From IMG/VR virus record IMGVR_UViG_3300029448_008119, positions 28,313 through 92,312 of that record: a stretch of 64,000 nt of DNA; one strand, written 5' to 3'. Every line of letters starts with the position of its first letter. The stretch's first letter is position 1. This stretch comes from a virus. Shown one piece after another: positions 1 through 64,000 of this stretch. Position numbers and translations under genes: made by a program. Under the pieces are notes generated by a model. That model was not told the origin of the DNA. It saw only the letters and a list, made by a program, of their open reading frames with translations, and ran no database searches.

Positions 1-437
1 ATACCGCTTATTGACAAGTCTCCATATCTACTGTTTATTTGAAATTTATTTTCTAATATTAAATCTTCCTCTGTTTCGTTCGTTAAATAGATATTAAAAT
101 CCTTTACCGCAAAAGTTCCAGTTATATCGGTTGATATGGTTGCTCCACCTGTTTCTATGATTCTGCCATTTTCAAAGTCAAAAACAAAATCATCAGCTCT
201 GCCGCTACCCATAAATTGAGTTGGAATAACTGGATTTATCGAGCCCGACACAGAAGAATCATTTACCCATTGTTTATAGTCACTTTGAAAAGAAGAATAA
301 GAGGTTGGAAGTCTTGAGTCAGATTTGCTGTAAAGTTGCCCAGTTTTGTTAGAATAAGCTTCTCCTTCTTGTAGTAGTTCGTGATCGAACCAAAGCATAA
401 AGCTTGTCATTAGTTCATGTTTATATTGGGGCTTCAT
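1..437 (-). CDS. Virion protein, probable tail completion/terminator type (runs off the window start)
   Basis: Hand-translated open frame from ATG 437 (MKPQYKHELMTSFMLWFDHELLQEGEAY...) to the window edge, not in the ORF track; GTGTAA motif 10 nt upstream; follows neck-like genes. Confidence 0.55.
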   Translation of the reverse strand, partial: MKPQYKHELMTSFMLWFDHELLQEGEAYSNKTGQLYSKSDSRLPTSYSSFQSDYKQWVNDSSVSGSINPVIPTQFMGSGRADDFVFDFENGRIIETGGATISTDITGTFAVKDFNIYLTNETEEDLILENKFQINSRYGDLSISG

Positions 438-455
438 TTATTATTAATTACACTG

Positions 456-1040
456 TTAAAGCTGAAGGTTGGCAAATTCTTTTTGATACTTCTTTATGAG
501 TGCTGATATATACTGTGTATTTTTAAATTTAGATCCAGATTTTCTAACTTTTCTGGGAGATTGTATCCCAAGACCAGATCTACTACTATCTTTGCTTATT
601 TTAAGGTAATATCCTAATCCAGATATTCCAGTTTCTATTCCTTTCGCCCAGCTTCTTCCTGGCGCCCAAGGCATTGGTGTTGCAGCGAATATTTCAGCAG
701 CTTCAGGCATATCAATCTCAAACTCAACTGAGTTCCTGGTTGTCCGAGTGAATCTGAAATTAGTGGAAGATAGAATTTTTTCTATTGCATCTGTCGGGTC
801 TGAGCCAGATTCGAAGCCTATGAATGAGAATAAATTTGTAGCGCCTCCTAGGGTACCGCTAATATTACTAGAACTTGTGCCCCCTTTTATTTCAAGAGTA
901 ACTGGGTGATTGAGAAACTCAGCAATCATTTTATTTTTAAGTTTTTGAAAAGCTGGGGCAAATAGTTTTTGAACTTGCCCTCTTGCAAGATTGGGTACTT
1001 GCCTATTTATTTGAGATATATTTGAACTAGTTAATATCAT
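456..1040 (-). CDS. Putative neck / head-tail joining protein
   Basis: 194-aa ORF, basic C-terminus, coupled to the upstream gene at 1040; function inferred from position only. Confidence 0.45.
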   Translation of the reverse strand: MILTSSNISQINRQVPNLARGQVQKLFAPAFQKLKNKMIAEFLNHPVTLEIKGGTSSSNISGTLGGATNLFSFIGFESGSDPTDAIEKILSSTNFRFTRTTRNSVEFEIDMPEAAEIFAATPMPWAPGRSWAKGIETGISGLGYYLKISKDSSRSGLGIQSPRKVRKSGSKFKNTQYISALIKKYQKEFANLQL

Positions 1041-1498
1041 TATTCTTCAATTGGAGAAAGATAAAAATGATAATACTGAGGCCCAAAAATGCCAGTGGGG
1101 TTACCTTTACTTTCTATTGTATATTTTCTTCCCTCAAATTCGCACCTTTTTGCTTCTTTTAAAATTACAAACCCACTTTCATCTACAGTGATTCTAACAG
1201 AACCATCTATGGTCTCTATTCCTAGTTGGCTAGAAATATTACCGTCTGAAAGGTTCTGTTCTCTTGCGTTTATGTATTTTATTCTAGCTTTTATTGTATG
1301 GGTAACAGAGGTTTTTGAAGTACTGGCTGTGCCGCTAGAAGTTTTTCCATATATCCCATTATATTCAGAGCTGGCAGATATTAAAATTTTCTTGCCTTCT
1401 TCGTAAACTGTTATATTTCTAGCAAAAGTTTCATGTATGTCATCAATAATAGCTTTGATCGTACTTTTTTGAGAATCTGATATCAAGGAGGTGGCCAT
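1040..1498 (-). CDS. Putative head-closure / head-tail adaptor protein
   Basis: 152 aa, beta-rich C-terminus (EFEGRKYTIES...YYHFYL) typical of head-closure proteins; GTGTAA 8 nt upstream. Confidence 0.5.
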   Translation of the reverse strand: MATSLISDSQKSTIKAIIDDIHETFARNITVYEEGKKILISASSEYNGIYGKTSSGTASTSKTSVTHTIKARIKYINAREQNLSDGNISSQLGIETIDGSVRITVDESGFVILKEAKRCEFEGRKYTIESKGNPTGIFGPQYYHFYLSPIEE

Positions 1499-1505
1499 GT
1501 CTATA

Positions 1506-1525
1506 TTTACACTTTTTTGTGTAAA
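1506..1525. promoter_or_regulatory. Back-to-back divergent GTGTAA elements (TTTACAC-TTTTTT-GTGTAAA)
   Basis: Perfect 7-bp inverted repeat in the 49-bp gap between divergent genes 1498(-) and 1548(+). Confidence 0.7.
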
Positions 1526-1547
1526 GTAATTCAGGTATAAGGATATT

Positions 1548-1838
1548 ATGATTGCAAAAGAATTTTTGTATGATCGTTCTGATCATCACATTCGGTATTT
1601 ATTTAAGTCTTTTTTGCTAACTTTGGAAGAGATGCAAAAGGTTCACGAGATAAATTTTGAAAAACTGTACAGCAATTTGCCAAAAGAGTCTCAGTCGTTA
1701 ATTGAGATGGCAGATTACTTCGACGAAGATCATTACGAAATGTATAGAAAAAAAATATTAGATATTGGAAATTCTGTTTTGCGAGATTATAATAGTGAGT
1801 TAGAAAACTTAACAGTAGAATTCAAATTTAAGAACTAA
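1548..1838 (+). CDS. Hypothetical protein, first gene of the tail operon
   Basis: 96-aa ORF with TAATG overlap into the next gene. Confidence 0.6.
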   Translation: MIAKEFLYDRSDHHIRYLFKSFLLTLEEMQKVHEINFEKLYSNLPKESQSLIEMADYFDEDHYEMYRKKILDIGNSVLRDYNSELENLTVEFKFKN

Positions 1839-2599
1839 TGTTAGACTATGGCAAAGGCAAAATTATGGCAAAAGAAAATATTTACGAATTTACGTTAAAG
1901 AAAAAAGTTAAAAAGCAGGTAGAAACCAAAAGAAAAAACAAAGATGGAGAAGAAGAAACCATCTTATCTAATCGGACGGTTACTGTGCCAGTAAAGTTTT
2001 TTGTAAAAAAGCCGACAAGGCGCATGGCCGATGAAGCTGAAGTGTTTTATTCAGTTCAGTTAAGCAAGGCTATTAAAATGGGAATAGTCACGAAAGCGAT
2101 GCTTATTAAAAAGTATGCTGACAATGGAGGGGCTTTATCAGAAGAAGAATCCAAACTGCTTTTAAAATCTTTGAAAAAACTCAATGATTTAGAAAACGAG
2201 TACAAACTCTCTGTTATTAAAAAAACAAAAGATAGTAAAAAGAAAAGTGACGAGCTCGCATTACAAATTGTAACTCTAAAAAGAGAACTTCAAGAATTAG
2301 AATCTTCTTTACAATCCGTTTATCAACATACAGCAGATTCTAAAGCAGAAAAAGAAGTTTTGCTTTGGTACGCTATTCAACTAGCTGAATTTTCAGAAGA
2401 CGAAGGTGAAAAGGAGGCATTTTTTAACGGACTGGACTTTGAAGAACAGTTAGAAGATTTATATAATAAATATGAAGTAGACGAAAGTTTTGAATCTGAA
2501 GCTACTTCAAAAATTTGCAAAGTAGTAGGATATTGGTTTTATAATCAAGCCGCAGAGAAAAAAGATATAGAAGAGTTCATCAAGCAAGATGAACAATGA
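1838..2599 (+). CDS. Putative tail assembly chaperone (alternative start 1865)
   Basis: Charged coiled-coil ORF two genes before the tape measure gene; inferred from synteny. Confidence 0.5.
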   Translation: MLDYGKGKIMAKENIYEFTLKKKVKKQVETKRKNKDGEEETILSNRTVTVPVKFFVKKPTRRMADEAEVFYSVQLSKAIKMGIVTKAMLIKKYADNGGALSEEESKLLLKSLKKLNDLENEYKLSVIKKTKDSKKKSDELALQIVTLKRELQELESSLQSVYQHTADSKAEKEVLLWYAIQLAEFSEDEGEKEAFFNGLDFEEQLEDLYNKYEVDESFESEATSKICKVVGYWFYNQAAEKKDIEEFIKQDEQ

Positions 2600-3563
2600 T
2601 AGAAATTTAGAAATAGTTTCAGAGATATTGCAGGGCGTTACCGTTGTTAGAGGCTCCTTCGGATCTTTGTACTTAAAGCACCTTTCTCAGTTTGAACAAA
2701 GAGAGGTATTGTCTCAATCAAAAATTTTTGAAAAAGAGGGGGTATCAAAAGGCCTGCTAACGGAAAAGCAAGGTCTTCAAAATATACTAGATCAAGATAT
2801 GTGGTCTTTGGATGATGAAAATTTAATAAAAAATTTAAAAAAAGAAATTGATGATTTGAAATTGTCATCCTCACAAGTTTTTTTACCATCTCAACAAAAA
2901 CAGTTTATAGACAAATCTAAAGAGAAAGAGAAGGAATTGTTTTCTCTTGAAAAAGAAAAATCGCAACTTATTGGCTTGACTAGCGAAAAGTATGCGAGGA
3001 ATAAAGTTCAAAAAACTATAGTAAATAAAATTCTTTTTTATGACAGGGGGTTTAATAAAGGGGTTTATGAAGATTTGTATCTAAATGAAAATATGAAAGA
3101 GGCGGAACTATTTAAGCTACAAAAAGATTTCTTTGAAAAATTTGAAGACTCAAACATTTCTGAAGCTGTTTTAAGTGATTATTTTTCAATGTATTTACCA
3201 TTCTGTGAAGATGTTATGGGCGTTTTTGGAAAACCCCTGGCCGATTTAACAAGTTATCAATTAAAGCTAATATCTTTTGGTAGGTACTTTTTAAACATAT
3301 TTAAAAACTCTCAAAAAGAAATTCCAGACAATATAGCTAAAGACCCAGAACTTTTAATTGCTTTCCATCAGAATCAAAGAAATGAAAGATCTAAAACAAA
3401 AGCACAGTCTTCAGAAGGAGGATCGGCTTTTTTTGGCGCGAGTAAAGAAGATATACAACAAATTAAATCAAACGACGAAAGAGCTGTAGATTTAAATGAA
3501 GAAGTGAAGAAACAGGGGGGCTCTCTTAATATGGAACAAATGATGAAATTGCACGGAGTTTAG
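2589..3563 (+). CDS. Putative tail assembly chaperone (pre-tape-measure protein)
   Basis: 324-aa helical ORF directly before the tape measure gene. Confidence 0.5.
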   Translation: MNNDRNLEIVSEILQGVTVVRGSFGSLYLKHLSQFEQREVLSQSKIFEKEGVSKGLLTEKQGLQNILDQDMWSLDDENLIKNLKKEIDDLKLSSSQVFLPSQQKQFIDKSKEKEKELFSLEKEKSQLIGLTSEKYARNKVQKTIVNKILFYDRGFNKGVYEDLYLNENMKEAELFKLQKDFFEKFEDSNISEAVLSDYFSMYLPFCEDVMGVFGKPLADLTSYQLKLISFGRYFLNIFKNSQKEIPDNIAKDPELLIAFHQNQRNERSKTKAQSSEGGSAFFGASKEDIQQIKSNDERAVDLNEEVKKQGGSLNMEQMMKLHGV

Positions 3564-3569
3564 GTGTAA
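3564..3569 (+). promoter_or_regulatory. GTGTAA putative late promoter element
   Basis: 9 nt before ATG 3579; same motif and spacing at many operon heads. Confidence 0.7.
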
Positions 3570-3578
3570 TATCATTAT

Positions 3579-6500
3579 ATGGCGGTAAAACTAGGAGTTG
3601 ATTTTAATCCAAATACAAAAAAGGTTGAGGCGGCTTTAGCTAGGATACAAGCCCAAGCTAAGGGCGTTCAATTTGGTGGGGGCGCAAGATCAATTGAGAA
3701 ACTATCGCGTCCTTTAGGAAAAATTACTGGACAGGCCTCTGAGTTCCAAAAATCACTAGAAGCTTCTAATGCTCGTGTTTTGGCTTTCGGTGCTTCTGTA
3801 GCTGTCATTAATAAACTTTCTCAAGCTTTTGGAGCGTTAGTTGCTAATACTGTTAAAGTCGAAGCATCTTTTGCTAAAATTAACACTATTCTTGGTGGAA
3901 CCCAAAGACAATTAGAACAGTTTGGAAATGGAATTTTTAAAGTTGCACAAAATACTGCTACATCTTTTGATCAAGTAGCCGAAGGAGCTTTAGAATTAGC
4001 TCGTCAAGGTTTATCTGTTGAAGAATCATTATCTAGGGTCGAGACCGCATTAAAGTTGGTTCGTGTAGCTGGAATTGATTCTCAGCAAGCCGTTGCTGGT
4101 TTAACTGCCGCTATAAAAGGTTTTGAGGGAGCTGGATTAAACGTTGCCCAAATAGCAGATAAGTTGGCAGAGGTTGACACAAAGTTTGCTGTTTCTACAG
4201 AAGATTTAATTAATGGACTTGAACGAGCATCTGCATCAGCTCGTGTTGCTGGGGTAGATTTTGATGAGCTTTTAGGCGTCATAACAACAGTTCAAGAAAG
4301 AACGCAACGTGGTGGTGCTGTTATTGGTAATGCATTTAAAACTATTTTTGCTAGATTGGGTAGAACAGATACATTAGTTGCTTTAGAGCAGTTAGGTATA
4401 CAAGTTTTAGATTCACAAGGTAATGTAAGAAGTGCCATACCTCTTTTCCAAGAACTAGCGGTAGAGCTTGATAGGCTTGGTTTGAAAAGCCTTGAAGCTG
4501 GAGACATTATTCAAAAAGTTGCTGGAGTCAGGCAACGTGATATTTTAATTAGTTTGGTAGAAGATTTAAATTCAGGACAAAGCCAATTTGCAAAAGCTTT
4601 AGAAGTTTCTGCTGGAGCTGCTGGGTCTTTGGATAGAAAAAATGCTCAATTAAATGATACATTAGAGGCCTTGATAAATAATTTAACTGTAGGCGCTCAA
4701 AAACTTTCAGCTGTACTCGGAGAATTAGGATTTGCTGATGCAGCTAAAGATATTTTAAAAGTATTCTCTGCGGCGGTAAATGGACTGAGTGATTTATTGC
4801 AAGGAGATTCAATCGGCGCCAAATTTGCACAAGGGCTTGTAAAAGGCATTGGAAGCATTTTAACTGGTCCTGGGCTTGCGTTAATAAGTGCTATATTTGT
4901 AAAGTTATTTGTTGATTTAGCTAAATTTGGATCTACCTCTCTTAAAAGTTTATTGGGTATAAATAAAGCAGCGGAACAACAAAATTTACTCCAAAAGTCT
5001 GTTTTTCAAACACTTCTGCAAAACGAAGCAATTCAAAGAGAAATTTTAGCTCTTGAGGGTAATAAGGTAGCGCAAGAACAATTACTTTTAAAAATATATA
5101 ATCAACAAGCTGCTGCTTTAGCTAGGGTACAAAAGGCTGCCGCGACCGTAAGTCCTGGTCTTTTTAGAGGAGGATTTAGAGGCGGTGAAGGCGGCGTAGG
5201 GAGAACTAGAAGAGGAGCTAGTGGTTATGTTGCCGCTGAAGCTCGTGATGTATCTAGAGGAGTTGGTGGAGCGCCCGCAAGTTCTAAAGTAGTATCAATT
5301 CCAAACTTTGCTTTTGGCGGCGGCAAGCGCGGGACAATGGTTGCTAATACTAGTGAGTATTTTGTTCCTAATTATGCTGGCGGTGGAGATGCAATATTTA
5401 ATCGTGACATGATCCGATCTAGCGGTCTTCCGTCTGGCGCTAGAAAAATAAATGCGGCTGATGGATATATACCAAATTTTGTTAGAAGTAGGGTTGGAGC
5501 TGGTCTTGCTGTAAATAATAGATTTAGAACCAACAATCTTTCTGAGCTTAAGAGGATGGATCCATCAAAATTAAAAGGCAAGGACCGAAAGGACTATGAT
5601 GCTGCACTAGCTTCCAAGCAAAAGGCTAAAGTAAAACCATTAAACCTAAGTGCTGCTGGATTTTCTTATCTAGTTCCCCAGCTTAATTTTTCACAAACAG
5701 GAGGGCCGCCCAAAAGAGGAAGTTTTAAAAAAGGAAAAAGAAGTTTTCCATTTTCTCTTTCTGGCTTCTCGGCGTTTGGCCCAAAAATACCAGGAGGGGT
5801 TGATGCTGCTGGAGATCCTCAAGATGAATTTCTTGAAGAAAATATAACCAATGCTTTAGTAAAAGAATCTCAAAAATATGCAAACATATTAACCAGAGCT
5901 GTTGGCGGTAGAACGGTAAGTGGGGGAAATTTAAGGACTAAATTTTCTTCTGGCGGTACAAAAGGTGCATTTGGCGCGTTAAGATCTTCCGTAGGTTCGG
6001 CCTTTGAAATAGCTACCTCAGAAGCGTTGGGAATAGATGATGCCGCTGTTAAAAAGGGTGGGGGAGATTTTGATATAAGAAATCCTAGCCCAGAAGCTAA
6101 GCAAAAATTACGAAAACTTTTTGGATCAGCAGGTGGTGCGAATCAAGGAGAATTTAAAGTAAGCACTTCCATAGATAACATTGCTAGTTTTGCTAAAAAA
6201 ATAGCTACAGAAAAGAAAATGGCTTCGGGTGGTTATATTCCAAATTTTGCTATGTCCCCTATTGACGATGCTGTTCAAAGAGAAAAAGATGCTGGCGTAC
6301 CAATTAATCAAATTAGAATTAATCAAAGCGGCAAACTTCGTAATGCTGGAAATCCAGATGGATTAGCTGTGACAAATACAAGAGATGAGCCGACTGGAAG
6401 AATTCCAAACTTTGCAGAAGTACCCAGAGGAAGCAGAGATACTTTGGCGACAGCAGCATCACAAAGTAAAGCTGCCGCTGCGGCTAACAAGGCCGCCGCA

Positions 6501-9410
6501 TCATCCGAAAAGCTTGGCAAAAGTTTAGATGTGTCTATCGGCAAGTTTTTTATTTTACAATCGGCTCTAGGGGGATTAACTAGCATGCTTGGCAGCACAC
6601 AAGAAAACGCAAGTGGTTTACAAAAAACTTTTACAGCTTTGGGTTCAGCCGCGATGGCTGCAGTAAATGCAATGTTTGTTATGTCAATGGTTGGAGTTAA
6701 TCCAATTGGAGCCTCAAAGATACCGACAGGAGCCTTAAAGGGTGTTGCTGGAGCTTTAAAATCTATGGGTAAATTTGGTAAATTTATAAAACCATTAGTA
6801 AAACTTTTTGGTGGTCTTGCTAGGTTTGCTGGGCCAGTGGGGCTTGGACTTGTTGCGCTAAATACTGCGTTAAAAGTATTTACTGGAAAAGGTATTTTAG
6901 GACAATTCGGTATTGGAGTTAAAAACGCTACAGACAGATTAAAAGATTTTGAAAAAGAGCTAGAAAATAAAAATACAGAGCAAAGAGTTGAAGCAAATGA
7001 AAAAGCGCAAAGTCGTGTTAGTAATCTGGAAGGGCAAAAGGCATTTTTTGAAAGGACAATTAAAGAAGACGGTCTCGGGCTTGGCGCGGCACGACGAGGG
7101 GAAGAAAGTAGTGACGTCACGCTTGCGAGAAGAGAACTAGCAAAAATAAATTCACCAGATGGTCGGCAGTCATTGTCTGTGGCACGCGCGGAGGCAAGGG
7201 TAACTCAAGCAGCAGTTGATGAAAGCGCTGCAGGCATAGCGTCGGGCGACTCTGGTTCTTTTTCAACTGGAAGATTTGCGTCAGACTTTTTAAGAAATTT
7301 TGGGCCGCTTGATAAAGGCAGGCAGGTGACGTCAGGCGTAGGAACTTCACCTTTCATTGGGCCTCAACAAAAAATTGATTTCTCAGACCCTGCTTCAATC
7401 GTAGCACCTAAAGTTGGAACACAGGGGACTGTAGGAAATAGAAAAAAACTACTACAAGAAGAACTTAAACTTGCAAAAGACCAAGGCACTGTAGATAAAT
7501 TTAACATAGAATCAAGAATAGCTGGATTAAAATTCGAAATAGAAGCGAATAAGCAAAGATTTCAAATTACTGACGAGTTTACAAAAAATTTAGAAAAGGG
7601 CGGAGCTATCTCCCAAAAATCTCTTAAGATTATACAAGAACAAGTTGAGAATGGTGGAGATCTAAAAGATATACAGAATGCGCTTACAAAGGAGGGGGAA
7701 AAACTAAGTGATGCAAGTGAGAAAATTTTAAAAAAAGATTTACAAAGACTAGCTACTCTGAATTTAAACTTAAGTGCCCAAGAACAGGAAGTGGCCAATG
7801 AGCAACTTATAATTAAATTCAAACAAGAACAATTTACAATTGAACAAAATCTAGCAAAATTACTAGCAAAAAATAAATCAAAAGCAGCAAGTGAAAGTCT
7901 GGGTAGAGACGTAAACACAAGAACATTATCTCTTCAGGCTAACAAAGGCCCTATCGGTTCAGGAGAAAGTAGGTCTATTAAATTTAAACAAGAGATGATT
8001 TCGCTGGATGAAGAATTGGCTGGTTTAAATCTTGAAAAACAGAACGCTGCAGATGAATTAGCTGCCCTTGAAAAGAAAGGTTTAACAATAGCTGATCAAG
8101 ATTTTGTAACGGCGCAGAATTTAGTAAATTCCACTCAAGAAAGGCTTGATAAAATGAAGCCACTAATAGAAGCTGAAAAGGAACTAGCTCAATTTAGATC
8201 TCAGCAAAGTGGTTTTAGCTTAGGTTTAGAAGAATTAGATTCGACAATACTAAGCTTTGAGGATAAGCTTGGCAGAGAAATACCAGGACTATTTGCGGAT
8301 AATTTAGGTACGGCAATTAAAGACGCTGTTACTGGAGCTGAAGATATAGGAGACGCTCTTTCGAAAGCTGGAGAAAGTTTCTTAGGCTACATTAGAGATG
8401 CGTTTTTACAACAAGCAGCAAACCAGGCCACTAGCGCTATATTTGGTGGAATGGGAGGCGGTGGAGCTCCAGGCACAGGCGGAGGTTTAGTCGGAGGTTT
8501 ATTTGGTGGTATTAAGGACGCATTTTCAGGAGGATCAGGCGGTACCGAAGGAGCAGCTGGTGGCGCAACCGAAGAAAAAAAGGGGGGTATAGGAGGATTT
8601 TTCTCTAATCTCTTCGGCGGAGGCAAAAAAGGCGCAGCTTTAGGAGCTACTCCAGCCTCGCCAATGTATGTTTCAGATGTTTCATTAAGTAAAGGTGGAG
8701 CTGGTGGGGCTTTAGAAAGCTTGACTGGTGAAAAAAAGGGGGAAATGTCTGTAGAGGGAGAAGAAGGAAAAGGATTTTTCTCTGGACTAACAACCAAATT
8801 TGGTGATTTATTTAGTGGCTTAAAAGATGGTTTTGGTGATATCCTTGGAGGATTTAAACAAGGTATTGGTGGACTGTTTGGCGGTGGAGCAGGTGGTGGT
8901 GGTGGAGTCGGCGGCCTATTCAGTAGTATTATAGGTGGATTTTCAAGTGGATTCGGAGGATTTGGAACGGCACTTGGTGGATTTTTTGGATTCCAAAATG
9001 GAGGCAGAGTTGGATTCGCAAATGGCGGCCCAGTTGGATCAACAGACACGGTACCAGCAATGCTAACACCTGGAGAATTTGTAGTAAAAAGATCTGCGGT
9101 AGATAAATACGGAACAGATTTCTTATCTAGTTTAAATAAGGGTATATTACCGATGCAAGGATTCCAAAACGGAGGTTCTGTGTCTCCAGTCGCATCGGAA
9201 GCTGGCGCTTCTGCAATGGGCGGAAACCAGATCAGCAACAATTCAGATTTCACTTTTAATATACAAGAAGGTAAAGTTAATGAAGAGGGTGGACAGTCAT
9301 CTTCAGAGCAGCAAAAAGATTTTGCTGCCAGAATAAGATCTGCGGTTACAACAACTATACAAGAAGAATCAAGAACTGGAGGTTCGTTAAATTATTTATA
9401 TAAAGGATAA
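3579..9410 (+). CDS. Tail tape measure protein (TP901-like core) with internal inserted domains
   Basis: 1943 aa, Ala/Gly-rich helical; core motifs (ELARQG, RGGAVIGNAFKTIFAR), hydrophobic segments, C-terminal FANGG...DTVPAMLTPGEFVV. Confidence 0.93.
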   Translation: MAVKLGVDFNPNTKKVEAALARIQAQAKGVQFGGGARSIEKLSRPLGKITGQASEFQKSLEASNARVLAFGASVAVINKLSQAFGALVANTVKVEASFAKINTILGGTQRQLEQFGNGIFKVAQNTATSFDQVAEGALELARQGLSVEESLSRVETALKLVRVAGIDSQQAVAGLTAAIKGFEGAGLNVAQIADKLAEVDTKFAVSTEDLINGLERASASARVAGVDFDELLGVITTVQERTQRGGAVIGNAFKTIFARLGRTDTLVALEQLGIQVLDSQGNVRSAIPLFQELAVELDRLGLKSLEAGDIIQKVAGVRQRDILISLVEDLNSGQSQFAKALEVSAGAAGSLDRKNAQLNDTLEALINNLTVGAQKLSAVLGELGFADAAKDILKVFSAAVNGLSDLLQGDSIGAKFAQGLVKGIGSILTGPGLALISAIFVKLFVDLAKFGSTSLKSLLGINKAAEQQNLLQKSVFQTLLQNEAIQREILALEGNKVAQEQLLLKIYNQQAAALARVQKAAATVSPGLFRGGFRGGEGGVGRTRRGASGYVAAEARDVSRGVGGAPASSKVVSIPNFAFGGGKRGTMVANTSEYFVPNYAGGGDAIFNRDMIRSSGLPSGARKINAADGYIPNFVRSRVGAGLAVNNRFRTNNLSELKRMDPSKLKGKDRKDYDAALASKQKAKVKPLNLSAAGFSYLVPQLNFSQTGGPPKRGSFKKGKRSFPFSLSGFSAFGPKIPGGVDAAGDPQDEFLEENITNALVKESQKYANILTRAVGGRTVSGGNLRTKFSSGGTKGAFGALRSSVGSAFEIATSEALGIDDAAVKKGGGDFDIRNPSPEAKQKLRKLFGSAGGANQGEFKVSTSIDNIASFAKKIATEKKMASGGYIPNFAMSPIDDAVQREKDAGVPINQIRINQSGKLRNAGNPDGLAVTNTRDEPTGRIPNFAEVPRGSRDTLATAASQSKAAAAANKAAASSEKLGKSLDVSIGKFFILQSALGGLTSMLGSTQENASGLQKTFTALGSAAMAAVNAMFVMSMVGVNPIGASKIPTGALKGVAGALKSMGKFGKFIKPLVKLFGGLARFAGPVGLGLVALNTALKVFTGKGILGQFGIGVKNATDRLKDFEKELENKNTEQRVEANEKAQSRVSNLEGQKAFFERTIKEDGLGLGAARRGEESSDVTLARRELAKINSPDGRQSLSVARAEARVTQAAVDESAAGIASGDSGSFSTGRFASDFLRNFGPLDKGRQVTSGVGTSPFIGPQQKIDFSDPASIVAPKVGTQGTVGNRKKLLQEELKLAKDQGTVDKFNIESRIAGLKFEIEANKQRFQITDEFTKNLEKGGAISQKSLKIIQEQVENGGDLKDIQNALTKEGEKLSDASEKILKKDLQRLATLNLNLSAQEQEVANEQLIIKFKQEQFTIEQNLAKLLAKNKSKAASESLGRDVNTRTLSLQANKGPIGSGESRSIKFKQEMISLDEELAGLNLEKQNAADELAALEKKGLTIADQDFVTAQNLVNSTQERLDKMKPLIEAEKELAQFRSQQSGFSLGLEELDSTILSFEDKLGREIPGLFADNLGTAIKDAVTGAEDIGDALSKAGESFLGYIRDAFLQQAANQATSAIFGGMGGGGAPGTGGGLVGGLFGGIKDAFSGGSGGTEGAAGGATEEKKGGIGGFFSNLFGGGKKGAALGATPASPMYVSDVSLSKGGAGGALESLTGEKKGEMSVEGEEGKGFFSGLTTKFGDLFSGLKDGFGDILGGFKQGIGGLFGGGAGGGGGVGGLFSSIIGGFSSGFGGFGTALGGFFGFQNGGRVGFANGGPVGSTDTVPAMLTPGEFVVKRSAVDKYGTDFLSSLNKGILPMQGFQNGGSVSPVASEAGASAMGGNQISNNSDFTFNIQEGKVNEEGGQSSSEQQKDFAARIRSAVTTTIQEESRTGGSLNYLYKG

Positions 9411-9412
9411 CA

Positions 9413-10456
9413 ATGATTGAGGTATTGGCAACTTATGATAGAGATAACAATATAACTGGAACTATCGAAGCTAACACCTTTGTTCCAGAATATGGTTCTG
9501 TAGTCTCGTTTCAAAATAAAAATGTTCACATTAGTACCGCCGACAATTTTTACAAAAAGTTCCCAAAAGGTTTAAATGGTACAGAAATAAAATTAAATTT
9601 AAAGTACTCAAACAAAACCGAAGAAGAGGCAAGATCTTTTTTAAGTTTTTTGGAAGATAGATCTAGGATTGAGGATGGCCTTATTGATTTTAATAGTCCC
9701 AATTCAAATAGCGTTGAATTAGCTTTTCCGACTGGAGACATATATACGGATTTTTCGGGATTTAATATAGAGAATTATGATTTTAGATTTCACGATGGGC
9801 TTTTTGATATAGATTTGAAAGTGATGAAAAATTCACACTCTTCTTTTATAAACTGGAGCGGTTCTTCGTATTTAAATACTGATAATTTTCATAGTACTTG
9901 GTCTGATGCAACATCTTATTCTAAATTTGATGTCGTTTATTTTCCAAACTACAATACATCTGCGTATTCAAATTTTGATCCAGTTGCCAATAGAATTGAA
10001 AAGTTTTACTACTGTAATCAAAGCCACAATTCGAGCGAAGAAACAAGTCCAACAGGATCCAGCACAAAATGGACTAGATCTTTCTTTTATGATTTGGACG
10101 ACGATGTAAAAATAGCTACTGACAAAAAATCTGAGATAGTAAATTTTAAAAACTCATTTTCTTCTTTTGGAAAAACAAACGCTAATGCTGGTTTAATAAA
10201 AGGACTGACGTTGAATTTAAAAAACAGAACAGACAAGGAAACTAGATCAATCATCCATTTTTTAGAAAAACATGAAAACTTCATGCCTTTTGAATTGTCA
10301 ATACCGCAATTATATACAAGAAGAAAATTATTTGTTTGTGGCTCAATGAGCCATAAGTTTGTATATAAGAACTGCAATGATATAAACATTACAATAGATG
10401 AAGTAGTAAAGTTTAAGGCAGACCCTATGTTTGACAACCATCAGTATGACAATTAA
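9413..10456 (+). CDS. Distal tail protein, two lambda gpM-like halves around a small carbohydrate-binding-like insert
   Basis: Directly after tape measure; repeated motif LNLKYSNKTEEEARSFLSFLE / LNLKNRTDKETRSIIHFLE; W..ATSYSKFDVVY...YYC...H.S...P....W insert. Confidence 0.7.
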   Translation: MIEVLATYDRDNNITGTIEANTFVPEYGSVVSFQNKNVHISTADNFYKKFPKGLNGTEIKLNLKYSNKTEEEARSFLSFLEDRSRIEDGLIDFNSPNSNSVELAFPTGDIYTDFSGFNIENYDFRFHDGLFDIDLKVMKNSHSSFINWSGSSYLNTDNFHSTWSDATSYSKFDVVYFPNYNTSAYSNFDPVANRIEKFYYCNQSHNSSEETSPTGSSTKWTRSFFYDLDDDVKIATDKKSEIVNFKNSFSSFGKTNANAGLIKGLTLNLKNRTDKETRSIIHFLEKHENFMPFELSIPQLYTRRKLFVCGSMSHKFVYKNCNDINITIDEVVKFKADPMFDNHQYDN

Positions 10457-11483
10457 TGCAGACAGGCCAACAATAAGATATGAAAACGTTTCTTTACTAA
10501 AGGGCGGAGCGACTTCCTACTCAAATGCATCAAACAATGCTTCTTCAATAAAATTAGTTCCGCTTGTTCAAGATTTTTCTTTTAATTTTAATACCAAAAC
10601 GGAAGATATATTAACTCTAGGAAATAAATTTTACTCGAAGAGAATAAACAGATACGATGTAGATGTAAATTTAGACGTTACCTTGTTTGAAACGTTTGAA
10701 GATATGTTTTCTGGATTTTTTAGTGGAAACGCCCTTCTTGATGATTTAAACAAAGATGCTAGTTTTTACTTTTTAGTTGGTAAAAAGAAAAATTTTGATA
10801 ATTTTTCTGACGCAGATGAGACAATAAACTTTGGCAACGCATTTATTGAAAACTTTTCTCTTTCTCAGTCAAAAAATCAATTTTTATCTTCCAAGTATTC
10901 TTATAGCTGCAGCAATGTAAATGCCGAGGAATTAGTGTCTAATGATATAGCAAATCCAGCAATAGACTTAACGGGTACTCAGTTGCAAAATTTAACATCA
11001 ACACTGCCAGACGTACAATCTCTTTTAGATTCTCAGTCTAATTTACAGGATAAGGCATTTCCAGCTTACAAGACCAATGTATCTATATCTGGAATACAAT
11101 CCCAAGATATATTTCTAGTTAAGCCAGACATGGTACAAGATTTTAATCTTTCAATACCTTTTGATAGAAAGAAAATTTTTAAAATAGGAAAAAAATATCC
11201 CATACAAAGAAGATTTGTAGACACTACGGAGGCGTCTATTTCGATTTCGTGTATAACTTCAGAGTTTGTTTTAAATGGAAGCGATTCTAATTTAAAAAGT
11301 TTTTTAACTCAAAACGATTCTTATGTAATCAATTTAAACTTCTTAAGTGAAGGATCTCAATCTCAAAATTTTGAAATATCTGCAGCAAGGTTAAATTCTA
11401 ACTCACAATCAGCATCTTTAAGCCAAGATCTAAACGGCTCCTTTTCTTTCGATTTTAATCCTTTTGATTTTAAAAGACTGTAA
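10446..11483 (+). CDS. Tail-tube-like protein (paralogue 1)
   Basis: Beta-rich with internal duplication (VQDFSFNF / VQDFNLSI); clearly paralogous to the next gene; ATG 10446 preferred to TTG 10431. Confidence 0.55.
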   Translation: MTINADRPTIRYENVSLLKGGATSYSNASNNASSIKLVPLVQDFSFNFNTKTEDILTLGNKFYSKRINRYDVDVNLDVTLFETFEDMFSGFFSGNALLDDLNKDASFYFLVGKKKNFDNFSDADETINFGNAFIENFSLSQSKNQFLSSKYSYSCSNVNAEELVSNDIANPAIDLTGTQLQNLTSTLPDVQSLLDSQSNLQDKAFPAYKTNVSISGIQSQDIFLVKPDMVQDFNLSIPFDRKKIFKIGKKYPIQRRFVDTTEASISISCITSEFVLNGSDSNLKSFLTQNDSYVINLNFLSEGSQSQNFEISAARLNSNSQSASLSQDLNGSFSFDFNPFDFKRL

Positions 11484-12976
11484 TGACCGCAAGAAGATTA
11501 GTAAATAGGTCGGACGATATTGCTATATTTTATAGCGACGACCAGTTCAGCCAAGAACAAATGAATCATGGTAGCGGTATGTATTTTTTACCAGCTGTTC
11601 AAGATTTAAAATTTGGATTTGATGGATTGACTAAAAAAAACAAATCAATCGGATCAAGAAATCAAAGTTTTACTTACCCTAACCAAGCACCAGACATTTC
11701 TGTAGATATTTCTATACTAGAAAATTTTGAAACCCTATTTGAAGACGTTTTTACTGGAGGAAATCTGTTGCACAATTTCGACAGTGGGAAGAATTTTTAT
11801 TTTTTGATAAGTACAGACGAAGAAAGAACGGCATTAAGTAGATACAAAAACTCGATATCTGTAGGAAATTGTTTTTTAGATTCTGTAAATATAAGTCAAA
11901 GTATTAATGGAGTTTTAAAAAGTGATTATTCTTATGTTGGAAGTAATATACTTGCCCAAGAATATCAAGGGACTAGCGTAACTGATACTAGTGATATTAA
12001 CTTTTTTCAACCGATACCATCGAAGCCGCGCAGTTATAAAACTTTTATAGAATTAGCGAATAAAGCTGATGGTTCAAGTAGTCGGGACACACAAAATTTA
12101 ACGATAAAGGTAACCACCTTACCTCAAAATTTTGCTAGATATCGCATAGTAAAAACTGTAGCTAATGGTAATTTTTCCTTTAGTAGTAGTAAGCCCTTAT
12201 ATTTAGGATTCCAGACTATCACAGTGCCTGCTGTCGGATTTGATCGAAATGTTAGAATCCAATTTAGTAGTGATTCTATTGAGTTCGATTTCTTGCATGT
12301 AAACGGTCAGGCGCTTTGGCCATCTAGCGATCCAAGTTTAAGTAATAGATATATATCTAGTAGTGGTCTGGCCCCTTCTGTTAATTCAACTGGAGATCAA
12401 GAGCCTGTTGGTAATTTTTTCTTTAGCGGTATAAATCAAGAAATATCTAGTTCTAATTATTATGGAGAATTTACTGCTGGAAGAAAAACATTTGTAAAGG
12501 TAAGCGGGGTAGGCACTGACACTTCTTTTTTAATAACCCCTAATAATGTGCAATCTTTTGATATTGCATTAAACCTTAATCGAAAAAGGATAAATTCTGT
12601 AAATAAGTTTTTTCCCATGGGAAGGAAGGCTACGCCGCCCTTTTTAGGGACTATATCTTTAGAAAATAAATTTTCAGATATAGAAACTGGAGATTCTTTT
12701 ATAAATTTTTTAAAAAATCCAGAAGAGTACCATATTAGCATAAGTGGTGAAAAATTTAACGGCAAAAGCTTTATGTTTGATATCCCTAAGGCTTTTTTGC
12801 AGTCAAAAAATGTTCAAGGTTCAATTTCTTCAAATTTATCAGAAAAAGCTAATTTTATATTTGGTCTGGATAGCGTGAGTGTTTTAACTGATCTGACCTC
12901 TATAAACCTATGGAGTAGGAACAATGGTACAATTTGGGACGATAATGACTTTATTTGGAACACTATTAACGATTAA
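11483..12976 (+). CDS. Tail-tube-like protein (paralogue 2) with an inserted ~110-aa domain
   Basis: Aligns with 10446 ORF (PAVQDLKFGF, ENFETLFE, GNCFLDSVNISQS, VQSFDIAL) apart from the insert. Confidence 0.55.
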   Translation: MTARRLVNRSDDIAIFYSDDQFSQEQMNHGSGMYFLPAVQDLKFGFDGLTKKNKSIGSRNQSFTYPNQAPDISVDISILENFETLFEDVFTGGNLLHNFDSGKNFYFLISTDEERTALSRYKNSISVGNCFLDSVNISQSINGVLKSDYSYVGSNILAQEYQGTSVTDTSDINFFQPIPSKPRSYKTFIELANKADGSSSRDTQNLTIKVTTLPQNFARYRIVKTVANGNFSFSSSKPLYLGFQTITVPAVGFDRNVRIQFSSDSIEFDFLHVNGQALWPSSDPSLSNRYISSSGLAPSVNSTGDQEPVGNFFFSGINQEISSSNYYGEFTAGRKTFVKVSGVGTDTSFLITPNNVQSFDIALNLNRKRINSVNKFFPMGRKATPPFLGTISLENKFSDIETGDSFINFLKNPEEYHISISGEKFNGKSFMFDIPKAFLQSKNVQGSISSNLSEKANFIFGLDSVSVLTDLTSINLWSRNNGTIWDDNDFIWNTIND

Positions 12977-12988
12977 TATTTTCTTTTC

Positions 12989-12994
12989 GTGTAA
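12989..12994 (+). promoter_or_regulatory. GTGTAA putative late promoter element
   Basis: 8 nt before ATG 13003. Confidence 0.7.
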
Positions 12995-13002
12995 TTATAG
13001 AT

Positions 13003-16000
13003 ATGGCAAACCTTGAAGGAAAAAGAATAGATTCAACATATGTTTATGTGTTGAATTCAGATCCAAATACGGCTATAGTAACAAATGGTGACGGAAGTGC
13101 TGTGAATTGGCACAAAAATTTAATAGTGTTACAAACTGGAAATCAAACCATTTCTGGTGTCAAAAACTTTGAATCTATACCTAAATATCAAGGATTAGAT
13201 ATTGTATATAAAAATAATCCACTTTCTGGACTTGGCGAGGGCGTTTTGCACCAGGCTCAAAATTCTAACGGGTCTATTATATTAGCTGGTAATATTAATA
13301 ATCTAAGTGGAAACTATTCTGTAATTTTAGCAGGAGAAGGACACGGATTGACTGGGGACAGGTCTGCGATTTTAGTTGGAGTAAATAACTTATTGACGGG
13401 AGATAGGTCTTTAATTGGAGCTGGATCTGGCAATTATGTAAGTGGAGATAATTCATCAATAGCAGGTGGAAAAGAAAACTCCGTGCAAGGCTCTGATTCT
13501 TTTATAGCTGCTGGATTTGATAATAAAATATTTTCTAATAAATCTATAATTGGGGCTGGAGATGAAAACAGGTGTCATTCTTTGGCAGGAGGAATTTTAG
13601 CAGGTCTAAATAATACAGTTAGTGGACAGAGGTCCGTCATAGGTGGTGGGTTTCAAAATGAAGCCGTGGGAGACATTTCTGCTATATTAGGAGGAAGAGA
13701 TAATCAAGTTCAAGAACACACTTATTCTAGTAACGTATTGGGTGGCAGATCAAATAAGGTAACTTCTGGAGACTATTCTTCTATAGCGGGTGGTCATCAA
13801 AATATTGTAAGTGGGTCTTTTTCTGCTATAGTTGGTGGAATCTTAAACAGTGTTGAAAATTCAGACAATTCTATAATTGGTGTAGGTACTGGCAATCTAA
13901 TAAAAGACTCAACTGGTGCAGCTTTATTTGGGGGTAACTCAAATATGGTTAGCGGCAATAGAAGTGTCCTTATTGGCGGCGGTGGAAATAAAGTTTTTGG
14001 GGACGAAATAGTCCTAATGGGTGGCAAAACAAATACTGCAAGCGGCGAATTTGCAACGCTTTTTGCTGGTGAAAATAACAATGTAACAGGTATAGCATCA
14101 ACAATCGTAGCTGGTAGAGAAAATAATATTCAAAACTCTAACGATAGTTCAATCATTGCTGGAAGTGGCCAGTTGATTGCTGGCGCTTTAAGATCTTCAA
14201 TTCATGGGGGGAGGGATAATACAAATACAAATTCTCATGATTCTTCTATAACTGCAGGAACTGGCAATACTTTAACAAGCAATACAAATTCGTTAATTGG
14301 CGCTGGAAGATCTAATACATTACAAAGCTCTCATGATTCAACCATTAACGCTGGAACTGGAAATACTATAGCATCATCTCAAAAATCTTTTATTGCAGCT
14401 GGACATACCAACGATATATTAAACTCTCTTCATTCTTCAATTAATGCTGGACATACAAATAAAATTACAGGATCTAATTACTCTTTTGTTTCAGCTGCAA
14501 TTTCAGGTCAAATTTTACAATCAACTGGCTCTGCAATTATTGCTGGGCTAGATAATAAAATTACAGGATCTATAGATTCTTTTATTGGAGGAGGAAATAG
14601 AAATTTAATAAGTAAGTCAGATAACTCTCTAGTTGGAACATCAGACGATTCTGTGATAGATATAAATACAGATGTAATTTTTACTTTTACTGGTTTTTCT
14701 AACGAAACCCTTGGGCACAAAAAAATAGTAGAACGAGGATTTGCATCAGACTTTACCAAATTTCCGTTTGCAGATATTAGTTCAGCTTCGTCGTTTTCGA
14801 ACTTTTCTGACGATGATTATACTTATTCTGATCAAGCTGGTTTTGAAAGAGTTTCGGGTTTGTGGCTTCAGGAAAAACGTTTTGACGAACCTGTATACGC
14901 GTCTATTTTAAATGGAAAAGAAAATAAAATCGAATCTGATTTTTCTACTATTTTAAATGGCTCTGGAAATGAATTGGCTGGAGCAAACTCAGTAATATTT
15001 GGCATAAACAATAAAGCTTCTGGTCATAATTCATACATTCTTGGAGGGACTGGTAATAAAATCAATTTAGGGTTTTTGCCAACTGGTTTAGTAGAAAATT
15101 TTAGTTTTGGGTTTGGTTTAACAAGAAATTATGAAAATTACAATACAATAATTGCTGGAGAAAATAATGAAATAGGCGCCAATGAGATTGGAGAAGTATT
15201 TGCAACTTTTGCTGGGGGATTTTTTGAGGGTGTACAAAATAGACATGTTCATATATTCGGAGGAGAGAAAAACTCTGCAAACGGAATAAGTAATTTTATA
15301 TTAAACGGCAAAAGAAACACTATACATGCAACGACTTTTTCTCCGCGTGCAGAATTTAACATTTCAGAATTTACAGCAGGTGACCAAGAGATTACTCAGT
15401 TTCATATACCAGAGCTAAGCGGGGTATTTGCAACTGATTTTATCCGCCATCAAAGTACGAAGAGACAAACCTACGAGGGTCACTCTTTTATTTCTTCTTC
15501 GGTTGGATGTACTACGCACGGAACATTTTTGTCAATAAATAATTCTATAAATTCAGATATAGAAAGTGGGCAAAAATTTAATAATAATTCAGTTTCTTCT
15601 ACTCAGGATGCTTATCCATTCTTTTGTAATGTGAACGGTAGTCTTGGCTCTTTAATTAAAGGGTCTCATTATGCTTCAATCTTTAATGGTATCGGAAATG
15701 AAATTTTGGAGGCTGATAATAGCTTTAGAATCAGTAATATCAACTCAACCATTTTAAATGGAAACAGAAATAAGATTGTTGGCAATGGCCCAGAGTTTGA
15801 CGCGGTAGACTCGACGATTAATAATACATACTGTACGATTTTAAATGGGCTGAGAAACGAACTTTATAACAAAAAATCTACAATTATAAATGGCTTAGAT
15901 AACATATCGTCTGGTAGGTCAACTTTAATTTTTGGTGACGACAATATTATTTCCGCTAGTGAGTTTGTTGATTCTCCAGCTGTGTCTTTTATATTTGGAA

Positions 16001-17142
16001 AAGCAAATACTATGAGTGGGGCAGCATTCACTACACAGCAGACAAGGCAAGACGGTAATTATATATTTGGAAGAAAGAATGAACTTAAAAACTGCTCTAG
16101 TGTGTTTGCTATTGGTGGTCATAAATTTACTGATGCTGGAAATACAATTTTGGTTGACAATAAGTTTATTCTGTGTCGTGATGTTTTTTCTTTTAATAAC
16201 GAGGTATCTGAAATTGCTGATTGCAATGACTCAAATATGGGTAATATAGTGTCTTCATATATAAGTGGAGTGTCTAATTCGTCACTGCAAAATATACGCA
16301 ATGTTACCACCTCACAGATTTTCGATGGACGATTAAATGTTGTAGATAGATCCACTATCCAAGCAAATATTTGTGATTTCTGTAACGTTTCTGATACAAC
16401 TATATCTGGAGTTAACACGTCTGCTCTTTTTAATGTTACTCACAGTGATATAACTGGCATGTCACATTCGCGTGTTCAAGGTTCCTATAATAAAATAGGC
16501 AACCTAAGCAATAATAACTGCGTCGACGATACGCAGATATTTGGAAATCATATTAATATAACTGGAAGAGTAGGTCTTGACGGGTCAAACATACATGGCG
16601 ACAATATTGATTTTAAAGTTAAGAATGAAGGAAATTTCTGCGACTATTCAAATATCGACATTCTTGGTAGCAACCACTCAATGTTTGGAAATCAAGGTGA
16701 TATGTTTCAAATAACGATTAGGGGAGGCAGTAATAATATTACAACATCAAGTCGTCTTTTTCTGCACGGTTCACAAATTGATGTAGAAGACTCGAATGAC
16801 TCTTTTTTCTTTGGAAAAAATATAGACTCAACTGGGGATAGTACTTTTATTTTCGGCGAAAAGATAAAATCTGAATTTAAGGGAGGATCTGTAATAAGAG
16901 ACAGTAATCCAGAAGGCTCATTCCTTGAATCTAAGGGGCAAGATACTCTTTTACTTAGCTTTGCAAAAGGAACTTATTTAAATATGCCATCGGGCAATTC
17001 AAGCAATACCACCCCAAATGATGGAGTCCCAGGATCTCTCTTGTATAGTGGAGAGTTTTTACTGGTAAAAACTGGACTTGGCTCAGCGACTAATAGTAAT
17101 CCGCATGGATGGGGCAAAATACAAATATCGTCCCTGGATTAA
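13003..17142 (+). CDS. Tail fibre / receptor-binding protein with YadA-like beta-roll repeats
   Basis: 1379 aa; dozens of 14-15-aa S-x-I-x-(G/A)G-x-x-N repeats; N-terminal GNQTISGVKNF fibre motif. Confidence 0.8.
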   Translation: MANLEGKRIDSTYVYVLNSDPNTAIVTNGDGSAVNWHKNLIVLQTGNQTISGVKNFESIPKYQGLDIVYKNNPLSGLGEGVLHQAQNSNGSIILAGNINNLSGNYSVILAGEGHGLTGDRSAILVGVNNLLTGDRSLIGAGSGNYVSGDNSSIAGGKENSVQGSDSFIAAGFDNKIFSNKSIIGAGDENRCHSLAGGILAGLNNTVSGQRSVIGGGFQNEAVGDISAILGGRDNQVQEHTYSSNVLGGRSNKVTSGDYSSIAGGHQNIVSGSFSAIVGGILNSVENSDNSIIGVGTGNLIKDSTGAALFGGNSNMVSGNRSVLIGGGGNKVFGDEIVLMGGKTNTASGEFATLFAGENNNVTGIASTIVAGRENNIQNSNDSSIIAGSGQLIAGALRSSIHGGRDNTNTNSHDSSITAGTGNTLTSNTNSLIGAGRSNTLQSSHDSTINAGTGNTIASSQKSFIAAGHTNDILNSLHSSINAGHTNKITGSNYSFVSAAISGQILQSTGSAIIAGLDNKITGSIDSFIGGGNRNLISKSDNSLVGTSDDSVIDINTDVIFTFTGFSNETLGHKKIVERGFASDFTKFPFADISSASSFSNFSDDDYTYSDQAGFERVSGLWLQEKRFDEPVYASILNGKENKIESDFSTILNGSGNELAGANSVIFGINNKASGHNSYILGGTGNKINLGFLPTGLVENFSFGFGLTRNYENYNTIIAGENNEIGANEIGEVFATFAGGFFEGVQNRHVHIFGGEKNSANGISNFILNGKRNTIHATTFSPRAEFNISEFTAGDQEITQFHIPELSGVFATDFIRHQSTKRQTYEGHSFISSSVGCTTHGTFLSINNSINSDIESGQKFNNNSVSSTQDAYPFFCNVNGSLGSLIKGSHYASIFNGIGNEILEADNSFRISNINSTILNGNRNKIVGNGPEFDAVDSTINNTYCTILNGLRNELYNKKSTIINGLDNISSGRSTLIFGDDNIISASEFVDSPAVSFIFGKANTMSGAAFTTQQTRQDGNYIFGRKNELKNCSSVFAIGGHKFTDAGNTILVDNKFILCRDVFSFNNEVSEIADCNDSNMGNIVSSYISGVSNSSLQNIRNVTTSQIFDGRLNVVDRSTIQANICDFCNVSDTTISGVNTSALFNVTHSDITGMSHSRVQGSYNKIGNLSNNNCVDDTQIFGNHINITGRVGLDGSNIHGDNIDFKVKNEGNFCDYSNIDILGSNHSMFGNQGDMFQITIRGGSNNITTSSRLFLHGSQIDVEDSNDSFFFGKNIDSTGDSTFIFGEKIKSEFKGGSVIRDSNPEGSFLESKGQDTLLLSFAKGTYLNMPSGNSSNTTPNDGVPGSLLYSGEFLLVKTGLGSATNSNPHGWGKIQISSLD

Positions 17143-17306
17143 GTTTCTGAATCTGCTGAAGAATTTTCTTTTTCAACCTCTTCAGATTGTAACTTTGATT
17201 CAATAATCTTCATTATCTGTTGAACCTTGTTTAATTCTTTAATTGGAAAATCTGTAAGGATTGTATTAATTAAGTTAATTTCTTCTTGTTCTAGTATTGA
17301 TTTCAT
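17139..17306 (-). CDS. Small hypothetical protein (55 aa)
   Basis: Hand-translated MKSILEQEEINLINTILTDFPIKELNKVQQIMKIIESKLQ...; fills the gap, shares the TTAA stop with the convergent fibre gene; below the ORF-track cutoff. Confidence 0.65.
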   Translation of the reverse strand: MKSILEQEEINLINTILTDFPIKELNKVQQIMKIIESKLQSEEVEKENSSADSET

Positions 17307-17320
17307 TTTTTATAATAATT

Positions 17321-17734
17321 TTAAATTTCTATATTTATACCCTTTTTTGAGGCTTTTTCTACAGCTTTGTTGAATTTTTCTTTTTGCTCTTGAGGGTGAA
17401 GTTTGCCGTTGGTCATTTTTTTATAATCGTCATATGATTTTTGTTTTACTGGATCAACGCCTCCAGCTTGTTGGGCTCTCATTTCAGACGCTTCAGCGCT
17501 ACGTTCAAAAAGCTGTCCATATGTGTCGTTTTTACCAACAGTTGAAGCTCTAAATGATGATTGACTAAATGGATCGAGTTTGGTGTCTGTACACATATTA
17601 GGATTAACGTATATGCGCCTCCAGAGGCCTTTCTCCGATTCATCCTCACCGTTGTACTCGTGAGTGTCGTTCATCGCTTGTAGGACCTCTAAGACCTCTC
17701 CAGTCTCTTTGTTTTCATATAAATATAAGGGCAT
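17321..17734 (-). CDS. FmdB-like small protein lacking the zinc-ribbon cysteines
   Basis: MPLYLYENKETGEVLEVLQAMND matches the FmdB N-terminal pattern MPxYxY-CxxC-GxxFE without Cys. Confidence 0.55.
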   Translation of the reverse strand: MPLYLYENKETGEVLEVLQAMNDTHEYNGEDESEKGLWRRIYVNPNMCTDTKLDPFSQSSFRASTVGKNDTYGQLFERSAEASEMRAQQAGGVDPVKQKSYDDYKKMTNGKLHPQEQKEKFNKAVEKASKKGINIEI

Positions 17735-17739
17735 AACTA

Positions 17740-17767
17740 ATTATAAAAAAGCCCCCGACATTTTCAA
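17740..17767 (-). promoter_or_regulatory. Sigma70-like promoter TTGAAA-N16-TATAAT overlapping the terminator
   Basis: -10 box ends 5 nt before ATG 17734. Confidence 0.6.
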
Positions 17768-17778
17768 TCGAGGGCTTT
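17745..17778 (-). terminator. Intrinsic terminator after hsp20
   Basis: Minus strand AAGCCCTCGA-loop-TCGGGGGCTT followed by a T run. Confidence 0.75.
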
Positions 17779-17781
17779 GAT

Positions 17782-18147
17782 TTATTCTACTGAAATTTTA
17801 ACAGTTTTAGAATTTTCTGACTTAGGGAGCTTAATTTCAAGAATTCCGTTCTTTAACTTAGAGGATATCTTAGTAGCATCAATGTAATCAGTGTCAATTC
17901 TTAAACTAACAGCATCAGTTGGTTTTTCTTTTTCGTTCTTTACAAAAACCTTTAGAATACTTTTTCTTACATTTGCTGTAATGTCATCAGAGTCGAAGCC
18001 TACAATTATTTTTTTAATTAAATAAAAATCTTCTTCGTCTTTAATTTCTAGTGGACCTACATAACCTTTTCCTAGCTTACGGAAAGAATTATCGCTAAAG
18101 CCTTCGTGAAAGGCGTTTTCAATTTGATTTATTAATTGTGAATACAT
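17782..18147 (-). CDS. Small heat shock protein (Hsp20 / alpha-crystallin)
   Basis: C-terminal IDATKISSKLKNGILEIKLPK...KISVE signature; ATG 18147 preferred. Confidence 0.85.
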   Translation of the reverse strand: MYSQLINQIENAFHEGFSDNSFRKLGKGYVGPLEIKDEEDFYLIKKIIVGFDSDDITANVRKSILKVFVKNEKEKPTDAVSLRIDTDYIDATKISSKLKNGILEIKLPKSENSKTVKISVE

Positions 18148-18179
18148 AGACTTACTGTTTTGCAAAGCCCGTGCCAAAA

Positions 18180-19268
18180 TTAAGACATCTCTTCAATCCC
18201 TTTAAGTAAGCGGTCTACAGAGCGACTGTAAGAAAATTCGTCTTTTAGTTTCTCTCCTTCTGTGTTGATTTGTCCCTTTTTAGAGACAGCTAAATCCATG
18301 CACTCTGCCACATTGTCACTATTCCAAGTATAAATATTTCCTTGATTAAACGAAGAACCTTCTTGAAAAAACTTGCCATCATAACAAGGTTCAGTTCCGT
18401 TTGAGTCAACTAAAATAGAGTTGACATTATTGGCCCAGTCTTTGTGGGCAGTCTCATTTAGTACTATTGACCATTTACCCAAGCAAGAAGCATTAAATGC
18501 TGGTAAGTTCCAGCCCTCGGCGCCACTTAAACCAGTTAAGTCAATATCAATCGAATTTAGCAATTGATTAACTTCTGAATTAGATTTTAAATAAGGAAGA
18601 AAATTGATATTAGTATATCTTTTGCCTGACAAACAATTTGATAAAATACTATTCATTTCTTTTTCGTTAAAGAATGGGTTTGTGGCACAAACAGTAAGTT
18701 GAAACTTATTGTTATTTCCAAATTTAGAAAGCCAAAGTTTTATAATTTTTTCTGTATGTTTTCTTTTCTCAAATTTTCCCATTAGTCCAAAATGAATAAT
18801 TTCTGGACTCAATGAACCATTTTCTATTTTCTTAAAATCCTCGTCAAAACCAACAGGTATAACTGAAGCGTCTACTCCTTGATTCTTAAAAAGGTCTGCT
18901 GAATATTGACTAGAAAAATAAACTTTATCTTGAAGTTTTGCTAAATTAACTTCTGATTCAGTTGGCTGATCTAATTCATAAAAAGTATAAAGAGCCTGCT
19001 TAGGTCCTATTCTACTTTGGGAGCCATTTAAATGCCAAAGCTTAAAAGACGGAACATCTTTCTTTACTTTTAAATTAGCTGTTAGAGCTGATTCCTTCAA
19101 CCATTCAAAAAAGTCTTTGTCCATTTTATCAAAAGACTTAAAGTCTGTATTTCCTCCCAATGGAAATAAGTTAACATTAACACCCTTCCGCCATAATTGG
19201 CGGAGGATGTTATATGATACGTTCCCAAAAGAAAGGGAATTAAGGGGAGCCTCTACGCTTAAATCCAT
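18180..19268 (-). CDS. Glycosyltransferase, GT-B fold (GT4-like)
   Basis: GKFEKRK and SGAEGWNLPAFNASCLGK motifs (E-G-W-x-L-P of GT4). Confidence 0.8.
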   Translation of the reverse strand: MDLSVEAPLNSLSFGNVSYNILRQLWRKGVNVNLFPLGGNTDFKSFDKMDKDFFEWLKESALTANLKVKKDVPSFKLWHLNGSQSRIGPKQALYTFYELDQPTESEVNLAKLQDKVYFSSQYSADLFKNQGVDASVIPVGFDEDFKKIENGSLSPEIIHFGLMGKFEKRKHTEKIIKLWLSKFGNNNKFQLTVCATNPFFNEKEMNSILSNCLSGKRYTNINFLPYLKSNSEVNQLLNSIDIDLTGLSGAEGWNLPAFNASCLGKWSIVLNETAHKDWANNVNSILVDSNGTEPCYDGKFFQEGSSFNQGNIYTWNSDNVAECMDLAVSKKGQINTEGEKLKDEFSYSRSVDRLLKGIEEMS

Positions 19269-19627
19269 TAGAATGGAATTTCTTCGTCAGTTCCAGCGCT
19301 TGAAGTTTTAGCTTCTGCTTTGTCGTTCTTACCGCCCATAAATTGGACGTTATCAGCCTTGACATAAAGCTTGGACTGCTTCTTTCCATCTTTTTCCCAA
19401 GTGTCTTGGACTAACCGACCTTCAGCCAATACTTGACGACCCTTAGTAAGATACTGTTGACAAATGTCACCAAGCTTACTCCAAGCGTCTACGTCAATAT
19501 AGGAAACCTTATCCTTTTGACGAGCGTCATTTACTGCTACCACAAGACGAGTTACATTTGTTTCGCCAGCCTTGCGCGATTCTGGATCTCTTGCGAGATT
19601 TCCTACTATTACTGTTTTACTATACAT
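19268..19627 (-). CDS. ssb: Single-stranded DNA-binding protein
   Basis: IVGNLARDPE, LTKGRQVLAEGRL, acidic DEEIPF tail. Confidence 0.96.
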   Translation of the reverse strand: MYSKTVIVGNLARDPESRKAGETNVTRLVVAVNDARQKDKVSYIDVDAWSKLGDICQQYLTKGRQVLAEGRLVQDTWEKDGKKQSKLYVKADNVQFMGGKNDKAEAKTSSAGTDEEIPF

Positions 19628-20177
19628 ATTTTTTTATCTCTGTTAAATGTTTGTTGTGAATATTTATACATCCTTGAATTGATAAGTCAAGCTTTTTCGC
19701 AATTTTTTTCCAAGGAGTGAGTTTTCTCCCATCCTGATATCTCATTCTAAATATTTTTTTAACCCTATCATCTTTCATGGAATCTATCCTATTAAATATT
19801 TTTTTTATTAACTCTTCTTTTTCCATTGTCTTCAACTCGGAATCGCAACTAACAGTATCGTCAAAAATTTCAGAAATACAAGATTGGGGAAATTTAATAT
19901 TTTTATTATAAATATTCAAACACTTCCATCTTGCTAAATTACCTATATATGTGCTGAATTTTGCGTTTTTGGTATCATCAAACTTTATAGCTGCGTCATA
20001 TATACAAAAATCTTTGTCTTGTAGAACGTCTTCTTTATTGAGGCCCTCGCTAGATTCTGGAAGATATTTATTAACCATATCCACATAAATACCAGAGTGT
20101 CTATCAATAAGCTCTCTCATTGATTCTTGGTCTGCATATTTTTTAACCTTATCTATTAAGTATATATCGTTTTCCAT
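19620..20177 (-). CDS. Phage RNA polymerase sigma-70 family factor (regions 2 and 4)
   Basis: EDVLQD...IYDAAIKFDDTKNAKFSTY (region 2) and IFRMRY...WKKIAKKLDLS HTH (region 4). Confidence 0.85.
   Translation of the reverse strand: MENDIYLIDKVKKYADQESMRELIDRHSGIYVDMVNKYLPESSEGLNKEDVLQDKDFCIYDAAIKFDDTKNAKFSTYIGNLARWKCLNIYNKNIKFPQSCISEIFDDTVSCDSELKTMEKEELIKKIFNRIDSMKDDRVKKIFRMRYQDGRKLTPWKKIAKKLDLSIQGCINIHNKHLTEIKKYV
19663..19690 (-). promoter_or_regulatory. Promoter-like TTGACT-N16-TATAAA inside the sigma gene, upstream of ssb
   Basis: Matches the recurrent TTGAC-N16 class. Confidence 0.45.
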
Positions 20178-20731
20178 TGTTTACCATTTTGATTAAGCAT
20201 TTGCCATAATATCTCTGCATGTTGTTCGCATTCTTCCATGTCGTCAGGTTCATATTCTGGCCAAGAATGGCATACGTCTGCCACCTTCTGTACAAGGGGA
20301 TCATTTCTAGCTTCTATTTCGTTTGGTGGTTGATTTCCTATTTTTGATATGTGAACAATTAATCCATCATTCTTTTTTATCTTTTCCGCTTCAAAATCAA
20401 ATCTAACATCAGAGATTATAGGAAAAAAAACGTCTTTGCTGTTTTTGATATTATCTATCACTAGATCTGCCCAAATTGTATCGCCATAAATCTTCTTCAT
20501 GGTTTCTCCGTGACTAACCAAAATATCTCTGATTATTTGTTTTTCTTCTGTATCTTCAGTATATGGGCTTATATTATAATGATCATGAATCACATCTTTC
20601 ATTTGCCACTTTATTCTATCGGCAAAAGATAAAATTTTAACCTCTAAACCTAATTCAGAAGTTATTATCTTGGCCAAATTTTTGGCTAATGTATCTTTAC
20701 CTGCCCTCGCTAGTCCACTTATTCCAATCAT
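20156..20731 (-). CDS. Deoxynucleoside monophosphate kinase
   Basis: IGISGLARAGKDT P-loop, SFADRIK, IISDVRFDFE. Confidence 0.88.
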   Translation of the reverse strand: MIGISGLARAGKDTLAKNLAKIITSELGLEVKILSFADRIKWQMKDVIHDHYNISPYTEDTEEKQIIRDILVSHGETMKKIYGDTIWADLVIDNIKNSKDVFFPIISDVRFDFEAEKIKKNDGLIVHISKIGNQPPNEIEARNDPLVQKVADVCHSWPEYEPDDMEECEQHAEILWQMLNQNGKQWKTIYT

Positions 20732-21018
20732 TTTTTTAAATTTTTAAAAATTTCAGACATAGATCGAGATTCTTTATGCATGCCTATATCTGCTAAAACT
20801 TTATCTATTCTAATCAAAATATCTGAATCTTCAAATTTTTCTTCTATTTTTTTTACCCTTAAACACGGAGATATTAATGCGCCCTCCTTAAGTTCGCCCA
20901 TCACCTTGGTCACAGCTTTATTTGCAGCATCATTTTCGTTTTCGGCCTTCACAATTGTAGACCAGTCAGCGCTAGTACAAAAAAAGAAATCGTTGATATC
21001 TTGTTCTAATTTAATCAT
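20728..21018 (-). CDS. Hypothetical protein
   Basis: 96-aa ORF with ATGA overlap into the kinase gene. Confidence 0.6.
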   Translation of the reverse strand: MIKLEQDINDFFFCTSADWSTIVKAENENDAANKAVTKVMGELKEGALISPCLRVKKIEEKFEDSDILIRIDKVLADIGMHKESRSMSEIFKNLKK

Positions 21019-21129
21019 TAAACATTTAATAAATACATCAAAACAAATAAGTCAAGACAATTTTGTCTTATTATAATATATTTTTATAAATACTTATAAA
21101 ATACTTAAATATTTAATATATATATATTA

Positions 21130-21166
21130 ATTACTCGTCAGCTCACTGCGTTCGCTAACTCGTAAT
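21130..21166 (-). repeat. Imperfect hairpin with two tandem G.A mismatches and a GCA triloop
   Basis: Minus strand ATTAC-GA-GTTAGC-GA-AC-GCA-GT-GA-GCTGAC-GA-GTAAT. Confidence 0.75.
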
Positions 21167-21173
21167 AAACTCT

Positions 21174-21201
21174 ATTTTAACACGAATACACGAAAAGTCA
21201 A
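21174..21201 (-). promoter_or_regulatory. Sigma70-like promoter TTGACT-N16-TAAAAT with TGn extension
   Basis: Near-consensus boxes; spacer carries an ACACGAA direct repeat; predicted start just before the hairpin. Confidence 0.7.
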
Positions 21202-21238
21202 GTGGTAAAAAATATTTTTATGAATTTAAAGAAAATAG

Positions 21239-21266
21239 TTGACTTTTAAATATGACGGTGTAAATT
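21239..21266 (+). promoter_or_regulatory. Dual promoter for nrdB: TTGACT-N16-TAAATT overlapping GTGTAA
   Basis: TTGACT 21239-21244, GTGTAA 21258-21263, ATG 21274. Confidence 0.65.
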
Positions 21267-21273
21267 TAGGCGT

Positions 21274-22245
21274 ATGTTATTTGAAGAACAGGTATCGAGG
21301 AAACCAAATTTATATCCCTGGACGGATGAATTTGTAAACGCCATGCATAATGGCTTTTGGACTGACAAAGAATTTAACTTCCAGTCTGATGTACAAGATT
21401 TTAAAGTAAATCTAAATGACCAAGAGAGAGAAATTATAAAGAGAACTCTCTCTGCTATTGGTCAAGTTGAGGTTTCCGTTAAGAAGTTTTGGGCTAATTT
21501 GGGTAACCATTTGCCACACCCAGGAATCACTGACCTTGGATATGTTATGGCCAACATTGAAGTTATCCATAATAATGCTTATGAGCGCCTACTAAGCGTG
21601 CTTGAATTGGAAGACGTTTTTGAAGAAAACCTCAAACTTCCTATCATTAAGGGGCGGATTGATTATCTAAAAAAATATCTAGAAAAATGCTACAAGGATG
21701 ACAAGAAACAGTATATTTACTCAATGATTTTGTTCACTTTGTTTGTTGAAAATGTTTCGTTGTTTAGCCAGTTCTATATCATTAATTGGTTCAATAGATT
21801 TGACAATGTGCTTAAGGACACTGCTCAGCAAGTAGCTTACACAAGCCGTGAAGAAAATATTCATGGACTAGTTGGCACAAAAATCTTAAATACCTTAAGA
21901 GAGGAATACCCAGAGCTATTTAACGCCGATCTACCAGATAGATTAAAGGAAGAGGCTCAATGTGCCTTCGAAGCGGAGTCTAATATTATTGATTGGATTA
22001 TTGGCGATTATGATAGAGAAGGCCTCAATGCAGGCATTTTAAAAGAATTTATTAAAAACAGACTAAATGAATCTTTAGAACAAATTGGGTTCGAAAAGGT
22101 TTTTGATGTTGACAAAGATAAAATAAACCTTACTATGTGGTTTGATGAAGATGTATTAGGCAATTCCGCCACCGACTTCTTCTTCAAGCGTCCTGTCGAA
22201 TATTCGAAAAAGGACAAATCATTTGACGAAGACGATTTATTTTAA
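21274..22245 (+). CDS. nrdB: Ribonucleotide reductase small subunit, class Id-like
   Basis: QVEVSVKKFW, EVIHNNAY, VENVSLFSQF, EENIH metal ligands; DFFFKRPVEY tail. Confidence 0.95.
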   Translation: MLFEEQVSRKPNLYPWTDEFVNAMHNGFWTDKEFNFQSDVQDFKVNLNDQEREIIKRTLSAIGQVEVSVKKFWANLGNHLPHPGITDLGYVMANIEVIHNNAYERLLSVLELEDVFEENLKLPIIKGRIDYLKKYLEKCYKDDKKQYIYSMILFTLFVENVSLFSQFYIINWFNRFDNVLKDTAQQVAYTSREENIHGLVGTKILNTLREEYPELFNADLPDRLKEEAQCAFEAESNIIDWIIGDYDREGLNAGILKEFIKNRLNESLEQIGFEKVFDVDKDKINLTMWFDEDVLGNSATDFFFKRPVEYSKKDKSFDEDDLF

Positions 22246-22247
22246 TT

Positions 22248-22454
22248 ATGGATTATTTAGAAGCGATATTACAAAAACTAATTGGCCAAAAGGCCATAGA
22301 AACACAAGATTTAATGATATACCTTAGCAACCCAGTTGGGGTTGGAGAGCACTCTAATATAGGCGAAGAGGTAGAAAAAAAGGTATCTAATATAGATCAA
22401 ATCAGTTCAAAAATTGATACTATTCAAGAATTACTCAAAACATTAAATCAATAA
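22248..22454 (+). CDS. Small phage protein with NPVGVGEH motif
   Basis: 68-aa helical hairpin ORF between nrdB and nrdA. Confidence 0.65.
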   Translation: MDYLEAILQKLIGQKAIETQDLMIYLSNPVGVGEHSNIGEEVEKKVSNIDQISSKIDTIQELLKTLNQ

Positions 22455-22455
22455 A

Positions 22456-24105
22456 ATGAACAAAGATTATTACTGGCTAAATAAGGATTCAAGAACTTTC
22501 CTTAAAAGGGGTTATCTAGAAGATGGCGAAACTCCAGAAGAAAGAATAGCCACCGTAGCTGACGCTGCTCAAAAAATTCTAGCCATACCTGGATTCTCTG
22601 AAAAGTTTCAAAGCTATATGGCAAAAGGATGGTACTCCCTGTCATCACCCATTTGGGCTAACTTTGGAAAAGAAAGAGGATTGCCGATTTCTTGCTTTGG
22701 TTCTTACATAGAGGACACAATGGAAGCCATCCTAAAGAAAAGCTCAGAGGTTGGCATGATGACGAAAGGCGGAGGAGGAACCTCTGGATATTTTGGAGAA
22801 CTCAGAGAAAGAGGTGCCGAAATAAGCAGCGGAGGCAAATCAAATGGGCCAGTTCATTTTTTAGAAATTTTCGAAACGATAGCAAACGTAGTTTCACAAT
22901 CCAATGTTCGCAGGGGTAGCTTTGCCGCTTACTTGCCAGTAGAGCACTCAGACATTTTGGAATTCCTACAAATCAGAGGAGATGGTAACGCCATACAGAA
23001 TCTATCAATAGGTGTCACAATTACGGACACCTGGATGAAAGAGATGCTTGCTGGGGACAAAGACAAGCGTAAGGTATGGGGAGCTATCATCAAAAAAAGA
23101 TTTGAAAGCGGATACCCTTATGTTATGTTTAAAAACGCTGTTAACAGAAATTCTCCCCAAGTCTATAGAGACAAGGGGATGGATATTCATGCAAGTAATC
23201 TGTGCTCAGAAATAGCACTTCATTCAAACAAAGATGAATCGTTTGTATGCAATCTTTCTTCCATGAACTTACTTCATTACGAAGAATGGAAAGATACGGA
23301 CGCAGTCGAAACTCTCACTTACTTCTTAGATGCGGTAATGACCGAGTTCATCGACAAATGTAAAGGTAAGCCATTCATGGAAGCTCCAATGAATTTTGCG
23401 AAGAATCAAAGAGCGCTTGGTATAGGTGTGCTAGGCTGGCACTCCCTCTTACAATCAAGGATGATTTCATTTGAGTCAATGAAGGCTAAGTTTTTGAATA
23501 CAGAAATTCATAAAGTAATACAAGAAAAATCTCAATATGCCACGGAACAGCTGGCAGAGGTTTATGGAGAGCCCCCCTTGCTAAAAGGATATGGCAAGAG
23601 AAATGTTACCACAATGGCGATTGCACCTACAACCTCTAGCTCATTTATTCTTGGGCAAGTATCTCCGAGCATTGAGCCGTTAAATAGTAATTATTTTGTA
23701 AAAGATCTAGCCAAGGGTAAATTTACATATAAGAATCCATACCTAGAATCATTGCTTGAAGAAAAAGAAAAAAATACACCAGAGATATGGAAAGATATTC
23801 TAGTTAAAGGCGGTTCGGTTCAGCATTTAAAGTTCTTTTCAGATGATGAAAAAGCCGTTTTTAAGACATTTGGTGAAATAAGTCAAAAAGAAGTCTTGAT
23901 TCAAGCTGCTCAACGTCAAAAGTTTATTGACCAATCTCAAAGTTTAAATATCATGGTTCATCCTAAATCTTCTCCAAAAGATGTCAGCCAACTAATGATT
24001 TTTGCTTGGGAACAGGGAGTCAAAAGCCTATACTATCAAAGAGGGACTAACCCATCACAAGAATTGAGTAGAAATTTATTAGAATGTCAATCTTGCTCTG
24101 GTTAA
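22456..24105 (+). CDS. nrdA: Ribonucleotide reductase large subunit, no ATP cone
   Basis: PISCF, SNLCSEI, VCNLSS, AIAPTTSSS, KSLYY, C-terminal CQSC; only 549 aa. Confidence 0.96.
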   Translation: MNKDYYWLNKDSRTFLKRGYLEDGETPEERIATVADAAQKILAIPGFSEKFQSYMAKGWYSLSSPIWANFGKERGLPISCFGSYIEDTMEAILKKSSEVGMMTKGGGGTSGYFGELRERGAEISSGGKSNGPVHFLEIFETIANVVSQSNVRRGSFAAYLPVEHSDILEFLQIRGDGNAIQNLSIGVTITDTWMKEMLAGDKDKRKVWGAIIKKRFESGYPYVMFKNAVNRNSPQVYRDKGMDIHASNLCSEIALHSNKDESFVCNLSSMNLLHYEEWKDTDAVETLTYFLDAVMTEFIDKCKGKPFMEAPMNFAKNQRALGIGVLGWHSLLQSRMISFESMKAKFLNTEIHKVIQEKSQYATEQLAEVYGEPPLLKGYGKRNVTTMAIAPTTSSSFILGQVSPSIEPLNSNYFVKDLAKGKFTYKNPYLESLLEEKEKNTPEIWKDILVKGGSVQHLKFFSDDEKAVFKTFGEISQKEVLIQAAQRQKFIDQSQSLNIMVHPKSSPKDVSQLMIFAWEQGVKSLYYQRGTNPSQELSRNLLECQSCSG

Positions 24106-24111
24106 GTGTAA
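24106..24111 (+). promoter_or_regulatory. GTGTAA putative late promoter element
   Basis: 9 nt before ATG 24121. Confidence 0.7.
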
Positions 24112-24120
24112 ATATCTCAT

Positions 24121-24432
24121 ATGGAGCTAGATTTTTCAGATCAAATTAAAAGTAACTCGAGTCTTTGGGAAAATATTCGCAAAAAAAAAGAGCGCATCAA
24201 GCGAGGCTCTAAAGAGAAAATGCGCAAACCTGGAGAAAAGGGTGCACCTACAAAAGAGCAAATAGAAAGAGCTAAGGGAGAAAAAAAGGTCATCGACGAG
24301 GAGAAAGACTTTAAACCGCACATGATGTATGATCCAAAAACAGGTAAAGGCTATGAAGCGAAAACCTACAAGGATCATTTAAAAATGAAAGACATGGGAT
24401 ATACCCATGAAAAGCCTAATAAAAAAGTGTAA
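24121..24432 (+). CDS. Small basic protein with MELDFS N-terminus (candidate internal head protein)
   Basis: Very Lys-rich; two short modules (LWENIRKKK..KMRKPGEKGAPT; FKPHMMYDPKTGKGY..HLKMKDMGYTH). Confidence 0.55.
   Translation: MELDFSDQIKSNSSLWENIRKKKERIKRGSKEKMRKPGEKGAPTKEQIERAKGEKKVIDEEKDFKPHMMYDPKTGKGYEAKTYKDHLKMKDMGYTHEKPNKKV
24427..24432 (+). promoter_or_regulatory. GTGTAA element formed by the last codons (GTG TAA) of the upstream gene
   Basis: 8 nt before ATG 24441. Confidence 0.6.
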
Positions 24433-24440
24433 ATCACTTT

Positions 24441-24791
24441 ATGGCAGCAGGAACCTTTAACATAACAATAGAAAAAAGAGCTTCTTTTTCGTTTGAGACT
24501 ACTTTTACGCAAGCTGATAATACGCCACTAGATCTCTCAAACAGAACTCTTTCTGGAGAAATTAGACGAAATTTTGACAATGGCCTAGAAGCAACTTTTA
24601 CCATTGCCAAAACAAATGCGTCAGGCGGAATTGCAACCATTTCTCTGTCAAAGGTAAAAACAGCCTCTTTGACGGAAAGTCCATGCACTTATGATGTATT
24701 TGCTGACCATCTCTCAGACGGAAGCTCTATAAAATTACTTACTGGATCTGTAACTATTATTAAAAATATAACTTCAGCTAACCTTATCTAA
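24441..24791 (+). CDS. Small Ig-like virion adaptor protein
   Basis: FNITIEKRASF..F....PLDLS.....EIR...IATISLS...T..L....YDV......LLTGSVTI pattern typical of fibre adaptor / BppU-N-like proteins. Confidence 0.6.
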   Translation: MAAGTFNITIEKRASFSFETTFTQADNTPLDLSNRTLSGEIRRNFDNGLEATFTIAKTNASGGIATISLSKVKTASLTESPCTYDVFADHLSDGSSIKLLTGSVTIIKNITSANLI

Positions 24792-24795
24792 TAAT

Positions 24796-27324
24796 ATGGC
24801 AGAAATAAAAGTAACAATTACGGAACAAGTTAATCCGTCTGTAACGATAAACACAATTGCTAGTTCTTCTTTATCTCAATCCCTTTCGGCTAATAGCAAT
24901 CAACTATCTTCGCTAAACACAGCTACTGGCGTGCTGTCTTCAAAACAAGGACAGCAACAACAGGCAATACTTGACCTTGAGGACGCAACTGGTCTACTTA
25001 ACACAGCAACGGGTGCACTTGATAGTAGCTTTTCGGGTTTACTGGTAGACGCCGATCTTAAGAACTTGACCGTTACTGGGGATACAACATTTAACAAAAC
25101 AGTTAATATATTTCCACCACAAGGCAGAGCAATTACTGCACGAGCTACAAATTCAAACAATGCAGCTATACAAGTTGTTTTTGAAGGCCCAACAACTGTT
25201 GGCCACGATCTTTTCAAAAAAGGCGGATTTACAAATGGATTTGGCGATGGTTCTAATCATTTTCACGACTTAACGGATATAAATCGCATCGAACAAGCTC
25301 CCGAAGGAGACGTTAAAAACTTAGAGCGTGTTCAAGAAAGATATTACGCCATAACAAATAACAACCTAGCAAACGGTAACGCGGCTTTTTGGGCTTGGCA
25401 TAGGGTAGCTAGAAAAATCAGCACGTCCAACGTAGATACTAGTAGTGCCACATTAGATGTCTCTGCTTTACAAAATTCATCTAATCGTCAGTCAGACTTT
25501 CAATTCCCTTTTAGATCTAACACAAGTCCAAGTAGAAAATCCGAAGAAATAGTTATCACCCTAAACGGCCATTCGTTTTCTGACGGAGATACCATAAGAA
25601 TGATATTTGGACAATCTTTTGAAGGGCCAATTGTAGCAGCTGGGCTTTTTGGTATAATTGTAAGCTCAACTACAAATACAATTAACGTCGAACTGTATGG
25701 AGGTAACTATAAAACAACTAGTGAAGTTCCATTAGGAACTAATCAAACTGCTCTAAGTTTTGATTTTGTTACTCTTCAATCTATTGGCACAGATACACTA
25801 GTTCAAAATAACAACAAATCCGATTTTCAACATTATGCCAATACAAATTTTACCCCAAATAGACTAAGAAACAATACAGTAAAAGCCACCTGGACATCTG
25901 ATCACGGACTCAAAAAAAACGAAACGCTAATGATAATTACCGACGGCAGGGCCAGTATTGATGGGTCTGACGGTTTAGAGATAAAACAAGGCGGTTATGT
26001 TCTTGATCCAGATCCAGACGGAGACGGTAATAGTGCTATAATAGCATATGGCCGAAGGGTTGATACAATAGATATTTCTCCGTTTTCTGCATTTGGTAAC
26101 ACTAATTGGTCAATACATAAAGGAAGTATAGACGGCATTCACGATGATACCTTAGGAGACAACTTATTTAATTTTAACGCAAATAATGTTGGTGAATATA
26201 AACAGTATCAAATTGGCCCAGGTTGTGAAACTGATGCCGATTGTATTTCAATTGGCAAAAATGTTTATAACAGAGACGCTTCTACAATTAAGATTGGTTA
26301 TGACAATCAAATGCTTGATATTAGATCTGATGGCGTTGTAGTTGATGGATCTATAAGTTTAAACGCTGGCGATATTCAGCCAGAAATTACTGCCCCAGGC
26401 ACGGGAACTGCGCTAGGCGGGTCGGTAGCAGGAAACGATATCAGAATAGATGCAGGCATGACAGCTGGTAATGGCTCAACGGGTGGTAATTTATTTCTAA
26501 ATGGAGGCAAAGCTCTTCAAGTCGCAGGTCAAACTGTTACAGATGGCAAAGTCTCAATAGGCGCCGACCATACAGAAAAGCTAGAAATTACTCCAAATAC
26601 AGATATTTTTGGAAACCTAAACGTTTCAGGCGAGATTGCGACAACTGGAATTATAAGAAGCAACAAACTTAATGTTTCTACTGGCAAGCTTTTTGTTGAT
26701 GACGATAGCACTAATTATTCAGTTAAAATTGGAGCTTATGGTCAAGGGACATTCTTTGGTAAAGATGGTGCAGAAAATGGAGCTCAATATACTTTAGCAG
26801 TAGGAACTGGAGGCAAAATATGTGAAGACCTTAGAGTACAAACTTTTAAAATTAGTGGAGATGGCTTCTTAAACTTAAATGCATCTCCCAAAACCCTTAT
26901 TGCTACTCCTGGTGCTGGCAAGGCAATTCGCGTCCACGACATTTGCTTTTATGTAGACCACAATGGAAATAAAGGCGTGGGCGCTGGAGGCTTCGATCAA
27001 GGCAGCGAAGCATGTTATAATGTTGGTATACACAGCGATACTACATATGCTTCTAATGAACAATTTTATGCAATGGCTGGACTTCCAAGAAATATACTTA
27101 ATTCAGAGCCTGGCGATTTTATATGGGCTGGAGAACCAGATGATGATTTTAGAGTTTTGCCTAATAGAGCCTTGTTGTTAAAATCACCAGCGACAAATGA
27201 AATAACAACTTCAAATACCGCCGCAAAACCAGGCGGAGCACATTACATTAAGATTAGGTATCAAATCTTAAATTTGTCTTCAGATTTTCAAAATGTTGCA
27301 AATTTAACTACAATTACTAGTTAA
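24796..27324 (+). CDS. Virion fibre / spike-like protein
   Basis: 842 aa; N-terminal coiled coil with LNTATG repeats, beta-rich Gly/Asn/Thr body, follows the adaptor gene. Confidence 0.6.
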   Translation: MAEIKVTITEQVNPSVTINTIASSSLSQSLSANSNQLSSLNTATGVLSSKQGQQQQAILDLEDATGLLNTATGALDSSFSGLLVDADLKNLTVTGDTTFNKTVNIFPPQGRAITARATNSNNAAIQVVFEGPTTVGHDLFKKGGFTNGFGDGSNHFHDLTDINRIEQAPEGDVKNLERVQERYYAITNNNLANGNAAFWAWHRVARKISTSNVDTSSATLDVSALQNSSNRQSDFQFPFRSNTSPSRKSEEIVITLNGHSFSDGDTIRMIFGQSFEGPIVAAGLFGIIVSSTTNTINVELYGGNYKTTSEVPLGTNQTALSFDFVTLQSIGTDTLVQNNNKSDFQHYANTNFTPNRLRNNTVKATWTSDHGLKKNETLMIITDGRASIDGSDGLEIKQGGYVLDPDPDGDGNSAIIAYGRRVDTIDISPFSAFGNTNWSIHKGSIDGIHDDTLGDNLFNFNANNVGEYKQYQIGPGCETDADCISIGKNVYNRDASTIKIGYDNQMLDIRSDGVVVDGSISLNAGDIQPEITAPGTGTALGGSVAGNDIRIDAGMTAGNGSTGGNLFLNGGKALQVAGQTVTDGKVSIGADHTEKLEITPNTDIFGNLNVSGEIATTGIIRSNKLNVSTGKLFVDDDSTNYSVKIGAYGQGTFFGKDGAENGAQYTLAVGTGGKICEDLRVQTFKISGDGFLNLNASPKTLIATPGAGKAIRVHDICFYVDHNGNKGVGAGGFDQGSEACYNVGIHSDTTYASNEQFYAMAGLPRNILNSEPGDFIWAGEPDDDFRVLPNRALLLKSPATNEITTSNTAAKPGGAHYIKIRYQILNLSSDFQNVANLTTITS

Positions 27325-27332
27325 AAAAATTT

Positions 27333-27620
27333 ATGTCCGAAAACCAAGATAGACTAACCCGAATAGAAGAGAAGGTTGATAAATTATCAGATGCCATTAT
27401 CTCTATAGCCAGAGCCGAAGAAAAGTTAATTCAGCTAGGTACTTTAACTGACGTACTGTTCAAAAAAATAGAGGACATGAACTCAAGGATGATGGATATG
27501 GAAAAATCCGTAGCTGAAACAAAAGCTTTTATGAGTGGTTTTAATAAAGTTACTTGGGTTTTTATTAGTGGATTATTGACGACCGTAGCTGCTGCTATAG
27601 TATATAAACTCTGGGGTTAA
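27333..27620 (+). CDS. Coiled-coil protein with C-terminal transmembrane helix (holin / XhlA-like)
   Basis: RLTRIEEKVDKL heptads and WVFISGLLTTVAAAIVY segment. Confidence 0.55.
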   Translation: MSENQDRLTRIEEKVDKLSDAIISIARAEEKLIQLGTLTDVLFKKIEDMNSRMMDMEKSVAETKAFMSGFNKVTWVFISGLLTTVAAAIVYKLWG

Positions 27621-27635
27621 AATTTTTTAAAAAAA

Positions 27636-27641
27636 GTGTAA
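27636..27641 (+). promoter_or_regulatory. GTGTAA putative late promoter element heading the 27653-33028 gene run
   Basis: 11 nt before ATG 27653. Confidence 0.7.
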
Positions 27642-27652
27642 TACTATATATC

Positions 27653-28567
27653 ATGGAACTAGATTTTTCAGAAGAACTTCAAGCTGGCAGAGCAGGACCT
27701 AAAAGTGCCGCTCAAACCCCAGCTAAACCAGAAGAAAGAAAGAAGGGCTCTTCTGTAAATGAGCCTGGTTCCGCTGCTGGCGCAATTACCTTTAGTGAAA
27801 AAGTCACAACAGCTCTCAAAAACAAAGTAAAAAAGCACAACGAAAAACACTCCAAAAAGGTAACTTTAGGAATGTTGAAAAAAATATATCGTAGGGGTGC
27901 GGGAGCCTTTTCCACTTCACATAGACCAGGCCAAACCAGAGGAAGCTGGGCGATGGCTAGAGTAAATATGTTTCTAAAGATGGTTCGCGGCGGTAAGGTA
28001 AAGAAATCTTATAGAGCAGCAGATCAAGATGTAGCAAAAGCTTCAGAAGAAGAACTCCTTAACTTAGCAGACGTATTTAGTGAGTGGAGTCCAGGAGATT
28101 TCTCAGAAGCTAGAGATATTTCAAATGTACAATTCGCTTTAGCTAGAATTGATTTATTAGGCGCAGGTGCAACTCCAACAGAAATGTTAGAGGGAGATGC
28201 ATCCCAAGATTTTATATTAGAAGCTAAAGAAAAAAAAACTTTAAATAAACCATTTAGACTTCCAAGCGGTTCGAAAAAAAAGTTTGGAGTTTATGTTAAA
28301 AACGAAAAAGGTAACGTTGTTAAGGTAACCTTTGGCGATCCAAACATGGAAATTAAAAGAGACGACCCAGAGCGTCGTAAATCATTTAGAGCTAGACATC
28401 AATGCGATACAAATCCTGGCCCCAAATATAAAGCACGATATTGGTCTTGTAAACAATGGAGAGCTGGTAAAAAAGTAGAAGGGTCTGAAGAACTTGAATC
28501 TGATGCCTCACTTCTTCTTATAGATCCTAAATTAGCTGAAGCTCCAACTATTCAAGAAAAAGAATAG
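27653..28567 (+). CDS. Modular basic protein with MELDFS N-terminus (candidate internal head protein)
   Basis: Basic modules (KIYRRGAGAFSTSHRPG..WAMARVN; LNKPFR..VTFGDPNM..RRKSFRARHQC..RYWSC) separated by acidic linkers. Confidence 0.55.
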   Translation: MELDFSEELQAGRAGPKSAAQTPAKPEERKKGSSVNEPGSAAGAITFSEKVTTALKNKVKKHNEKHSKKVTLGMLKKIYRRGAGAFSTSHRPGQTRGSWAMARVNMFLKMVRGGKVKKSYRAADQDVAKASEEELLNLADVFSEWSPGDFSEARDISNVQFALARIDLLGAGATPTEMLEGDASQDFILEAKEKKTLNKPFRLPSGSKKKFGVYVKNEKGNVVKVTFGDPNMEIKRDDPERRKSFRARHQCDTNPGPKYKARYWSCKQWRAGKKVEGSEELESDASLLLIDPKLAEAPTIQEKE

Positions 28568-28568
28568 A

Positions 28569-28757
28569 ATGACTGGTCACTTTGCCACTGGTTCCACATT
28601 ATACCAAGAATTTTTGGCGGAAAGAGAAGAGATCTTAAAACATAAATGGATTGAGTCAGAAAAAGCTGGCAAAGACATAGGATTTGAAAGGGCTTTATTA
28701 ACTTGGGTAACTGGATACCGAGTTGAGTGGAAAAAAGACCGAGGCAGTTTAAAATAA
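28569..28757 (+). CDS. DUF4032-like small protein
   Basis: LYQEFLAEREEILKHKWIESEKAGKDIGFERALLTW, recalled as a small protein common in Verrucomicrobiota. Confidence 0.7.
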   Translation: MTGHFATGSTLYQEFLAEREEILKHKWIESEKAGKDIGFERALLTWVTGYRVEWKKDRGSLK

Positions 28758-28763
28758 ATCCTA

Positions 28764-29021
28764 ATGGAACAATTCTTAGGTTTGGTATATACAATATGCT
28801 TTAGTACTTGCATTTGGCCGCAAATAATTAAAAGCGTAAAAACAAAAAAAGTAGAAGATGTTAGCATCTCTCTCTTTATTCTTTCTATTGTCGGATACGT
28901 GTCCGCTATATCTTACACTATACTAAGGGTAGGCTTTGATTTTTGGTGGTTGATAAATTATTGTTTGAGCTTATTATCAGCTATAATCATGGTTATACTA
29001 TGGTTTAGATATAAGAAATGA
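28764..29021 (+). CDS. SemiSWEET / PQ-loop three-helix transporter
   Basis: 85 aa, three hydrophobic helices, WPQIIKSVKTKKVEDVS PQ-loop motif. Confidence 0.85.
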   Translation: MEQFLGLVYTICFSTCIWPQIIKSVKTKKVEDVSISLFILSIVGYVSAISYTILRVGFDFWWLINYCLSLLSAIIMVILWFRYKK

Positions 29022-30106
29022 AAATACCAATTTATAAACCCTGGATAACTAAAACAGAAAAAAATATACTGCAAGATGCCATAGACTCAGGGTGGTTTTC
29101 TTCTATTGGTAAATATATAAATTTATTTGAAGATAAATTTAGTGAATTTATTGAATGCAAATATTCTGTAGCATTGAATAACGGTACCTCTGCTTGTCAT
29201 TTATCTTTATTGAGTAGTGGTATTAAAAGCGGAGACGAGGTCATAGTACCAGCATCAACTTTTATTGCTTGTCCAAATTCAGTTAAATATTGCGGCGCAG
29301 TACCCGTAATTGCTGATGTAGATAAAGATACTTGGAACATATCTCTTAATGAAATAAAAAAGAAAAAAACAGAAAAAACAAAAGCTGTTTTTCTGGTTCA
29401 TATGCTTGGTAACCCCTGTGATCAAGAAATATATGACTGGTGTGAAGAAAACAATATTCTATGTATAGAAGATGCTTGTGAATCTATAGGAGCCTCTTTG
29501 AATGAAAAAAAAACTGGTACCCTAGGTAGCTGTGGGGCGTTTAGCTTTTTTGGCAATAAAAATCTTACAACAGGAGAGGGCGGAATGTTGACAACTAACG
29601 ACAAAACAATCTTTCAAAAAGCCAAGTATTTAAGGGGCCAAGCCCAAGACTCAACATATCGTCACGGAGACATAGGGTACAATTACAGAATGACGAATAT
29701 ACAAGCAGCTTTGGGCTATAGTCAAATGTTGAGGATTCAAGAAATTATGTCCGAAAAAGATAGAGTCTTTAATTGTTATAAAAAAAATCTAGAATCTCTT
29801 GTTGGTCAGGATTCATTTAAAATTCAAAAAACTACTGAAAATTCAAAACACGCCAATTGGATGTTTGCTATATATTCCAAGAAAAAAGATAATATTAAAA
29901 ATGTTTTAAATAAAAATGGAGTAGACACAAGGCCAATGTTCTACCCCGTAAACTCCATGAATCCTTATCTGTCTGAGGAGGTTCATCGCGTAGCTGGTGA
30001 TTTAAGCTCTAGGGTAATTATGCTTCCGTCATATCCTGAATTAAAAGATAGCCAGATTGAGAAAATATGCGAATTAGTAAAGGATTCTAATGGAAAAAAT
30101 ATCTAA
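29018..30106 (+). CDS. DegT/DnrJ/EryC1/StrS PLP sugar aminotransferase, perosamine synthase-like
   Basis: NNGTSACHL, IEDACESIG, FSFFGNKNLTTGEGGM, GYNYRMTNIQAA, LPSYP. Confidence 0.92.
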   Translation: MKIPIYKPWITKTEKNILQDAIDSGWFSSIGKYINLFEDKFSEFIECKYSVALNNGTSACHLSLLSSGIKSGDEVIVPASTFIACPNSVKYCGAVPVIADVDKDTWNISLNEIKKKKTEKTKAVFLVHMLGNPCDQEIYDWCEENNILCIEDACESIGASLNEKKTGTLGSCGAFSFFGNKNLTTGEGGMLTTNDKTIFQKAKYLRGQAQDSTYRHGDIGYNYRMTNIQAALGYSQMLRIQEIMSEKDRVFNCYKKNLESLVGQDSFKIQKTTENSKHANWMFAIYSKKKDNIKNVLNKNGVDTRPMFYPVNSMNPYLSEEVHRVAGDLSSRVIMLPSYPELKDSQIEKICELVKDSNGKNI

Positions 30107-30758
30107 AACACTAATTAACAATTATGTCTTAGATTTGGACGGTATACACATCTTAGAATGTGGCGCTTATGATGGCTCAGAAACAAAAAGCCTTAGAGGT
30201 AAGCATAACTGTTGGTATTTAGAGCCCGACAAAGACTTATTTAATAAGTTAAACCTAGATACAGATAATTGTCTAAACTTAGCTTTATCAGATAAAGACG
30301 GTGAAGCTGAACTTAAGGTAACTAACATTCCTGGTAATTCTAGCATAGGTCATAACGCCAAACATCTTGAAGATATAAGAATAGTTGATACAGTAAAGAT
30401 TAATACAATATCATATAAGACTCTCCTTGATAAACTCCAGATAAAAAAAATCAACATTCTTATATTAGATGTCGAAGGCCATGAAGATATTATATTAAAT
30501 AATATTTTTTCAAGTTTAGATCAGGATAGTTGGCCAGACGTATTATGCGTTGAGTGTGGATATGATTGGAAGTCCAGGCAAAAAATTATTCTAGATGCTG
30601 GATATAGTCAGGATTTTTACTCTTACAACAATTGTTTTTTTAGTAATGGAAAACTTCAAATAAATAAAGAGTCCGTGAAAAAAACAAATTTAAACAACCA
30701 GAATTTTATTTTTCAAAAAAAATTAATTTATGAAAATGATTGTCAGGAATATAAATAA
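30090..30758 (+). CDS. FkbM-family SAM methyltransferase
   Basis: LECGAYDG, LEP, NLALSD, LILDVEGHE, VLCVE. Confidence 0.85.
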   Translation: MEKISKTLINNYVLDLDGIHILECGAYDGSETKSLRGKHNCWYLEPDKDLFNKLNLDTDNCLNLALSDKDGEAELKVTNIPGNSSIGHNAKHLEDIRIVDTVKINTISYKTLLDKLQIKKINILILDVEGHEDIILNNIFSSLDQDSWPDVLCVECGYDWKSRQKIILDAGYSQDFYSYNNCFFSNGKLQINKESVKKTNLNNQNFIFQKKLIYENDCQEYK

Positions 30759-31155
30759 ACAAAATAAAGATTTAAAAATCTTTGTGGATAATTTATCAAT
30801 ATCATCTGATACTTTTACTTATTTTAAATCAAGATGTTTCGACGCATTAGATAATCACACACTTACAGCCTTGGGTTATGTTAAGAACAGTCCAGTAGCT
30901 TATGGCCATTTAGACAAGGATGGCGATACTGTTTGGTTGGGTATTTGTGTCGTAGGCTCGGAAGTTGGTAAGGGTTACGGAAAGAAAATGATGGAGTACT
31001 TAACTGAATATGCCGATAAAAATAAAATAAATTTAAAATTATCAGTGCATAGATTTAATATACAAGCAGTAAACCTATACAAAAAATTTAATTTTATAAA
31101 AACATCAGAGTCTGATAAAAGTTTTTATTTTACCAGGCCTTATTTAAACAATTAA
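30730..31155 (+). CDS. GNAT N-acetyltransferase
   Basis: WLGICV...GKGYGKKMM acetyl-CoA motif; N..AVNLYKKFNF. Confidence 0.88.
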   Translation: MKMIVRNINKQNKDLKIFVDNLSISSDTFTYFKSRCFDALDNHTLTALGYVKNSPVAYGHLDKDGDTVWLGICVVGSEVGKGYGKKMMEYLTEYADKNKINLKLSVHRFNIQAVNLYKKFNFIKTSESDKSFYFTRPYLNN

Positions 31156-31164
31156 TCACACAAT

Positions 31165-31980
31165 ATGAAAAATATAGCAGTATGTTCTCTTTTCAAGGAT
31201 TCCGTCTCTTGGCACGGAATTCAAACAGATCAAGTTAATAAGTTTTTTGAAACCATGGACACGCAAAAACAGAATTTAAGCGAAAACTTTGATATATCTA
31301 TAAGTGTTTTAGAAAACAATTCTGCCGACGATACAGAAAAACACATTAGAGCTAATCAAAAAAAATACGAGAATGTTCATTTTTTAAAATTAAGTGATAG
31401 TTTAAACCTAGGGGAAGTAAGGTCTGTCTCATCCTCAGAAAGAATTAATGCTCTCGGTTTTTTGGCTAATTTGCTTTTTTCTTTTGCCAAGAATTTTAAT
31501 TCAGAGTATATTTTATGGACAGAGTCAGATTTAATTTTTCCACAAAAAGATACAATAAATCAGTTGGTTGAAAAAATGGAATCTGATAAAAGCATTTCGG
31601 CAATTTCCCCAGTTATATTTTTTGATGCCGATATGTCGGAAAACGGCAACTTCAAATGTGACAGTAATGGCAAACTTTCAAAGGGCTATAAATATTTTTA
31701 TGACACATGGGCATATGAAAACAAAAACACTTCTACCTGGACAAACAACCCCCCATACAATATAGAATATGCGCTCACAAAAGAAAGATATATTGAAATG
31801 AATGCTGTTGGCTCCTCTTGTCTGTTTAGGACCGCTGATGTTAAAGATATAAGTTTTGATGATCAAGCCTTCAAAGGAATATGTTCTAAAATTATTTCAA
31901 ATGGTGGTAAAATATTTTTAGATAAAGAACTAGAAATATTACATCCAACAAATTACTATATGAAACAAAGACTTATTTAA
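31165..31980 (+). CDS. Glycosyltransferase, GT-A fold (GT2/Anp1-like)
   Basis: VLENNSADDT, YILWTESDL (DxD-like), FYDTWAY, EMNAVGSSCL, C-terminal ILHP. Confidence 0.72.
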   Translation: MKNIAVCSLFKDSVSWHGIQTDQVNKFFETMDTQKQNLSENFDISISVLENNSADDTEKHIRANQKKYENVHFLKLSDSLNLGEVRSVSSSERINALGFLANLLFSFAKNFNSEYILWTESDLIFPQKDTINQLVEKMESDKSISAISPVIFFDADMSENGNFKCDSNGKLSKGYKYFYDTWAYENKNTSTWTNNPPYNIEYALTKERYIEMNAVGSSCLFRTADVKDISFDDQAFKGICSKIISNGGKIFLDKELEILHPTNYYMKQRLI

Positions 31981-31981
31981 T

Positions 31982-33028
31982 ATGAAAAAAGTAATAATTA
32001 CAGGAGTAACGGGTCAAGTTGGATCCTATATGGTTGACTATCTTTTAGCAAATACTGATTATAAAATCTACGGGGCAATTCGTAGACTCAGTGTTCCAAA
32101 TCATAGAAACATTGAACATGTTGACTCAGACAGGTTTGAATTTATCGAAATGGACTTGGGTGATGAGCATAGCATTTTTGCTATAATTCAAGACATTAAA
32201 CCAGATTATTTTATAAATTTTGCAGCTAATTCTTTTGTTGGCGGCAGTTGGCACATGCCAGTTAATCATTTTGATACGAACGCTCTTGGTGTCATGCGAC
32301 AGCTTGAAGCTATTCGTAAAATTTGTCCAAAGTGTCGTTATTATAACGCAGGATCTTCAGAAGAATTTGGCGATGTAGCATATAGCCCACAAGACTTAAA
32401 CCACCCGCCAAGACCAAGAAGCCCATATGGAGCATCTAAAGTTGCCGCTAGGCAGATAGTTAAGGTTTGGAGAGATTCTTATAACTTATTTGCAATCCAA
32501 GGTTATCTTTTTAATCATGAATCAGAACGTCGTGGTGAAGAATTTGTAACTCGAAAAATAACAAAAAATGTAGCACGAATCGCGAAATCTATACAACAAG
32601 GAAATGACGATTTTGAACCTCTCGAACTTGGTAATGTAGACGCTAAGAGAGACTGGAGTCATGCAGAAGACTTTGTAGAAGCGGTTTGGCTAATGTTAAA
32701 CGAAGAAAGCCCGAAGGATTATCTACTTGCTTCTGGAGAAACTCACAGCGTTAGAGAGTTTGTTGAGCTTGCTTTTGATAATGCTGGCTTAGAAGGTTAT
32801 TGGTCTGGCGAAGGAGTTGATGAAGTTTACAAACTAAGAGGAGAAGTCCTCGCAGATATTACTCTAATGAAAGTAAATCCTAATTTTTATCGCCCAGCAG
32901 AGGTTGATTTGCTTCTTGGAGACCCTTCTGAGGCAGAAAAAGAATTAGGCTGGAAGAAAAAGGTTGACTTTAAATCATTGGTATGCAGAATGTGCGAACA
33001 TGACTTTAAAGAAATTAACGCCACATAG
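31982..33028 (+). CDS. gmd: GDP-mannose 4,6-dehydratase
   Basis: ITGVTGQVGSY, PRSPYGASK, FNHESERRGEEFVTRKIT, GNVDAKRDW, RPAEVDLLLGD. Confidence 0.95.
   Translation: MKKVIITGVTGQVGSYMVDYLLANTDYKIYGAIRRLSVPNHRNIEHVDSDRFEFIEMDLGDEHSIFAIIQDIKPDYFINFAANSFVGGSWHMPVNHFDTNALGVMRQLEAIRKICPKCRYYNAGSSEEFGDVAYSPQDLNHPPRPRSPYGASKVAARQIVKVWRDSYNLFAIQGYLFNHESERRGEEFVTRKITKNVARIAKSIQQGNDDFEPLELGNVDAKRDWSHAEDFVEAVWLMLNEESPKDYLLASGETHSVREFVELAFDNAGLEGYWSGEGVDEVYKLRGEVLADITLMKVNPNFYRPAEVDLLLGDPSEAEKELGWKKKVDFKSLVCRMCEHDFKEINAT
32964..32991 (+). promoter_or_regulatory. Promoter-like TTGACT-N16-CAGAAT inside gmd
   Basis: 8 nt before ATG 33000; marks the start of the replication block. Confidence 0.45.
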
Positions 33029-33356
33029 AAGGCGACAGCTAGCAATCCAAAAGCTAATCGAAGTCCCTAAAACCCAAAAAAGATTGTTTTGGGCTAGGGA
33101 AATGAAGCTATTGAAAGATCTAGAAGCTAGATATTCTCTAGACTTTTTGGAAATTGTTACTTTTCCAAAGAAATACGACAGCTTAGCTTACTTAGTATCT
33201 AAAGAACTTAAATCGACAATGGATAGAAAATGGCGCAATTTTAACTTTAAAGTTGACTTATCTAAGTATGAGACTATTGTTTTAGGAGAAAAAACTGGAA
33301 AAGATTATATTCCCAGTGATAATAAACCAAAAAATACAAAAGATTTATTTAAATGA
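33000..33356 (+). CDS. Hypothetical basic protein
   Basis: ATG 33000 preferred to TTG 32964; ATGA overlap with recA. Confidence 0.6.
   Translation: MTLKKLTPHRRRQLAIQKLIEVPKTQKRLFWAREMKLLKDLEARYSLDFLEIVTFPKKYDSLAYLVSKELKSTMDRKWRNFNFKVDLSKYETIVLGEKTGKDYIPSDNKPKNTKDLFK
33253..33280 (+). promoter_or_regulatory. Promoter-like TTGACT-N16-TATTGT upstream of recA
   Basis: Matches the recurrent class; embedded in coding sequence. Confidence 0.4.
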
Positions 33357-34465
33357 GCGATAAAGATTCAGAAATATTAGAAAAGTTTCTTAAAGACAAA
33401 AAGGGACAGCATTATAACTTCGAAGAGTCGATTGATTACAAGGCATCAAGCGGATCTCTCCAACTAGACCTAAACCTTAACGGTGGCTTTGGGCCAGGAT
33501 TACACAGGTTTGTAGGTATGAATGAGGGCGGTAAAACTTCAGCAGCTCTCGAGGTTATGAAAAATATGTTAAATACACAGGAACAAGGCAAAGGTTTCTA
33601 CATTAAGGCAGAAGGTCGTCTTTCAAATGAGATGGTGGCTCGTTCTGGAGTCAAGTTTGTGTATGATGCAAAAGACTGGGTTGCAGGCACCTGCTTCGTT
33701 TTTGAAAGCAATATTTATGAGGTTGTAGTTGATGCAATCAAGACCCTAGTCGACCAAAACGAAGATAAGCACCGCTACTGCTTTATATTAGACTCAGTAG
33801 ATGGCCTAATCTCACAGCAAGATATAGATAAATCCTTTTACGATTCCAACAAAGTAGCTGGCGGTGCGGTCATCGCAGCCAACTTTATGAAGAGAATGTC
33901 TATCTCTCTTGCAAAAAGGGGTCATATGGCCATCTTCATTAGCCAGGTGAGGGCAGACATCAAACTAGACCCCTACTCCAAAGCTCCGATACGTCAGACG
34001 TCAGCAACGGGTGGTAACGCACTTTTGCACTTTGCTAACTATATCATCGAGTTTGAGCCTAGATTCAAGTCTGATATGATTTTACAAGACCCAGCAAAAA
34101 AGCAACCAGATCCCAAAACCAATCCAATTATTGGCCACTGGGCAAAAGCTACCATTAAGAAGTCCCCAAATGAGAAGACAAATAACACAATTCCCTACCC
34201 CATTAGATACGGTAGGACTGGAGGCAAGTCCGTTTGGGTAGAGAAGGAGCTTGTCGACTTATTATACATGTGGGAGTTTGTCACCAAAAAGGGCGCTTGG
34301 ATCACTATTGGAGAAGAGCTAAAAGAGCTTGTACAGGATGTTGTACAAGATTTACCAGAAAAAGTCCAAGGAGAAGCTAATTTATTTAAGATGGTGGAAG
34401 AAAACGAAGAGCTTTCTAAGTTTTTAATTAATTATTTTAAATCTAATATTGGCGAATTAGTTTGA
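33353..34465 (+). CDS. recA: RecA/UvsX-like recombinase
   Basis: SSGSLQLD..LNGG, Walker A GMNEGGKT, FILDSVD, FISQVR, TGGNALLHFA, KKGAW. Confidence 0.9.
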   Translation: MSDKDSEILEKFLKDKKGQHYNFEESIDYKASSGSLQLDLNLNGGFGPGLHRFVGMNEGGKTSAALEVMKNMLNTQEQGKGFYIKAEGRLSNEMVARSGVKFVYDAKDWVAGTCFVFESNIYEVVVDAIKTLVDQNEDKHRYCFILDSVDGLISQQDIDKSFYDSNKVAGGAVIAANFMKRMSISLAKRGHMAIFISQVRADIKLDPYSKAPIRQTSATGGNALLHFANYIIEFEPRFKSDMILQDPAKKQPDPKTNPIIGHWAKATIKKSPNEKTNNTIPYPIRYGRTGGKSVWVEKELVDLLYMWEFVTKKGAWITIGEELKELVQDVVQDLPEKVQGEANLFKMVEENEELSKFLINYFKSNIGELV

Positions 34466-34863
34466 AATTTTTAACCTTATATGGCAAAGAGAAGCCGCTT
34501 AGGAATCCACATAAGTACAAAATTAAGTGGAATGGCAAATGTCGTAGTAAATTTCAAGCAGAAGTAAGAAAATACTTATATAAGTATTGGAAATATGATG
34601 CCGTATACGAGGAATTTAGGGTTATAGGAACCCAATTATCCTTAGATTTCTACAATCATAACAGAAAAATAGCTATTGAAGTACAAGGGGCCCAACATTT
34701 ACGGTTTGTAAAACATTTTCATAAGACAAGGGCTAATTTTGTTCGTCAAATACGCAGAGACAATAAAAAAATAGAGTTCTGCGAGATGAATGACATAAAA
34801 TTAATAGAAATTTATCCAGACGACGAATTATCAGAAGATTTTTTCGCAAACCTTTTGGGGTAG
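34462..34863 (+). CDS. Vsr/DUF559-like endonuclease
   Basis: LDFY...IAIEVQGAQH...RDNKK..FCEMNDIKLIEI. Confidence 0.8.
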   Translation: MKFLTLYGKEKPLRNPHKYKIKWNGKCRSKFQAEVRKYLYKYWKYDAVYEEFRVIGTQLSLDFYNHNRKIAIEVQGAQHLRFVKHFHKTRANFVRQIRRDNKKIEFCEMNDIKLIEIYPDDELSEDFFANLLG

Positions 34864-34868
34864 TGTAA
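34863..34868 (+). promoter_or_regulatory. GTGTAA putative late promoter element
   Basis: 10 nt before ATG 34879. Confidence 0.6.
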
Positions 34869-34878
34869 AACAGTACAG

Positions 34879-35127
34879 ATGGAATCTAAACCTAAATTTA
34901 AAAATTTTGAGTTGCCCCCCAAAATTCTAACGCAATTATATGAACTTACAGGTGGAGCAGAGTCCTACAAGGGGTTTATAATAGCGTACTGCAATGAAGA
35001 GGGGACTCCAGTCGTTTATACAAACTGTGAATCCCAAATTACGGAATCTGGCTTAATAAAGTCCTTAGAGAATTATTTAGAAGAGTACACTCAAAATAGT
35101 TACGAAGTAGGCCAAGAGTCAGAATAA
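34879..35127 (+). CDS. Small acidic hypothetical protein
   Basis: 82-aa ORF with its own GTGTAA element. Confidence 0.65.
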   Translation: MESKPKFKNFELPPKILTQLYELTGGAESYKGFIIAYCNEEGTPVVYTNCESQITESGLIKSLENYLEEYTQNSYEVGQESE

Positions 35128-35130
35128 TGC

Positions 35131-35158
35131 TTGACAAGTTATTTGTTTTATGTAGTAT
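35131..35158 (+). promoter_or_regulatory. Promoter TTGACA-N16-TAGTAT for dnaB
   Basis: Intergenic, 9 nt before ATG 35168. Confidence 0.65.
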
Positions 35159-35167
35159 GGACTACAT

Positions 35168-36682
35168 ATGATATATAGTCTTGAAATTGAAAAGCAGGTT
35201 TTGGCCGCTTTTATACAGAAACCAAATACACTTATAAACTTTATGCATCTGATTGGTGAGTCAGATTTCTATGATGGTTCGCTGCTGCACAAAACAATTT
35301 TTGCAGTCATAAAAAGAGCTTGCCAGAAAGACGAGAATATCGATGATATAGTATTGGTCCAAAGAATCAAAGACTTAGGAATAAAGTTTGAAGAGGATAT
35401 TTCTTTAGTTGACTATGTAAGATCCCTTTCAATGAGAAGGATAAACTCAGAAGAAAAAATTGAGTCATCAATTAAAGAGCTTAAAAAATACAGCGTTCGC
35501 AGAGAGATTACAAAGACGGCTAACAATATTGCTGAATCAATGAAGAGCGTATCTACAGATACTTCTTATTTAAAGATTATTGAAAATGCTGATCAGATAT
35601 ATAATGATAAGATCAATTTATTTGAAGTTGGCGACGATGTTCCATCAAATATTTACGAGGAAATGGAAGATTTCATTGAGGATCGTGGCAATAACCCAAT
35701 CGACGAGTTTGGCATGATGGGCCCGCACCCAAAAATTAATGAAATATACGGGTCTCTTTTACGTCCAGGAAATATCACGGTTATAGTTGCGCGTTCTGGC
35801 GTAGGTAAGACGCAGTTTTGCATGCATTATGCTACTCAAGTTTCATCCAAGTATGATGTCCCAGTTTTACACTTCGATAACGGAGAGATGAGTAAGGAAG
35901 AATTAATTATTCGACAATGCGCTTCTATCTCTGGAGTCCCATCACACTTATTAGAAAGCGGCAAGTGGAGACAGGCTGGTCCAGAGGTTGTGTCTAAAGT
36001 TCGTTCCGTTTGGAGTAAGGTTAAAAAACTTCAGTTTTATTACTACAATGTCGGTGGTATGGATGTTGACTCTATGATTAATACGTTAAAACGTTTTTAT
36101 TATTCAAAGGTCGGTCGAGGGAACAAGATGGTATTTTCTTTTGACTATATTAAAACATCTTCAGAAAACGGCGGAAATAAAAGCGAATGGCAAACAGTTG
36201 GAGAAATGGTTGATAAGTTCAAGAAGTGTATCCAAAAAGAAATACTAGAAGAAGGTAATCCAGTAATTCCAATGATCACATCAGTACAGTCGAATCGAAG
36301 CGGGATTACAACCAATCGTCAGAGTGCAAATATTATAGATGACGAATCTATTGTTTCACTCTCTGACCGAATAACTCAGTTTTGTTCTCATATGTTTATC
36401 TTGCGCCAGAAAACAAACGACGAGGTTGCAGAAGAGGGTAATCAGTTTGGCACACATAAACTTATAAATGTAAAGTCTAGACACCTAGGTAAAGACATCG
36501 CAGGTGCAGTTGAGCCAGTCCAAGTTGACGACAATCTTCGTAAGAATTTTATTAATCTATCTTTTAGAAACTTTAACATCACAGAGTGTGGAGACTTACG
36601 AGACATCGTAAACTTTAGAAATACTGGAGGAGATTTAAACGAATCTTCTTCTAATGAAATCCCTTCTTTTGATGACCTATAG
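35168..36682 (+). CDS. dnaB: Replicative DnaB-like helicase
   Basis: N-terminal EKQVLAA domain, Walker A ARSGVGKT, NGEM, FDYI, SVQSNR. Confidence 0.93.
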   Translation: MIYSLEIEKQVLAAFIQKPNTLINFMHLIGESDFYDGSLLHKTIFAVIKRACQKDENIDDIVLVQRIKDLGIKFEEDISLVDYVRSLSMRRINSEEKIESSIKELKKYSVRREITKTANNIAESMKSVSTDTSYLKIIENADQIYNDKINLFEVGDDVPSNIYEEMEDFIEDRGNNPIDEFGMMGPHPKINEIYGSLLRPGNITVIVARSGVGKTQFCMHYATQVSSKYDVPVLHFDNGEMSKEELIIRQCASISGVPSHLLESGKWRQAGPEVVSKVRSVWSKVKKLQFYYYNVGGMDVDSMINTLKRFYYSKVGRGNKMVFSFDYIKTSSENGGNKSEWQTVGEMVDKFKKCIQKEILEEGNPVIPMITSVQSNRSGITTNRQSANIIDDESIVSLSDRITQFCSHMFILRQKTNDEVAEEGNQFGTHKLINVKSRHLGKDIAGAVEPVQVDDNLRKNFINLSFRNFNITECGDLRDIVNFRNTGGDLNESSSNEIPSFDDL

Positions 36683-37712
36683 AGAATCATTAGATAAATT
36701 AGGATACCCTCTTCAAGATTGTGGAAGCCATTGGAGAACTCGTGCTATATATAGAAATGGAAAAACAAATACTTCTGTTATTATCTATAAAGACAGTGGC
36801 GTTTGGAAAGATTTTGGCACAGACGGTCAAGCCAAACCCTTTTCTGCTTTAGTGCAGGAAACACTAAATACAAATGACCCCAAGACGCTTAAAGAATATT
36901 TGATCGATGGCTCAGATCAACAATATAAACCCAAACTCAAAGAAGATAAAATAGAAATGGAAAAAATATATCCCGAATCCTATCTAGATAAACTTTTGCC
37001 AATGAAGACCTTCTATGAAAAAAGAGGCATCTCTTCTAAAATCCAAGATAAATTTAAATGTGGTTATGCTGGTGGCGGTAAAATGTATCGTAGAATTGTT
37101 TTTCCTATTTATGATTTAGATAATCAAATACATGGTTTTTCTGGTCGCAGTATTACAGATGGCGACAATATCCCCAAGTGGAAACATATGGGTCGCAAAA
37201 CTAATTGGATTTACCCTCATCATCTTTCGCATAAAAGCATAGAAGAAAAAGAAGAAGTAATACTGGTAGAAAGTATTGGAGACTGCATGGCTCTTTACGA
37301 AGCTGGACACAGCAATGTGTTAATGCTAGCTGGGCTAGACATTTCTGCTAAGATGATTTCCTATCTCAATACATTTGACTTAAAAAGAATTATTATCGCT
37401 ACAAATAACGACAATAACAAAGATGTAAACACTGGAGCATTAGCCTCTATCAAAATTGCATCCAAGCTGTCAACTGTTTTTGATTTACCTTTAATAAAGA
37501 TCAATCCTCCTATTTGTAATGACTTTGGTGAAATGCTAGAGCGTGATACAGGAATGCTAGAGAATTTTAGACAATGGCATGAACGCAAAGACAAGTGGGG
37601 CTTAGGAAAAGATTCTTTCCAAAAGTATATTGTTAAACAAATCAATAAATACGAGCAATTGAAAAAAAATGGTCATTGCAAAAAATTAATTAAAATTTTA
37701 AATGGAAGTTAA
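36672..37712 (+). CDS. dnaG: DNA primase (TOPRIM), degenerate zinc-binding domain
   Basis: RIVFPIYD...GFSGR...PKW, VILVESIGD, IIATNND, NDFGE. Confidence 0.9.
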   Translation: MTYRESLDKLGYPLQDCGSHWRTRAIYRNGKTNTSVIIYKDSGVWKDFGTDGQAKPFSALVQETLNTNDPKTLKEYLIDGSDQQYKPKLKEDKIEMEKIYPESYLDKLLPMKTFYEKRGISSKIQDKFKCGYAGGGKMYRRIVFPIYDLDNQIHGFSGRSITDGDNIPKWKHMGRKTNWIYPHHLSHKSIEEKEEVILVESIGDCMALYEAGHSNVLMLAGLDISAKMISYLNTFDLKRIIIATNNDNNKDVNTGALASIKIASKLSTVFDLPLIKINPPICNDFGEMLERDTGMLENFRQWHERKDKWGLGKDSFQKYIVKQINKYEQLKKNGHCKKLIKILNGS

Positions 37713-38700
37713 ATTATCAGCAAGTCGTATCAAAACGGCACAATCGTGCAGTTGGATATACTGGAACAAGTATAAACAAAAACTGCCAGATACAAATAAC
37801 GACGGAGCTCGTCGAGGCACGGTATGTCACAACGTTTTTGAGTTTTTGTCTAAACAAAAAACCAAGACTCATTTTAATAAAGTTGTAAAAGCAAAAGACC
37901 CATTCGCTTCTAAAGCTGTTGAAGATTTAATTATGTCAGATGCGACAGAGCTTGGCGTTACAGATGATGATAATATGAATCTAATTAAAGAAATGATTCT
38001 TAATGGACTTAGCTGTAATTTCCATGGAGAAGATTTGGGCATACCAGATGAAGCTCACGCTGAGTTAGATTTTGATATAGAACAAAACGGTTATCACATA
38101 CGTGGGTTTATTGATCAATTGTTTTTGTATAAAGATAAAAAGATTGCGATTATCCGTGACTACAAAACCAGCAAAAAAATGTTTGAGGGAAAAGAAAAGG
38201 AAGACAACCTCCAAGATTATATGTATTCCCTTGCGGTAAAAACTCTATTTCCAGAATACGTTAATAGAACATCTGAATTCTTATTTTTAAAATTTAATTT
38301 AAAAAAGAATGGCCTTATGAAAATGAAGTCAATTGACGAAGATGATCTAGAGGGTTTTGAGTTACAACTTAAATCAATTCAAGACTACCTAGAAAACTTT
38401 GACGAAAAAGATGCCGTATCGAACTTCGCCATAGATAAAGGATTTCCAGACGATGGCTCTTTTGGAGGTAGGCTCCAATGCGGCTTTGCTAAAGAAAAAG
38501 GCCAACTAAAAAAAGACGGAAGCGTTATGTGGCACTGCCCATATAAGTTCGATTTTTGGTATGTTACTATTTTTGACAAAGACGGCGAGTTTCACTCTTC
38601 TTGTTTCCAAGATGATTTTAAAAAAGAGATGGTTCCAGACCAAGGGAGTCACGAAATAAAATATTACGAAGGTTGCCCAAAACACTTGACAAATAGATAA
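37702..38700 (+). CDS. PD-(D/E)XK exonuclease, RecB/AddB/Cas4-like
   Basis: LSASRIK...C, RGTVCH, RGFID, IRDYKT, Q..MY, C-terminal cysteines. Confidence 0.88.
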   Translation: MEVKLSASRIKTAQSCSWIYWNKYKQKLPDTNNDGARRGTVCHNVFEFLSKQKTKTHFNKVVKAKDPFASKAVEDLIMSDATELGVTDDDNMNLIKEMILNGLSCNFHGEDLGIPDEAHAELDFDIEQNGYHIRGFIDQLFLYKDKKIAIIRDYKTSKKMFEGKEKEDNLQDYMYSLAVKTLFPEYVNRTSEFLFLKFNLKKNGLMKMKSIDEDDLEGFELQLKSIQDYLENFDEKDAVSNFAIDKGFPDDGSFGGRLQCGFAKEKGQLKKDGSVMWHCPYKFDFWYVTIFDKDGEFHSSCFQDDFKKEMVPDQGSHEIKYYEGCPKHLTNR

Positions 38701-38713
38701 TAGTATATACATT
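38686..38713 (+). promoter_or_regulatory. Promoter TTGACA-N16-TACATT
   Basis: 7 nt before ATG 38721, implying a leaderless transcript. Confidence 0.6.
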
Positions 38714-38720
38714 GTTATGT

Positions 38721-39410
38721 ATGATACCTTTATTTAAGACTCATTTTTCCATAGGTCGCAGTATTCTTCGTATCAATGATATAGATAGAATCTGCACAGA
38801 CGAAAACATAGAAGAGATTTTCTTAGTCGAAGACACGATGGCTGGTTTCCCAGAAGCCTTCCGTACTTTTGGAGATAAGTTAAAGTTTGGTTTTCGTTTT
38901 TCTATTTATAACGAAGATTTAAGTGATGATTCCGAGAGCAAGATAATTGCGTTTCCAAATGGTGATGTAGGCGCCAAAGAGTTATATTCCCTCTATACGC
39001 AAAGCTTCGACAGGAAGATTACAAGTCCCTGGCAATTTACTAAAAATATACAGTATGCTGTCCCTTTTTACGATTCCTTCTTGCATAAAAATTTGACTTC
39101 ATTTTCAAACTGCATAATTGACTTGCCTTCCGATATTACTTTCTTCATAGAAAGAAATAGTTTGCCGTTCGACATGATTCTTGAAGAAAAAATTATAGAT
39201 TATATTACTAATACTTTTGGTAAGGTCGAAGAATATGTTGAGTTAGCAAAATCAGTTTATTACGAAAATGTCGAAGACGTTAGCGCTTTTCAAACATACA
39301 AGTGCATTTGCAATCGTCAGCCTGGTCGACAAGCTAGCTTATCTAATCCACGACTTGACCATTTTGGCAGTGATCGTTTTTGCATAGAAGCATGGAAGGA
39401 GGAGAAATAA
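38721..39410 (+). CDS. Stand-alone degenerate PHP domain of DNA polymerase III alpha
   Basis: MIPLFKTHFSIGRSIL..I.......IFLVEDTMAGF mirrors the DnaE N-terminus (LHxHSxYSLLDG..); ATG 38721. Confidence 0.7.
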   Translation: MIPLFKTHFSIGRSILRINDIDRICTDENIEEIFLVEDTMAGFPEAFRTFGDKLKFGFRFSIYNEDLSDDSESKIIAFPNGDVGAKELYSLYTQSFDRKITSPWQFTKNIQYAVPFYDSFLHKNLTSFSNCIIDLPSDITFFIERNSLPFDMILEEKIIDYITNTFGKVEEYVELAKSVYYENVEDVSAFQTYKCICNRQPGRQASLSNPRLDHFGSDRFCIEAWKEEK

Positions 39411-40042
39411 TGGAAGATTTATTGAGATTTAAATTTGATCAGAAATATGTTATCTTTGATACTGAGACTGAAGGTCTCAACCTTGTCTCATCTAAGCCTT
39501 GGCAGTTAGCTTGGATCGAAGCTACTGGTAAAAAAATTACAAAAAAACAAAACAGATTCTTAAAATGGGAAGAACTTAATGTCTCAGAGGATGCTGCAAG
39601 AATTACTGGATTCAGTAACAAAGACTATCTTTCTAAAGCAGAAGATCCAGCTGTAGTCTTCAAGGAGTTTATGGATTTAATAAGTCAAGATGACGTTATT
39701 GTTGTCGGCCAGAATATTCTTGGCTACGACTTATACATGCTCGGGGTTATTGCTCGTAATTTAAATGTAAAAATAGATTATTCTTTTGCCAAGCGATGCT
39801 TCGATACCAAGGCAATTGCTACAGCTATCGCTAAAGACAGTAAAAATCCAGACAAGGAAGATTTCTTAGCTTGGCAGTTAAGATACCTTAATTACAGAGA
39901 AAGAGGCCTAAAATCAAGTCAAAAGTTCCTATTGGAGCATTATGATATTGACTTTGACGAAAAAAAGCTACATGATGCTTTGTACGATATAGAAAAGAAC
40001 TTTGAAATATTTCAAAAACAATTATGGGAATTAGAAATTTAA
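39410..40042 (+). CDS. DEDDh 3'-5' exonuclease (epsilon/DnaQ-like)
   Basis: IFDTETEG, GQNILGYD, FDT, LHDALYD; TAATG coupling at 39408-39412. Confidence 0.92.
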   Translation: MEDLLRFKFDQKYVIFDTETEGLNLVSSKPWQLAWIEATGKKITKKQNRFLKWEELNVSEDAARITGFSNKDYLSKAEDPAVVFKEFMDLISQDDVIVVGQNILGYDLYMLGVIARNLNVKIDYSFAKRCFDTKAIATAIAKDSKNPDKEDFLAWQLRYLNYRERGLKSSQKFLLEHYDIDFDEKKLHDALYDIEKNFEIFQKQLWELEI

Positions 40043-42600
40043 ATGCTCTCGAACGTCCGATGCCTCCAGGCGTTCGGTTGCCAGAAATTGAGGTAGAAAG
40101 GCGCGTCTATTATCAGCTTGATCTAGACCCTAAATCTTCCAACTACGACCTTCTGAGGGCATTGTGCCTCCGTGGAGTACAACAGAGAGGCATTGACAAG
40201 CTAGATAACAAAAAGGAATACTACGATCGCGTTAAAATGGAGCTTTCCATTTTAAAAGAGCTAGGATTTATCGATTATATTCTTTTGAATTGGGATGTTT
40301 TAAATTTTTGTCATGAAAATGAGATACCAACTGGCCCAGGTCGAGGATCTGCTGCTGGCTCTTTAGTTCTTTATCTGTTGCGCGTCACTAATGTAGACCC
40401 AATCAAATATGACCTTTTCTTTGAGCGTTTCGTCTCTAAAAGCCGAGCAAAGAAGACTATTGTAGATGGCATTACCTACCTTGATGGGTCTCTACTTGCT
40501 GACGTAGATAACGATATTTCTTATGATCGTCGCCAAGAAGTTATAAAATATATTGAACAACAGCACAAAGGTAGAACTTGTAAAATTCTGACTCTCAATA
40601 CTTTAAGCAGTAAATTGTGTGTAAAGGAGTGCGGTAAAATAGTTGGAGAGATGTCTGAAGATGAAGTAAATCAGATAAGTTCACTCATCCCCAAGCAGTT
40701 TGGCAAGGTAGCTAAACTAGACCAAGCACTAGAAGAGAGCGACAAATTCAAAGAATTTGCGGATAAAAACACAAAAATATACAAAATTGCAAAAAAATTA
40801 GAAGGATTAAACAAAAATACAGGAGTTCACCCATCTGGCATCGCCATTAGTTTCTACGATATTGAAGAGATTATGCCGATGCAAAAAACAAACGACGGCG
40901 ACTTAATATCCGCCTATGACATGAACGACGTTGCCTCTTTGACTGTCAAGTTTGATATACTTGGACTTAGAACCCTTTCTGTAGTAAGTGATACTTGCAA
41001 GCAGTTAGGTATAAATATCGAAGATATAGATGTTGGACTCCCAGAAATATATGAAAACTTCAAATTCATTGAGGCACCAAAAGGTTTATTCCAGATTGAA
41101 GCGGATACAAACTTTAAAGTCTGTAAAAAAGTCTCTCCTAGAAGCCTGGAAGAGCTATCAGCTGTTGTTGCCATTGCTCGTCCTGGCGCACTTGACTACT
41201 TGGATACTTATGCTGAGTATAGATCAACGGGCAGCTTTCAGTCTGTTAATGAATACTTTGACGACGTCTTATCTTATACTGGCGGTATTCCACTATACCA
41301 AGAACAGTTGATGAAAATGGCTGTAAAAGTCGGGTTCACTCTCGATGAAGCGGAACAATTACGTCGTATAGTTGGCAAGAAAAAAGTAGATCAAATGCCA
41401 GCTTGGAAAGCCAAGATTGAAGAAAAGATCGAAGAAAGAAATTTAGATAAAGAAGTTGGCGAAGTTCTCTGGAAGGTCGCAGAAGACTCAGCAAACTACT
41501 CTTTCAATAAGTCTCACTCAATAAGTTATGCGATTCTAGCAGCAATTACGACTTACTTAAAGTTCAAGCATCCGCAAGAGTTCTTTTTATCTTTGCTTAA
41601 AATGACAAAGCACGAGCCAGATTCTCATGCAGAAATAGCTCTCATTAGTCAAGAGTTGTGCCAGTTTAATATAAAACTTCTACCACCAGATTTATCAAAG
41701 TCAGACATTAACTTTGGCATTGAAGGTCGCAACATTAGATATGGCGTCAACAGTGTTAAAGGCGTTTCAGAAAAAACACTAGAGAACTTAGTTGATTTTA
41801 GAAAAGCTCAAGAGACCAATCAAAACAAGTATGATATCTTCACCAACGCAAAACAGTCAGGGATTAACATTGGGGTTCTTTCTGGATTGATTCAAGGTGG
41901 CACAATGGACTCTTTCTGTGAAACGAGCTCTTCTTCACCTAATCGTTGTCGCTTGGTCTTAGAGGCTCAGTCGTTTAACATACTTACGGATAGGGAAAAA
42001 AGAAATGTTATCCAAATAGGAGAAGAGTATAAATATGACGTTCTGAATACTATACAATCAATCGTAAAGGATTCTTTAATAGCTGACGATGGAAGGCCAA
42101 TCATGAAGCCGTCACGCTTCCAAACATTTAAAAAGAAGTATAAAGGTTATAAGGATATATACGAAAAAAACAAGAACCACCTTGAGTTTGCCAATTGGTT
42201 TTTTGAGAGAAAGTATTTAGGATACAGCCACTCTACAGAAATTAAAAAAGTTTTTAAAAACTCTGGCAATCTTTATAATAGCTTAGAAATGAAATCCATA
42301 GCTGACCATGATAGAGTTAAGTTTGTGGGGGTAGTTACAGATTGCATTTCTAGAACAAGCAGAAACGGCAATAAGTACATGAGGGCTGAAGTTCAAGATG
42401 ATTTTGGTAAGGTTAATTTTATGCTTATGAATAATAGAAGGTCTTCCACGTTAGATAACTACCTAAACAATGGTGGCAAAAAACCCAAAGAAGGAGAAAT
42501 AGTTTTTGTTTATGGTAGCAAGGGAGACGACGTCATCTTTGGAGAAAAGCTTACAATCCTTGATGAGAAAATTTATACAAAATTATCAGAAATAAACTAA
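40024..42600 (+). CDS. dnaE: DNA polymerase III alpha, catalytic core without PHP domain
   Basis: GPGRGSAAGSL, FFERF, ADVDND, GVHPSGI, KFDILGL, YQEQLM, YSFNKSHS, C-terminal OB fold. Confidence 0.95.
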   Translation: MGIRNLNALERPMPPGVRLPEIEVERRVYYQLDLDPKSSNYDLLRALCLRGVQQRGIDKLDNKKEYYDRVKMELSILKELGFIDYILLNWDVLNFCHENEIPTGPGRGSAAGSLVLYLLRVTNVDPIKYDLFFERFVSKSRAKKTIVDGITYLDGSLLADVDNDISYDRRQEVIKYIEQQHKGRTCKILTLNTLSSKLCVKECGKIVGEMSEDEVNQISSLIPKQFGKVAKLDQALEESDKFKEFADKNTKIYKIAKKLEGLNKNTGVHPSGIAISFYDIEEIMPMQKTNDGDLISAYDMNDVASLTVKFDILGLRTLSVVSDTCKQLGINIEDIDVGLPEIYENFKFIEAPKGLFQIEADTNFKVCKKVSPRSLEELSAVVAIARPGALDYLDTYAEYRSTGSFQSVNEYFDDVLSYTGGIPLYQEQLMKMAVKVGFTLDEAEQLRRIVGKKKVDQMPAWKAKIEEKIEERNLDKEVGEVLWKVAEDSANYSFNKSHSISYAILAAITTYLKFKHPQEFFLSLLKMTKHEPDSHAEIALISQELCQFNIKLLPPDLSKSDINFGIEGRNIRYGVNSVKGVSEKTLENLVDFRKAQETNQNKYDIFTNAKQSGINIGVLSGLIQGGTMDSFCETSSSSPNRCRLVLEAQSFNILTDREKRNVIQIGEEYKYDVLNTIQSIVKDSLIADDGRPIMKPSRFQTFKKKYKGYKDIYEKNKNHLEFANWFFERKYLGYSHSTEIKKVFKNSGNLYNSLEMKSIADHDRVKFVGVVTDCISRTSRNGNKYMRAEVQDDFGKVNFMLMNNRRSSTLDNYLNNGGKKPKEGEIVFVYGSKGDDVIFGEKLTILDEKIYTKLSEIN

Positions 42601-44099
42601 TGGATTTATCTAAATTTAATTTAACGCCCTCAGCTAAAAAAGCTTTAAAGGATTCCGAGTTTGTGGCTGAAACATTTGGTCATTTAAAAGTAATAGATTT
42701 GCATCTTACACTTTCGATATTAAATTTTAATCACAATAATATAGATTACGTATTTAGCTCAAATGGAATTGTTAAAGAAGGGATTAAAAAAAGTATTGAG
42801 TATGCCCTAGCTTGCTACAAAGAGCCTAAGCGAAAACATAAAATATATTCTAAAGAAATACAAAATATTTTAGAAGACTCCCTTAAGTTATCTTCGAAAT
42901 TAAAGGACGAATTTGTAGGCATAGACCATATGCTATTAATCATACTCAGTACTCGAGAAGAGATATGCGATTTTCTGCTTTCCCTTGATATCGATTTAGA
43001 AAAAATTAACAAGGATCTAAAAAATACTATAAAAAATGGAATACCAAAAGACCTAGTGGTATCACATCAATCAAATAAAAAGCCGAACAACGAGCCTATA
43101 TCTGACATTTCAGATTGGTGCGAAGACTTAAATGAAAAAATAAGCGAAAGAGGGGACTTTGAAATTTTTGGTAGAGATGAAGAAATAGATAGAATCTTTG
43201 AAGTTCTTTTAAAAAAAAATAAAAGCAATGTAATTTTAGTAGGAGAGGCTGGGGTTGGCAAAACTGCTATTGTAGAGGGCATGGCTGAAAAAATATTAAA
43301 AAGACAATGTCCAGATTTACTCTTGCATAAAAAAATACTCTCGTTAGACTTGGCTTCGGTTCTTGCTGGTACGATATACCGAGGACAGATGGAAGAGAAA
43401 CTAAAAAAAATTCTAGACCAGCTATCATCAGATAATCATTATATTCTTTTTATTGACGAAATACACAATATAATTGGTGCTGGGGGCGGATCAGATGGCG
43501 GTGGCTTAGATTTTGCGAATATAATGAAGCCAGCTCTATCTAGGGGCGATATTTCATGTGTTGGGGCTACCACTAAAGAAGAATACGAAAGATTTTTTAA
43601 AAAAGATTCTGCCTTAAATCGTCGTTTTGAAAAAATTGATATTAAAGAGCCAACCAAAGAAGAAACTTTTGAATTAATTAAAGTCGCAAAAAAATCTTAT
43701 GAAAAATTTCATCAAGTTGAGTATAAAGAAGATGTGCTTGCTAAAATAATAGATCTTTGTGATATTTATTTAACAAATAAAAAATTTCCAGACAAGGCTT
43801 TTGATATCTTAGATGAGTCTGGCGCTAGGAGCAAAAAAATAAATTTCGTTCGCCCTCAAAAAGCTAAAAATATGGAGAGCAAGTTAATGGATTCTGAATT
43901 TCAAGAAAGCCCGCAACACGCTAAGTTCCAGAAGGCCTACTCTAAAATCATAGAAAAATGGGGAAAAAGTCTCGAAAACAAGGTTTTTCCTGTTGACATT
44001 GAATTAATATATGATATATTTGCATATAAATTAAATACTTCTAAAGAAAATATTAGAAGTGGTAAAAATGTTCCATTATCAGGTAAAATAGGATTTTAA
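42600..44099 (+). CDS. ClpA/B/C-like ATPase with N-domain and first AAA+ ring only
   Basis: Clp-N repeats, GRDEEI, GEAGVGKT, YRGQMEE pore loop, LFIDEIH, GATT, ALNRRF, FPDKAFDILDE; ends KIGF. Confidence 0.9.
   Translation: MDLSKFNLTPSAKKALKDSEFVAETFGHLKVIDLHLTLSILNFNHNNIDYVFSSNGIVKEGIKKSIEYALACYKEPKRKHKIYSKEIQNILEDSLKLSSKLKDEFVGIDHMLLIILSTREEICDFLLSLDIDLEKINKDLKNTIKNGIPKDLVVSHQSNKKPNNEPISDISDWCEDLNEKISERGDFEIFGRDEEIDRIFEVLLKKNKSNVILVGEAGVGKTAIVEGMAEKILKRQCPDLLLHKKILSLDLASVLAGTIYRGQMEEKLKKILDQLSSDNHYILFIDEIHNIIGAGGGSDGGGLDFANIMKPALSRGDISCVGATTKEEYERFFKKDSALNRRFEKIDIKEPTKEETFELIKVAKKSYEKFHQVEYKEDVLAKIIDLCDIYLTNKKFPDKAFDILDESGARSKKINFVRPQKAKNMESKLMDSEFQESPQHAKFQKAYSKIIEKWGKSLENKVFPVDIELIYDIFAYKLNTSKENIRSGKNVPLSGKIGF
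43993..44020 (+). promoter_or_regulatory. Promoter TTGACA-N16-TATATT with TGn extension, inside the clp gene
   Basis: Near-consensus; with the 44327 terminator it would define a monocistronic unit for 44109. Confidence 0.55.
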
Positions 44100-44108
44100 T
44101 AATTTATT

Positions 44109-44318
44109 ATGAGAAAAACAAATCGTATCGTAAAAACAATGAAGCAAAGCGGGGGTCGATTCTTTGGCCTTCGGACAAAGGACGGAGCTAGTTACAACGC
44201 TCAGTTTGTTAATGAGACTCCTAGTTATGTGGTTATTCATGACCGAAATGCTGGTATTAGGCGGAAGTTCGCTAAAACCAGTCTAACTGGACTCAAAATG
44301 GGTACAGTCAGTATCTAA
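44109..44318 (+). CDS. Small basic hypothetical protein
   Basis: 69 aa, flanked by a promoter and a terminator. Confidence 0.7.
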   Translation: MRKTNRIVKTMKQSGGRFFGLRTKDGASYNAQFVNETPSYVVIHDRNAGIRRKFAKTSLTGLKMGTVSI

Positions 44319-44326
44319 TCAACTAG

Positions 44327-44350
44327 GGCGGTAGAAATACCGCCTTTTTT
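44327..44350 (+). terminator. Intrinsic terminator
   Basis: GGCGGTA-GAAA-TACCGCC-TTTTTT. Confidence 0.9.
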
Positions 44351-44356
44351 GTGTAA
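44351..44356 (+). promoter_or_regulatory. GTGTAA putative late promoter element abutting the terminator
   Basis: 8 nt before ATG 44365. Confidence 0.7.
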
Positions 44357-44364
44357 TATAATCT

Positions 44365-45579
44365 ATGGCTATCAAAGGGAAAGAAATATATCTCAATAAT
44401 TATTTTTCGGTGGACATTAGGCCCGACCAAAGAGATGCGGAAATATCAGAATTCGAACAAGAGTTGATTAAATCGTACCTTGAAAATATACTCCCAGATA
44501 TAGAACAAGCCGAAAGCACAATTGAATTAGTTAATTCAAATTTTTTTTATGAAAGCTATTCTTTTTTATCCGATAATAAAAAATATTTATTAAAAATCAG
44601 TTTAGATCCAGACAATAAAAAACTTTCTACTGAAAAAAAAGCTTTAGATTCTGTAAGTGATTTAATATCACCCGAAGTTATAAATTATACAAACGACGAA
44701 GACTCTAAAATTGAATTTATGCTTTGTAGTTGGGAAAATGGCGAAAATTTTGATTTTTTTGGCATAGATGAACTTTTACATAATTTAGGAACTCTTGTGT
44801 GTAATTTAGATTTTGTGCATGAATCAGATTCTTCAGATATGATGTCTTTTGAAGATAAACTTATTGAAAACGAATCAATTTTAGAAACTATTGAAGCTGT
44901 AGGTGAAAAAGAAAAATCTATTTTTGAAAAATTAATAGATTTAGACATAGATAATCTTAAACATATTTTTTCAAGACTTAAACGAGTTTTTGAAGAAAAA
45001 TATTCGGAAGATATAACTGTGCTGTGCCACTCTAATTTAAAAAAAAGTAATATTTTATATCAATCAGAATATATAAAGTTTATTAATTTTGAAAACTCTC
45101 ATAAAGCAGATATTTATTACAGCCTTCTAAAAGTCGTTAATAATCTAAACCTTTTTAAATCAGCTAAAAAGGTCAGTTCTTTTTTAACAAAATACCACTC
45201 TAATTCTAGATTAGTTAATCACCTTTCTTATGAAGAATTTTTAAAAAATTATGAAGAAAAAAAAGAAACAAATCAGCTTTTGCTTTTTCAAGATATATTA
45301 CATAAGGTACTTTTTCATTTTAACGCTTATGGAGCCTTTTATAAATTAGAGAATTTGACGAGCTGTACTGATTTATATAATAACCTTAGACCGACAGTTC
45401 AAAAATATTTTTCTGATCATGTTGAAGGTTTAGATAAATTATTTTACACTTGTATTACAAGTGTTAAAACTTACGACATCGACGAATTAAATAAAATAGC
45501 TGGGGCAATTGAAGAAGATGAAGAAGATACAGATGAATATTCAAATCAAGGAATAGAAGAATATCAAGCTGAAGATTAG
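44365..45579 (+). CDS. APH/choline-kinase-fold protein with degenerate catalytic motifs
   Basis: KYLLKI, EKKAL, SWENG, CHSNLKKSNIL (for HGDL...N), FINFE (for IDFE). Confidence 0.7.
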   Translation: MAIKGKEIYLNNYFSVDIRPDQRDAEISEFEQELIKSYLENILPDIEQAESTIELVNSNFFYESYSFLSDNKKYLLKISLDPDNKKLSTEKKALDSVSDLISPEVINYTNDEDSKIEFMLCSWENGENFDFFGIDELLHNLGTLVCNLDFVHESDSSDMMSFEDKLIENESILETIEAVGEKEKSIFEKLIDLDIDNLKHIFSRLKRVFEEKYSEDITVLCHSNLKKSNILYQSEYIKFINFENSHKADIYYSLLKVVNNLNLFKSAKKVSSFLTKYHSNSRLVNHLSYEEFLKNYEEKKETNQLLLFQDILHKVLFHFNAYGAFYKLENLTSCTDLYNNLRPTVQKYFSDHVEGLDKLFYTCITSVKTYDIDELNKIAGAIEEDEEDTDEYSNQGIEEYQAED

Positions 45580-45626
45580 GCTGTATAAAATAATAGAATA
45601 TTGCAATGATCATATTATAATCTTGC

Positions 45627-46094
45627 ATGAGTCACAAGCAATACGATATTTATAAGCCAAATTCTTCCAACTCTGGATGTGCGTTTTCTTTCAAGATTGT
45701 TGAAAAAGATAAAGAGGGTAACAGCCAGAAACCTTCATTCCTGGTTCAATCAATTAAACAAGCTAGCTGGAATAATCAAAAAAGGACAGGATCTTTTAGT
45801 GCGAACGCCAAAGACCCAGAAAAAAATATTTATTTTAAGTTAGGGGAAAATGAAATAGGCGGAATGCTGAACGCAATTGAAAATTATACAGATTTCTCCG
45901 CTTATCATAGTTATAACGAAGATAAAACTCAAATATCTTTCAAGCCTTACACAAAAAAAAATGGACAAAAAGCTTTTTCTTTTAGTGTAGTTAAAAACTC
46001 TACTCTAAAATTCGGAATGGGAGTTGAGCTATCAGAAGCTAGAACTCTAAAAGGCTTATTCGATCTTTTCTTATTTAAATACTTCAATTATTAA
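45627..46094 (+). CDS. Putative Whirly-like nucleic-acid-binding protein
   Basis: YDIYK, FKLGENEIGGML, AYH, ISFKP, FSFSV, E...L...F pattern resembles the Whirly repeat; TATAAT 5 nt upstream. Confidence 0.45.
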   Translation: MSHKQYDIYKPNSSNSGCAFSFKIVEKDKEGNSQKPSFLVQSIKQASWNNQKRTGSFSANAKDPEKNIYFKLGENEIGGMLNAIENYTDFSAYHSYNEDKTQISFKPYTKKNGQKAFSFSVVKNSTLKFGMGVELSEARTLKGLFDLFLFKYFNY

Positions 46095-47776
46095 TGAAAA
46101 AAGTTCTTTTCCATTCTAATTCAGCCAAGGCTTTTACTGGATTTGGTAAAAATGCAAAAAATATTTTACGTTATTTATATAAGACCAATAAATACGAAAT
46201 TATTGAATTAGCAAATGGTATGCAATGGGGTCACCCATCTCTTTCATTAAGGCCTTGGAAGGCTCAGGGCTCTTTGCCCAACAATCCTTCCCTAGTAAGA
46301 GAAATGAATTCCGATCAGTCCAAGTCTAGGATGGGGTTATATGGAGCATTTACTATTGATCAGGCCATAAAAGAATATAAACCAGATATTTACATAGGGT
46401 GTGAAGACATTTGGGCTTTTGGAAATTATTGGGAAAAACCTTGGTGGGATAAAATCAATAATATGATTTGGACGACCCTCGACAGTCAGCCAATACTCCC
46501 TCAAGCCTTAGAAGCGGCACCTAAAACTAAAAACTTTTACGTCTGGGCATCTTTTGCAGAAAGAGATATGAAAGAATTGGGCCACGATCATGTAAATACT
46601 TTGCACGGAACAGTAAACACAGAAGACTTTTATAAAATTAGCGATCTCGATAAGAGAAAAATAAGAAGCAAGTTTAATCTTTCCGATGAATTTATTATTG
46701 GCTTCGTATTTAGAAACCAACTAAGAAAAAGCGTACCTAATTTACTTGAAGGCTTTAAAGTATTTAAAAAAGATTGTCCTAAAGCTAAATTATTATTGCA
46801 TACGCATTGGAGTGAAGGTTGGGACATACCAAGACTTTTAAAAGAAAAAGGTATAAACAATGAAGATATTCTAACTACTTATTTTTGCTCTTCTTGTAAA
46901 AGTTATGGCATAGCTCCCTTTTGTGGACAAGAACAAACTTGCCCATTTTGTGGCTCCGAAAAGACTTTTAGTACTACAAATACTAAAAATGGAGTAGATG
47001 AATCTCAGTTAAATGAAATTTATAACATTATGGATGTTTATTGTCATCCATTTACTAGCGGCGGTATGGAAATACCAATCTTTGAAGCAAAAATGACTGA
47101 GCTTATAACATTAGTCACAAATTATTCTTGCGGAGAAGATTCTTCTAGTTCCGAATGTGGAAGCTTCCCGCTTGATTGGTCAGAGTACAGAGAGCCAGGA
47201 ACTCAATTTATTAAAGCTTCAACTTACCCATCTAGCATAGCCAAACAACTTAAAAAAGTTTATAATATGAAGCCAGAAAAAAGGCTTCAAATGGGCAAAA
47301 AAGGAAGAGAGTGGACTATTGAAAACTATTCTACAGAGTCGGTCGGTAAAAAACTAGAGAAAATTATAGACGAAATGCCCGATATAGATTACAATTTTGA
47401 TTGGGATAAAGACGAGAAAAGTATAGATTTAAAAGATTTGTTAGATGAGGGTAAGCGGATAGCTATTGTTATGCCCCAATCGGCTGGCGATTTATTGGCT
47501 ATTAACTCCTTAATTGACAATCTGCAAGATCTTTATGAAGATCATGACATTTATGTCTTTACTATGCCCACCTTCTTTCCTTATATAGAAGACAATCCCA
47601 AAGTTCATAAGGTTTTAACATATTCTCCGCAAATAGACAATTCCCATGCCCTGGAAGGTGCTGGAAATAACGAGGGCCTTTTTGAATTAGCGTTTTTCCC
47701 TTTTTATGGAACTCAAAAATTTCAAAATTATCATCATAACGGATTAGATAAAACACAGTATAAATTATATGAGTAG
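46094..47776 (+). CDS. GT4-like glycosyltransferase with zinc-ribbon insert and C-terminal GT9-like N-lobe
   Basis: TGFGKNA, FRNQLRK, CSSC...CPFC, YNIMDVYCHPFTSGGMEIPIFEA; tail IAIVMPQSAGDLL...NPKVHKV. Confidence 0.8.
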   Translation: MKKVLFHSNSAKAFTGFGKNAKNILRYLYKTNKYEIIELANGMQWGHPSLSLRPWKAQGSLPNNPSLVREMNSDQSKSRMGLYGAFTIDQAIKEYKPDIYIGCEDIWAFGNYWEKPWWDKINNMIWTTLDSQPILPQALEAAPKTKNFYVWASFAERDMKELGHDHVNTLHGTVNTEDFYKISDLDKRKIRSKFNLSDEFIIGFVFRNQLRKSVPNLLEGFKVFKKDCPKAKLLLHTHWSEGWDIPRLLKEKGINNEDILTTYFCSSCKSYGIAPFCGQEQTCPFCGSEKTFSTTNTKNGVDESQLNEIYNIMDVYCHPFTSGGMEIPIFEAKMTELITLVTNYSCGEDSSSSECGSFPLDWSEYREPGTQFIKASTYPSSIAKQLKKVYNMKPEKRLQMGKKGREWTIENYSTESVGKKLEKIIDEMPDIDYNFDWDKDEKSIDLKDLLDEGKRIAIVMPQSAGDLLAINSLIDNLQDLYEDHDIYVFTMPTFFPYIEDNPKVHKVLTYSPQIDNSHALEGAGNNEGLFELAFFPFYGTQKFQNYHHNGLDKTQYKLYE

Positions 47777-48866
47777 TATAACAGAAGTTTATGCCAAAGA
47801 TCTTGGCGTCAAAATAGGTGGTAAGGCCAAAATTACAGATCATTTTTGCCCGATTCCAGAAGAAAAATATATAACATTCTTTAAGGATGACCCAGATCAA
47901 GTTAATCAATATGACCATTGGGAAATTGTTCTGTCTTTATTAAATCCAATTTTTAAAAAACATAAAATAAGAGGTTTAGAAATATTTGATAATAAAAATC
48001 AAACTGTTAAGCAAAATAATTTTTTAATTAAAAACTCTGAATTATATTTAGGAAGCGCAAATCATTTTATGCTAACTGCAGATATTTATGAAAAGCCATC
48101 TGTTTGTCTTTTGCCTAATCTATATTCTAACAATATAAATCACAAATATTGTAAAATTATTACCCCAGATTTCTCTTTAATTAAGCCCTCGTTTTCTTCA
48201 CAGGAGGCTAAAAAAAGAATTAATGAAATATTGCCAGAAAATATCGTACAATCGGTTTTAGATAAATTAAACATTGAAGAAAAAATAAAATTTAAAACCA
48301 TAAGAATTGGCTCTGCCTACAATCAAGATATTGTAGACATTGTACCTAACTTTTTCTCTGCGTATAAAGATTTAATAAATAAAAATATAAACATTAAATC
48401 AGATATTCATTTTGACAAACAGAATATTATTAATTGGTGCAGACATTCAAATGTAAATCTTTTTCTAGATCAGATTATTGATGACGAGATGATTGATGCT
48501 TGTACGAATTTAAAACAAGTGGTATTCAACTATCATAACAAACATAAAGAGTTAGACCTCACAAATTTTATTAAAAAATTAAAAAATAATAGAATAAACT
48601 TTGTTATCCAGGTCCAAGATAAAGAAATCTTTCCCGATGTCTGTGTTAATTATTTTGATAACAATGTCATCCAAAAAAACAATACTGAACCAACTAATAT
48701 TCCAGACAAGGAGTGCAAATTCATTTCTAAAAAAAGATTTATATCAGATGGAAATTTATTTAATTCACAGTTTTCTTCTAAAACGCTTGACAATTCTAAT
48801 AAATTTGTTTATGATGAAGTCTCAAAATTAGAAATAGAAAGCTTATACCTATATGTCGAAGAGTAA
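47769..48866 (+). CDS. GT9-like C-lobe-containing protein
   Basis: KYITF...YDHWEIV...FLIKNSELYLG......A....KPSVCL resembles the heptosyltransferase C-terminal half. Confidence 0.5.
   Translation: MSSITEVYAKDLGVKIGGKAKITDHFCPIPEEKYITFFKDDPDQVNQYDHWEIVLSLLNPIFKKHKIRGLEIFDNKNQTVKQNNFLIKNSELYLGSANHFMLTADIYEKPSVCLLPNLYSNNINHKYCKIITPDFSLIKPSFSSQEAKKRINEILPENIVQSVLDKLNIEEKIKFKTIRIGSAYNQDIVDIVPNFFSAYKDLINKNINIKSDIHFDKQNIINWCRHSNVNLFLDQIIDDEMIDACTNLKQVVFNYHNKHKELDLTNFIKKLKNNRINFVIQVQDKEIFPDVCVNYFDNNVIQKNNTEPTNIPDKECKFISKKRFISDGNLFNSQFSSKTLDNSNKFVYDEVSKLEIESLYLYVEE
48787..48815 (+). promoter_or_regulatory. Promoter TTGACA-N17-TATGAT upstream of 48853
   Basis: Near-consensus, embedded in coding sequence. 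Confidence 0.55.
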
Positions 48867-49599
48867 ATTATATGGCCCAGATTTGTGGCAACGCAATAAA
48901 GACGGACTTTTAGAGTCTGTTGATTATGAATTTAACCAAGATGGATCAGTCAACTGGCGAGCCATGATTAGCCCAGAACATCTATATCCAAACAAGGATC
49001 ACTTCGAAATGCGCAAAATGCCAGTTCCAGATTCTATTGAGGGGCTTGAAGACAATCAGCTTTTGATTAAGCTCGGCGGAATTAAGGAGCTTGCGAAGCT
49101 TCGTGGATTTCACAATGTAACTTATGACATTACGGAGTCTTCGGATAGCCGCGTTGTTGTTCAATGCATGATAAATTGGATAGAAAATTATGAAGGCTCT
49201 TACGGACACACTCAAACCTTTAGTTCTATAGCCAATGCTACAACACATAATACAAATGGATTTGCTGCTAAGTTTTTAGAATGTATTGCAGAAAATCGTG
49301 CATTTGTACGCACTGTTCGTAACTTTCTTGGTATTCACATTGTTGGAGCTGACGAGATTGATTCCTCTAAGAACAAATCTCCTATAGTGCCACCTCCATC
49401 ATCCTCTGGAGCGAAGGACATTAGCCCACAAGGGATCTTAAAAGAAAAAGCAGGTACAGACTTCAATTCATTTAAAGGATGCCTTAGAGCATGGTATAAG
49501 ACTGGTGCATATACTAATGATCCAGAAGTTATCAAAGAGTGGTCGGATTACAAAGATGTTCCCGCCAAAGAGTGTCGGAAGCTTTTAAAACTTTTATGA
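48853..49599 (+). CDS. Putative Rad52/Sak-like single-strand annealing protein
   Basis: IKLGGIKELA...IAENRAFVRTVRNFLGI...DEI resembles the AETRAxxRALR..LGI..EE motif. Confidence 0.55.
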   Translation: MSKSKLYGPDLWQRNKDGLLESVDYEFNQDGSVNWRAMISPEHLYPNKDHFEMRKMPVPDSIEGLEDNQLLIKLGGIKELAKLRGFHNVTYDITESSDSRVVVQCMINWIENYEGSYGHTQTFSSIANATTHNTNGFAAKFLECIAENRAFVRTVRNFLGIHIVGADEIDSSKNKSPIVPPPSSSGAKDISPQGILKEKAGTDFNSFKGCLRAWYKTGAYTNDPEVIKEWSDYKDVPAKECRKLLKLL

Positions 49600-50042
49600 T
49601 TTTTGAAGTGAAAACAGAATCTGAATTACTAGAACTAAGAATTGTTTTAGAAAATTTTTATCAAATATTGCCATATAAAAAAGATTTAGATGGCGTTCGA
49701 AAAAATTGGATTCCACTTTGGAAAGATTTAATTAAATCTAAAAAAGGTAAAATATTTGCTTTAGAAGATGAAAAAAAAATTATTGGAGCTTTAGGCTTCT
49801 TAACAAGCTTATCTCTTGAAGACGGTGCTCTCACTTGTACCGAAGCTTTTTGGTATGTAGATAAAGAACATAGGGGCGCTGGATTAAAACTTCTTAATAA
49901 ATTTGAGTCTTATGCAAAATCTATAGGATGCAAAAGAATAGTTATGGCCCATTTAGAAAACTCAATGCCAGACAAATTAAAAAAATTATATATTCGAAAA
50001 AAATACAAACATGTTGAAAGTATGTATTTAAAAGAGCTATAA
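49596..50042 (+). CDS. GNAT acetyltransferase
   Basis: EAFWYVDKEHRGAGLKLL..FE..AK..G; ATGA overlap at 49596. Confidence 0.85.
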   Translation: MIFEVKTESELLELRIVLENFYQILPYKKDLDGVRKNWIPLWKDLIKSKKGKIFALEDEKKIIGALGFLTSLSLEDGALTCTEAFWYVDKEHRGAGLKLLNKFESYAKSIGCKRIVMAHLENSMPDKLKKLYIRKKYKHVESMYLKEL

Positions 50043-50052
50043 TACTTTATTA

Positions 50053-50964
50053 TTATCTCAGATTAAAACTTCTCCCGCCAAGTCCACCCTTGGATTCGAT
50101 AGTAAATTCTGTATCTTCTGATCCTGAAGTTACGATTGCATTGTCGACTAGTGGAAAGTCTTCCTCTGGTAAAGAAGTTGTTATTGTAGCCCCGCTTATT
50201 CCAGTGATTGTTAAGTTACAATTTGTTCTGAATATAAAATCTCCAGCAAAATCGTTGGGCGGTGTATTGTCAATTTCTATTACAAGATTTGGGGTAGCAA
50301 TGCCCATTAAAATACCTTCTCGATCTACAAATAAATCATTCGCATTAGTTCTAGATATTGTGAATGGGCTTGAAAATAAGTTAGCATCAGGAAAACCATC
50401 AAACATTTCTCCACTTACGGCAGCGCTTGCTGTTCCAAAGGTTAAGTAGTCAGTAGGCACAACCTTGTAATATATATTTTGATTAAGTTTTGTTGCATCA
50501 GGCACTCCATTAAATCCTGTTAGATCATTTCTACTAACTTGGATTGGAAAAGTAATTTCTCCAGGGCTTAATTGCATAGGAAATTGAAGTATTCTATTTG
50601 AATGATTAATTAAATCTACTGAAAAATTTCTATCTGACCCAGTATAAACATCCGCATTTTTTACATTTTGGGTACCAAGTGTGTCTCCGATTGTATCTAA
50701 ATCTCCAGAAAAGGTCGCTTGTATATTTACAAAATCAACTATTTGCTCTATAGCGTCCATAGAGCTAGCGGGTTCCGTTAAAAGATTTTTTCCTTCAAAT
50801 GTCAAATTAGAAACGGCGAATTTAGGAAATTCTATTTCAAGTCTGCCAGAGCCGCTAACAAAGCCTACGTTTGGATCAATTAATTCGCTTCCTTTGACCA
50901 AGCATTCTACTATATAACCAGACTCTGCTGGATGTCTTCCTATAAGTGTTTCATTAAATATCAT
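50053..50964 (-). CDS. Tail-associated protein downstream of the central tail fibre
   Basis: 303 aa beta-rich, YYKVVPTD fibronectin-III-like strand, coupled to the J-like gene. Confidence 0.55.
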   Translation of the reverse strand: MIFNETLIGRHPAESGYIVECLVKGSELIDPNVGFVSGSGRLEIEFPKFAVSNLTFEGKNLLTEPASSMDAIEQIVDFVNIQATFSGDLDTIGDTLGTQNVKNADVYTGSDRNFSVDLINHSNRILQFPMQLSPGEITFPIQVSRNDLTGFNGVPDATKLNQNIYYKVVPTDYLTFGTASAAVSGEMFDGFPDANLFSSPFTISRTNANDLFVDREGILMGIATPNLVIEIDNTPPNDFAGDFIFRTNCNLTITGISGATITTSLPEEDFPLVDNAIVTSGSEDTEFTIESKGGLGGRSFNLR

Positions 50965-53900
50965 AATTCTCCTGTTACTCCTACTTGTAAAAAGTTAAAA
51001 TTAGAAGTTAAACTTCTGTTTATTATTGATTGAGACCTTTCTACATCTCCGACCAAACTCACAGTCGACGTGTTATCGGTAGAAATATCTTCAAGAGCTG
51101 GTTGCGGACGGTTCACCTGCGATGCGTTAACATCTAATATAAATTTTGCACTGGGCGAGTCTACAAATGCACTCTGAAAAGTAGATGGAAATGTATAATG
51201 ACTCACTGAAGAAGTCCTACCACTTAGTAATGCAATATAATCAATTATATAACCACTAGTTAAAGCTTCTCCATTTAATTCTGAATTACCTAGTATTTTA
51301 AAACCCGTCTCTGCATCAAAGGTCTCAAGAAGAAAATTATCAAATGTTGGAGCATTACTTCCAGGATGTGAAGATGCTAATAGTGAAGTAAATAAATCAA
51401 GAGGGCTGGTGCTATTTGTTATTGTGCCATTTAATATTGTTTCTCCTCCAGTCCAAGCAGTTACCTCCCATGGGTAATTTTCATTTTGGCCTCCTGACCA
51501 AGCGATTCTGTTATGCGAAAGTAGTCCTGAAAATCTATTGAGTGGACTAGTACTATCTGTTATTGTCCCGTCTTGAATTGTAGCTCCGCCCGTCCATGCA
51601 GTAACATTTCCTGGAAAGTTTACATTTTCTCCACCAGACCAAGCAATTCTATTATGAGAATAGGTGTTGGCTAAATCTTCATCAACAAAAATCCAAGTAT
51701 TATTAGAACCACTCTTTTTAACTCTTAATCCAAAGTTACTTGTATTTATAAATAAATCAGCGCCTCCAGTATACGTTCCGTCAAAGCTATTTGGATTATC
51801 TACCATTCCGCTACCAATGCCATCTATTTCAAATCCAGTAAAGTAAGTATTATTTGGATCATCATCGCAGAAGACCCAAGTATTATTAGATCCAGTTTGT
51901 TTCAACCTCAATCCAGATGTTGTTGTGTGTTGATACAAATTGGTTCCTCCAGTATATGTGCCATCAAAGCTGCCTGTATTATTTACCATTCCACTTCCTA
52001 TACCTGGGTCCATGGTAAATCCAGTATAAAAAGCTCCTCCAGACCATGAAGTTGAAGCCGCACCATATGGCGTGACAAGATGAGGATGGACTATGTTTTC
52101 TCCCCCCGACCAAGCTATTGGAGTATTTATGTAATCAATGGAAGGATCGTCATCAACAAGTATCCAAGTGTTGTTAGATCCAGTCGTTCTTACCCTTAAA
52201 CCACTTGATACGGTGTTTTGATATAAATTTCCATCTCCAGTATACGTTCCATCAAAATCTCCTGTATTTTGTGGCATTCCACTTCCAACCCCTTGTATTG
52301 TAAATCCAGTAGAGTGTTGAGTTACGTCTTGATTAACATGTTGATTGTCACCATCTATTAGTCCCTCTGAATACAGCTGGCGAGTTACCTGGACCTGAAG
52401 ATTATGCAAATTGCCATCATTTAAAGAAACTCCTCCATTACCAGTAATGGCTAAATGGTCTACTCCATTTAAATTAATATAATTTTTTCCATCTCCAGAT
52501 TGGAACCAAGCTATTCCAGTTCCATTTTTATGAGATTCTAATAAATATTGCTTTCCATCAAGACCTGGGTCAAATTTTACCCAAGCTTCCATTGTGAAAT
52601 CACCAGTTCCTACATTTAACCCACTTCCAGTTACAAAAATATGATTATCTGATCCATTGGTTTGGTTGGCTCTTATACCAATATCAAGACCACTTGCCAA
52701 CATTTGTTGGTGAAGTTTATTTTGATCGCCAGTTTCGGTGACTACAAAATATTTTTCCTTTAGATTATCATCTTCTCCAGATCTTTGACAGAAAACCGCA
52801 TATTGATCGTGAGTAAATGTATTGTTTGTAGTTGAGGGATTTGATTTATTAAACTGATCTAAAATAGAGTCTGATTGAAAAGAGAAATTTTCATTTTCAC
52901 TACCCGCATAATTTATTACATTTACAGGTAAATCTGTATCGTACGTATTGTTAAATGCTGATTTATCTACGGCTATATAAGCATATTTACCAGTTGAGCC
53001 TGCTGCAACATTGTTTTCCTGAAAAGCGGCGAAGTGAAATCCAGTATGGGATACTCCAGTTACACAGGTTTGAGAAGTATCATGAGGTGATGCTTGGATA
53101 TGCGGTTGTTGCAATTGTATAATAATAGTAGGAGCTGCGGCAAATGCTTGAGAAAACAATACAGGTTGATAGCCTGTATTATCATTTTTACTTACAAAAT
53201 CAATTTCTATATTTTTACCATCAACAACATATCTTCCAGTCTGAGAAGCTAGGTATGTATAATCACCATTATTAATTGCGTCAGAATTTGGTCTAACTGT
53301 AAATCTTGTATTCTCTGTAGAAATTCTTCCTTCTGGCTTATAAACATCTGTAAATAAACCAGTGGCTTTTTGTTGAATAAACAAAGCGGGGGCCTCTGAA
53401 AATGTCGCATCAAAATTAACTTGTAAATTAGCTCCGTAAGCGCCAAGTATCTCAAAACTATTTACTTCAATATTTAGACTTGGAGGTATTCTATATTTAC
53501 CTTCTCCAGTATATCCAAACATTTCATCAATTTGCGAATTTAATATTTCGAAAGAGCCCTCGGTTGTCAATTGTTTAAAGTTACCTGATTTTAAATTGTC
53601 TTGAGTATCATAAATATTTATAATCTGTTCATTTACATCAGCTTGTACGCTAGGTCCAGCATTTCCAAATATATCCTCATATTCTAAATTTACCGTAGCG
53701 TTTATTAAAGGATCATTTTCAAAAAAAGAATTTACAGCATGCCCAGTTTCAGCGCTGTTATTAAATGTAGAAGAAAAGGCCGTGTCTATAAAAATGTTTG
53801 AATATTCAGTAAAAGCGTCTTGATTTACTGTAAAGCCAAAAGTTGATAGTGAAGTTGTGAACTCGACAAGAAACGCCGAAGTTGTTCTGGCTACGGTTGG

Positions 53901-56804
53901 CGTGATGTTTTGCGAGAATACACTTATTGCGTAATCTCCTACTTGATCTATTTTAGAATCTCCACTCAATACAATGTTTGTTGGATTACTATTGCTCCTA
54001 AAATGTTCACTAACAACAGTGTTTGAATTAGGCTCTTCTAAAATAACTATATACTTATCTGGTGATTTTGCTGCGTTACTTGGGTCAAAAATTGACACAT
54101 TTAAATTTTTACTGCTACCAACACCGTTTGAAAAACTCGTTGTAACATTTGATGGTAAGTCAGGTCTTTGTACTTCTGTTACGGAAAGGTTAGGTTGAAA
54201 TGAGCTTCCATCTAAATCAAAAGATGTATTTTCTTCTACAAATTTAAATTTTCCAGTATGATGTATTGTAGCTGATACATTAAATCCTGCATCTTTATCT
54301 TCTGATATATTTAATACTCTATAATATCTTGGATCTCTACCACTCGCATCAATGTTATATACTGACCCATGTTTTATATTTGCATCTTTTTCTGAATACC
54401 ATTGACTACTTGTATTTCCAGGAGTATCTGCTCCAGTTATAAATATAGCGACACCACTATCTATAATTTCATAACTAACATTTGTCTCACCAGGATTAGT
54501 ATCTTTTATTTTTAAAGACATTACTTGTGGATTATGTATTTCTCTATACAAGCTATTATCTGAAGATGGGTTATTGTAAAAATCTTCAATTCCAGACTTA
54601 CCTATCGGATTATATATATGTATGTTTCCTCCAGTTACATAATCGGTTAAATCACTGCCTATTGCTGGCTCGACTATTATAGCCGAAGGCCCTTGCCCTA
54701 TATTACTTGTAGTTCCATCTGGATTGCTATAATTAGTAGTCCCACTTGCCCCCAAAACTGTCCCGTAGTTTCGAGTAAAATTTCTCATTTCATCGTCGAT
54801 CTTTATAATATCTCCTGGCTGCATCAAAAGAGCTTCGAATCCAGCACCAAAAGATACTGTTTCTGTGGTATTTTGCGATTCAAACAAAATGTATTTTCCC
54901 AGTCTATGAGCTTGAGCTTTTGAGGTTACTCCGATGCCTTCTATCTGTTTAAAATTTAATCCTACGGTTTTTATAGCTTCAGCATCCTCTACATACTCTG
55001 TCTGCGCTGTAAAATTATTTCTTTTATCTATAAAAGAAACTTCTACAGCCGATAGCTTTGTTTGCCTATCTACATCTGCATACGAAAACATTCCATCTTT
55101 AACGTTCAAATTATTAAAAATCAAATGAGGTGGAAATTTATTTTCTTTTGGCGCTGTTGTACTGGTATTATTAAAGTCTTCAAAAAAGTATGGCCTATCT
55201 ACCCTAATTGAAACGCAAGAATTATTAAAATACGTCATTGCCCTAAATGATCTAGCTAGATTTTGAATAGCATCAAAAGCGTCAGTCTGATCTTTCATTA
55301 ATATATTGCAACTAAATCTAGGCTCAAGTCCGCCAAATCCATCGTCTAATCCAATAAATATACCAGCCCCTCCCGCTACGTTGGTAGCTTTACTTCCGTC
55401 GTGCATTGTCACTGCATCGCAATACATACCTATTTCATATAGAGTCCATTTATCTATTATATCTATATCTCGTAGATAATTTCCTAAGCCGTACCTTCTA
55501 TTAGTTAAAAGGTCATAATATATCCAAGCTGGATTATCAGACCAAGCATATTTAAAAGTCCCATCCCATTGACCAATCTGTAACCCAGGAGATGCTGCGT
55601 AAATAACGTTGCCACTTGTAGTGCCATCACTAGAAAATCTTCTATCTGTTCCGTCAGCATTTGTTGGATTATAATTAGAGGGTATTTTTATTTTTTTACC
55701 TTTAACTCTATAAGTTCTTGCTGGGATATTTTGATAATATTGAGAATCTATAATTGTAGCTATATAACAACTTCCAGGGTAGTAATAAGTGTCGTTATAT
55801 TTTTCTGTTATTGCATTCACGCCACCATCTCTTGTAACTAGATTAGAAATTGTCTCATGATCTAGCTTACTTATTTCTACAAAATTATATAAATCTGTTT
55901 CGCCTAGAACTGGTAAAGGAAGATTTTCTAAAGTTAATGTATACGGAGACGTAATAATTCCACTGACTGTGAACCTTCCAGTTGCCCTTCCAACCGTTTT
56001 ACCTTTTCCTGGCCTAACTGTAAACTGGGCATTTTGGGTTGTTATTGTTCCATTTTTATCCGATTTCCCAACTATAACCTTAAATCTTATTGATATTGCC
56101 AGGGGCTGCCCCATTCTGCTCCTGCCCGCTTCATTTTCTTGTTTACTAGATTTAGATACTGTGTCACTTAAACCATCTATTTGCAAGCCCACGTCCACTA
56201 GATCTATATCTTTATCATAATTTGTATATCTATATGGTTTTGCGGCCCTTTCCTTTGGCACATATCTTTGCCAATTTACAAAGTCTCTCGCGCTCGTTCC
56301 TTCGTATCTTACGTCTCTACTTCCATATCCATTCCTAGCGCCATTTTGGATTGCATTCATATCATACGGCCCTTTAATTGGACCTGATAATTTTGTTAAT
56401 TTAGTTGGCGTTTTTACAACATTACATTTGCCTTGTAAAATTCTTCCTGACTTAAATTCAATATCATATTTAGAATGGGTTGAATTATTATTAGAATCCC
56501 TCAGCGGTGTGTCATTATAATAAATTCCTTGATCAATAGGTAAATCACCTGCAGATGATGAACTCCCAACGGTAAGGTGTTCTTGGTTAAAAGGTTTTTT
56601 AGCTCTCGTGCCAATTAAAGTTTTTCCGTGTTGACCAACTAAACCTTCTACTTCACCTTCGCATATTAAATCTATCGATTCATATATTTGATAACCCTGC
56701 TTAGCGTTAGCTGCACTTGGAGGTAATAGATAAGAAGGTTTAGCTCCTTTACTCCTACCAGCAATAATTAACTTGTTATTAAATATGCTTTTGTAAAAAC
56801 CCAT
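50961..56804 (-). CDS. Tail tip / host specificity protein (lambda J-like) with FN3, H-lectin-like, LamG-like and nested repeat domains
   Basis: IDLICEGEVEGL, IPARTY.VKG.KIKIPSNY, WDGTFK.AWSDNPAWI.YDLLTN.RYGLG, YCD, EPRFSCN, QPGDII.I.D. Confidence 0.93.
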   Translation of the reverse strand: MGFYKSIFNNKLIIAGRSKGAKPSYLLPPSAANAKQGYQIYESIDLICEGEVEGLVGQHGKTLIGTRAKKPFNQEHLTVGSSSSAGDLPIDQGIYYNDTPLRDSNNNSTHSKYDIEFKSGRILQGKCNVVKTPTKLTKLSGPIKGPYDMNAIQNGARNGYGSRDVRYEGTSARDFVNWQRYVPKERAAKPYRYTNYDKDIDLVDVGLQIDGLSDTVSKSSKQENEAGRSRMGQPLAISIRFKVIVGKSDKNGTITTQNAQFTVRPGKGKTVGRATGRFTVSGIITSPYTLTLENLPLPVLGETDLYNFVEISKLDHETISNLVTRDGGVNAITEKYNDTYYYPGSCYIATIIDSQYYQNIPARTYRVKGKKIKIPSNYNPTNADGTDRRFSSDGTTSGNVIYAASPGLQIGQWDGTFKYAWSDNPAWIYYDLLTNRRYGLGNYLRDIDIIDKWTLYEIGMYCDAVTMHDGSKATNVAGGAGIFIGLDDGFGGLEPRFSCNILMKDQTDAFDAIQNLARSFRAMTYFNNSCVSIRVDRPYFFEDFNNTSTTAPKENKFPPHLIFNNLNVKDGMFSYADVDRQTKLSAVEVSFIDKRNNFTAQTEYVEDAEAIKTVGLNFKQIEGIGVTSKAQAHRLGKYILFESQNTTETVSFGAGFEALLMQPGDIIKIDDEMRNFTRNYGTVLGASGTTNYSNPDGTTSNIGQGPSAIIVEPAIGSDLTDYVTGGNIHIYNPIGKSGIEDFYNNPSSDNSLYREIHNPQVMSLKIKDTNPGETNVSYEIIDSGVAIFITGADTPGNTSSQWYSEKDANIKHGSVYNIDASGRDPRYYRVLNISEDKDAGFNVSATIHHTGKFKFVEENTSFDLDGSSFQPNLSVTEVQRPDLPSNVTTSFSNGVGSSKNLNVSIFDPSNAAKSPDKYIVILEEPNSNTVVSEHFRSNSNPTNIVLSGDSKIDQVGDYAISVFSQNITPTVARTTSAFLVEFTTSLSTFGFTVNQDAFTEYSNIFIDTAFSSTFNNSAETGHAVNSFFENDPLINATVNLEYEDIFGNAGPSVQADVNEQIINIYDTQDNLKSGNFKQLTTEGSFEILNSQIDEMFGYTGEGKYRIPPSLNIEVNSFEILGAYGANLQVNFDATFSEAPALFIQQKATGLFTDVYKPEGRISTENTRFTVRPNSDAINNGDYTYLASQTGRYVVDGKNIEIDFVSKNDNTGYQPVLFSQAFAAAPTIIIQLQQPHIQASPHDTSQTCVTGVSHTGFHFAAFQENNVAAGSTGKYAYIAVDKSAFNNTYDTDLPVNVINYAGSENENFSFQSDSILDQFNKSNPSTTNNTFTHDQYAVFCQRSGEDDNLKEKYFVVTETGDQNKLHQQMLASGLDIGIRANQTNGSDNHIFVTGSGLNVGTGDFTMEAWVKFDPGLDGKQYLLESHKNGTGIAWFQSGDGKNYINLNGVDHLAITGNGGVSLNDGNLHNLQVQVTRQLYSEGLIDGDNQHVNQDVTQHSTGFTIQGVGSGMPQNTGDFDGTYTGDGNLYQNTVSSGLRVRTTGSNNTWILVDDDPSIDYINTPIAWSGGENIVHPHLVTPYGAASTSWSGGAFYTGFTMDPGIGSGMVNNTGSFDGTYTGGTNLYQHTTTSGLRLKQTGSNNTWVFCDDDPNNTYFTGFEIDGIGSGMVDNPNSFDGTYTGGADLFINTSNFGLRVKKSGSNNTWIFVDEDLANTYSHNRIAWSGGENVNFPGNVTAWTGGATIQDGTITDSTSPLNRFSGLLSHNRIAWSGGQNENYPWEVTAWTGGETILNGTITNSTSPLDLFTSLLASSHPGSNAPTFDNFLLETFDAETGFKILGNSELNGEALTSGYIIDYIALLSGRTSSVSHYTFPSTFQSAFVDSPSAKFILDVNASQVNRPQPALEDISTDNTSTVSLVGDVERSQSIINRSLTSNFNFLQVGVTGEL
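51335..52310 (-). repeat. Three nested copies of a ~105-aa module within the J-like gene
   Basis: TGF...GSGM..N...FDGTYTG...GSNNTW three times and IAWSGG.N...P..VT three times, in nested order. Confidence 0.85.
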
Positions 56805-57388
56805 TATCCTAAATCTTCACTAGTGATATTTGTCGAAATGATATTAGAGCCAACACGAAGCTCTCCATATAATAATGGTATAGGAAAACCCTGAACAGCA
56901 TTGTTTTCTAAATTACTGAAAATATAGCTAGACATGTCAATTTTACTTTCTGACGTTTGTGGCTTTGGGGTCTCAACTGGAAATAATAAAGACATCACAC
57001 CTTGAATTAAGACTCCAATTGCTAAATTTGCTAAAAATCCACCACCTGCTAAAAATGTTCCTATTGTAGCAGCAGCGGTAACTGCAAACCCTACAAACGC
57101 CGCAATCAAACTAAAAAGAAATGCTCCACTTATAGTTGGAACAATGTGTATTTCTTTAGGAGCTCTAGCTGCAGCTAAAGCTTCCGCTGTTTTCCACTCT
57201 TTATTTGGGTTTTTGGGGTCTATAAAAGCGTAACCTAAGCCTTCTTTAAATTTAGAAATCAAATAATTTTTAACTCCTGGATTATTCGCTTCTAATGCGT
57301 TAGTAATCTCCAAAAGCCTATTAACTTTAAATTTATGATTTTTACCATAAATTTCTCCAAATTCTCCGTGTATAGTTACATTAATCAT
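56804..57388 (-). CDS. Tail assembly protein I (lambda-like)
   Basis: VTIHGEFG..YG ubiquitin-like N-terminus, IHIVPTISG, hydrophobic stretch, QGFPIPLLYGELRVGS. Confidence 0.9.
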   Translation of the reverse strand: MINVTIHGEFGEIYGKNHKFKVNRLLEITNALEANNPGVKNYLISKFKEGLGYAFIDPKNPNKEWKTAEALAAARAPKEIHIVPTISGAFLFSLIAAFVGFAVTAAATIGTFLAGGGFLANLAIGVLIQGVMSLLFPVETPKPQTSESKIDMSSYIFSNLENNAVQGFPIPLLYGELRVGSNIISTNITSEDLG

Positions 57389-57776
57389 CCAAAAACTCCT
57401 TTAACATTATTACACCTTTTTCTGATCTTTGGAAATTGGGCATATCAAATAAAGCAAACCTCTCTGTGACCAAAGAGTATATTAAGAACGGATAAAGACA
57501 GTTTTTTGAATTTTCTATATCGTATTCAGATGGCTCCTCTCTTCCGCTTACATGAGTGTGGAATATAGCCAACAAATCGCCATTTAGTTTAACTTTCAAA
57601 AAATCCGCTGGATTAATTAAAAACACATCATCATCATTTGAATGATTTTTGGCGGCCTTAAAAATTAATTCACCGTCTTTATATAGAACAAAACCGCAAA
57701 CTTCTTTTCCTAAGTCCGTATTGGCGTATTCAATTAAATCTTTTTTAAAATTATCTGTTTTTGGGTTGGTATGCAT
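57381..57776 (-). CDS. Tail assembly protein K-like, JAB/MPN domain only
   Basis: EVCGFV...AIFHTH...PSEYD; no NlpC/P60 domain; ATG 57776. Confidence 0.88.
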   Translation of the reverse strand: MHTNPKTDNFKKDLIEYANTDLGKEVCGFVLYKDGELIFKAAKNHSNDDDVFLINPADFLKVKLNGDLLAIFHTHVSGREEPSEYDIENSKNCLYPFLIYSLVTERFALFDMPNFQRSEKGVIMLKEFLDD

Positions 57777-58752
57777 GAGTTCCTGGAAATCCTCCAAATC
57801 TTAAGCCAGTTTTTCCAAATCTTAGTTTGCAGGCTGATATTTTCTTTGAACATTCGTCTTTTTGCCATTTTTTAGATATTGGTGGGAAATCTTCATTTCC
57901 GTTTGCGCTAGAATCGACTAAAACATACATGGTTCGTAAAGGCCTGATTGAAGCCCCATTTACAGAGCTTTCTGAATCATCGTCAGAGATATCATGGCCA
58001 GCAGTCTCTATGTATACCCATTGTCCTTTGCTGTATGTGGTAAGATTACTCCATTTGCCTTTAAAGGCTCCAACTGGAACCGTAGCATCACTAGAATCCT
58101 TAAAATCACTATCATTTGCTGATTTTAGGGGGGCGCCAGCATAAAGGCATCCGCATCCTCTATATATCCATGTACAGTATTTTGCGTAAACATTTCTGTT
58201 TGGCAGATAAGTATTATCTAATTCAAAAACAGTAGATAGTTCTAGTTCTACAATATCTTTTGTTTCTGCTATTCTTCTATTTATATAATAGGTTTGATCT
58301 GGCAAATAAGAAGTAGCAGAAGCTTCGCTATTTTGAGTAGTTACATCAAAATATGGATTTTTTCCTCCTGGAAAATTTAAATCGTCTAAAAATCTAGCAA
58401 AAGTCCTTTTTCTTATTACCTTACAACCAATTAAGTTATTATGTACTTTTAAATATTTTGATATGGCAAAGTTTATATTTGATACTTTTATTCTTGGTCG
58501 AGGAAGACTATTATCTCCTTTTACTTCAAAACCACTAACCTCCATGGGATAAGATATGTATTCTTGACTTTGCCATACGATTCTGTCTGCTGTCAGCGTA
58601 CCGCGTTGCATACCAGCTGTAGTGGGGCATAAAGCTAATACACTACTTGTATCACCTGGCCAAGCATAATATATCAAATAAAACTCTAATATTTGACTAG
58701 GCTCGAGAGACATAGCCTCACTTGCTACTTTTTCATTTATTCCTCCTGCCAT
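57751..58752 (-). CDS. Minor tail protein L (lambda-like)
   Basis: PMEVSGFE, RKRTFARFLD..NF, C.WIYRG.GC.Y.G, DECSK.ISACKLRF, FGGFPG. Confidence 0.93.
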   Translation of the reverse strand: MAGGINEKVASEAMSLEPSQILEFYLIYYAWPGDTSSVLALCPTTAGMQRGTLTADRIVWQSQEYISYPMEVSGFEVKGDNSLPRPRIKVSNINFAISKYLKVHNNLIGCKVIRKRTFARFLDDLNFPGGKNPYFDVTTQNSEASATSYLPDQTYYINRRIAETKDIVELELSTVFELDNTYLPNRNVYAKYCTWIYRGCGCLYAGAPLKSANDSDFKDSSDATVPVGAFKGKWSNLTTYSKGQWVYIETAGHDISDDDSESSVNGASIRPLRTMYVLVDSSANGNEDFPPISKKWQKDECSKKISACKLRFGKTGLRFGGFPGTHAYQPKNR

Positions 58753-58760
58753 ATTTATCT

Positions 58761-58766
58761 TTACAC
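58761..58766 (-). promoter_or_regulatory. GTGTAA putative late promoter element for the L-K-I-J operon
   Basis: 8 nt before ATG 58752. Confidence 0.7.
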
Positions 58767-58837
58767 TTGGTTTGCTTGTTTTATTATATATTATATAACG
58801 CAGAATTAAACATTTTTTTATATATCAAAAAAACAAA

Positions 58838-59377
58838 ATGGACGAGAACAAATATGAATTTTTTCATGAGGCAAATTCAGCCGAGGTTTATAAAATAGCC
58901 AGAACACAATTTAAAAAAATTATTAAAAATTTTAATCAATATGACTTCAAAGATAACTTCGAAGAACTGTTTCACGGGGGCGATAGTTATTATAAACTTT
59001 TTTTGAAGAAAAATGATATTATATTATGCGGTAACCTTTCGTACATATTTGAAGATTGCATCCTAACAGATATATATTTTTGGAATGACGTTTCGTTCCC
59101 CAGAAACAACGAAGAAGTCAGATTTTTTCATGAGAAATTTTTCAAGGAAACTTCTCTATTAGGTATAAATAATACTATAATGCCCCTAGATACGTCGAGG
59201 TTTAGACATGAGTCGTTTAAAAAATACTGTAAAAAATTGTTTTTTACAACCCATGAATACAAGACAAACGATCGATTAATCAACGAAGCGTACAAAAATC
59301 ATTATCTCTTAAAAGTAAATCATAAAAATTATTTCAAAAAAGCGGAAGAGGCCAACGTCAGGATTTTACATAAATGA
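58838..59377 (+). CDS. Hypothetical protein, tandem paralogue 1 (possible GNAT-like fold)
   Basis: Shares FKKII.NF, LFLK....CG, DI.FWN, PLD..R..F.SFKK, KTND, YLLKVN with the next gene. Confidence 0.6.
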   Translation: MDENKYEFFHEANSAEVYKIARTQFKKIIKNFNQYDFKDNFEELFHGGDSYYKLFLKKNDIILCGNLSYIFEDCILTDIYFWNDVSFPRNNEEVRFFHEKFFKETSLLGINNTIMPLDTSRFRHESFKKYCKKLFFTTHEYKTNDRLINEAYKNHYLLKVNHKNYFKKAEEANVRILHK

Positions 59378-59405
59378 AAGGCAAAAAAACCATACTTTGA
59401 TTAAC

Positions 59406-59909
59406 ATGAAAAATCTAGAATTTACGCAAGACTCAGGATATCACGAGCCTTTTTTATTATCAAGAAAAGAATTTAAAAAAATTATTAATAATTTTGACTT
59501 TGAAAAATTTAAATCAAACTTTGATGAGGTCTTCTTTAATGAAGACAAATTAAGTCTTTTTTTAAAAAACGAAAATCATCTTATTTGTGGTGCTCTTGGC
59601 CATATATATGAAAAAAGAGTTTTTATGGATATATTTTTTTGGAATCATGATTTGGGCGGATACAATATGCACACTGTTAGAGTGTTTTTTGAAAATTTTT
59701 TTTTAAAAAGCCAAGAAATGGGTGCTACTGAGGCTATTTTACCACTAGATGAGGATAGAAAAAAGTTTTTATCATTTAAAAAACATAATCAAATATTTTT
59801 TCGGTCTACTGAGGAATTTAAAACAAATGACTCTTATATAAGGGATCATTATAAGCGCCAATATCTTTTAAAAGTAAATTATGAGCATTATTTTAACGAA
59901 TCCAAGTAG
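59406..59909 (+). CDS. Hypothetical protein, tandem paralogue 2
   Basis: Paralogue of 58838; ATG 59406 preferred to TTG 59397. Confidence 0.6.
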   Translation: MKNLEFTQDSGYHEPFLLSRKEFKKIINNFDFEKFKSNFDEVFFNEDKLSLFLKNENHLICGALGHIYEKRVFMDIFFWNHDLGGYNMHTVRVFFENFFLKSQEMGATEAILPLDEDRKKFLSFKKHNQIFFRSTEEFKTNDSYIRDHYKRQYLLKVNYEHYFNESK

Positions 59910-59918
59910 GCAAAAAGA

Positions 59919-59924
59919 GTGTAA
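59919..59924 (+). promoter_or_regulatory. GTGTAA putative late promoter element
   Basis: 9 nt before ATG 59934. Confidence 0.7.
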
Positions 59925-59933
59925 TACATATAT

Positions 59934-60344
59934 ATGGCAGAAAGCCCAAATTTATTAAGAAGAGAAATTTTATCTACATTCGACCCTACTATCATTGGAG
60001 GGGGTTCTTTTCAAGATAGAATAACCGACTTATACGATACTTATCCAACTGGAGATTCTCAAAATTTCCTTATGTTTGTGCATATAATACAAGAGTTAAA
60101 CAGAAAATTAAACACTTTTGGCTTTGCCGACCAAATCGTAGAGCCGATTGATGCTGGATTTCGCCCAGAGACACTTGAACTGGGTGGGGGCTATGGATTT
60201 TGGACTTATAGCACTCCAGCAGGGGGTAATAGAGCAAGTATTAATGTGGTTACAAGTGGCCCAATCGAGATTGATTGGGGCGATGGAAGTACAAAAGACA
60301 CGATAAGCTCTGCTGGTTATCACACTAAAAATCATACCTATTAA
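59934..60344 (+). CDS. Putative virion protein ending in a truncated PKD-like IDWGDG motif
   Basis: IEIDWGDGS...KNHTY-stop. Confidence 0.6.
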   Translation: MAESPNLLRREILSTFDPTIIGGGSFQDRITDLYDTYPTGDSQNFLMFVHIIQELNRKLNTFGFADQIVEPIDAGFRPETLELGGGYGFWTYSTPAGGNRASINVVTSGPIEIDWGDGSTKDTISSAGYHTKNHTY

Positions 60345-60352
60345 TTTTTTGG

Positions 60353-60381
60353 TTGACATTTATGTTATTTAGCTTTACTAT
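60353..60381 (+). promoter_or_regulatory. Promoter TTGACA-N17-TACTAT
   Basis: Intergenic, 8 nt before ATG 60390. Confidence 0.65.
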
Positions 60382-60389
60382 GCTAAATA

Positions 60390-60578
60390 ATGAGCAAATG
60401 GACGGAAAAACAACGGGGAGCCTTTTGGAAAAAAGAAGGCAAAAATGGCAAATATCTAGCTGGCTATGTAGTGATAGACGGCAAAAAACACCCCGTCACG
60501 GTTTTCCCTAATCAGTATAAAGAAAAGCAAAACCAGCCAGAATTTATTATTTACGAGACTTTTTCTAAGGAGTCTTAA
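60390..60578 (+). CDS. Small DUF736-like protein, putative ssDNA binding
   Basis: GAFWKKEGKNGKYLAG...VFPNQYKEKQNQPEF. Confidence 0.6.
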   Translation: MSKWTEKQRGAFWKKEGKNGKYLAGYVVIDGKKHPVTVFPNQYKEKQNQPEFIIYETFSKES

Positions 60579-60784
60579 GCGAAAGAAATATTATTTTCTT
60601 CTAAATATAGATCAAACTCTTCTTGATCATCATAAAGGATCAAAGAGTGAATCGAAGCCATTGTCCCGACGCACTGAGTCGGAGTACTCAAAATCTTTTT
60701 TGCGGGCATATCGTATAATACCCACCATTTTTTTTCGTCTGCGATATCGTAGTCGTTTAAATTTTCTATTATTGTAAGTGACAT
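60575..60784 (-). CDS. Small acidic hypothetical protein
   Basis: 69 aa, downstream of the LRR gene, shares the TTAA stop with 60390. Confidence 0.65.
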   Translation of the reverse strand: MSLTIIENLNDYDIADEKKWWVLYDMPAKKILSTPTQCVGTMASIHSLILYDDQEEFDLYLEENNISFA

Positions 60785-60807
60785 ATTATTGTAAGTGACA
60801 TATTATT
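60767..60807. repeat. 17-bp tandem duplication (TATTATTGTAAGTGACA x2.4) over a start codon
   Basis: Exact copies at 60767-60783 and 60784-60800, partial 60801-60807. Confidence 0.95.
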
Positions 60808-61729
60808 ATTGGTAATGTACAGACCAATTACCCCTTGCATCGCCCGTAAGTGTATCTTTATGGGCAAGTGCGGCTGCCGTCATTCCGCCATTCCTAGCGA
60901 CATTGACAAACCCACCATTAGCTCCAGCAGCTACAAGAGCGGCCAATAAATCCTCTACAACAGCAGCACTAAAATCATTGCCGTCTGCTATTAATTTTTT
61001 AAGAGAAGCTGGTAAAGTGGTTCCAGCCCAACCAGTTAGATTGTTGCCAAAGCACGAAAATGTGTGCAGACTCGTATTGTTAGCTAAATCTGGAATAGAT
61101 CCAGTTAAATCATTTGAATTGCACCACATCTCAAGCAAACTTACGTTTGTCGATGTAGAAACAATTTCTCCAGTTAAATTATTTGATGCAGTATCAAACC
61201 ATTTCAATGCAGTATTATTAGTAATCGAAGGCATGGCTCCAGTAAAAGAATTACGATCAAGTTGTAAATCTTCTAAGTATACGTTGGAATCTACATTAGG
61301 GCAGGTTCCTGTAAAATTACTATTATGCAAGAATATACCCCTCATCTGAGGGCTCGAAGAAAAATCTGGAGCTGATGGGTTAGTCAGATTGTTGTCTGAA
61401 ACATCATAATATCTAAAATTACTCGTAGCAGGTGGCACTGGTGCGTCACCAGTAAAATTATTAAATGGTACATTGAAAGCATGCATATTAAGTTGTCCAC
61501 TTATCACTGGAATAGAACCAGTAATTGCATTTTGATCAGCTCTAAATTTATGATACTGCTTATTGCTCATATCCATATCCAACGCTGTGACGCCTTGATT
61601 GACCACTCTAAAGTCGGTTAAGTTGGTGAACTTAGTTAACTGCATAGTCCCTCGAAGTCTTGAGCCTCCAGGTCTAGTAATATGCAATTGGGTTATGTTT
61701 TCTGGATTATCTATCGATACTCTTGGCAT
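60806..61729 (-). CDS. Leucine-rich-repeat protein with plant-type NxLTGxIP repeats
   Basis: About eight 23-24-aa repeats (NAITGSIP, NNFTGDAP, NSFTGAMP, NDLTGSIP). Confidence 0.85.
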   Translation of the reverse strand: MPRVSIDNPENITQLHITRPGGSRLRGTMQLTKFTNLTDFRVVNQGVTALDMDMSNKQYHKFRADQNAITGSIPVISGQLNMHAFNVPFNNFTGDAPVPPATSNFRYYDVSDNNLTNPSAPDFSSSPQMRGIFLHNSNFTGTCPNVDSNVYLEDLQLDRNSFTGAMPSITNNTALKWFDTASNNLTGEIVSTSTNVSLLEMWCNSNDLTGSIPDLANNTSLHTFSCFGNNLTGWAGTTLPASLKKLIADGNDFSAAVVEDLLAALVAAGANGGFVNVARNGGMTAAALAHKDTLTGDARGNWSVHYQ

Positions 61730-61737
61730 ATTTTTAT

Positions 61738-61743
61738 TTACAC
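61738..61743 (-). promoter_or_regulatory. GTGTAA putative late promoter element
   Basis: 8 nt before ATG 61729. Confidence 0.7.
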
Positions 61744-61759
61744 TAAATAATTAGATGCA

Positions 61760-61867
61760 TTATTTATATTTTTTTATTAACCACCTTAACTCTTGAACTA
61801 TAATTATAGGAATCATCAGAACTAGACAAAGAAGAATTTGAATTAAATCGCCTAGAGAACGTTTCAT
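61760..61867 (-). CDS. 35-aa single-pass membrane peptide
   Basis: Hand-translated MKRSLGDLIQILLCLVLMIPIIIVQELRWLIKKYK; starts 5 nt after the barrel stop and fills the gap. Confidence 0.55.
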   Translation of the reverse strand: MKRSLGDLIQILLCLVLMIPIIIVQELRWLIKKYK

Positions 61868-61872
61868 TTATA

Positions 61873-63021
61873 TTAAAAATTCCAACGATATCCAACAAAT
61901 GCCTTGTTTTTAAATACGTCGGCGTCTTTATTCAATAGATGCAGGCCTTGGTAACCAATTTCAGCATAGTGACTCTCGTTATACTTCCAAGAAAAAGTTA
62001 TACTCGACATAAACACTTCTTCTTCACGTTCTAATCCAGCGTTATACCTATTACCAATATCTTTGTATGAGGTAAGAAGATGAGCACCCATTACGTTTAC
62101 TTCAAGTTTTGGTGTGATTGGGTATTTCATCATAAGAGATGTTTTTAAATTCTCTTTCATGTTCCAATATGCTACAGATGAATCTAGCACTTCATACACG
62201 GTGCCTAATAAAATCACTGTGCCTTTTTCGGTAAAGTATGTTATATTTGCCCCATACGTGGGAGTTGAATATTCAGTTAGTGTGCCATATTGATCTTCTA
62301 TCAAGGCGTCGATTATACCATAGTTTATTTTTAGAACAGTTGATGGGTTCATTATATACGAAAACTGCGCATAATACATATCAGTATCAATTGCCCCACG
62401 AACTCCACTATAATCTAAAAATGATTTCTTGCCTATTAATTCTAGAATAAAACGCTTGCCAAGAATTTGTTCTGCGCCAAACGTAAATGCATCTTTGGTG
62501 AAGTCGCCATTGGTTAATTCGTCACCAGCTCCTACGGGCAGGTTTTCTGACCAACGTTTGATATGGTTTTCATAACCGCCTTTAAGTTTTAAGAGATGCC
62601 GAGGTTTCCACGTTAGCATGTACGAACTCTTATATATAAAATAAGTTACATCTAGATCGTCATCAATGTCACTTGGCTCCCTTTCTAAATGAGAGAATGA
62701 ATCGGTAGAATTAAGAATAAGCTTTGGTGTTATTTCGTATTGACCTCTCATGCCAATATTACCAAATATTAATGTTTTATTATCAACGCTTCTGTGTCTT
62801 ATTTCTGGTTGAGCTTTTAGATTTATTAAGTCTCTAAAGAACTTGCCCTCTACTCCTAGCGATTGGCTGAAGTAAAAAGTTGATGTTTGGTTGGGCGTCC
62901 CAGCCGCCCTCATAAAAACATTATCGTCGTAGAATATTCTACTGAATGAAGTCAGTTTAAACTTCTTTTCTGCGTAGAGGGTTGATGCTACTAATAATAA
63001 AACTATAAGAAACTTATGCAT
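61873..63021 (-). CDS. Outer-membrane beta-barrel protein (BBP2 / exopolysaccharide-locus-associated type)
   Basis: Signal peptide MHKFLIVLLLVASTLYA, YDDNVF first strand, alternating amphipathic strands, C-terminal FVGYRWNF beta-signal. Confidence 0.85.
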   Translation of the reverse strand: MHKFLIVLLLVASTLYAEKKFKLTSFSRIFYDDNVFMRAAGTPNQTSTFYFSQSLGVEGKFFRDLINLKAQPEIRHRSVDNKTLIFGNIGMRGQYEITPKLILNSTDSFSHLEREPSDIDDDLDVTYFIYKSSYMLTWKPRHLLKLKGGYENHIKRWSENLPVGAGDELTNGDFTKDAFTFGAEQILGKRFILELIGKKSFLDYSGVRGAIDTDMYYAQFSYIMNPSTVLKINYGIIDALIEDQYGTLTEYSTPTYGANITYFTEKGTVILLGTVYEVLDSSVAYWNMKENLKTSLMMKYPITPKLEVNVMGAHLLTSYKDIGNRYNAGLEREEEVFMSSITFSWKYNESHYAEIGYQGLHLLNKDADVFKNKAFVGYRWNF

Positions 63022-63667
63022 TTCTTCTGCCAATTGCTACATACAAGAATGCAAAACAACACGCAATGAGAGTGAAGATTGATGGTTCGGGTATTGTTGC
63101 AGATGAGATATAACCAGGCCCTGTAATATTTACATCCATGTCACCAAAGGCTTCATGGTCAAAAGAAGTAAACACAATAGTATACTCTACATCTTTTTCT
63201 AAATCAAATGAGCCATAGAATGCTCCAGGTTGTCCAACAAATGTTGGTGTTCCACCTTCACCCTCTGATGGGCCGCTTTGTGGTACGCCACCTGTAAAAC
63301 CAGTATCAGTTCCATTATTGAATCCCCAAGGTGCACTTATGATAAGCTGTTGAGGTGGTTCTTGATAAATCAATATTTGTGTATCTGTTGTTGCACCTTC
63401 AAGACCAATTAAGCTACTGGCATAGTTATCAAAAAGATAGCTTCCTGCTTTAGTCGGTGTAGCAATAAACTCTTGATAATATGTTTTATTAGTTTCTGTT
63501 TGATTGCCCGACAAGCCAAAACCTTCAACATACTTTGTTAAGTTAAATTCTACGTGGAGATCGTAGCCAATTAAATCGCCGCTAGCAAATGGTTTGTCTA
63601 AACCATCTATGTCGCCATAAGCGAATGAAGATGCAATAAGTAGTAGTAATGTAATCAGTTTTTTCAT
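63014..63667 (-). CDS. PEP-CTERM sorting-domain protein
   Basis: Signal peptide MKKLITLLLLIASSFAYG; C-terminus IPEPS + hydrophobic helix + GRR. Confidence 0.9.
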   Translation of the reverse strand: MKKLITLLLLIASSFAYGDIDGLDKPFASGDLIGYDLHVEFNLTKYVEGFGLSGNQTETNKTYYQEFIATPTKAGSYLFDNYASSLIGLEGATTDTQILIYQEPPQQLIISAPWGFNNGTDTGFTGGVPQSGPSEGEGGTPTFVGQPGAFYGSFDLEKDVEYTIVFTSFDHEAFGDMDVNITGPGYISSATIPEPSIFTLIACCFAFLYVAIGRRNA

Positions 63668-63837
63668 TTTTTAAATATATTTTTTATAAAGTTGATTGCG
63701 TCTCCTATTAAGCCAAAAAATCCAGATTTTTTTTCGCCTTTGGGTAGAATGTGAAACACGATAGATAAAATACCTATTGTGGCTATTGTTATTTTAAGTA
63801 AATTGCCTTTTGCTAATTCTATTATTTCTTGTATCAT
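63664..63837 (-). CDS. 57-aa membrane protein
   Basis: Hand-translated MIQEIIELAKGNLLKITIATIGILSIVFHILPKGEKKSGFFGLIGDAINFIKNIFKK; ATGA overlap with the PEP-CTERM gene. Confidence 0.65.
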   Translation of the reverse strand: MIQEIIELAKGNLLKITIATIGILSIVFHILPKGEKKSGFFGLIGDAINFIKNIFKK

Positions 63838-63841
63838 TTTT

Positions 63842-64000
63842 TTATGTGGTTAAAGGTCCAGATGGAGATACTACGATAGCATCGTCTGGTGTTAATACTG
63901 CTGGAAGTTCCGCCTCAATAATTTCTCCAGCGTCATTGCTTTCCATGTCTGAGTGCGGTTTAATTGGGTCTAGTTCGTCTATTGAAGGCTCTTCTGCCTC
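63842..64000 (-). CDS. C-terminal fragment of an acidic, Pro-rich protein (start beyond the window)
   Basis: Open frame EAEEPSIDELDPIKPH...PDDAIVVSPSGPLTT-stop. Confidence 0.6.
   Translation of the reverse strand, partial: EAEEPSIDELDPIKPHSDMESNDAGEIIEAELPAVLTPDDAIVVSPSGPLTT

Follow-up and report, generated by a model that had tools for sequence, protein, structure and literature searches.

Which sugar does the glycan gene cluster of this phage make, when is it made, and on which molecule is it placed? The cluster belongs to an uncultured marine tailed phage known from a 92-kb contig that is 67% complete, the remaining 33% of the genome lying outside it; the window analysed here is a 64,000-nucleotide stretch of that contig. 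Searches with Pfam, PHROGs and NCBIfam profiles placed all sugar genes on the + strand and gave, after a GTGTAA hexamer at 27636, the order DUF5824, 62-aa ORF, SemiSWEET, aminotransferase, FkbM, GNAT, GT-A and Gmd (Table 1). The last six had been named in this order by the initial annotation, and all six are present. The DUF5824 gene (304 aa) and the 62-aa ORF, which lie between the hexamer and the SemiSWEET gene, had been omitted. DUF5824 is a virus-only family whose Atlas neighbours are 96-100% viral, and the protein, which shares 76% identity with its counterparts in the related loci L006 and L007, is not among the genes that we assigned to the sugar pathway.

Table 1. Features of the sugar gene run and its surroundings (positions in the window).
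Feature	Position	Strand	Evidence or remark
GTGTAA promoter-like hexamer	27636..27641	+	11 nt ahead of ATG 27653
DUF5824-domain protein, 304 aa, first in run	27653..28567	+	PF19141 36.9 bits; phrog_7595
62-aa protein	28569..28757	+	weak DUF4032-like match, E 2e-4, below cut-off; 67% conserved in L007
PQ-loop / SemiSWEET-like membrane protein, 85 aa, 3 TM	28764..29021	+	PF04193 41.6 bits
DegT-family PLP aminotransferase, GDP-perosamine-synthase-like, 362 aa	29018..30106	+	PF01041 E 9e-103
FkbM-family SAM methyltransferase, 222 aa, accessory	30090..30758	+	PF05050 46.7 bits; TIGR01444 46.5 bits (cut-off 37.7)
GNAT acyltransferase, 141 aa	30730..31155	+	PF00583 E 7e-10; weak PseH (4e-5) and RimI matches
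Soluble GT-A glycosyltransferase, 271 aa	31165..31980	+	borderline GT2 match alone; AF2 GT-A fold
Gmd, GDP-mannose 4,6-dehydratase, 348 aa	31982..33028	+	PF16363 E 2e-106
Conserved basic protein, ~117 aa	33003..33356	+	overlaps Gmd end and UvsX start
UvsX/RecA-like recombinase	33353..34465	+	phrog_97 E 8e-35
HNH endonuclease	34462..34863	+	phrog_559; next GTGTAA at 34863
Intrinsic terminator	44325..44346	+	9 pairs, 5 G-C, T run; sole strong one in 20.5-50.5 kb
GT-B glycosyltransferase, 560 aa	46094..47776	+	phrog_2170 E 8e-22; PF00534

Neighbouring genes of the run lie end to end or overlap (spacing -29 to +9 nt). The run goes on past 32964 and 33028, through the basic-protein ORF, UvsX and HNH genes, and reaches 34863, these last three genes being coupled by 4-nt overlaps. 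The ORF finder places the start of the basic-protein ORF at TTG 32964, the likely start being ATG 33003, and its orthologs lie between Gmd and UvsX in L007 (75%) and L011 (58%). The GTGTAA element was confirmed at its reported place, and together with its upstream A/T tract it is kept before the orthologous gene in L005 (position 6458). The bare hexamer occurs at chance frequency (25 observed vs 26), but the arrangement GTGTAA-N7-11-ATG is strongly enriched, with 17 cases in the 92-kb contig vs 3.2 ± 2.0 in Markov-1 simulations (maximum 10). A scan for + strand terminators found no convincing one within the run, as had been noticed before, and the terminator-bounded + strand domain, 21274-44346, holds the RNR genes, the sugar genes and the replisome genes. 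The TTGACT at 32964, before which no TTGAC-type promoter had been reported, does exist and falls within the 3′-terminal part of Gmd, and directly upstream of the operon head there is a further match, TTGACG-16-TAGTAT (27576-27603). Sigma-70-like matches in the region are at chance level overall (62 vs 50.6 ± 8.7 expected).

The view that the cluster is late-expressed, its sugar being built at assembly time, is not supported, since the sugar genes are translationally coupled to UvsX and HNH and lie between RNR and DnaB/primase/DnaE with no terminator between, and since in the relatives ThyX is found inside the same gene run. Nor is a role of GTGTAA as a late marker supported, for the element also precedes RNR-small, the ORF in front of DnaB and, in the relative L005, the gene for the DnaE polymerase. 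The gene arrangement thus indicates that the sugar genes are co-expressed with DNA-metabolism genes, probably as part of one long, tightly coupled unit that would start at the GTGTAA element and include UvsX; nothing in it points to a separate late operon.

The identity of the sugar follows largely from two enzymes. The best PDB matches of the aminotransferase were 3bn1 and 3dr4, Caulobacter perosamine synthetases (E 4e-80), with which the PLP lysine of its FSFFGNK motif aligns, while its top NCBIfam match was the LegC family (325 bits, under the cut-off of 420). Gmd matched GMDs best in the PDB (E 2e-84) and carries the GVTGQVGS, SSEE, YGASK and NHES motifs, with a score of 341 bits against NCBIfam gmd, under the equivalog cut-off of 415. 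On these sequence grounds the proposed Gmd plus perosamine-synthase chemistry is well supported: Gmd would convert GDP-mannose to GDP-4-keto-6-deoxymannose, and the Per-type aminotransferase would convert this to GDP-perosamine (GDP-4-amino-4,6-dideoxymannose). No ManC-type nucleotidyltransferase was found in the phage, which suggests a phage-encoded branch pathway fed by host GDP-mannose. The GNAT would then most likely N-acetylate the 4-amino sugar, and FkbM, in this strain, may O-methylate the sugar, whether still bound to the nucleotide or already transferred; both substrates are assigned from gene adjacency as the sole basis. The GNAT, for which the PDB search returned no informative relative, adjoins Per and GT-A in L007, L009 and L011. 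Characterised perosamine N-acetylases (PerB) are known as left-handed beta-helix enzymes rather than GNATs.

FkbM, which the initial annotation had included in this pathway, is an accessory, strain-variable gene. It is missing in L004-L007 and L009-L011, L008 has one at another position, and in a metagenomic contig of ~96% identity 29974 and 30769 are joined with only 154 nt between them and no FkbM, so that the gene is lacking both in relatives and in a near-identical population variant. Its GC content is 29%, within a Per-FkbM-GNAT-GT-A segment of 29-33% GC. Per, GNAT, GT-A and Gmd occur together in L007, L008, L010 and L011, at GT-A identities down to 33-42%, and these four loci also keep the order Gmd-ORF-UvsX-HNH-DnaB. 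L009 retains Per, GNAT and GT-A, its contig ending just beyond GT-A.

To which acceptor would the sugar be passed? A 69-sequence alignment of GT-A gave an AF2 model with a pLDDT of 94.8 and GT-A fold matches; D55, T57, D122 (in an E-S-D motif), D180, G216 and H260 are invariant, and no TM segment was predicted. CAP59 mannosyltransferase matches were obtained for 38 of the 69 members and Anp1 matches for 22 of the 69, and the fold matches of the model include Mnn9 with GDP, so the family shows similarity to GDP-mannose-using GT-A families. Among the top fold matches are the protein O-glycosyltransferases COLGALT1 (E 1.5e-12), LH3 and ppGalNAc-T; SpsA, Mnn9 and RmlT, with polysaccharide or teichoic acid acceptors, score similarly, and the acceptor cannot be read from the modelled fold by itself. 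The best viral fold matches were giant-virus glycosyltransferases, with Mimivirus R699 among the PDB matches. Relatives of GT-A were found in 45 viral loci and a single bacterial locus, and a DegT aminotransferase is present in 33 of the 46 GT-A loci fetched.

The initial annotation had placed two GT-B genes, at 18180 and 46094, among early or replication genes with possibly another target. This fits the gene at 18180, which adjoins a sigma-like gene and a dNMP kinase, but not that at 46094, which lies past the terminator in its own GTGTAA-headed block next to tail genes. In seven distant phage loci (L021, L023, L030, L031, L042, L045 and L046) a homolog of the latter (E 1e-9 to 7e-18) adjoins a GT-A homolog or lies a short way upstream of it. 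This suggests that the two enzymes have a common target rather than separate ones, and makes GT-B 46094 a probable partner of GT-A. In eight loci (L021, L023, L031, L032, L042, L044, L045 and L046) the cassette sits between portal/scaffold/major-head and neck/tape-measure genes, six of them with a 46094-type GT-B. These loci form one distant lineage at 20-30% GT-A identity, and the link to the structural module therefore amounts to roughly one independent observation. The cassette of the present phage and of its close relatives is in no structural module but has RNR (and, in relatives, ThyX) on one side and UvsX, DnaB, primase and DnaE on the other.

Most likely the sugar is destined for one or several proteins of the virion itself: soluble GT-A, probably together with GT-B 46094, would decorate them with the product of the phage's GDP-mannose pathway, co-expressed with UvsX. 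We consider this proposal as a whole about as likely to be right as wrong. The search for an acceptor protein or a sequon identified none; [ST]G is in excess only in the J-like protein and a small number of further proteins, and no collagen-like repeats were found. A perosamine derivative made by the phage could instead be added to the host LPS O-unit, capsule, S-layer glycan or a periplasmic or outer-membrane glycoprotein, a modification by which superinfection would be prevented or progeny kept from adsorbing to debris. Perosamine, with its N-acyl and O-methyl derivatives, is a classic sugar of O-antigens, as in V. cholerae O1, E. coli O157, Brucella and Caulobacter, and there is published work on phage receptors of this type. 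The co-operonic DNA-metabolism genes suit a role during, not after, replication. The Per-FkbM-GNAT-GT-A segment, with its low GC and bridging metagenomic contigs, resembles a variable glycan island. The PQ-loop protein, whose stop codon overlaps the aminotransferase start and for which three hydrophobic segments are predicted, might serve as a flippase or facilitator for polyprenyl-phosphate sugars; MPDU1, a protein required for the use of Dol-P-Man, is also a PQ-loop protein. The Atlas neighbours of the phage protein are PQ-loop clusters, one of them 75% viral, and it scores 29 bits against NCBIfam SemiSWEET_2 (cut-off 80). Against this envelope modification, the SemiSWEET gene is linked to the sugar genes in the closest relatives only and is absent beside Per-GNAT-GT-A in L009, the soluble GT-A lacks a GtrB-like TM anchor, and the 92 kb hold no GT-C-like polytopic protein, ligase, Wzx or Wzy. 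The almost exclusively viral distribution of GT-A and the capsid-to-tail cassettes also speak against it, and we regard it as somewhat unlikely.

Transfer of the amino sugar by GT-A and/or the GT-Bs to a modified base of phage DNA, as a means of evading restriction, would agree with a cassette located in a nucleotide-metabolism and replication domain, by RNR, ThyX (in relatives), UvsX and the replisome, and with the encoded dNMP kinase. ThyX is the flavin-dependent type of thymidylate synthase, and it is not known to act as a hydroxymethylase. Known phage DNA glycosyltransferases have both GT-A and GT-B folds and often lie beside polymerases or helicases, but the glycosylation requires a hydroxylated base, provided by a ThyA homolog or 5mYOX/TET, sometimes with a C5-methyltransferase (bioRxiv 10.1101/2023.12.21.572611). 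In that preprint "GDP" occurs 0 times and no GDP-sugar donor is given. What disfavours DNA glycosylation is that the 92-kb contig, which covers 67% of the genome, yielded no ThyA-like, TET/JBP or C5-methylase gene and hence no way of making a hydroxylated base (the TET/JBP search had no positive control). A ThyA homolog was not found in three relatives' records either, and neither JGT nor TarP is among the fold matches. We judge this reading highly improbable. The preference for virion glycosylation over DNA modification expressed earlier thus stands, on other grounds, namely the GT-A/DegT pairing, the capsid-to-tail cassettes and the missing hydroxylated-base route. That the sugar serves a non-macromolecular or host-metabolic purpose, or that GNAT and FkbM act on other substrates, seems improbable as well. 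Although viral AMGs for which no target is known commonly include gmd and other nucleotide-sugar genes (PMC10980836), and the GNAT and FkbM assignments leave room for it, in many phage lineages a dedicated glycosyltransferase always stands beside the aminotransferase, and the gene set parallels the validated Mimivirus Vio4NAc logic step for step (PMC10117803).

Among characterised systems, the bacterial GDP-N-acetylperosamine O-antigen pathways (Gmd, Per/RfbE and PerB in Caulobacter, E. coli O157 and V. cholerae O1) share Gmd and Per with the phage, and the same class of N-acylated, O-methylated perosamine, the V. cholerae O1 Ogawa antigen having a terminal 2-O-methyl. They differ in that the phage acetylase is a GNAT and not a PerB-type hexapeptide-repeat enzyme, the phage is without an Und-P priming transferase, Wzx/Wzy, ABC transporter or ligase, and its GT-A family occurs almost only in viral loci. 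GtrABC serotype conversion is likewise phage-encoded and places a GT2-fold enzyme adjacent to a small membrane protein, but here GT-A has no GtrB TM anchor, the membrane protein is a 3-TM PQ-loop protein and not GtrA, and no GtrC/GT-C was found; no lysogeny genes were seen in the part of the phage covered by the 67% complete contig.

Virus-encoded cassettes of this kind are already known from giant viruses and mycobacteriophages. In Mimivirus, whose fibrils carry 2OMe-Vio4NAc (PMC10117803), a cluster encodes the 4,6-dehydratase R141, the PLP aminotransferase L136, the N-acetyltransferase/GT L142, the methyltransferase R132 and the GT2s L137-L140 (PMC10117803, PMC9614988). Like Mimivirus, the phage would encode NDP-hexose 4,6-dehydration, C4 transamination, N-acetylation, O-methylation and GT-A transfer, with a 4-acetamido-4,6-dideoxyhexose as the product. 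The phage pathway, however, is predicted to be GDP-manno (perosamine) rather than UDP-gluco (viosamine), its GNAT is a small stand-alone protein and not an N-terminal domain as in L142, its methyltransferase is of the FkbM type whereas R132 was compared with MycE, and its carrier is a tailed phage of a bacterium. The best experimental precedent for the target comes from mycobacteriophages Che8, Corndog and Myrna, in which, as described in PMC12619734 and PMC10877033, Freeman et al. 2023 (Cell Host Microbe) found the capsid and tail tube to be O-glycosylated, soluble phage glycosyltransferases modifying the phage's own proteins. Those descriptions, from which the likeness is drawn, report no nucleotide-sugar synthesis by the phages themselves, and the host type also differs, the lambda-like J/I/K/L tail genes and an outer-membrane cassette described earlier suggesting a Gram-negative host here. 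If its own virion proteins are indeed the acceptor, this phage would provide a counterpart both of the pathway that puts 2-O-methyl-N-acetylviosamine on Mimivirus fibrils and of the glycosylation of mycobacteriophage virions.

The sugar cassette downstream of the GTGTAA at position 27636 is present on the plus strand, with family assignments from Pfam, PHROGs and NCBIfam (Table), and the initial annotation of these genes is confirmed, its pathway reading being largely right. Neighboring genes overlap or are separated by at most 9 nt, and, as had been noted, no credible plus-strand terminator lies inside the run. The run had been thought to end at the TTGACT at 32964, but this site falls inside the 3' end of the GDP-mannose 4,6-dehydratase gene (Gmd), and coupling goes on through a conserved basic ORF, UvsX and an HNH endonuclease. 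Sigma-70-like matches showed no excess in the region (62 vs 50.6 ± 8.7 in shuffled sequence), and GC content was lowest from the DegT aminotransferase (Per) to the GT-A glycosyltransferase (29-33%, compared with 38-41% for Gmd and UvsX).

Table. Genes of the sugar cassette, their downstream neighbors and other elements discussed in the text (window coordinates).
Feature	Position	Strand	Source
DUF5824 protein	27653-28567	+	Pfam, PHROGs, NCBIfam
62-aa ORF	28569-28757	+	
PQ-loop/SemiSWEET protein, 3 TM segments	28764-29021	+	Pfam, PHROGs, NCBIfam
DegT aminotransferase (Per)	29018-30106	+	Pfam, PHROGs, NCBIfam
FkbM methyltransferase	30090-30758	+	Pfam, PHROGs, NCBIfam
GNAT	30730-31155	+	Pfam, PHROGs, NCBIfam
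GT-A glycosyltransferase	31165-31980	+	Pfam, PHROGs, NCBIfam
Gmd	31982-33028	+	Pfam, PHROGs, NCBIfam
Conserved basic ORF	33003-33356	+	
UvsX	33353-34465	+	
HNH endonuclease	34462-34863	+	
Tape-measure gene	3579-9410		
Sigma-like protein	19620-20177	-	
Terminator	44325-44346	+	
Lambda-like J/I/K/L tail genes	50961-58752	-	
GTGTAA before ATG, examples	3564, 12989, 21258, 24106, 24427, 27636, 34863, 44351, 59919		
GTGTAA before ATG, examples	453, 1512, 58766, 61743	-	

The Gmd has the hallmarks of an SDR-fold dehydratase, with the GxxGxxG NAD(P) site, the catalytic residues and the NHES motif (GVTGQVGS, SSEE, YGASK and LFNHES); it scores 356.6 bits against PF16363 (cut-off 27), and every one of its top PDB matches is a GMD (E = 2e-84). 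Its 341 bits against the NCBIfam equivalog TIGR01472 lie under the cut-off of 415, with dTDP-glucose dehydratase as runner-up at 108 bits, and it is best read as a divergent member of the family. The aminotransferase (PF01041, E = 9e-103) has the Caulobacter perosamine synthetases as its closest solved relatives (E = 4e-80) and LegC, a GDP-4-keto-6-deoxy-sugar aminotransferase, as its top NCBIfam family (325 bits, under the 420 cut-off). ColD-type dehydratases carry a histidine in place of the PLP-binding lysine; here, the FSFFGNK motif aligned with the same motif in Caulobacter Per (3bn1), with the lysine kept. From the solved Per relatives, the LegC match and the adjacency of Gmd, we infer that this enzyme acts on GDP-4-keto-6-deoxymannose and forms the manno C4 amine. 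The predicted route from GDP-mannose through GDP-4-keto-6-deoxymannose to GDP-perosamine, as originally proposed, is well supported, because the motifs and relatives of Gmd are joined by the relatives, aligned PLP lysine and LegC match of Per. No ManC-type nucleotidyltransferase was found in the sequenced part of the phage, and the precursor would therefore be host-supplied.

For the tailoring enzymes, PDB sequence searches with GNAT and FkbM were uninformative, and adjacency and precedent point to GNAT as the probable N-acetylase and FkbM as the probable O-methylase. The FkbM protein scored above the cut-offs of its family (PF05050, 46.7 vs 22.7 bits; TIGR01444, 46.5 vs 37.7 bits). PerB-type N-acetyltransferases are left-handed beta-helices built of hexapeptide repeats, whereas the window enzyme is a GNAT (PF00583) and may do the same job from a different family; hexapeptide enzymes do occur near GT-A homologs elsewhere, for example at the related locus L048. 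The SemiSWEET-like protein, with three hydrophobic segments, has the size and layout of a single PQ-loop triple-helix bundle (~85-100 aa) and PQ-loop clusters as its Atlas neighbors; it scored 41.6 bits against PF04193 (cut-off 22) and 29.4 bits against NCBIfam SemiSWEET_2 (under the 80-bit cut-off), and may be an importer, a flippase helper or an unrelated small membrane protein.

The GT-A transferase (271 aa) taken alone gave a borderline Pfam GT2 match (24.7 vs 23.3), and a PDB sequence search with it alone returned nothing informative. Exhaustive HMMER searching delineated its family as ~170 representative clusters of 240-260-aa proteins, and in a 69-sequence alignment D55, T57, D122, D180, G216 and H260 were invariant, with E120-S121-D122 as the DxD-type metal/nucleotide-sugar motif. 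The AF2 model reached a pLDDT of 94.8 with this alignment, compared with 37 with 7 sequences, and the predicted structure has a GT-A fold, with Foldseek probabilities of 1.00 against COLGALT1, SpsA and Mnn9. The top match was the human collagen galactosyltransferase COLGALT1 (E = 1.5e-12), followed by Mimivirus R699, SpsA, Mnn9-GDP, RmlT, ppGalNAc-T and LH3, while the closest viral models were glycosyltransferases of giant viruses and uncultured phages. Among the 69 members, 42 matched GT2, and 38 and 22 matched the GDP-mannose-dependent families CAP59 and Anp1, respectively; the latter two fit a GDP-linked donor. GT-A has no membrane segment, and neither a GT-C-like protein nor any polytopic protein larger than the 3-TM PQ-loop protein was found in the 92 kb.

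In the two closest relatives (L004/L006 and L005/L007), whose GT-A is 73% identical to that of the window, the order is RNR-small, RNR-large, a 95-aa XhlA-like gene, DUF5824, a small ORF, ThyX, SemiSWEET, Per, GNAT, GT-A, Gmd, the basic ORF, UvsX, HNH, a small ORF, DnaB, primase, exonuclease and polymerase, without FkbM. The flavin-dependent thymidylate synthase ThyX (PF02511, E = 7e-52; L005:7581-8258) sits between the small ORF and SemiSWEET within the tight run; neither ThyX nor ThyA was found in the 92 kb seen of the window phage. The Gmd of both relatives carries a 346-aa LAGLIDADG-type intein (L005:10815-12899 and L004:7783-9867) whose insertion point falls precisely at the E180/S181 junction within the conserved active-site motif (LFNHE/S), and the window Gmd is intein-free. 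At three loci with GT-A 33-42% identical (L008, L010 and L011), GT-A and Gmd are followed directly by UvsX, HNH and DnaB; Per and GNAT stand ahead of GT-A in L010 and L011, and an FkbM gene lies between GT-A and Gmd in L008. An 85-aa ORF upstream of Per in L009 was considered as a SemiSWEET and rejected as unrelated.

Variation was also seen among strains. A metagenomic contig ~96% identical to the window joins 29974, at the end of Per, to 30769 in GNAT, with 154 nt at the FkbM position, and two further contigs with short flanks link the SemiSWEET region (~29022-29026) to Gmd (31975-32381), which suggests variants in which SemiSWEET adjoins Gmd and Per through GT-A are lacking. Metagenomic contig depth was reduced at 24.8-27.5 kb and 29.1-31.7 kb, a measure that cannot rank genes, and the variation calls rest on the bridging contigs only. 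Because of the order in the relatives and the FkbM-less bridging contig, the core of the cassette is Per, GNAT, GT-A and Gmd, and FkbM is a strain-variable accessory gene. This turnover of tailoring functions among strains and relatives, with or without FkbM and with a GNAT, ATP-grasp or hexapeptide enzyme as acylase, suggests that the glycan is under diversifying selection.

The bare GTGTAA hexamer occurs at chance level (25 vs 26 expected), whereas GTGTAA-N7-11-ATG was found 17 times in the contig compared with 3.2 ± 2.0 expected, and is therefore a real promoter-like element near start codons, with a spacing that implies mRNAs likely to be near-leaderless. In the window phage it heads the tape measure, tail genes, RNR-small and the ORF ahead of DnaB, and in L005 the genes that follow it are RNR-small, the XhlA-like gene, DUF5824, the ORF before DnaB and the gene for the DnaE polymerase. 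At RNR-small of the window phage the motif is preceded, at a distance of 16 nt, by a TTGACT, and a TTGACT/TTGACA -35 element accompanies it there in both the window phage and L005. The first GTGTAA after the sugar cassette is at 34863, and the only strong plus-strand terminator within 20.5-50.5 kb lies beyond 44 kb (Table), so the sugar genes, RNR and the replisome fall within one transcriptional domain. The initial description of the operon as late-expressed is unsupported, since GTGTAA also precedes RNR-small and the pre-DnaB ORF and no terminator separates the cassette from the replisome genes; a shared promoter-like motif alone does not make an operon late. A sigma-like protein of 185 aa adjoining a dNMP kinase (weak Sigma70_r2 match; phrog_351, E = 1e-9) could, by analogy with T4 gp55, read the GTGTAA promoters without a -35 element, and would then define a phage-specific class, either middle or late in timing.

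The window covers bases 28313-92312 of a 92,312-bp IMG/VR contig (completeness 67%, CheckV) from an uncultured marine tailed phage, which encodes a DnaE-type replicative polymerase. Marine metagenomes of several studies dated 2014-2024 contain DNA nearly identical to it. Isolates searched with the cluster DNA gave no meaningful match, tblastn of GT-A against them gave none, and the aminotransferase reached at most 38% identity in phage isolates; none of these is closely related to the window phage. Several other features of the contig deserve mention. The interval 24121-27324 encodes a 103-aa ORF, a 116-aa LtfC-like protein (phrog_1084) and an 842-aa protein without family match, all three missing in L004/L005, where the XhlA-like gene lies directly 3' of RNR-large; it looks like an inserted variable module in the nucleotide-metabolism region and is possibly fibre-related. 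The gene just before the operon head (27333-27620) encodes a 95-aa coiled-coil protein, with a TM segment at its C terminus, that is 84% conserved in the relatives, has weak XhlA-like (phrog_937 'hemolysin') and DUF7201 matches and may be lysis-associated. On either side of the GT-B glycosyltransferase gene at 46094, two ORFs without family match (44365-45579 and 47769-48866) are the most GC-poor of the window (~27% vs 35% overall) and may be recently acquired accessory genes. PDB sequence searches with the 842-aa protein and these two ORFs yielded nothing informative.

Of the loci where searches with 7-sequence GT-A alignments as query located family members, 45 were viral and one was bacterial; 33 of the 46 loci retrieved also encode a DegT aminotransferase. 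In one lineage (L021, L023, L031, L032, L042, L044, L045 and L046), the cassette lies inside the structural operon: portal, head-morphogenesis, scaffold and major-head genes border it at one end, Neck1 and tape-measure genes at the opposite end. Homologs of the GT-B at 46094-47776 (560 aa; E = 1e-9 to 7e-18), which in the window phage lies 14 kb from GT-A, adjoin or sit just upstream of GT-A homologs at seven distant loci (L030 and six of the eight of this lineage: L021, L023, L031, L042, L045 and L046), which suggests that this GT-B probably works with GT-A and argues against the separate target first suggested as a possibility for it. At L014-L019, L026 and L008, ATP-grasp, class-I methyltransferase and GT-B genes are added, and at L047 and L048 hexapeptide-acyltransferase and GT4 genes stand in their stead, gene contents suggesting that N-acyl decorations may be alternative and amino-sugar tailoring interchangeable among phages. 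The neighbors of GT-A/DegT at L008:96-1171, L016:4613-7999, L017:4116-4637 and L048:8630-10307 comprise ATP-grasp, class-I methyltransferase, an LNS2-like 102-aa protein, hexapeptide acyltransferase and GT4.

The strongest argument at hand for virion glycosylation by the GT-A family is placement within structural operons, and we give virion glycosylation by the window cassette roughly an even chance. This argument loses weight because the loci concerned amount to about one lineage, with GT-A only 20-30% identical to the window's; in the window phage and its close relatives the cassette lies in the replication domain and not in the structural module. The apparent co-expression with early-type genes, the membrane protein next door and the O-antigen-like character of the sugar would instead suit remodelling of the host envelope, a serious rival that we nevertheless judge less likely, as the transferase is not membrane-anchored, no GT-C was found in the 92 kb, the GT-A family turned up nearly exclusively at viral loci, and SemiSWEET is tied to the cassette in the closest relatives only. 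GtrABC systems combine GtrB, anchored in the membrane, with the flippase GtrA and the GT-C protein GtrC, a set not found in the phage cassette; a Gtr-like reading, in which GT-A would take the part of GtrB and SemiSWEET that of the flippase, was considered but not preferred, since GT-A lacks a TM segment and the 92 kb yielded no GT-C.

Glycosylation of phage DNA, over which the initial annotation had favoured the virion or the host surface, is very improbable. Known phage systems of this kind start at a hydroxylated base that is supplied by a ThyA homolog or by a 5mYOX/TET enzyme, with or without a C5-methyltransferase, but base-hydroxylation genes were not found: PF00303, PF12851 and PF00145 (ThyA, TET/JBP and C5-methyltransferase) were absent from the 92-kb contig, 67% complete, the TET/JBP search having been run without a positive control, and PF00303 was also absent from three relatives' records. 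Other explanations of the cassette are together improbable. As for the virion acceptor itself, a collagen-type protein, prompted by the COLGALT1 and LH3 fold matches, was discarded, with no G-X-Y repeats in the genome. Counts of [ST]G exceeded the composition-based expectation in the J-like protein (50961-56804, minus strand; 58 vs 33, z = 5) and at 50053-50964 (z = 3.1) and 60806-61729 (z = 2.7), both on the minus strand, with no excess in the tape measure, the 1379-aa or 842-aa proteins, the upstream head-region ORFs or the replication enzymes; an [ST]G or [ST]GS sequon was rejected as acceptor evidence, because its distribution is so patchy and beta-rich tail proteins commonly show such an excess.

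Among validated systems, the Mimivirus cluster comes nearest; it places 2-O-methyl-N-acetyl-viosamine on virion fibrils by means of the dehydratase R141, the aminotransferase L136, the N-acetylase/GT L142, the methyltransferase R132 and several GT2s (PMC10117803). The phage cassette would be the GDP-manno counterpart, with an acetylase and a methylase from different families. For the target, the closest phage precedent is the glycosylation of capsids and tail tubes in mycobacteriophages (Freeman et al. 2023, as cited in PMC12619734 and PMC10877033), by analogy with which a glycan would be covalently attached to capsid or tail subunits here. Considering all loci jointly, we tentatively propose, at somewhat below even likelihood, a widespread undescribed phage module in which a DegT aminotransferase and the GT-A family, often with a 46094-type GT-B, would coat the virions of many environmental tailed phages with 4-amino-4,6-dideoxy sugars; in the marine lineage, this module would have moved into the replication operon and been freed from host keto-sugars by the gain of Gmd, with swappable N-acyl (GNAT, ATP-grasp or hexapeptide) and strain-variable O-methyl (FkbM) decorations. 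The GT-A/DegT pairing across many viral loci offers a concrete, clonable enzyme pair. To our knowledge, self-glycosylation by viruses has so far been experimentally shown only for mycobacteriophages and giant viruses. If the sugar is indeed on virions, phage self-glycosylation would reach abundant marine phages, with a phage-made rare sugar, and would bear on how stable phages are, on adsorption, on grazing or immune recognition, and on what marine dissolved organic matter is made of.
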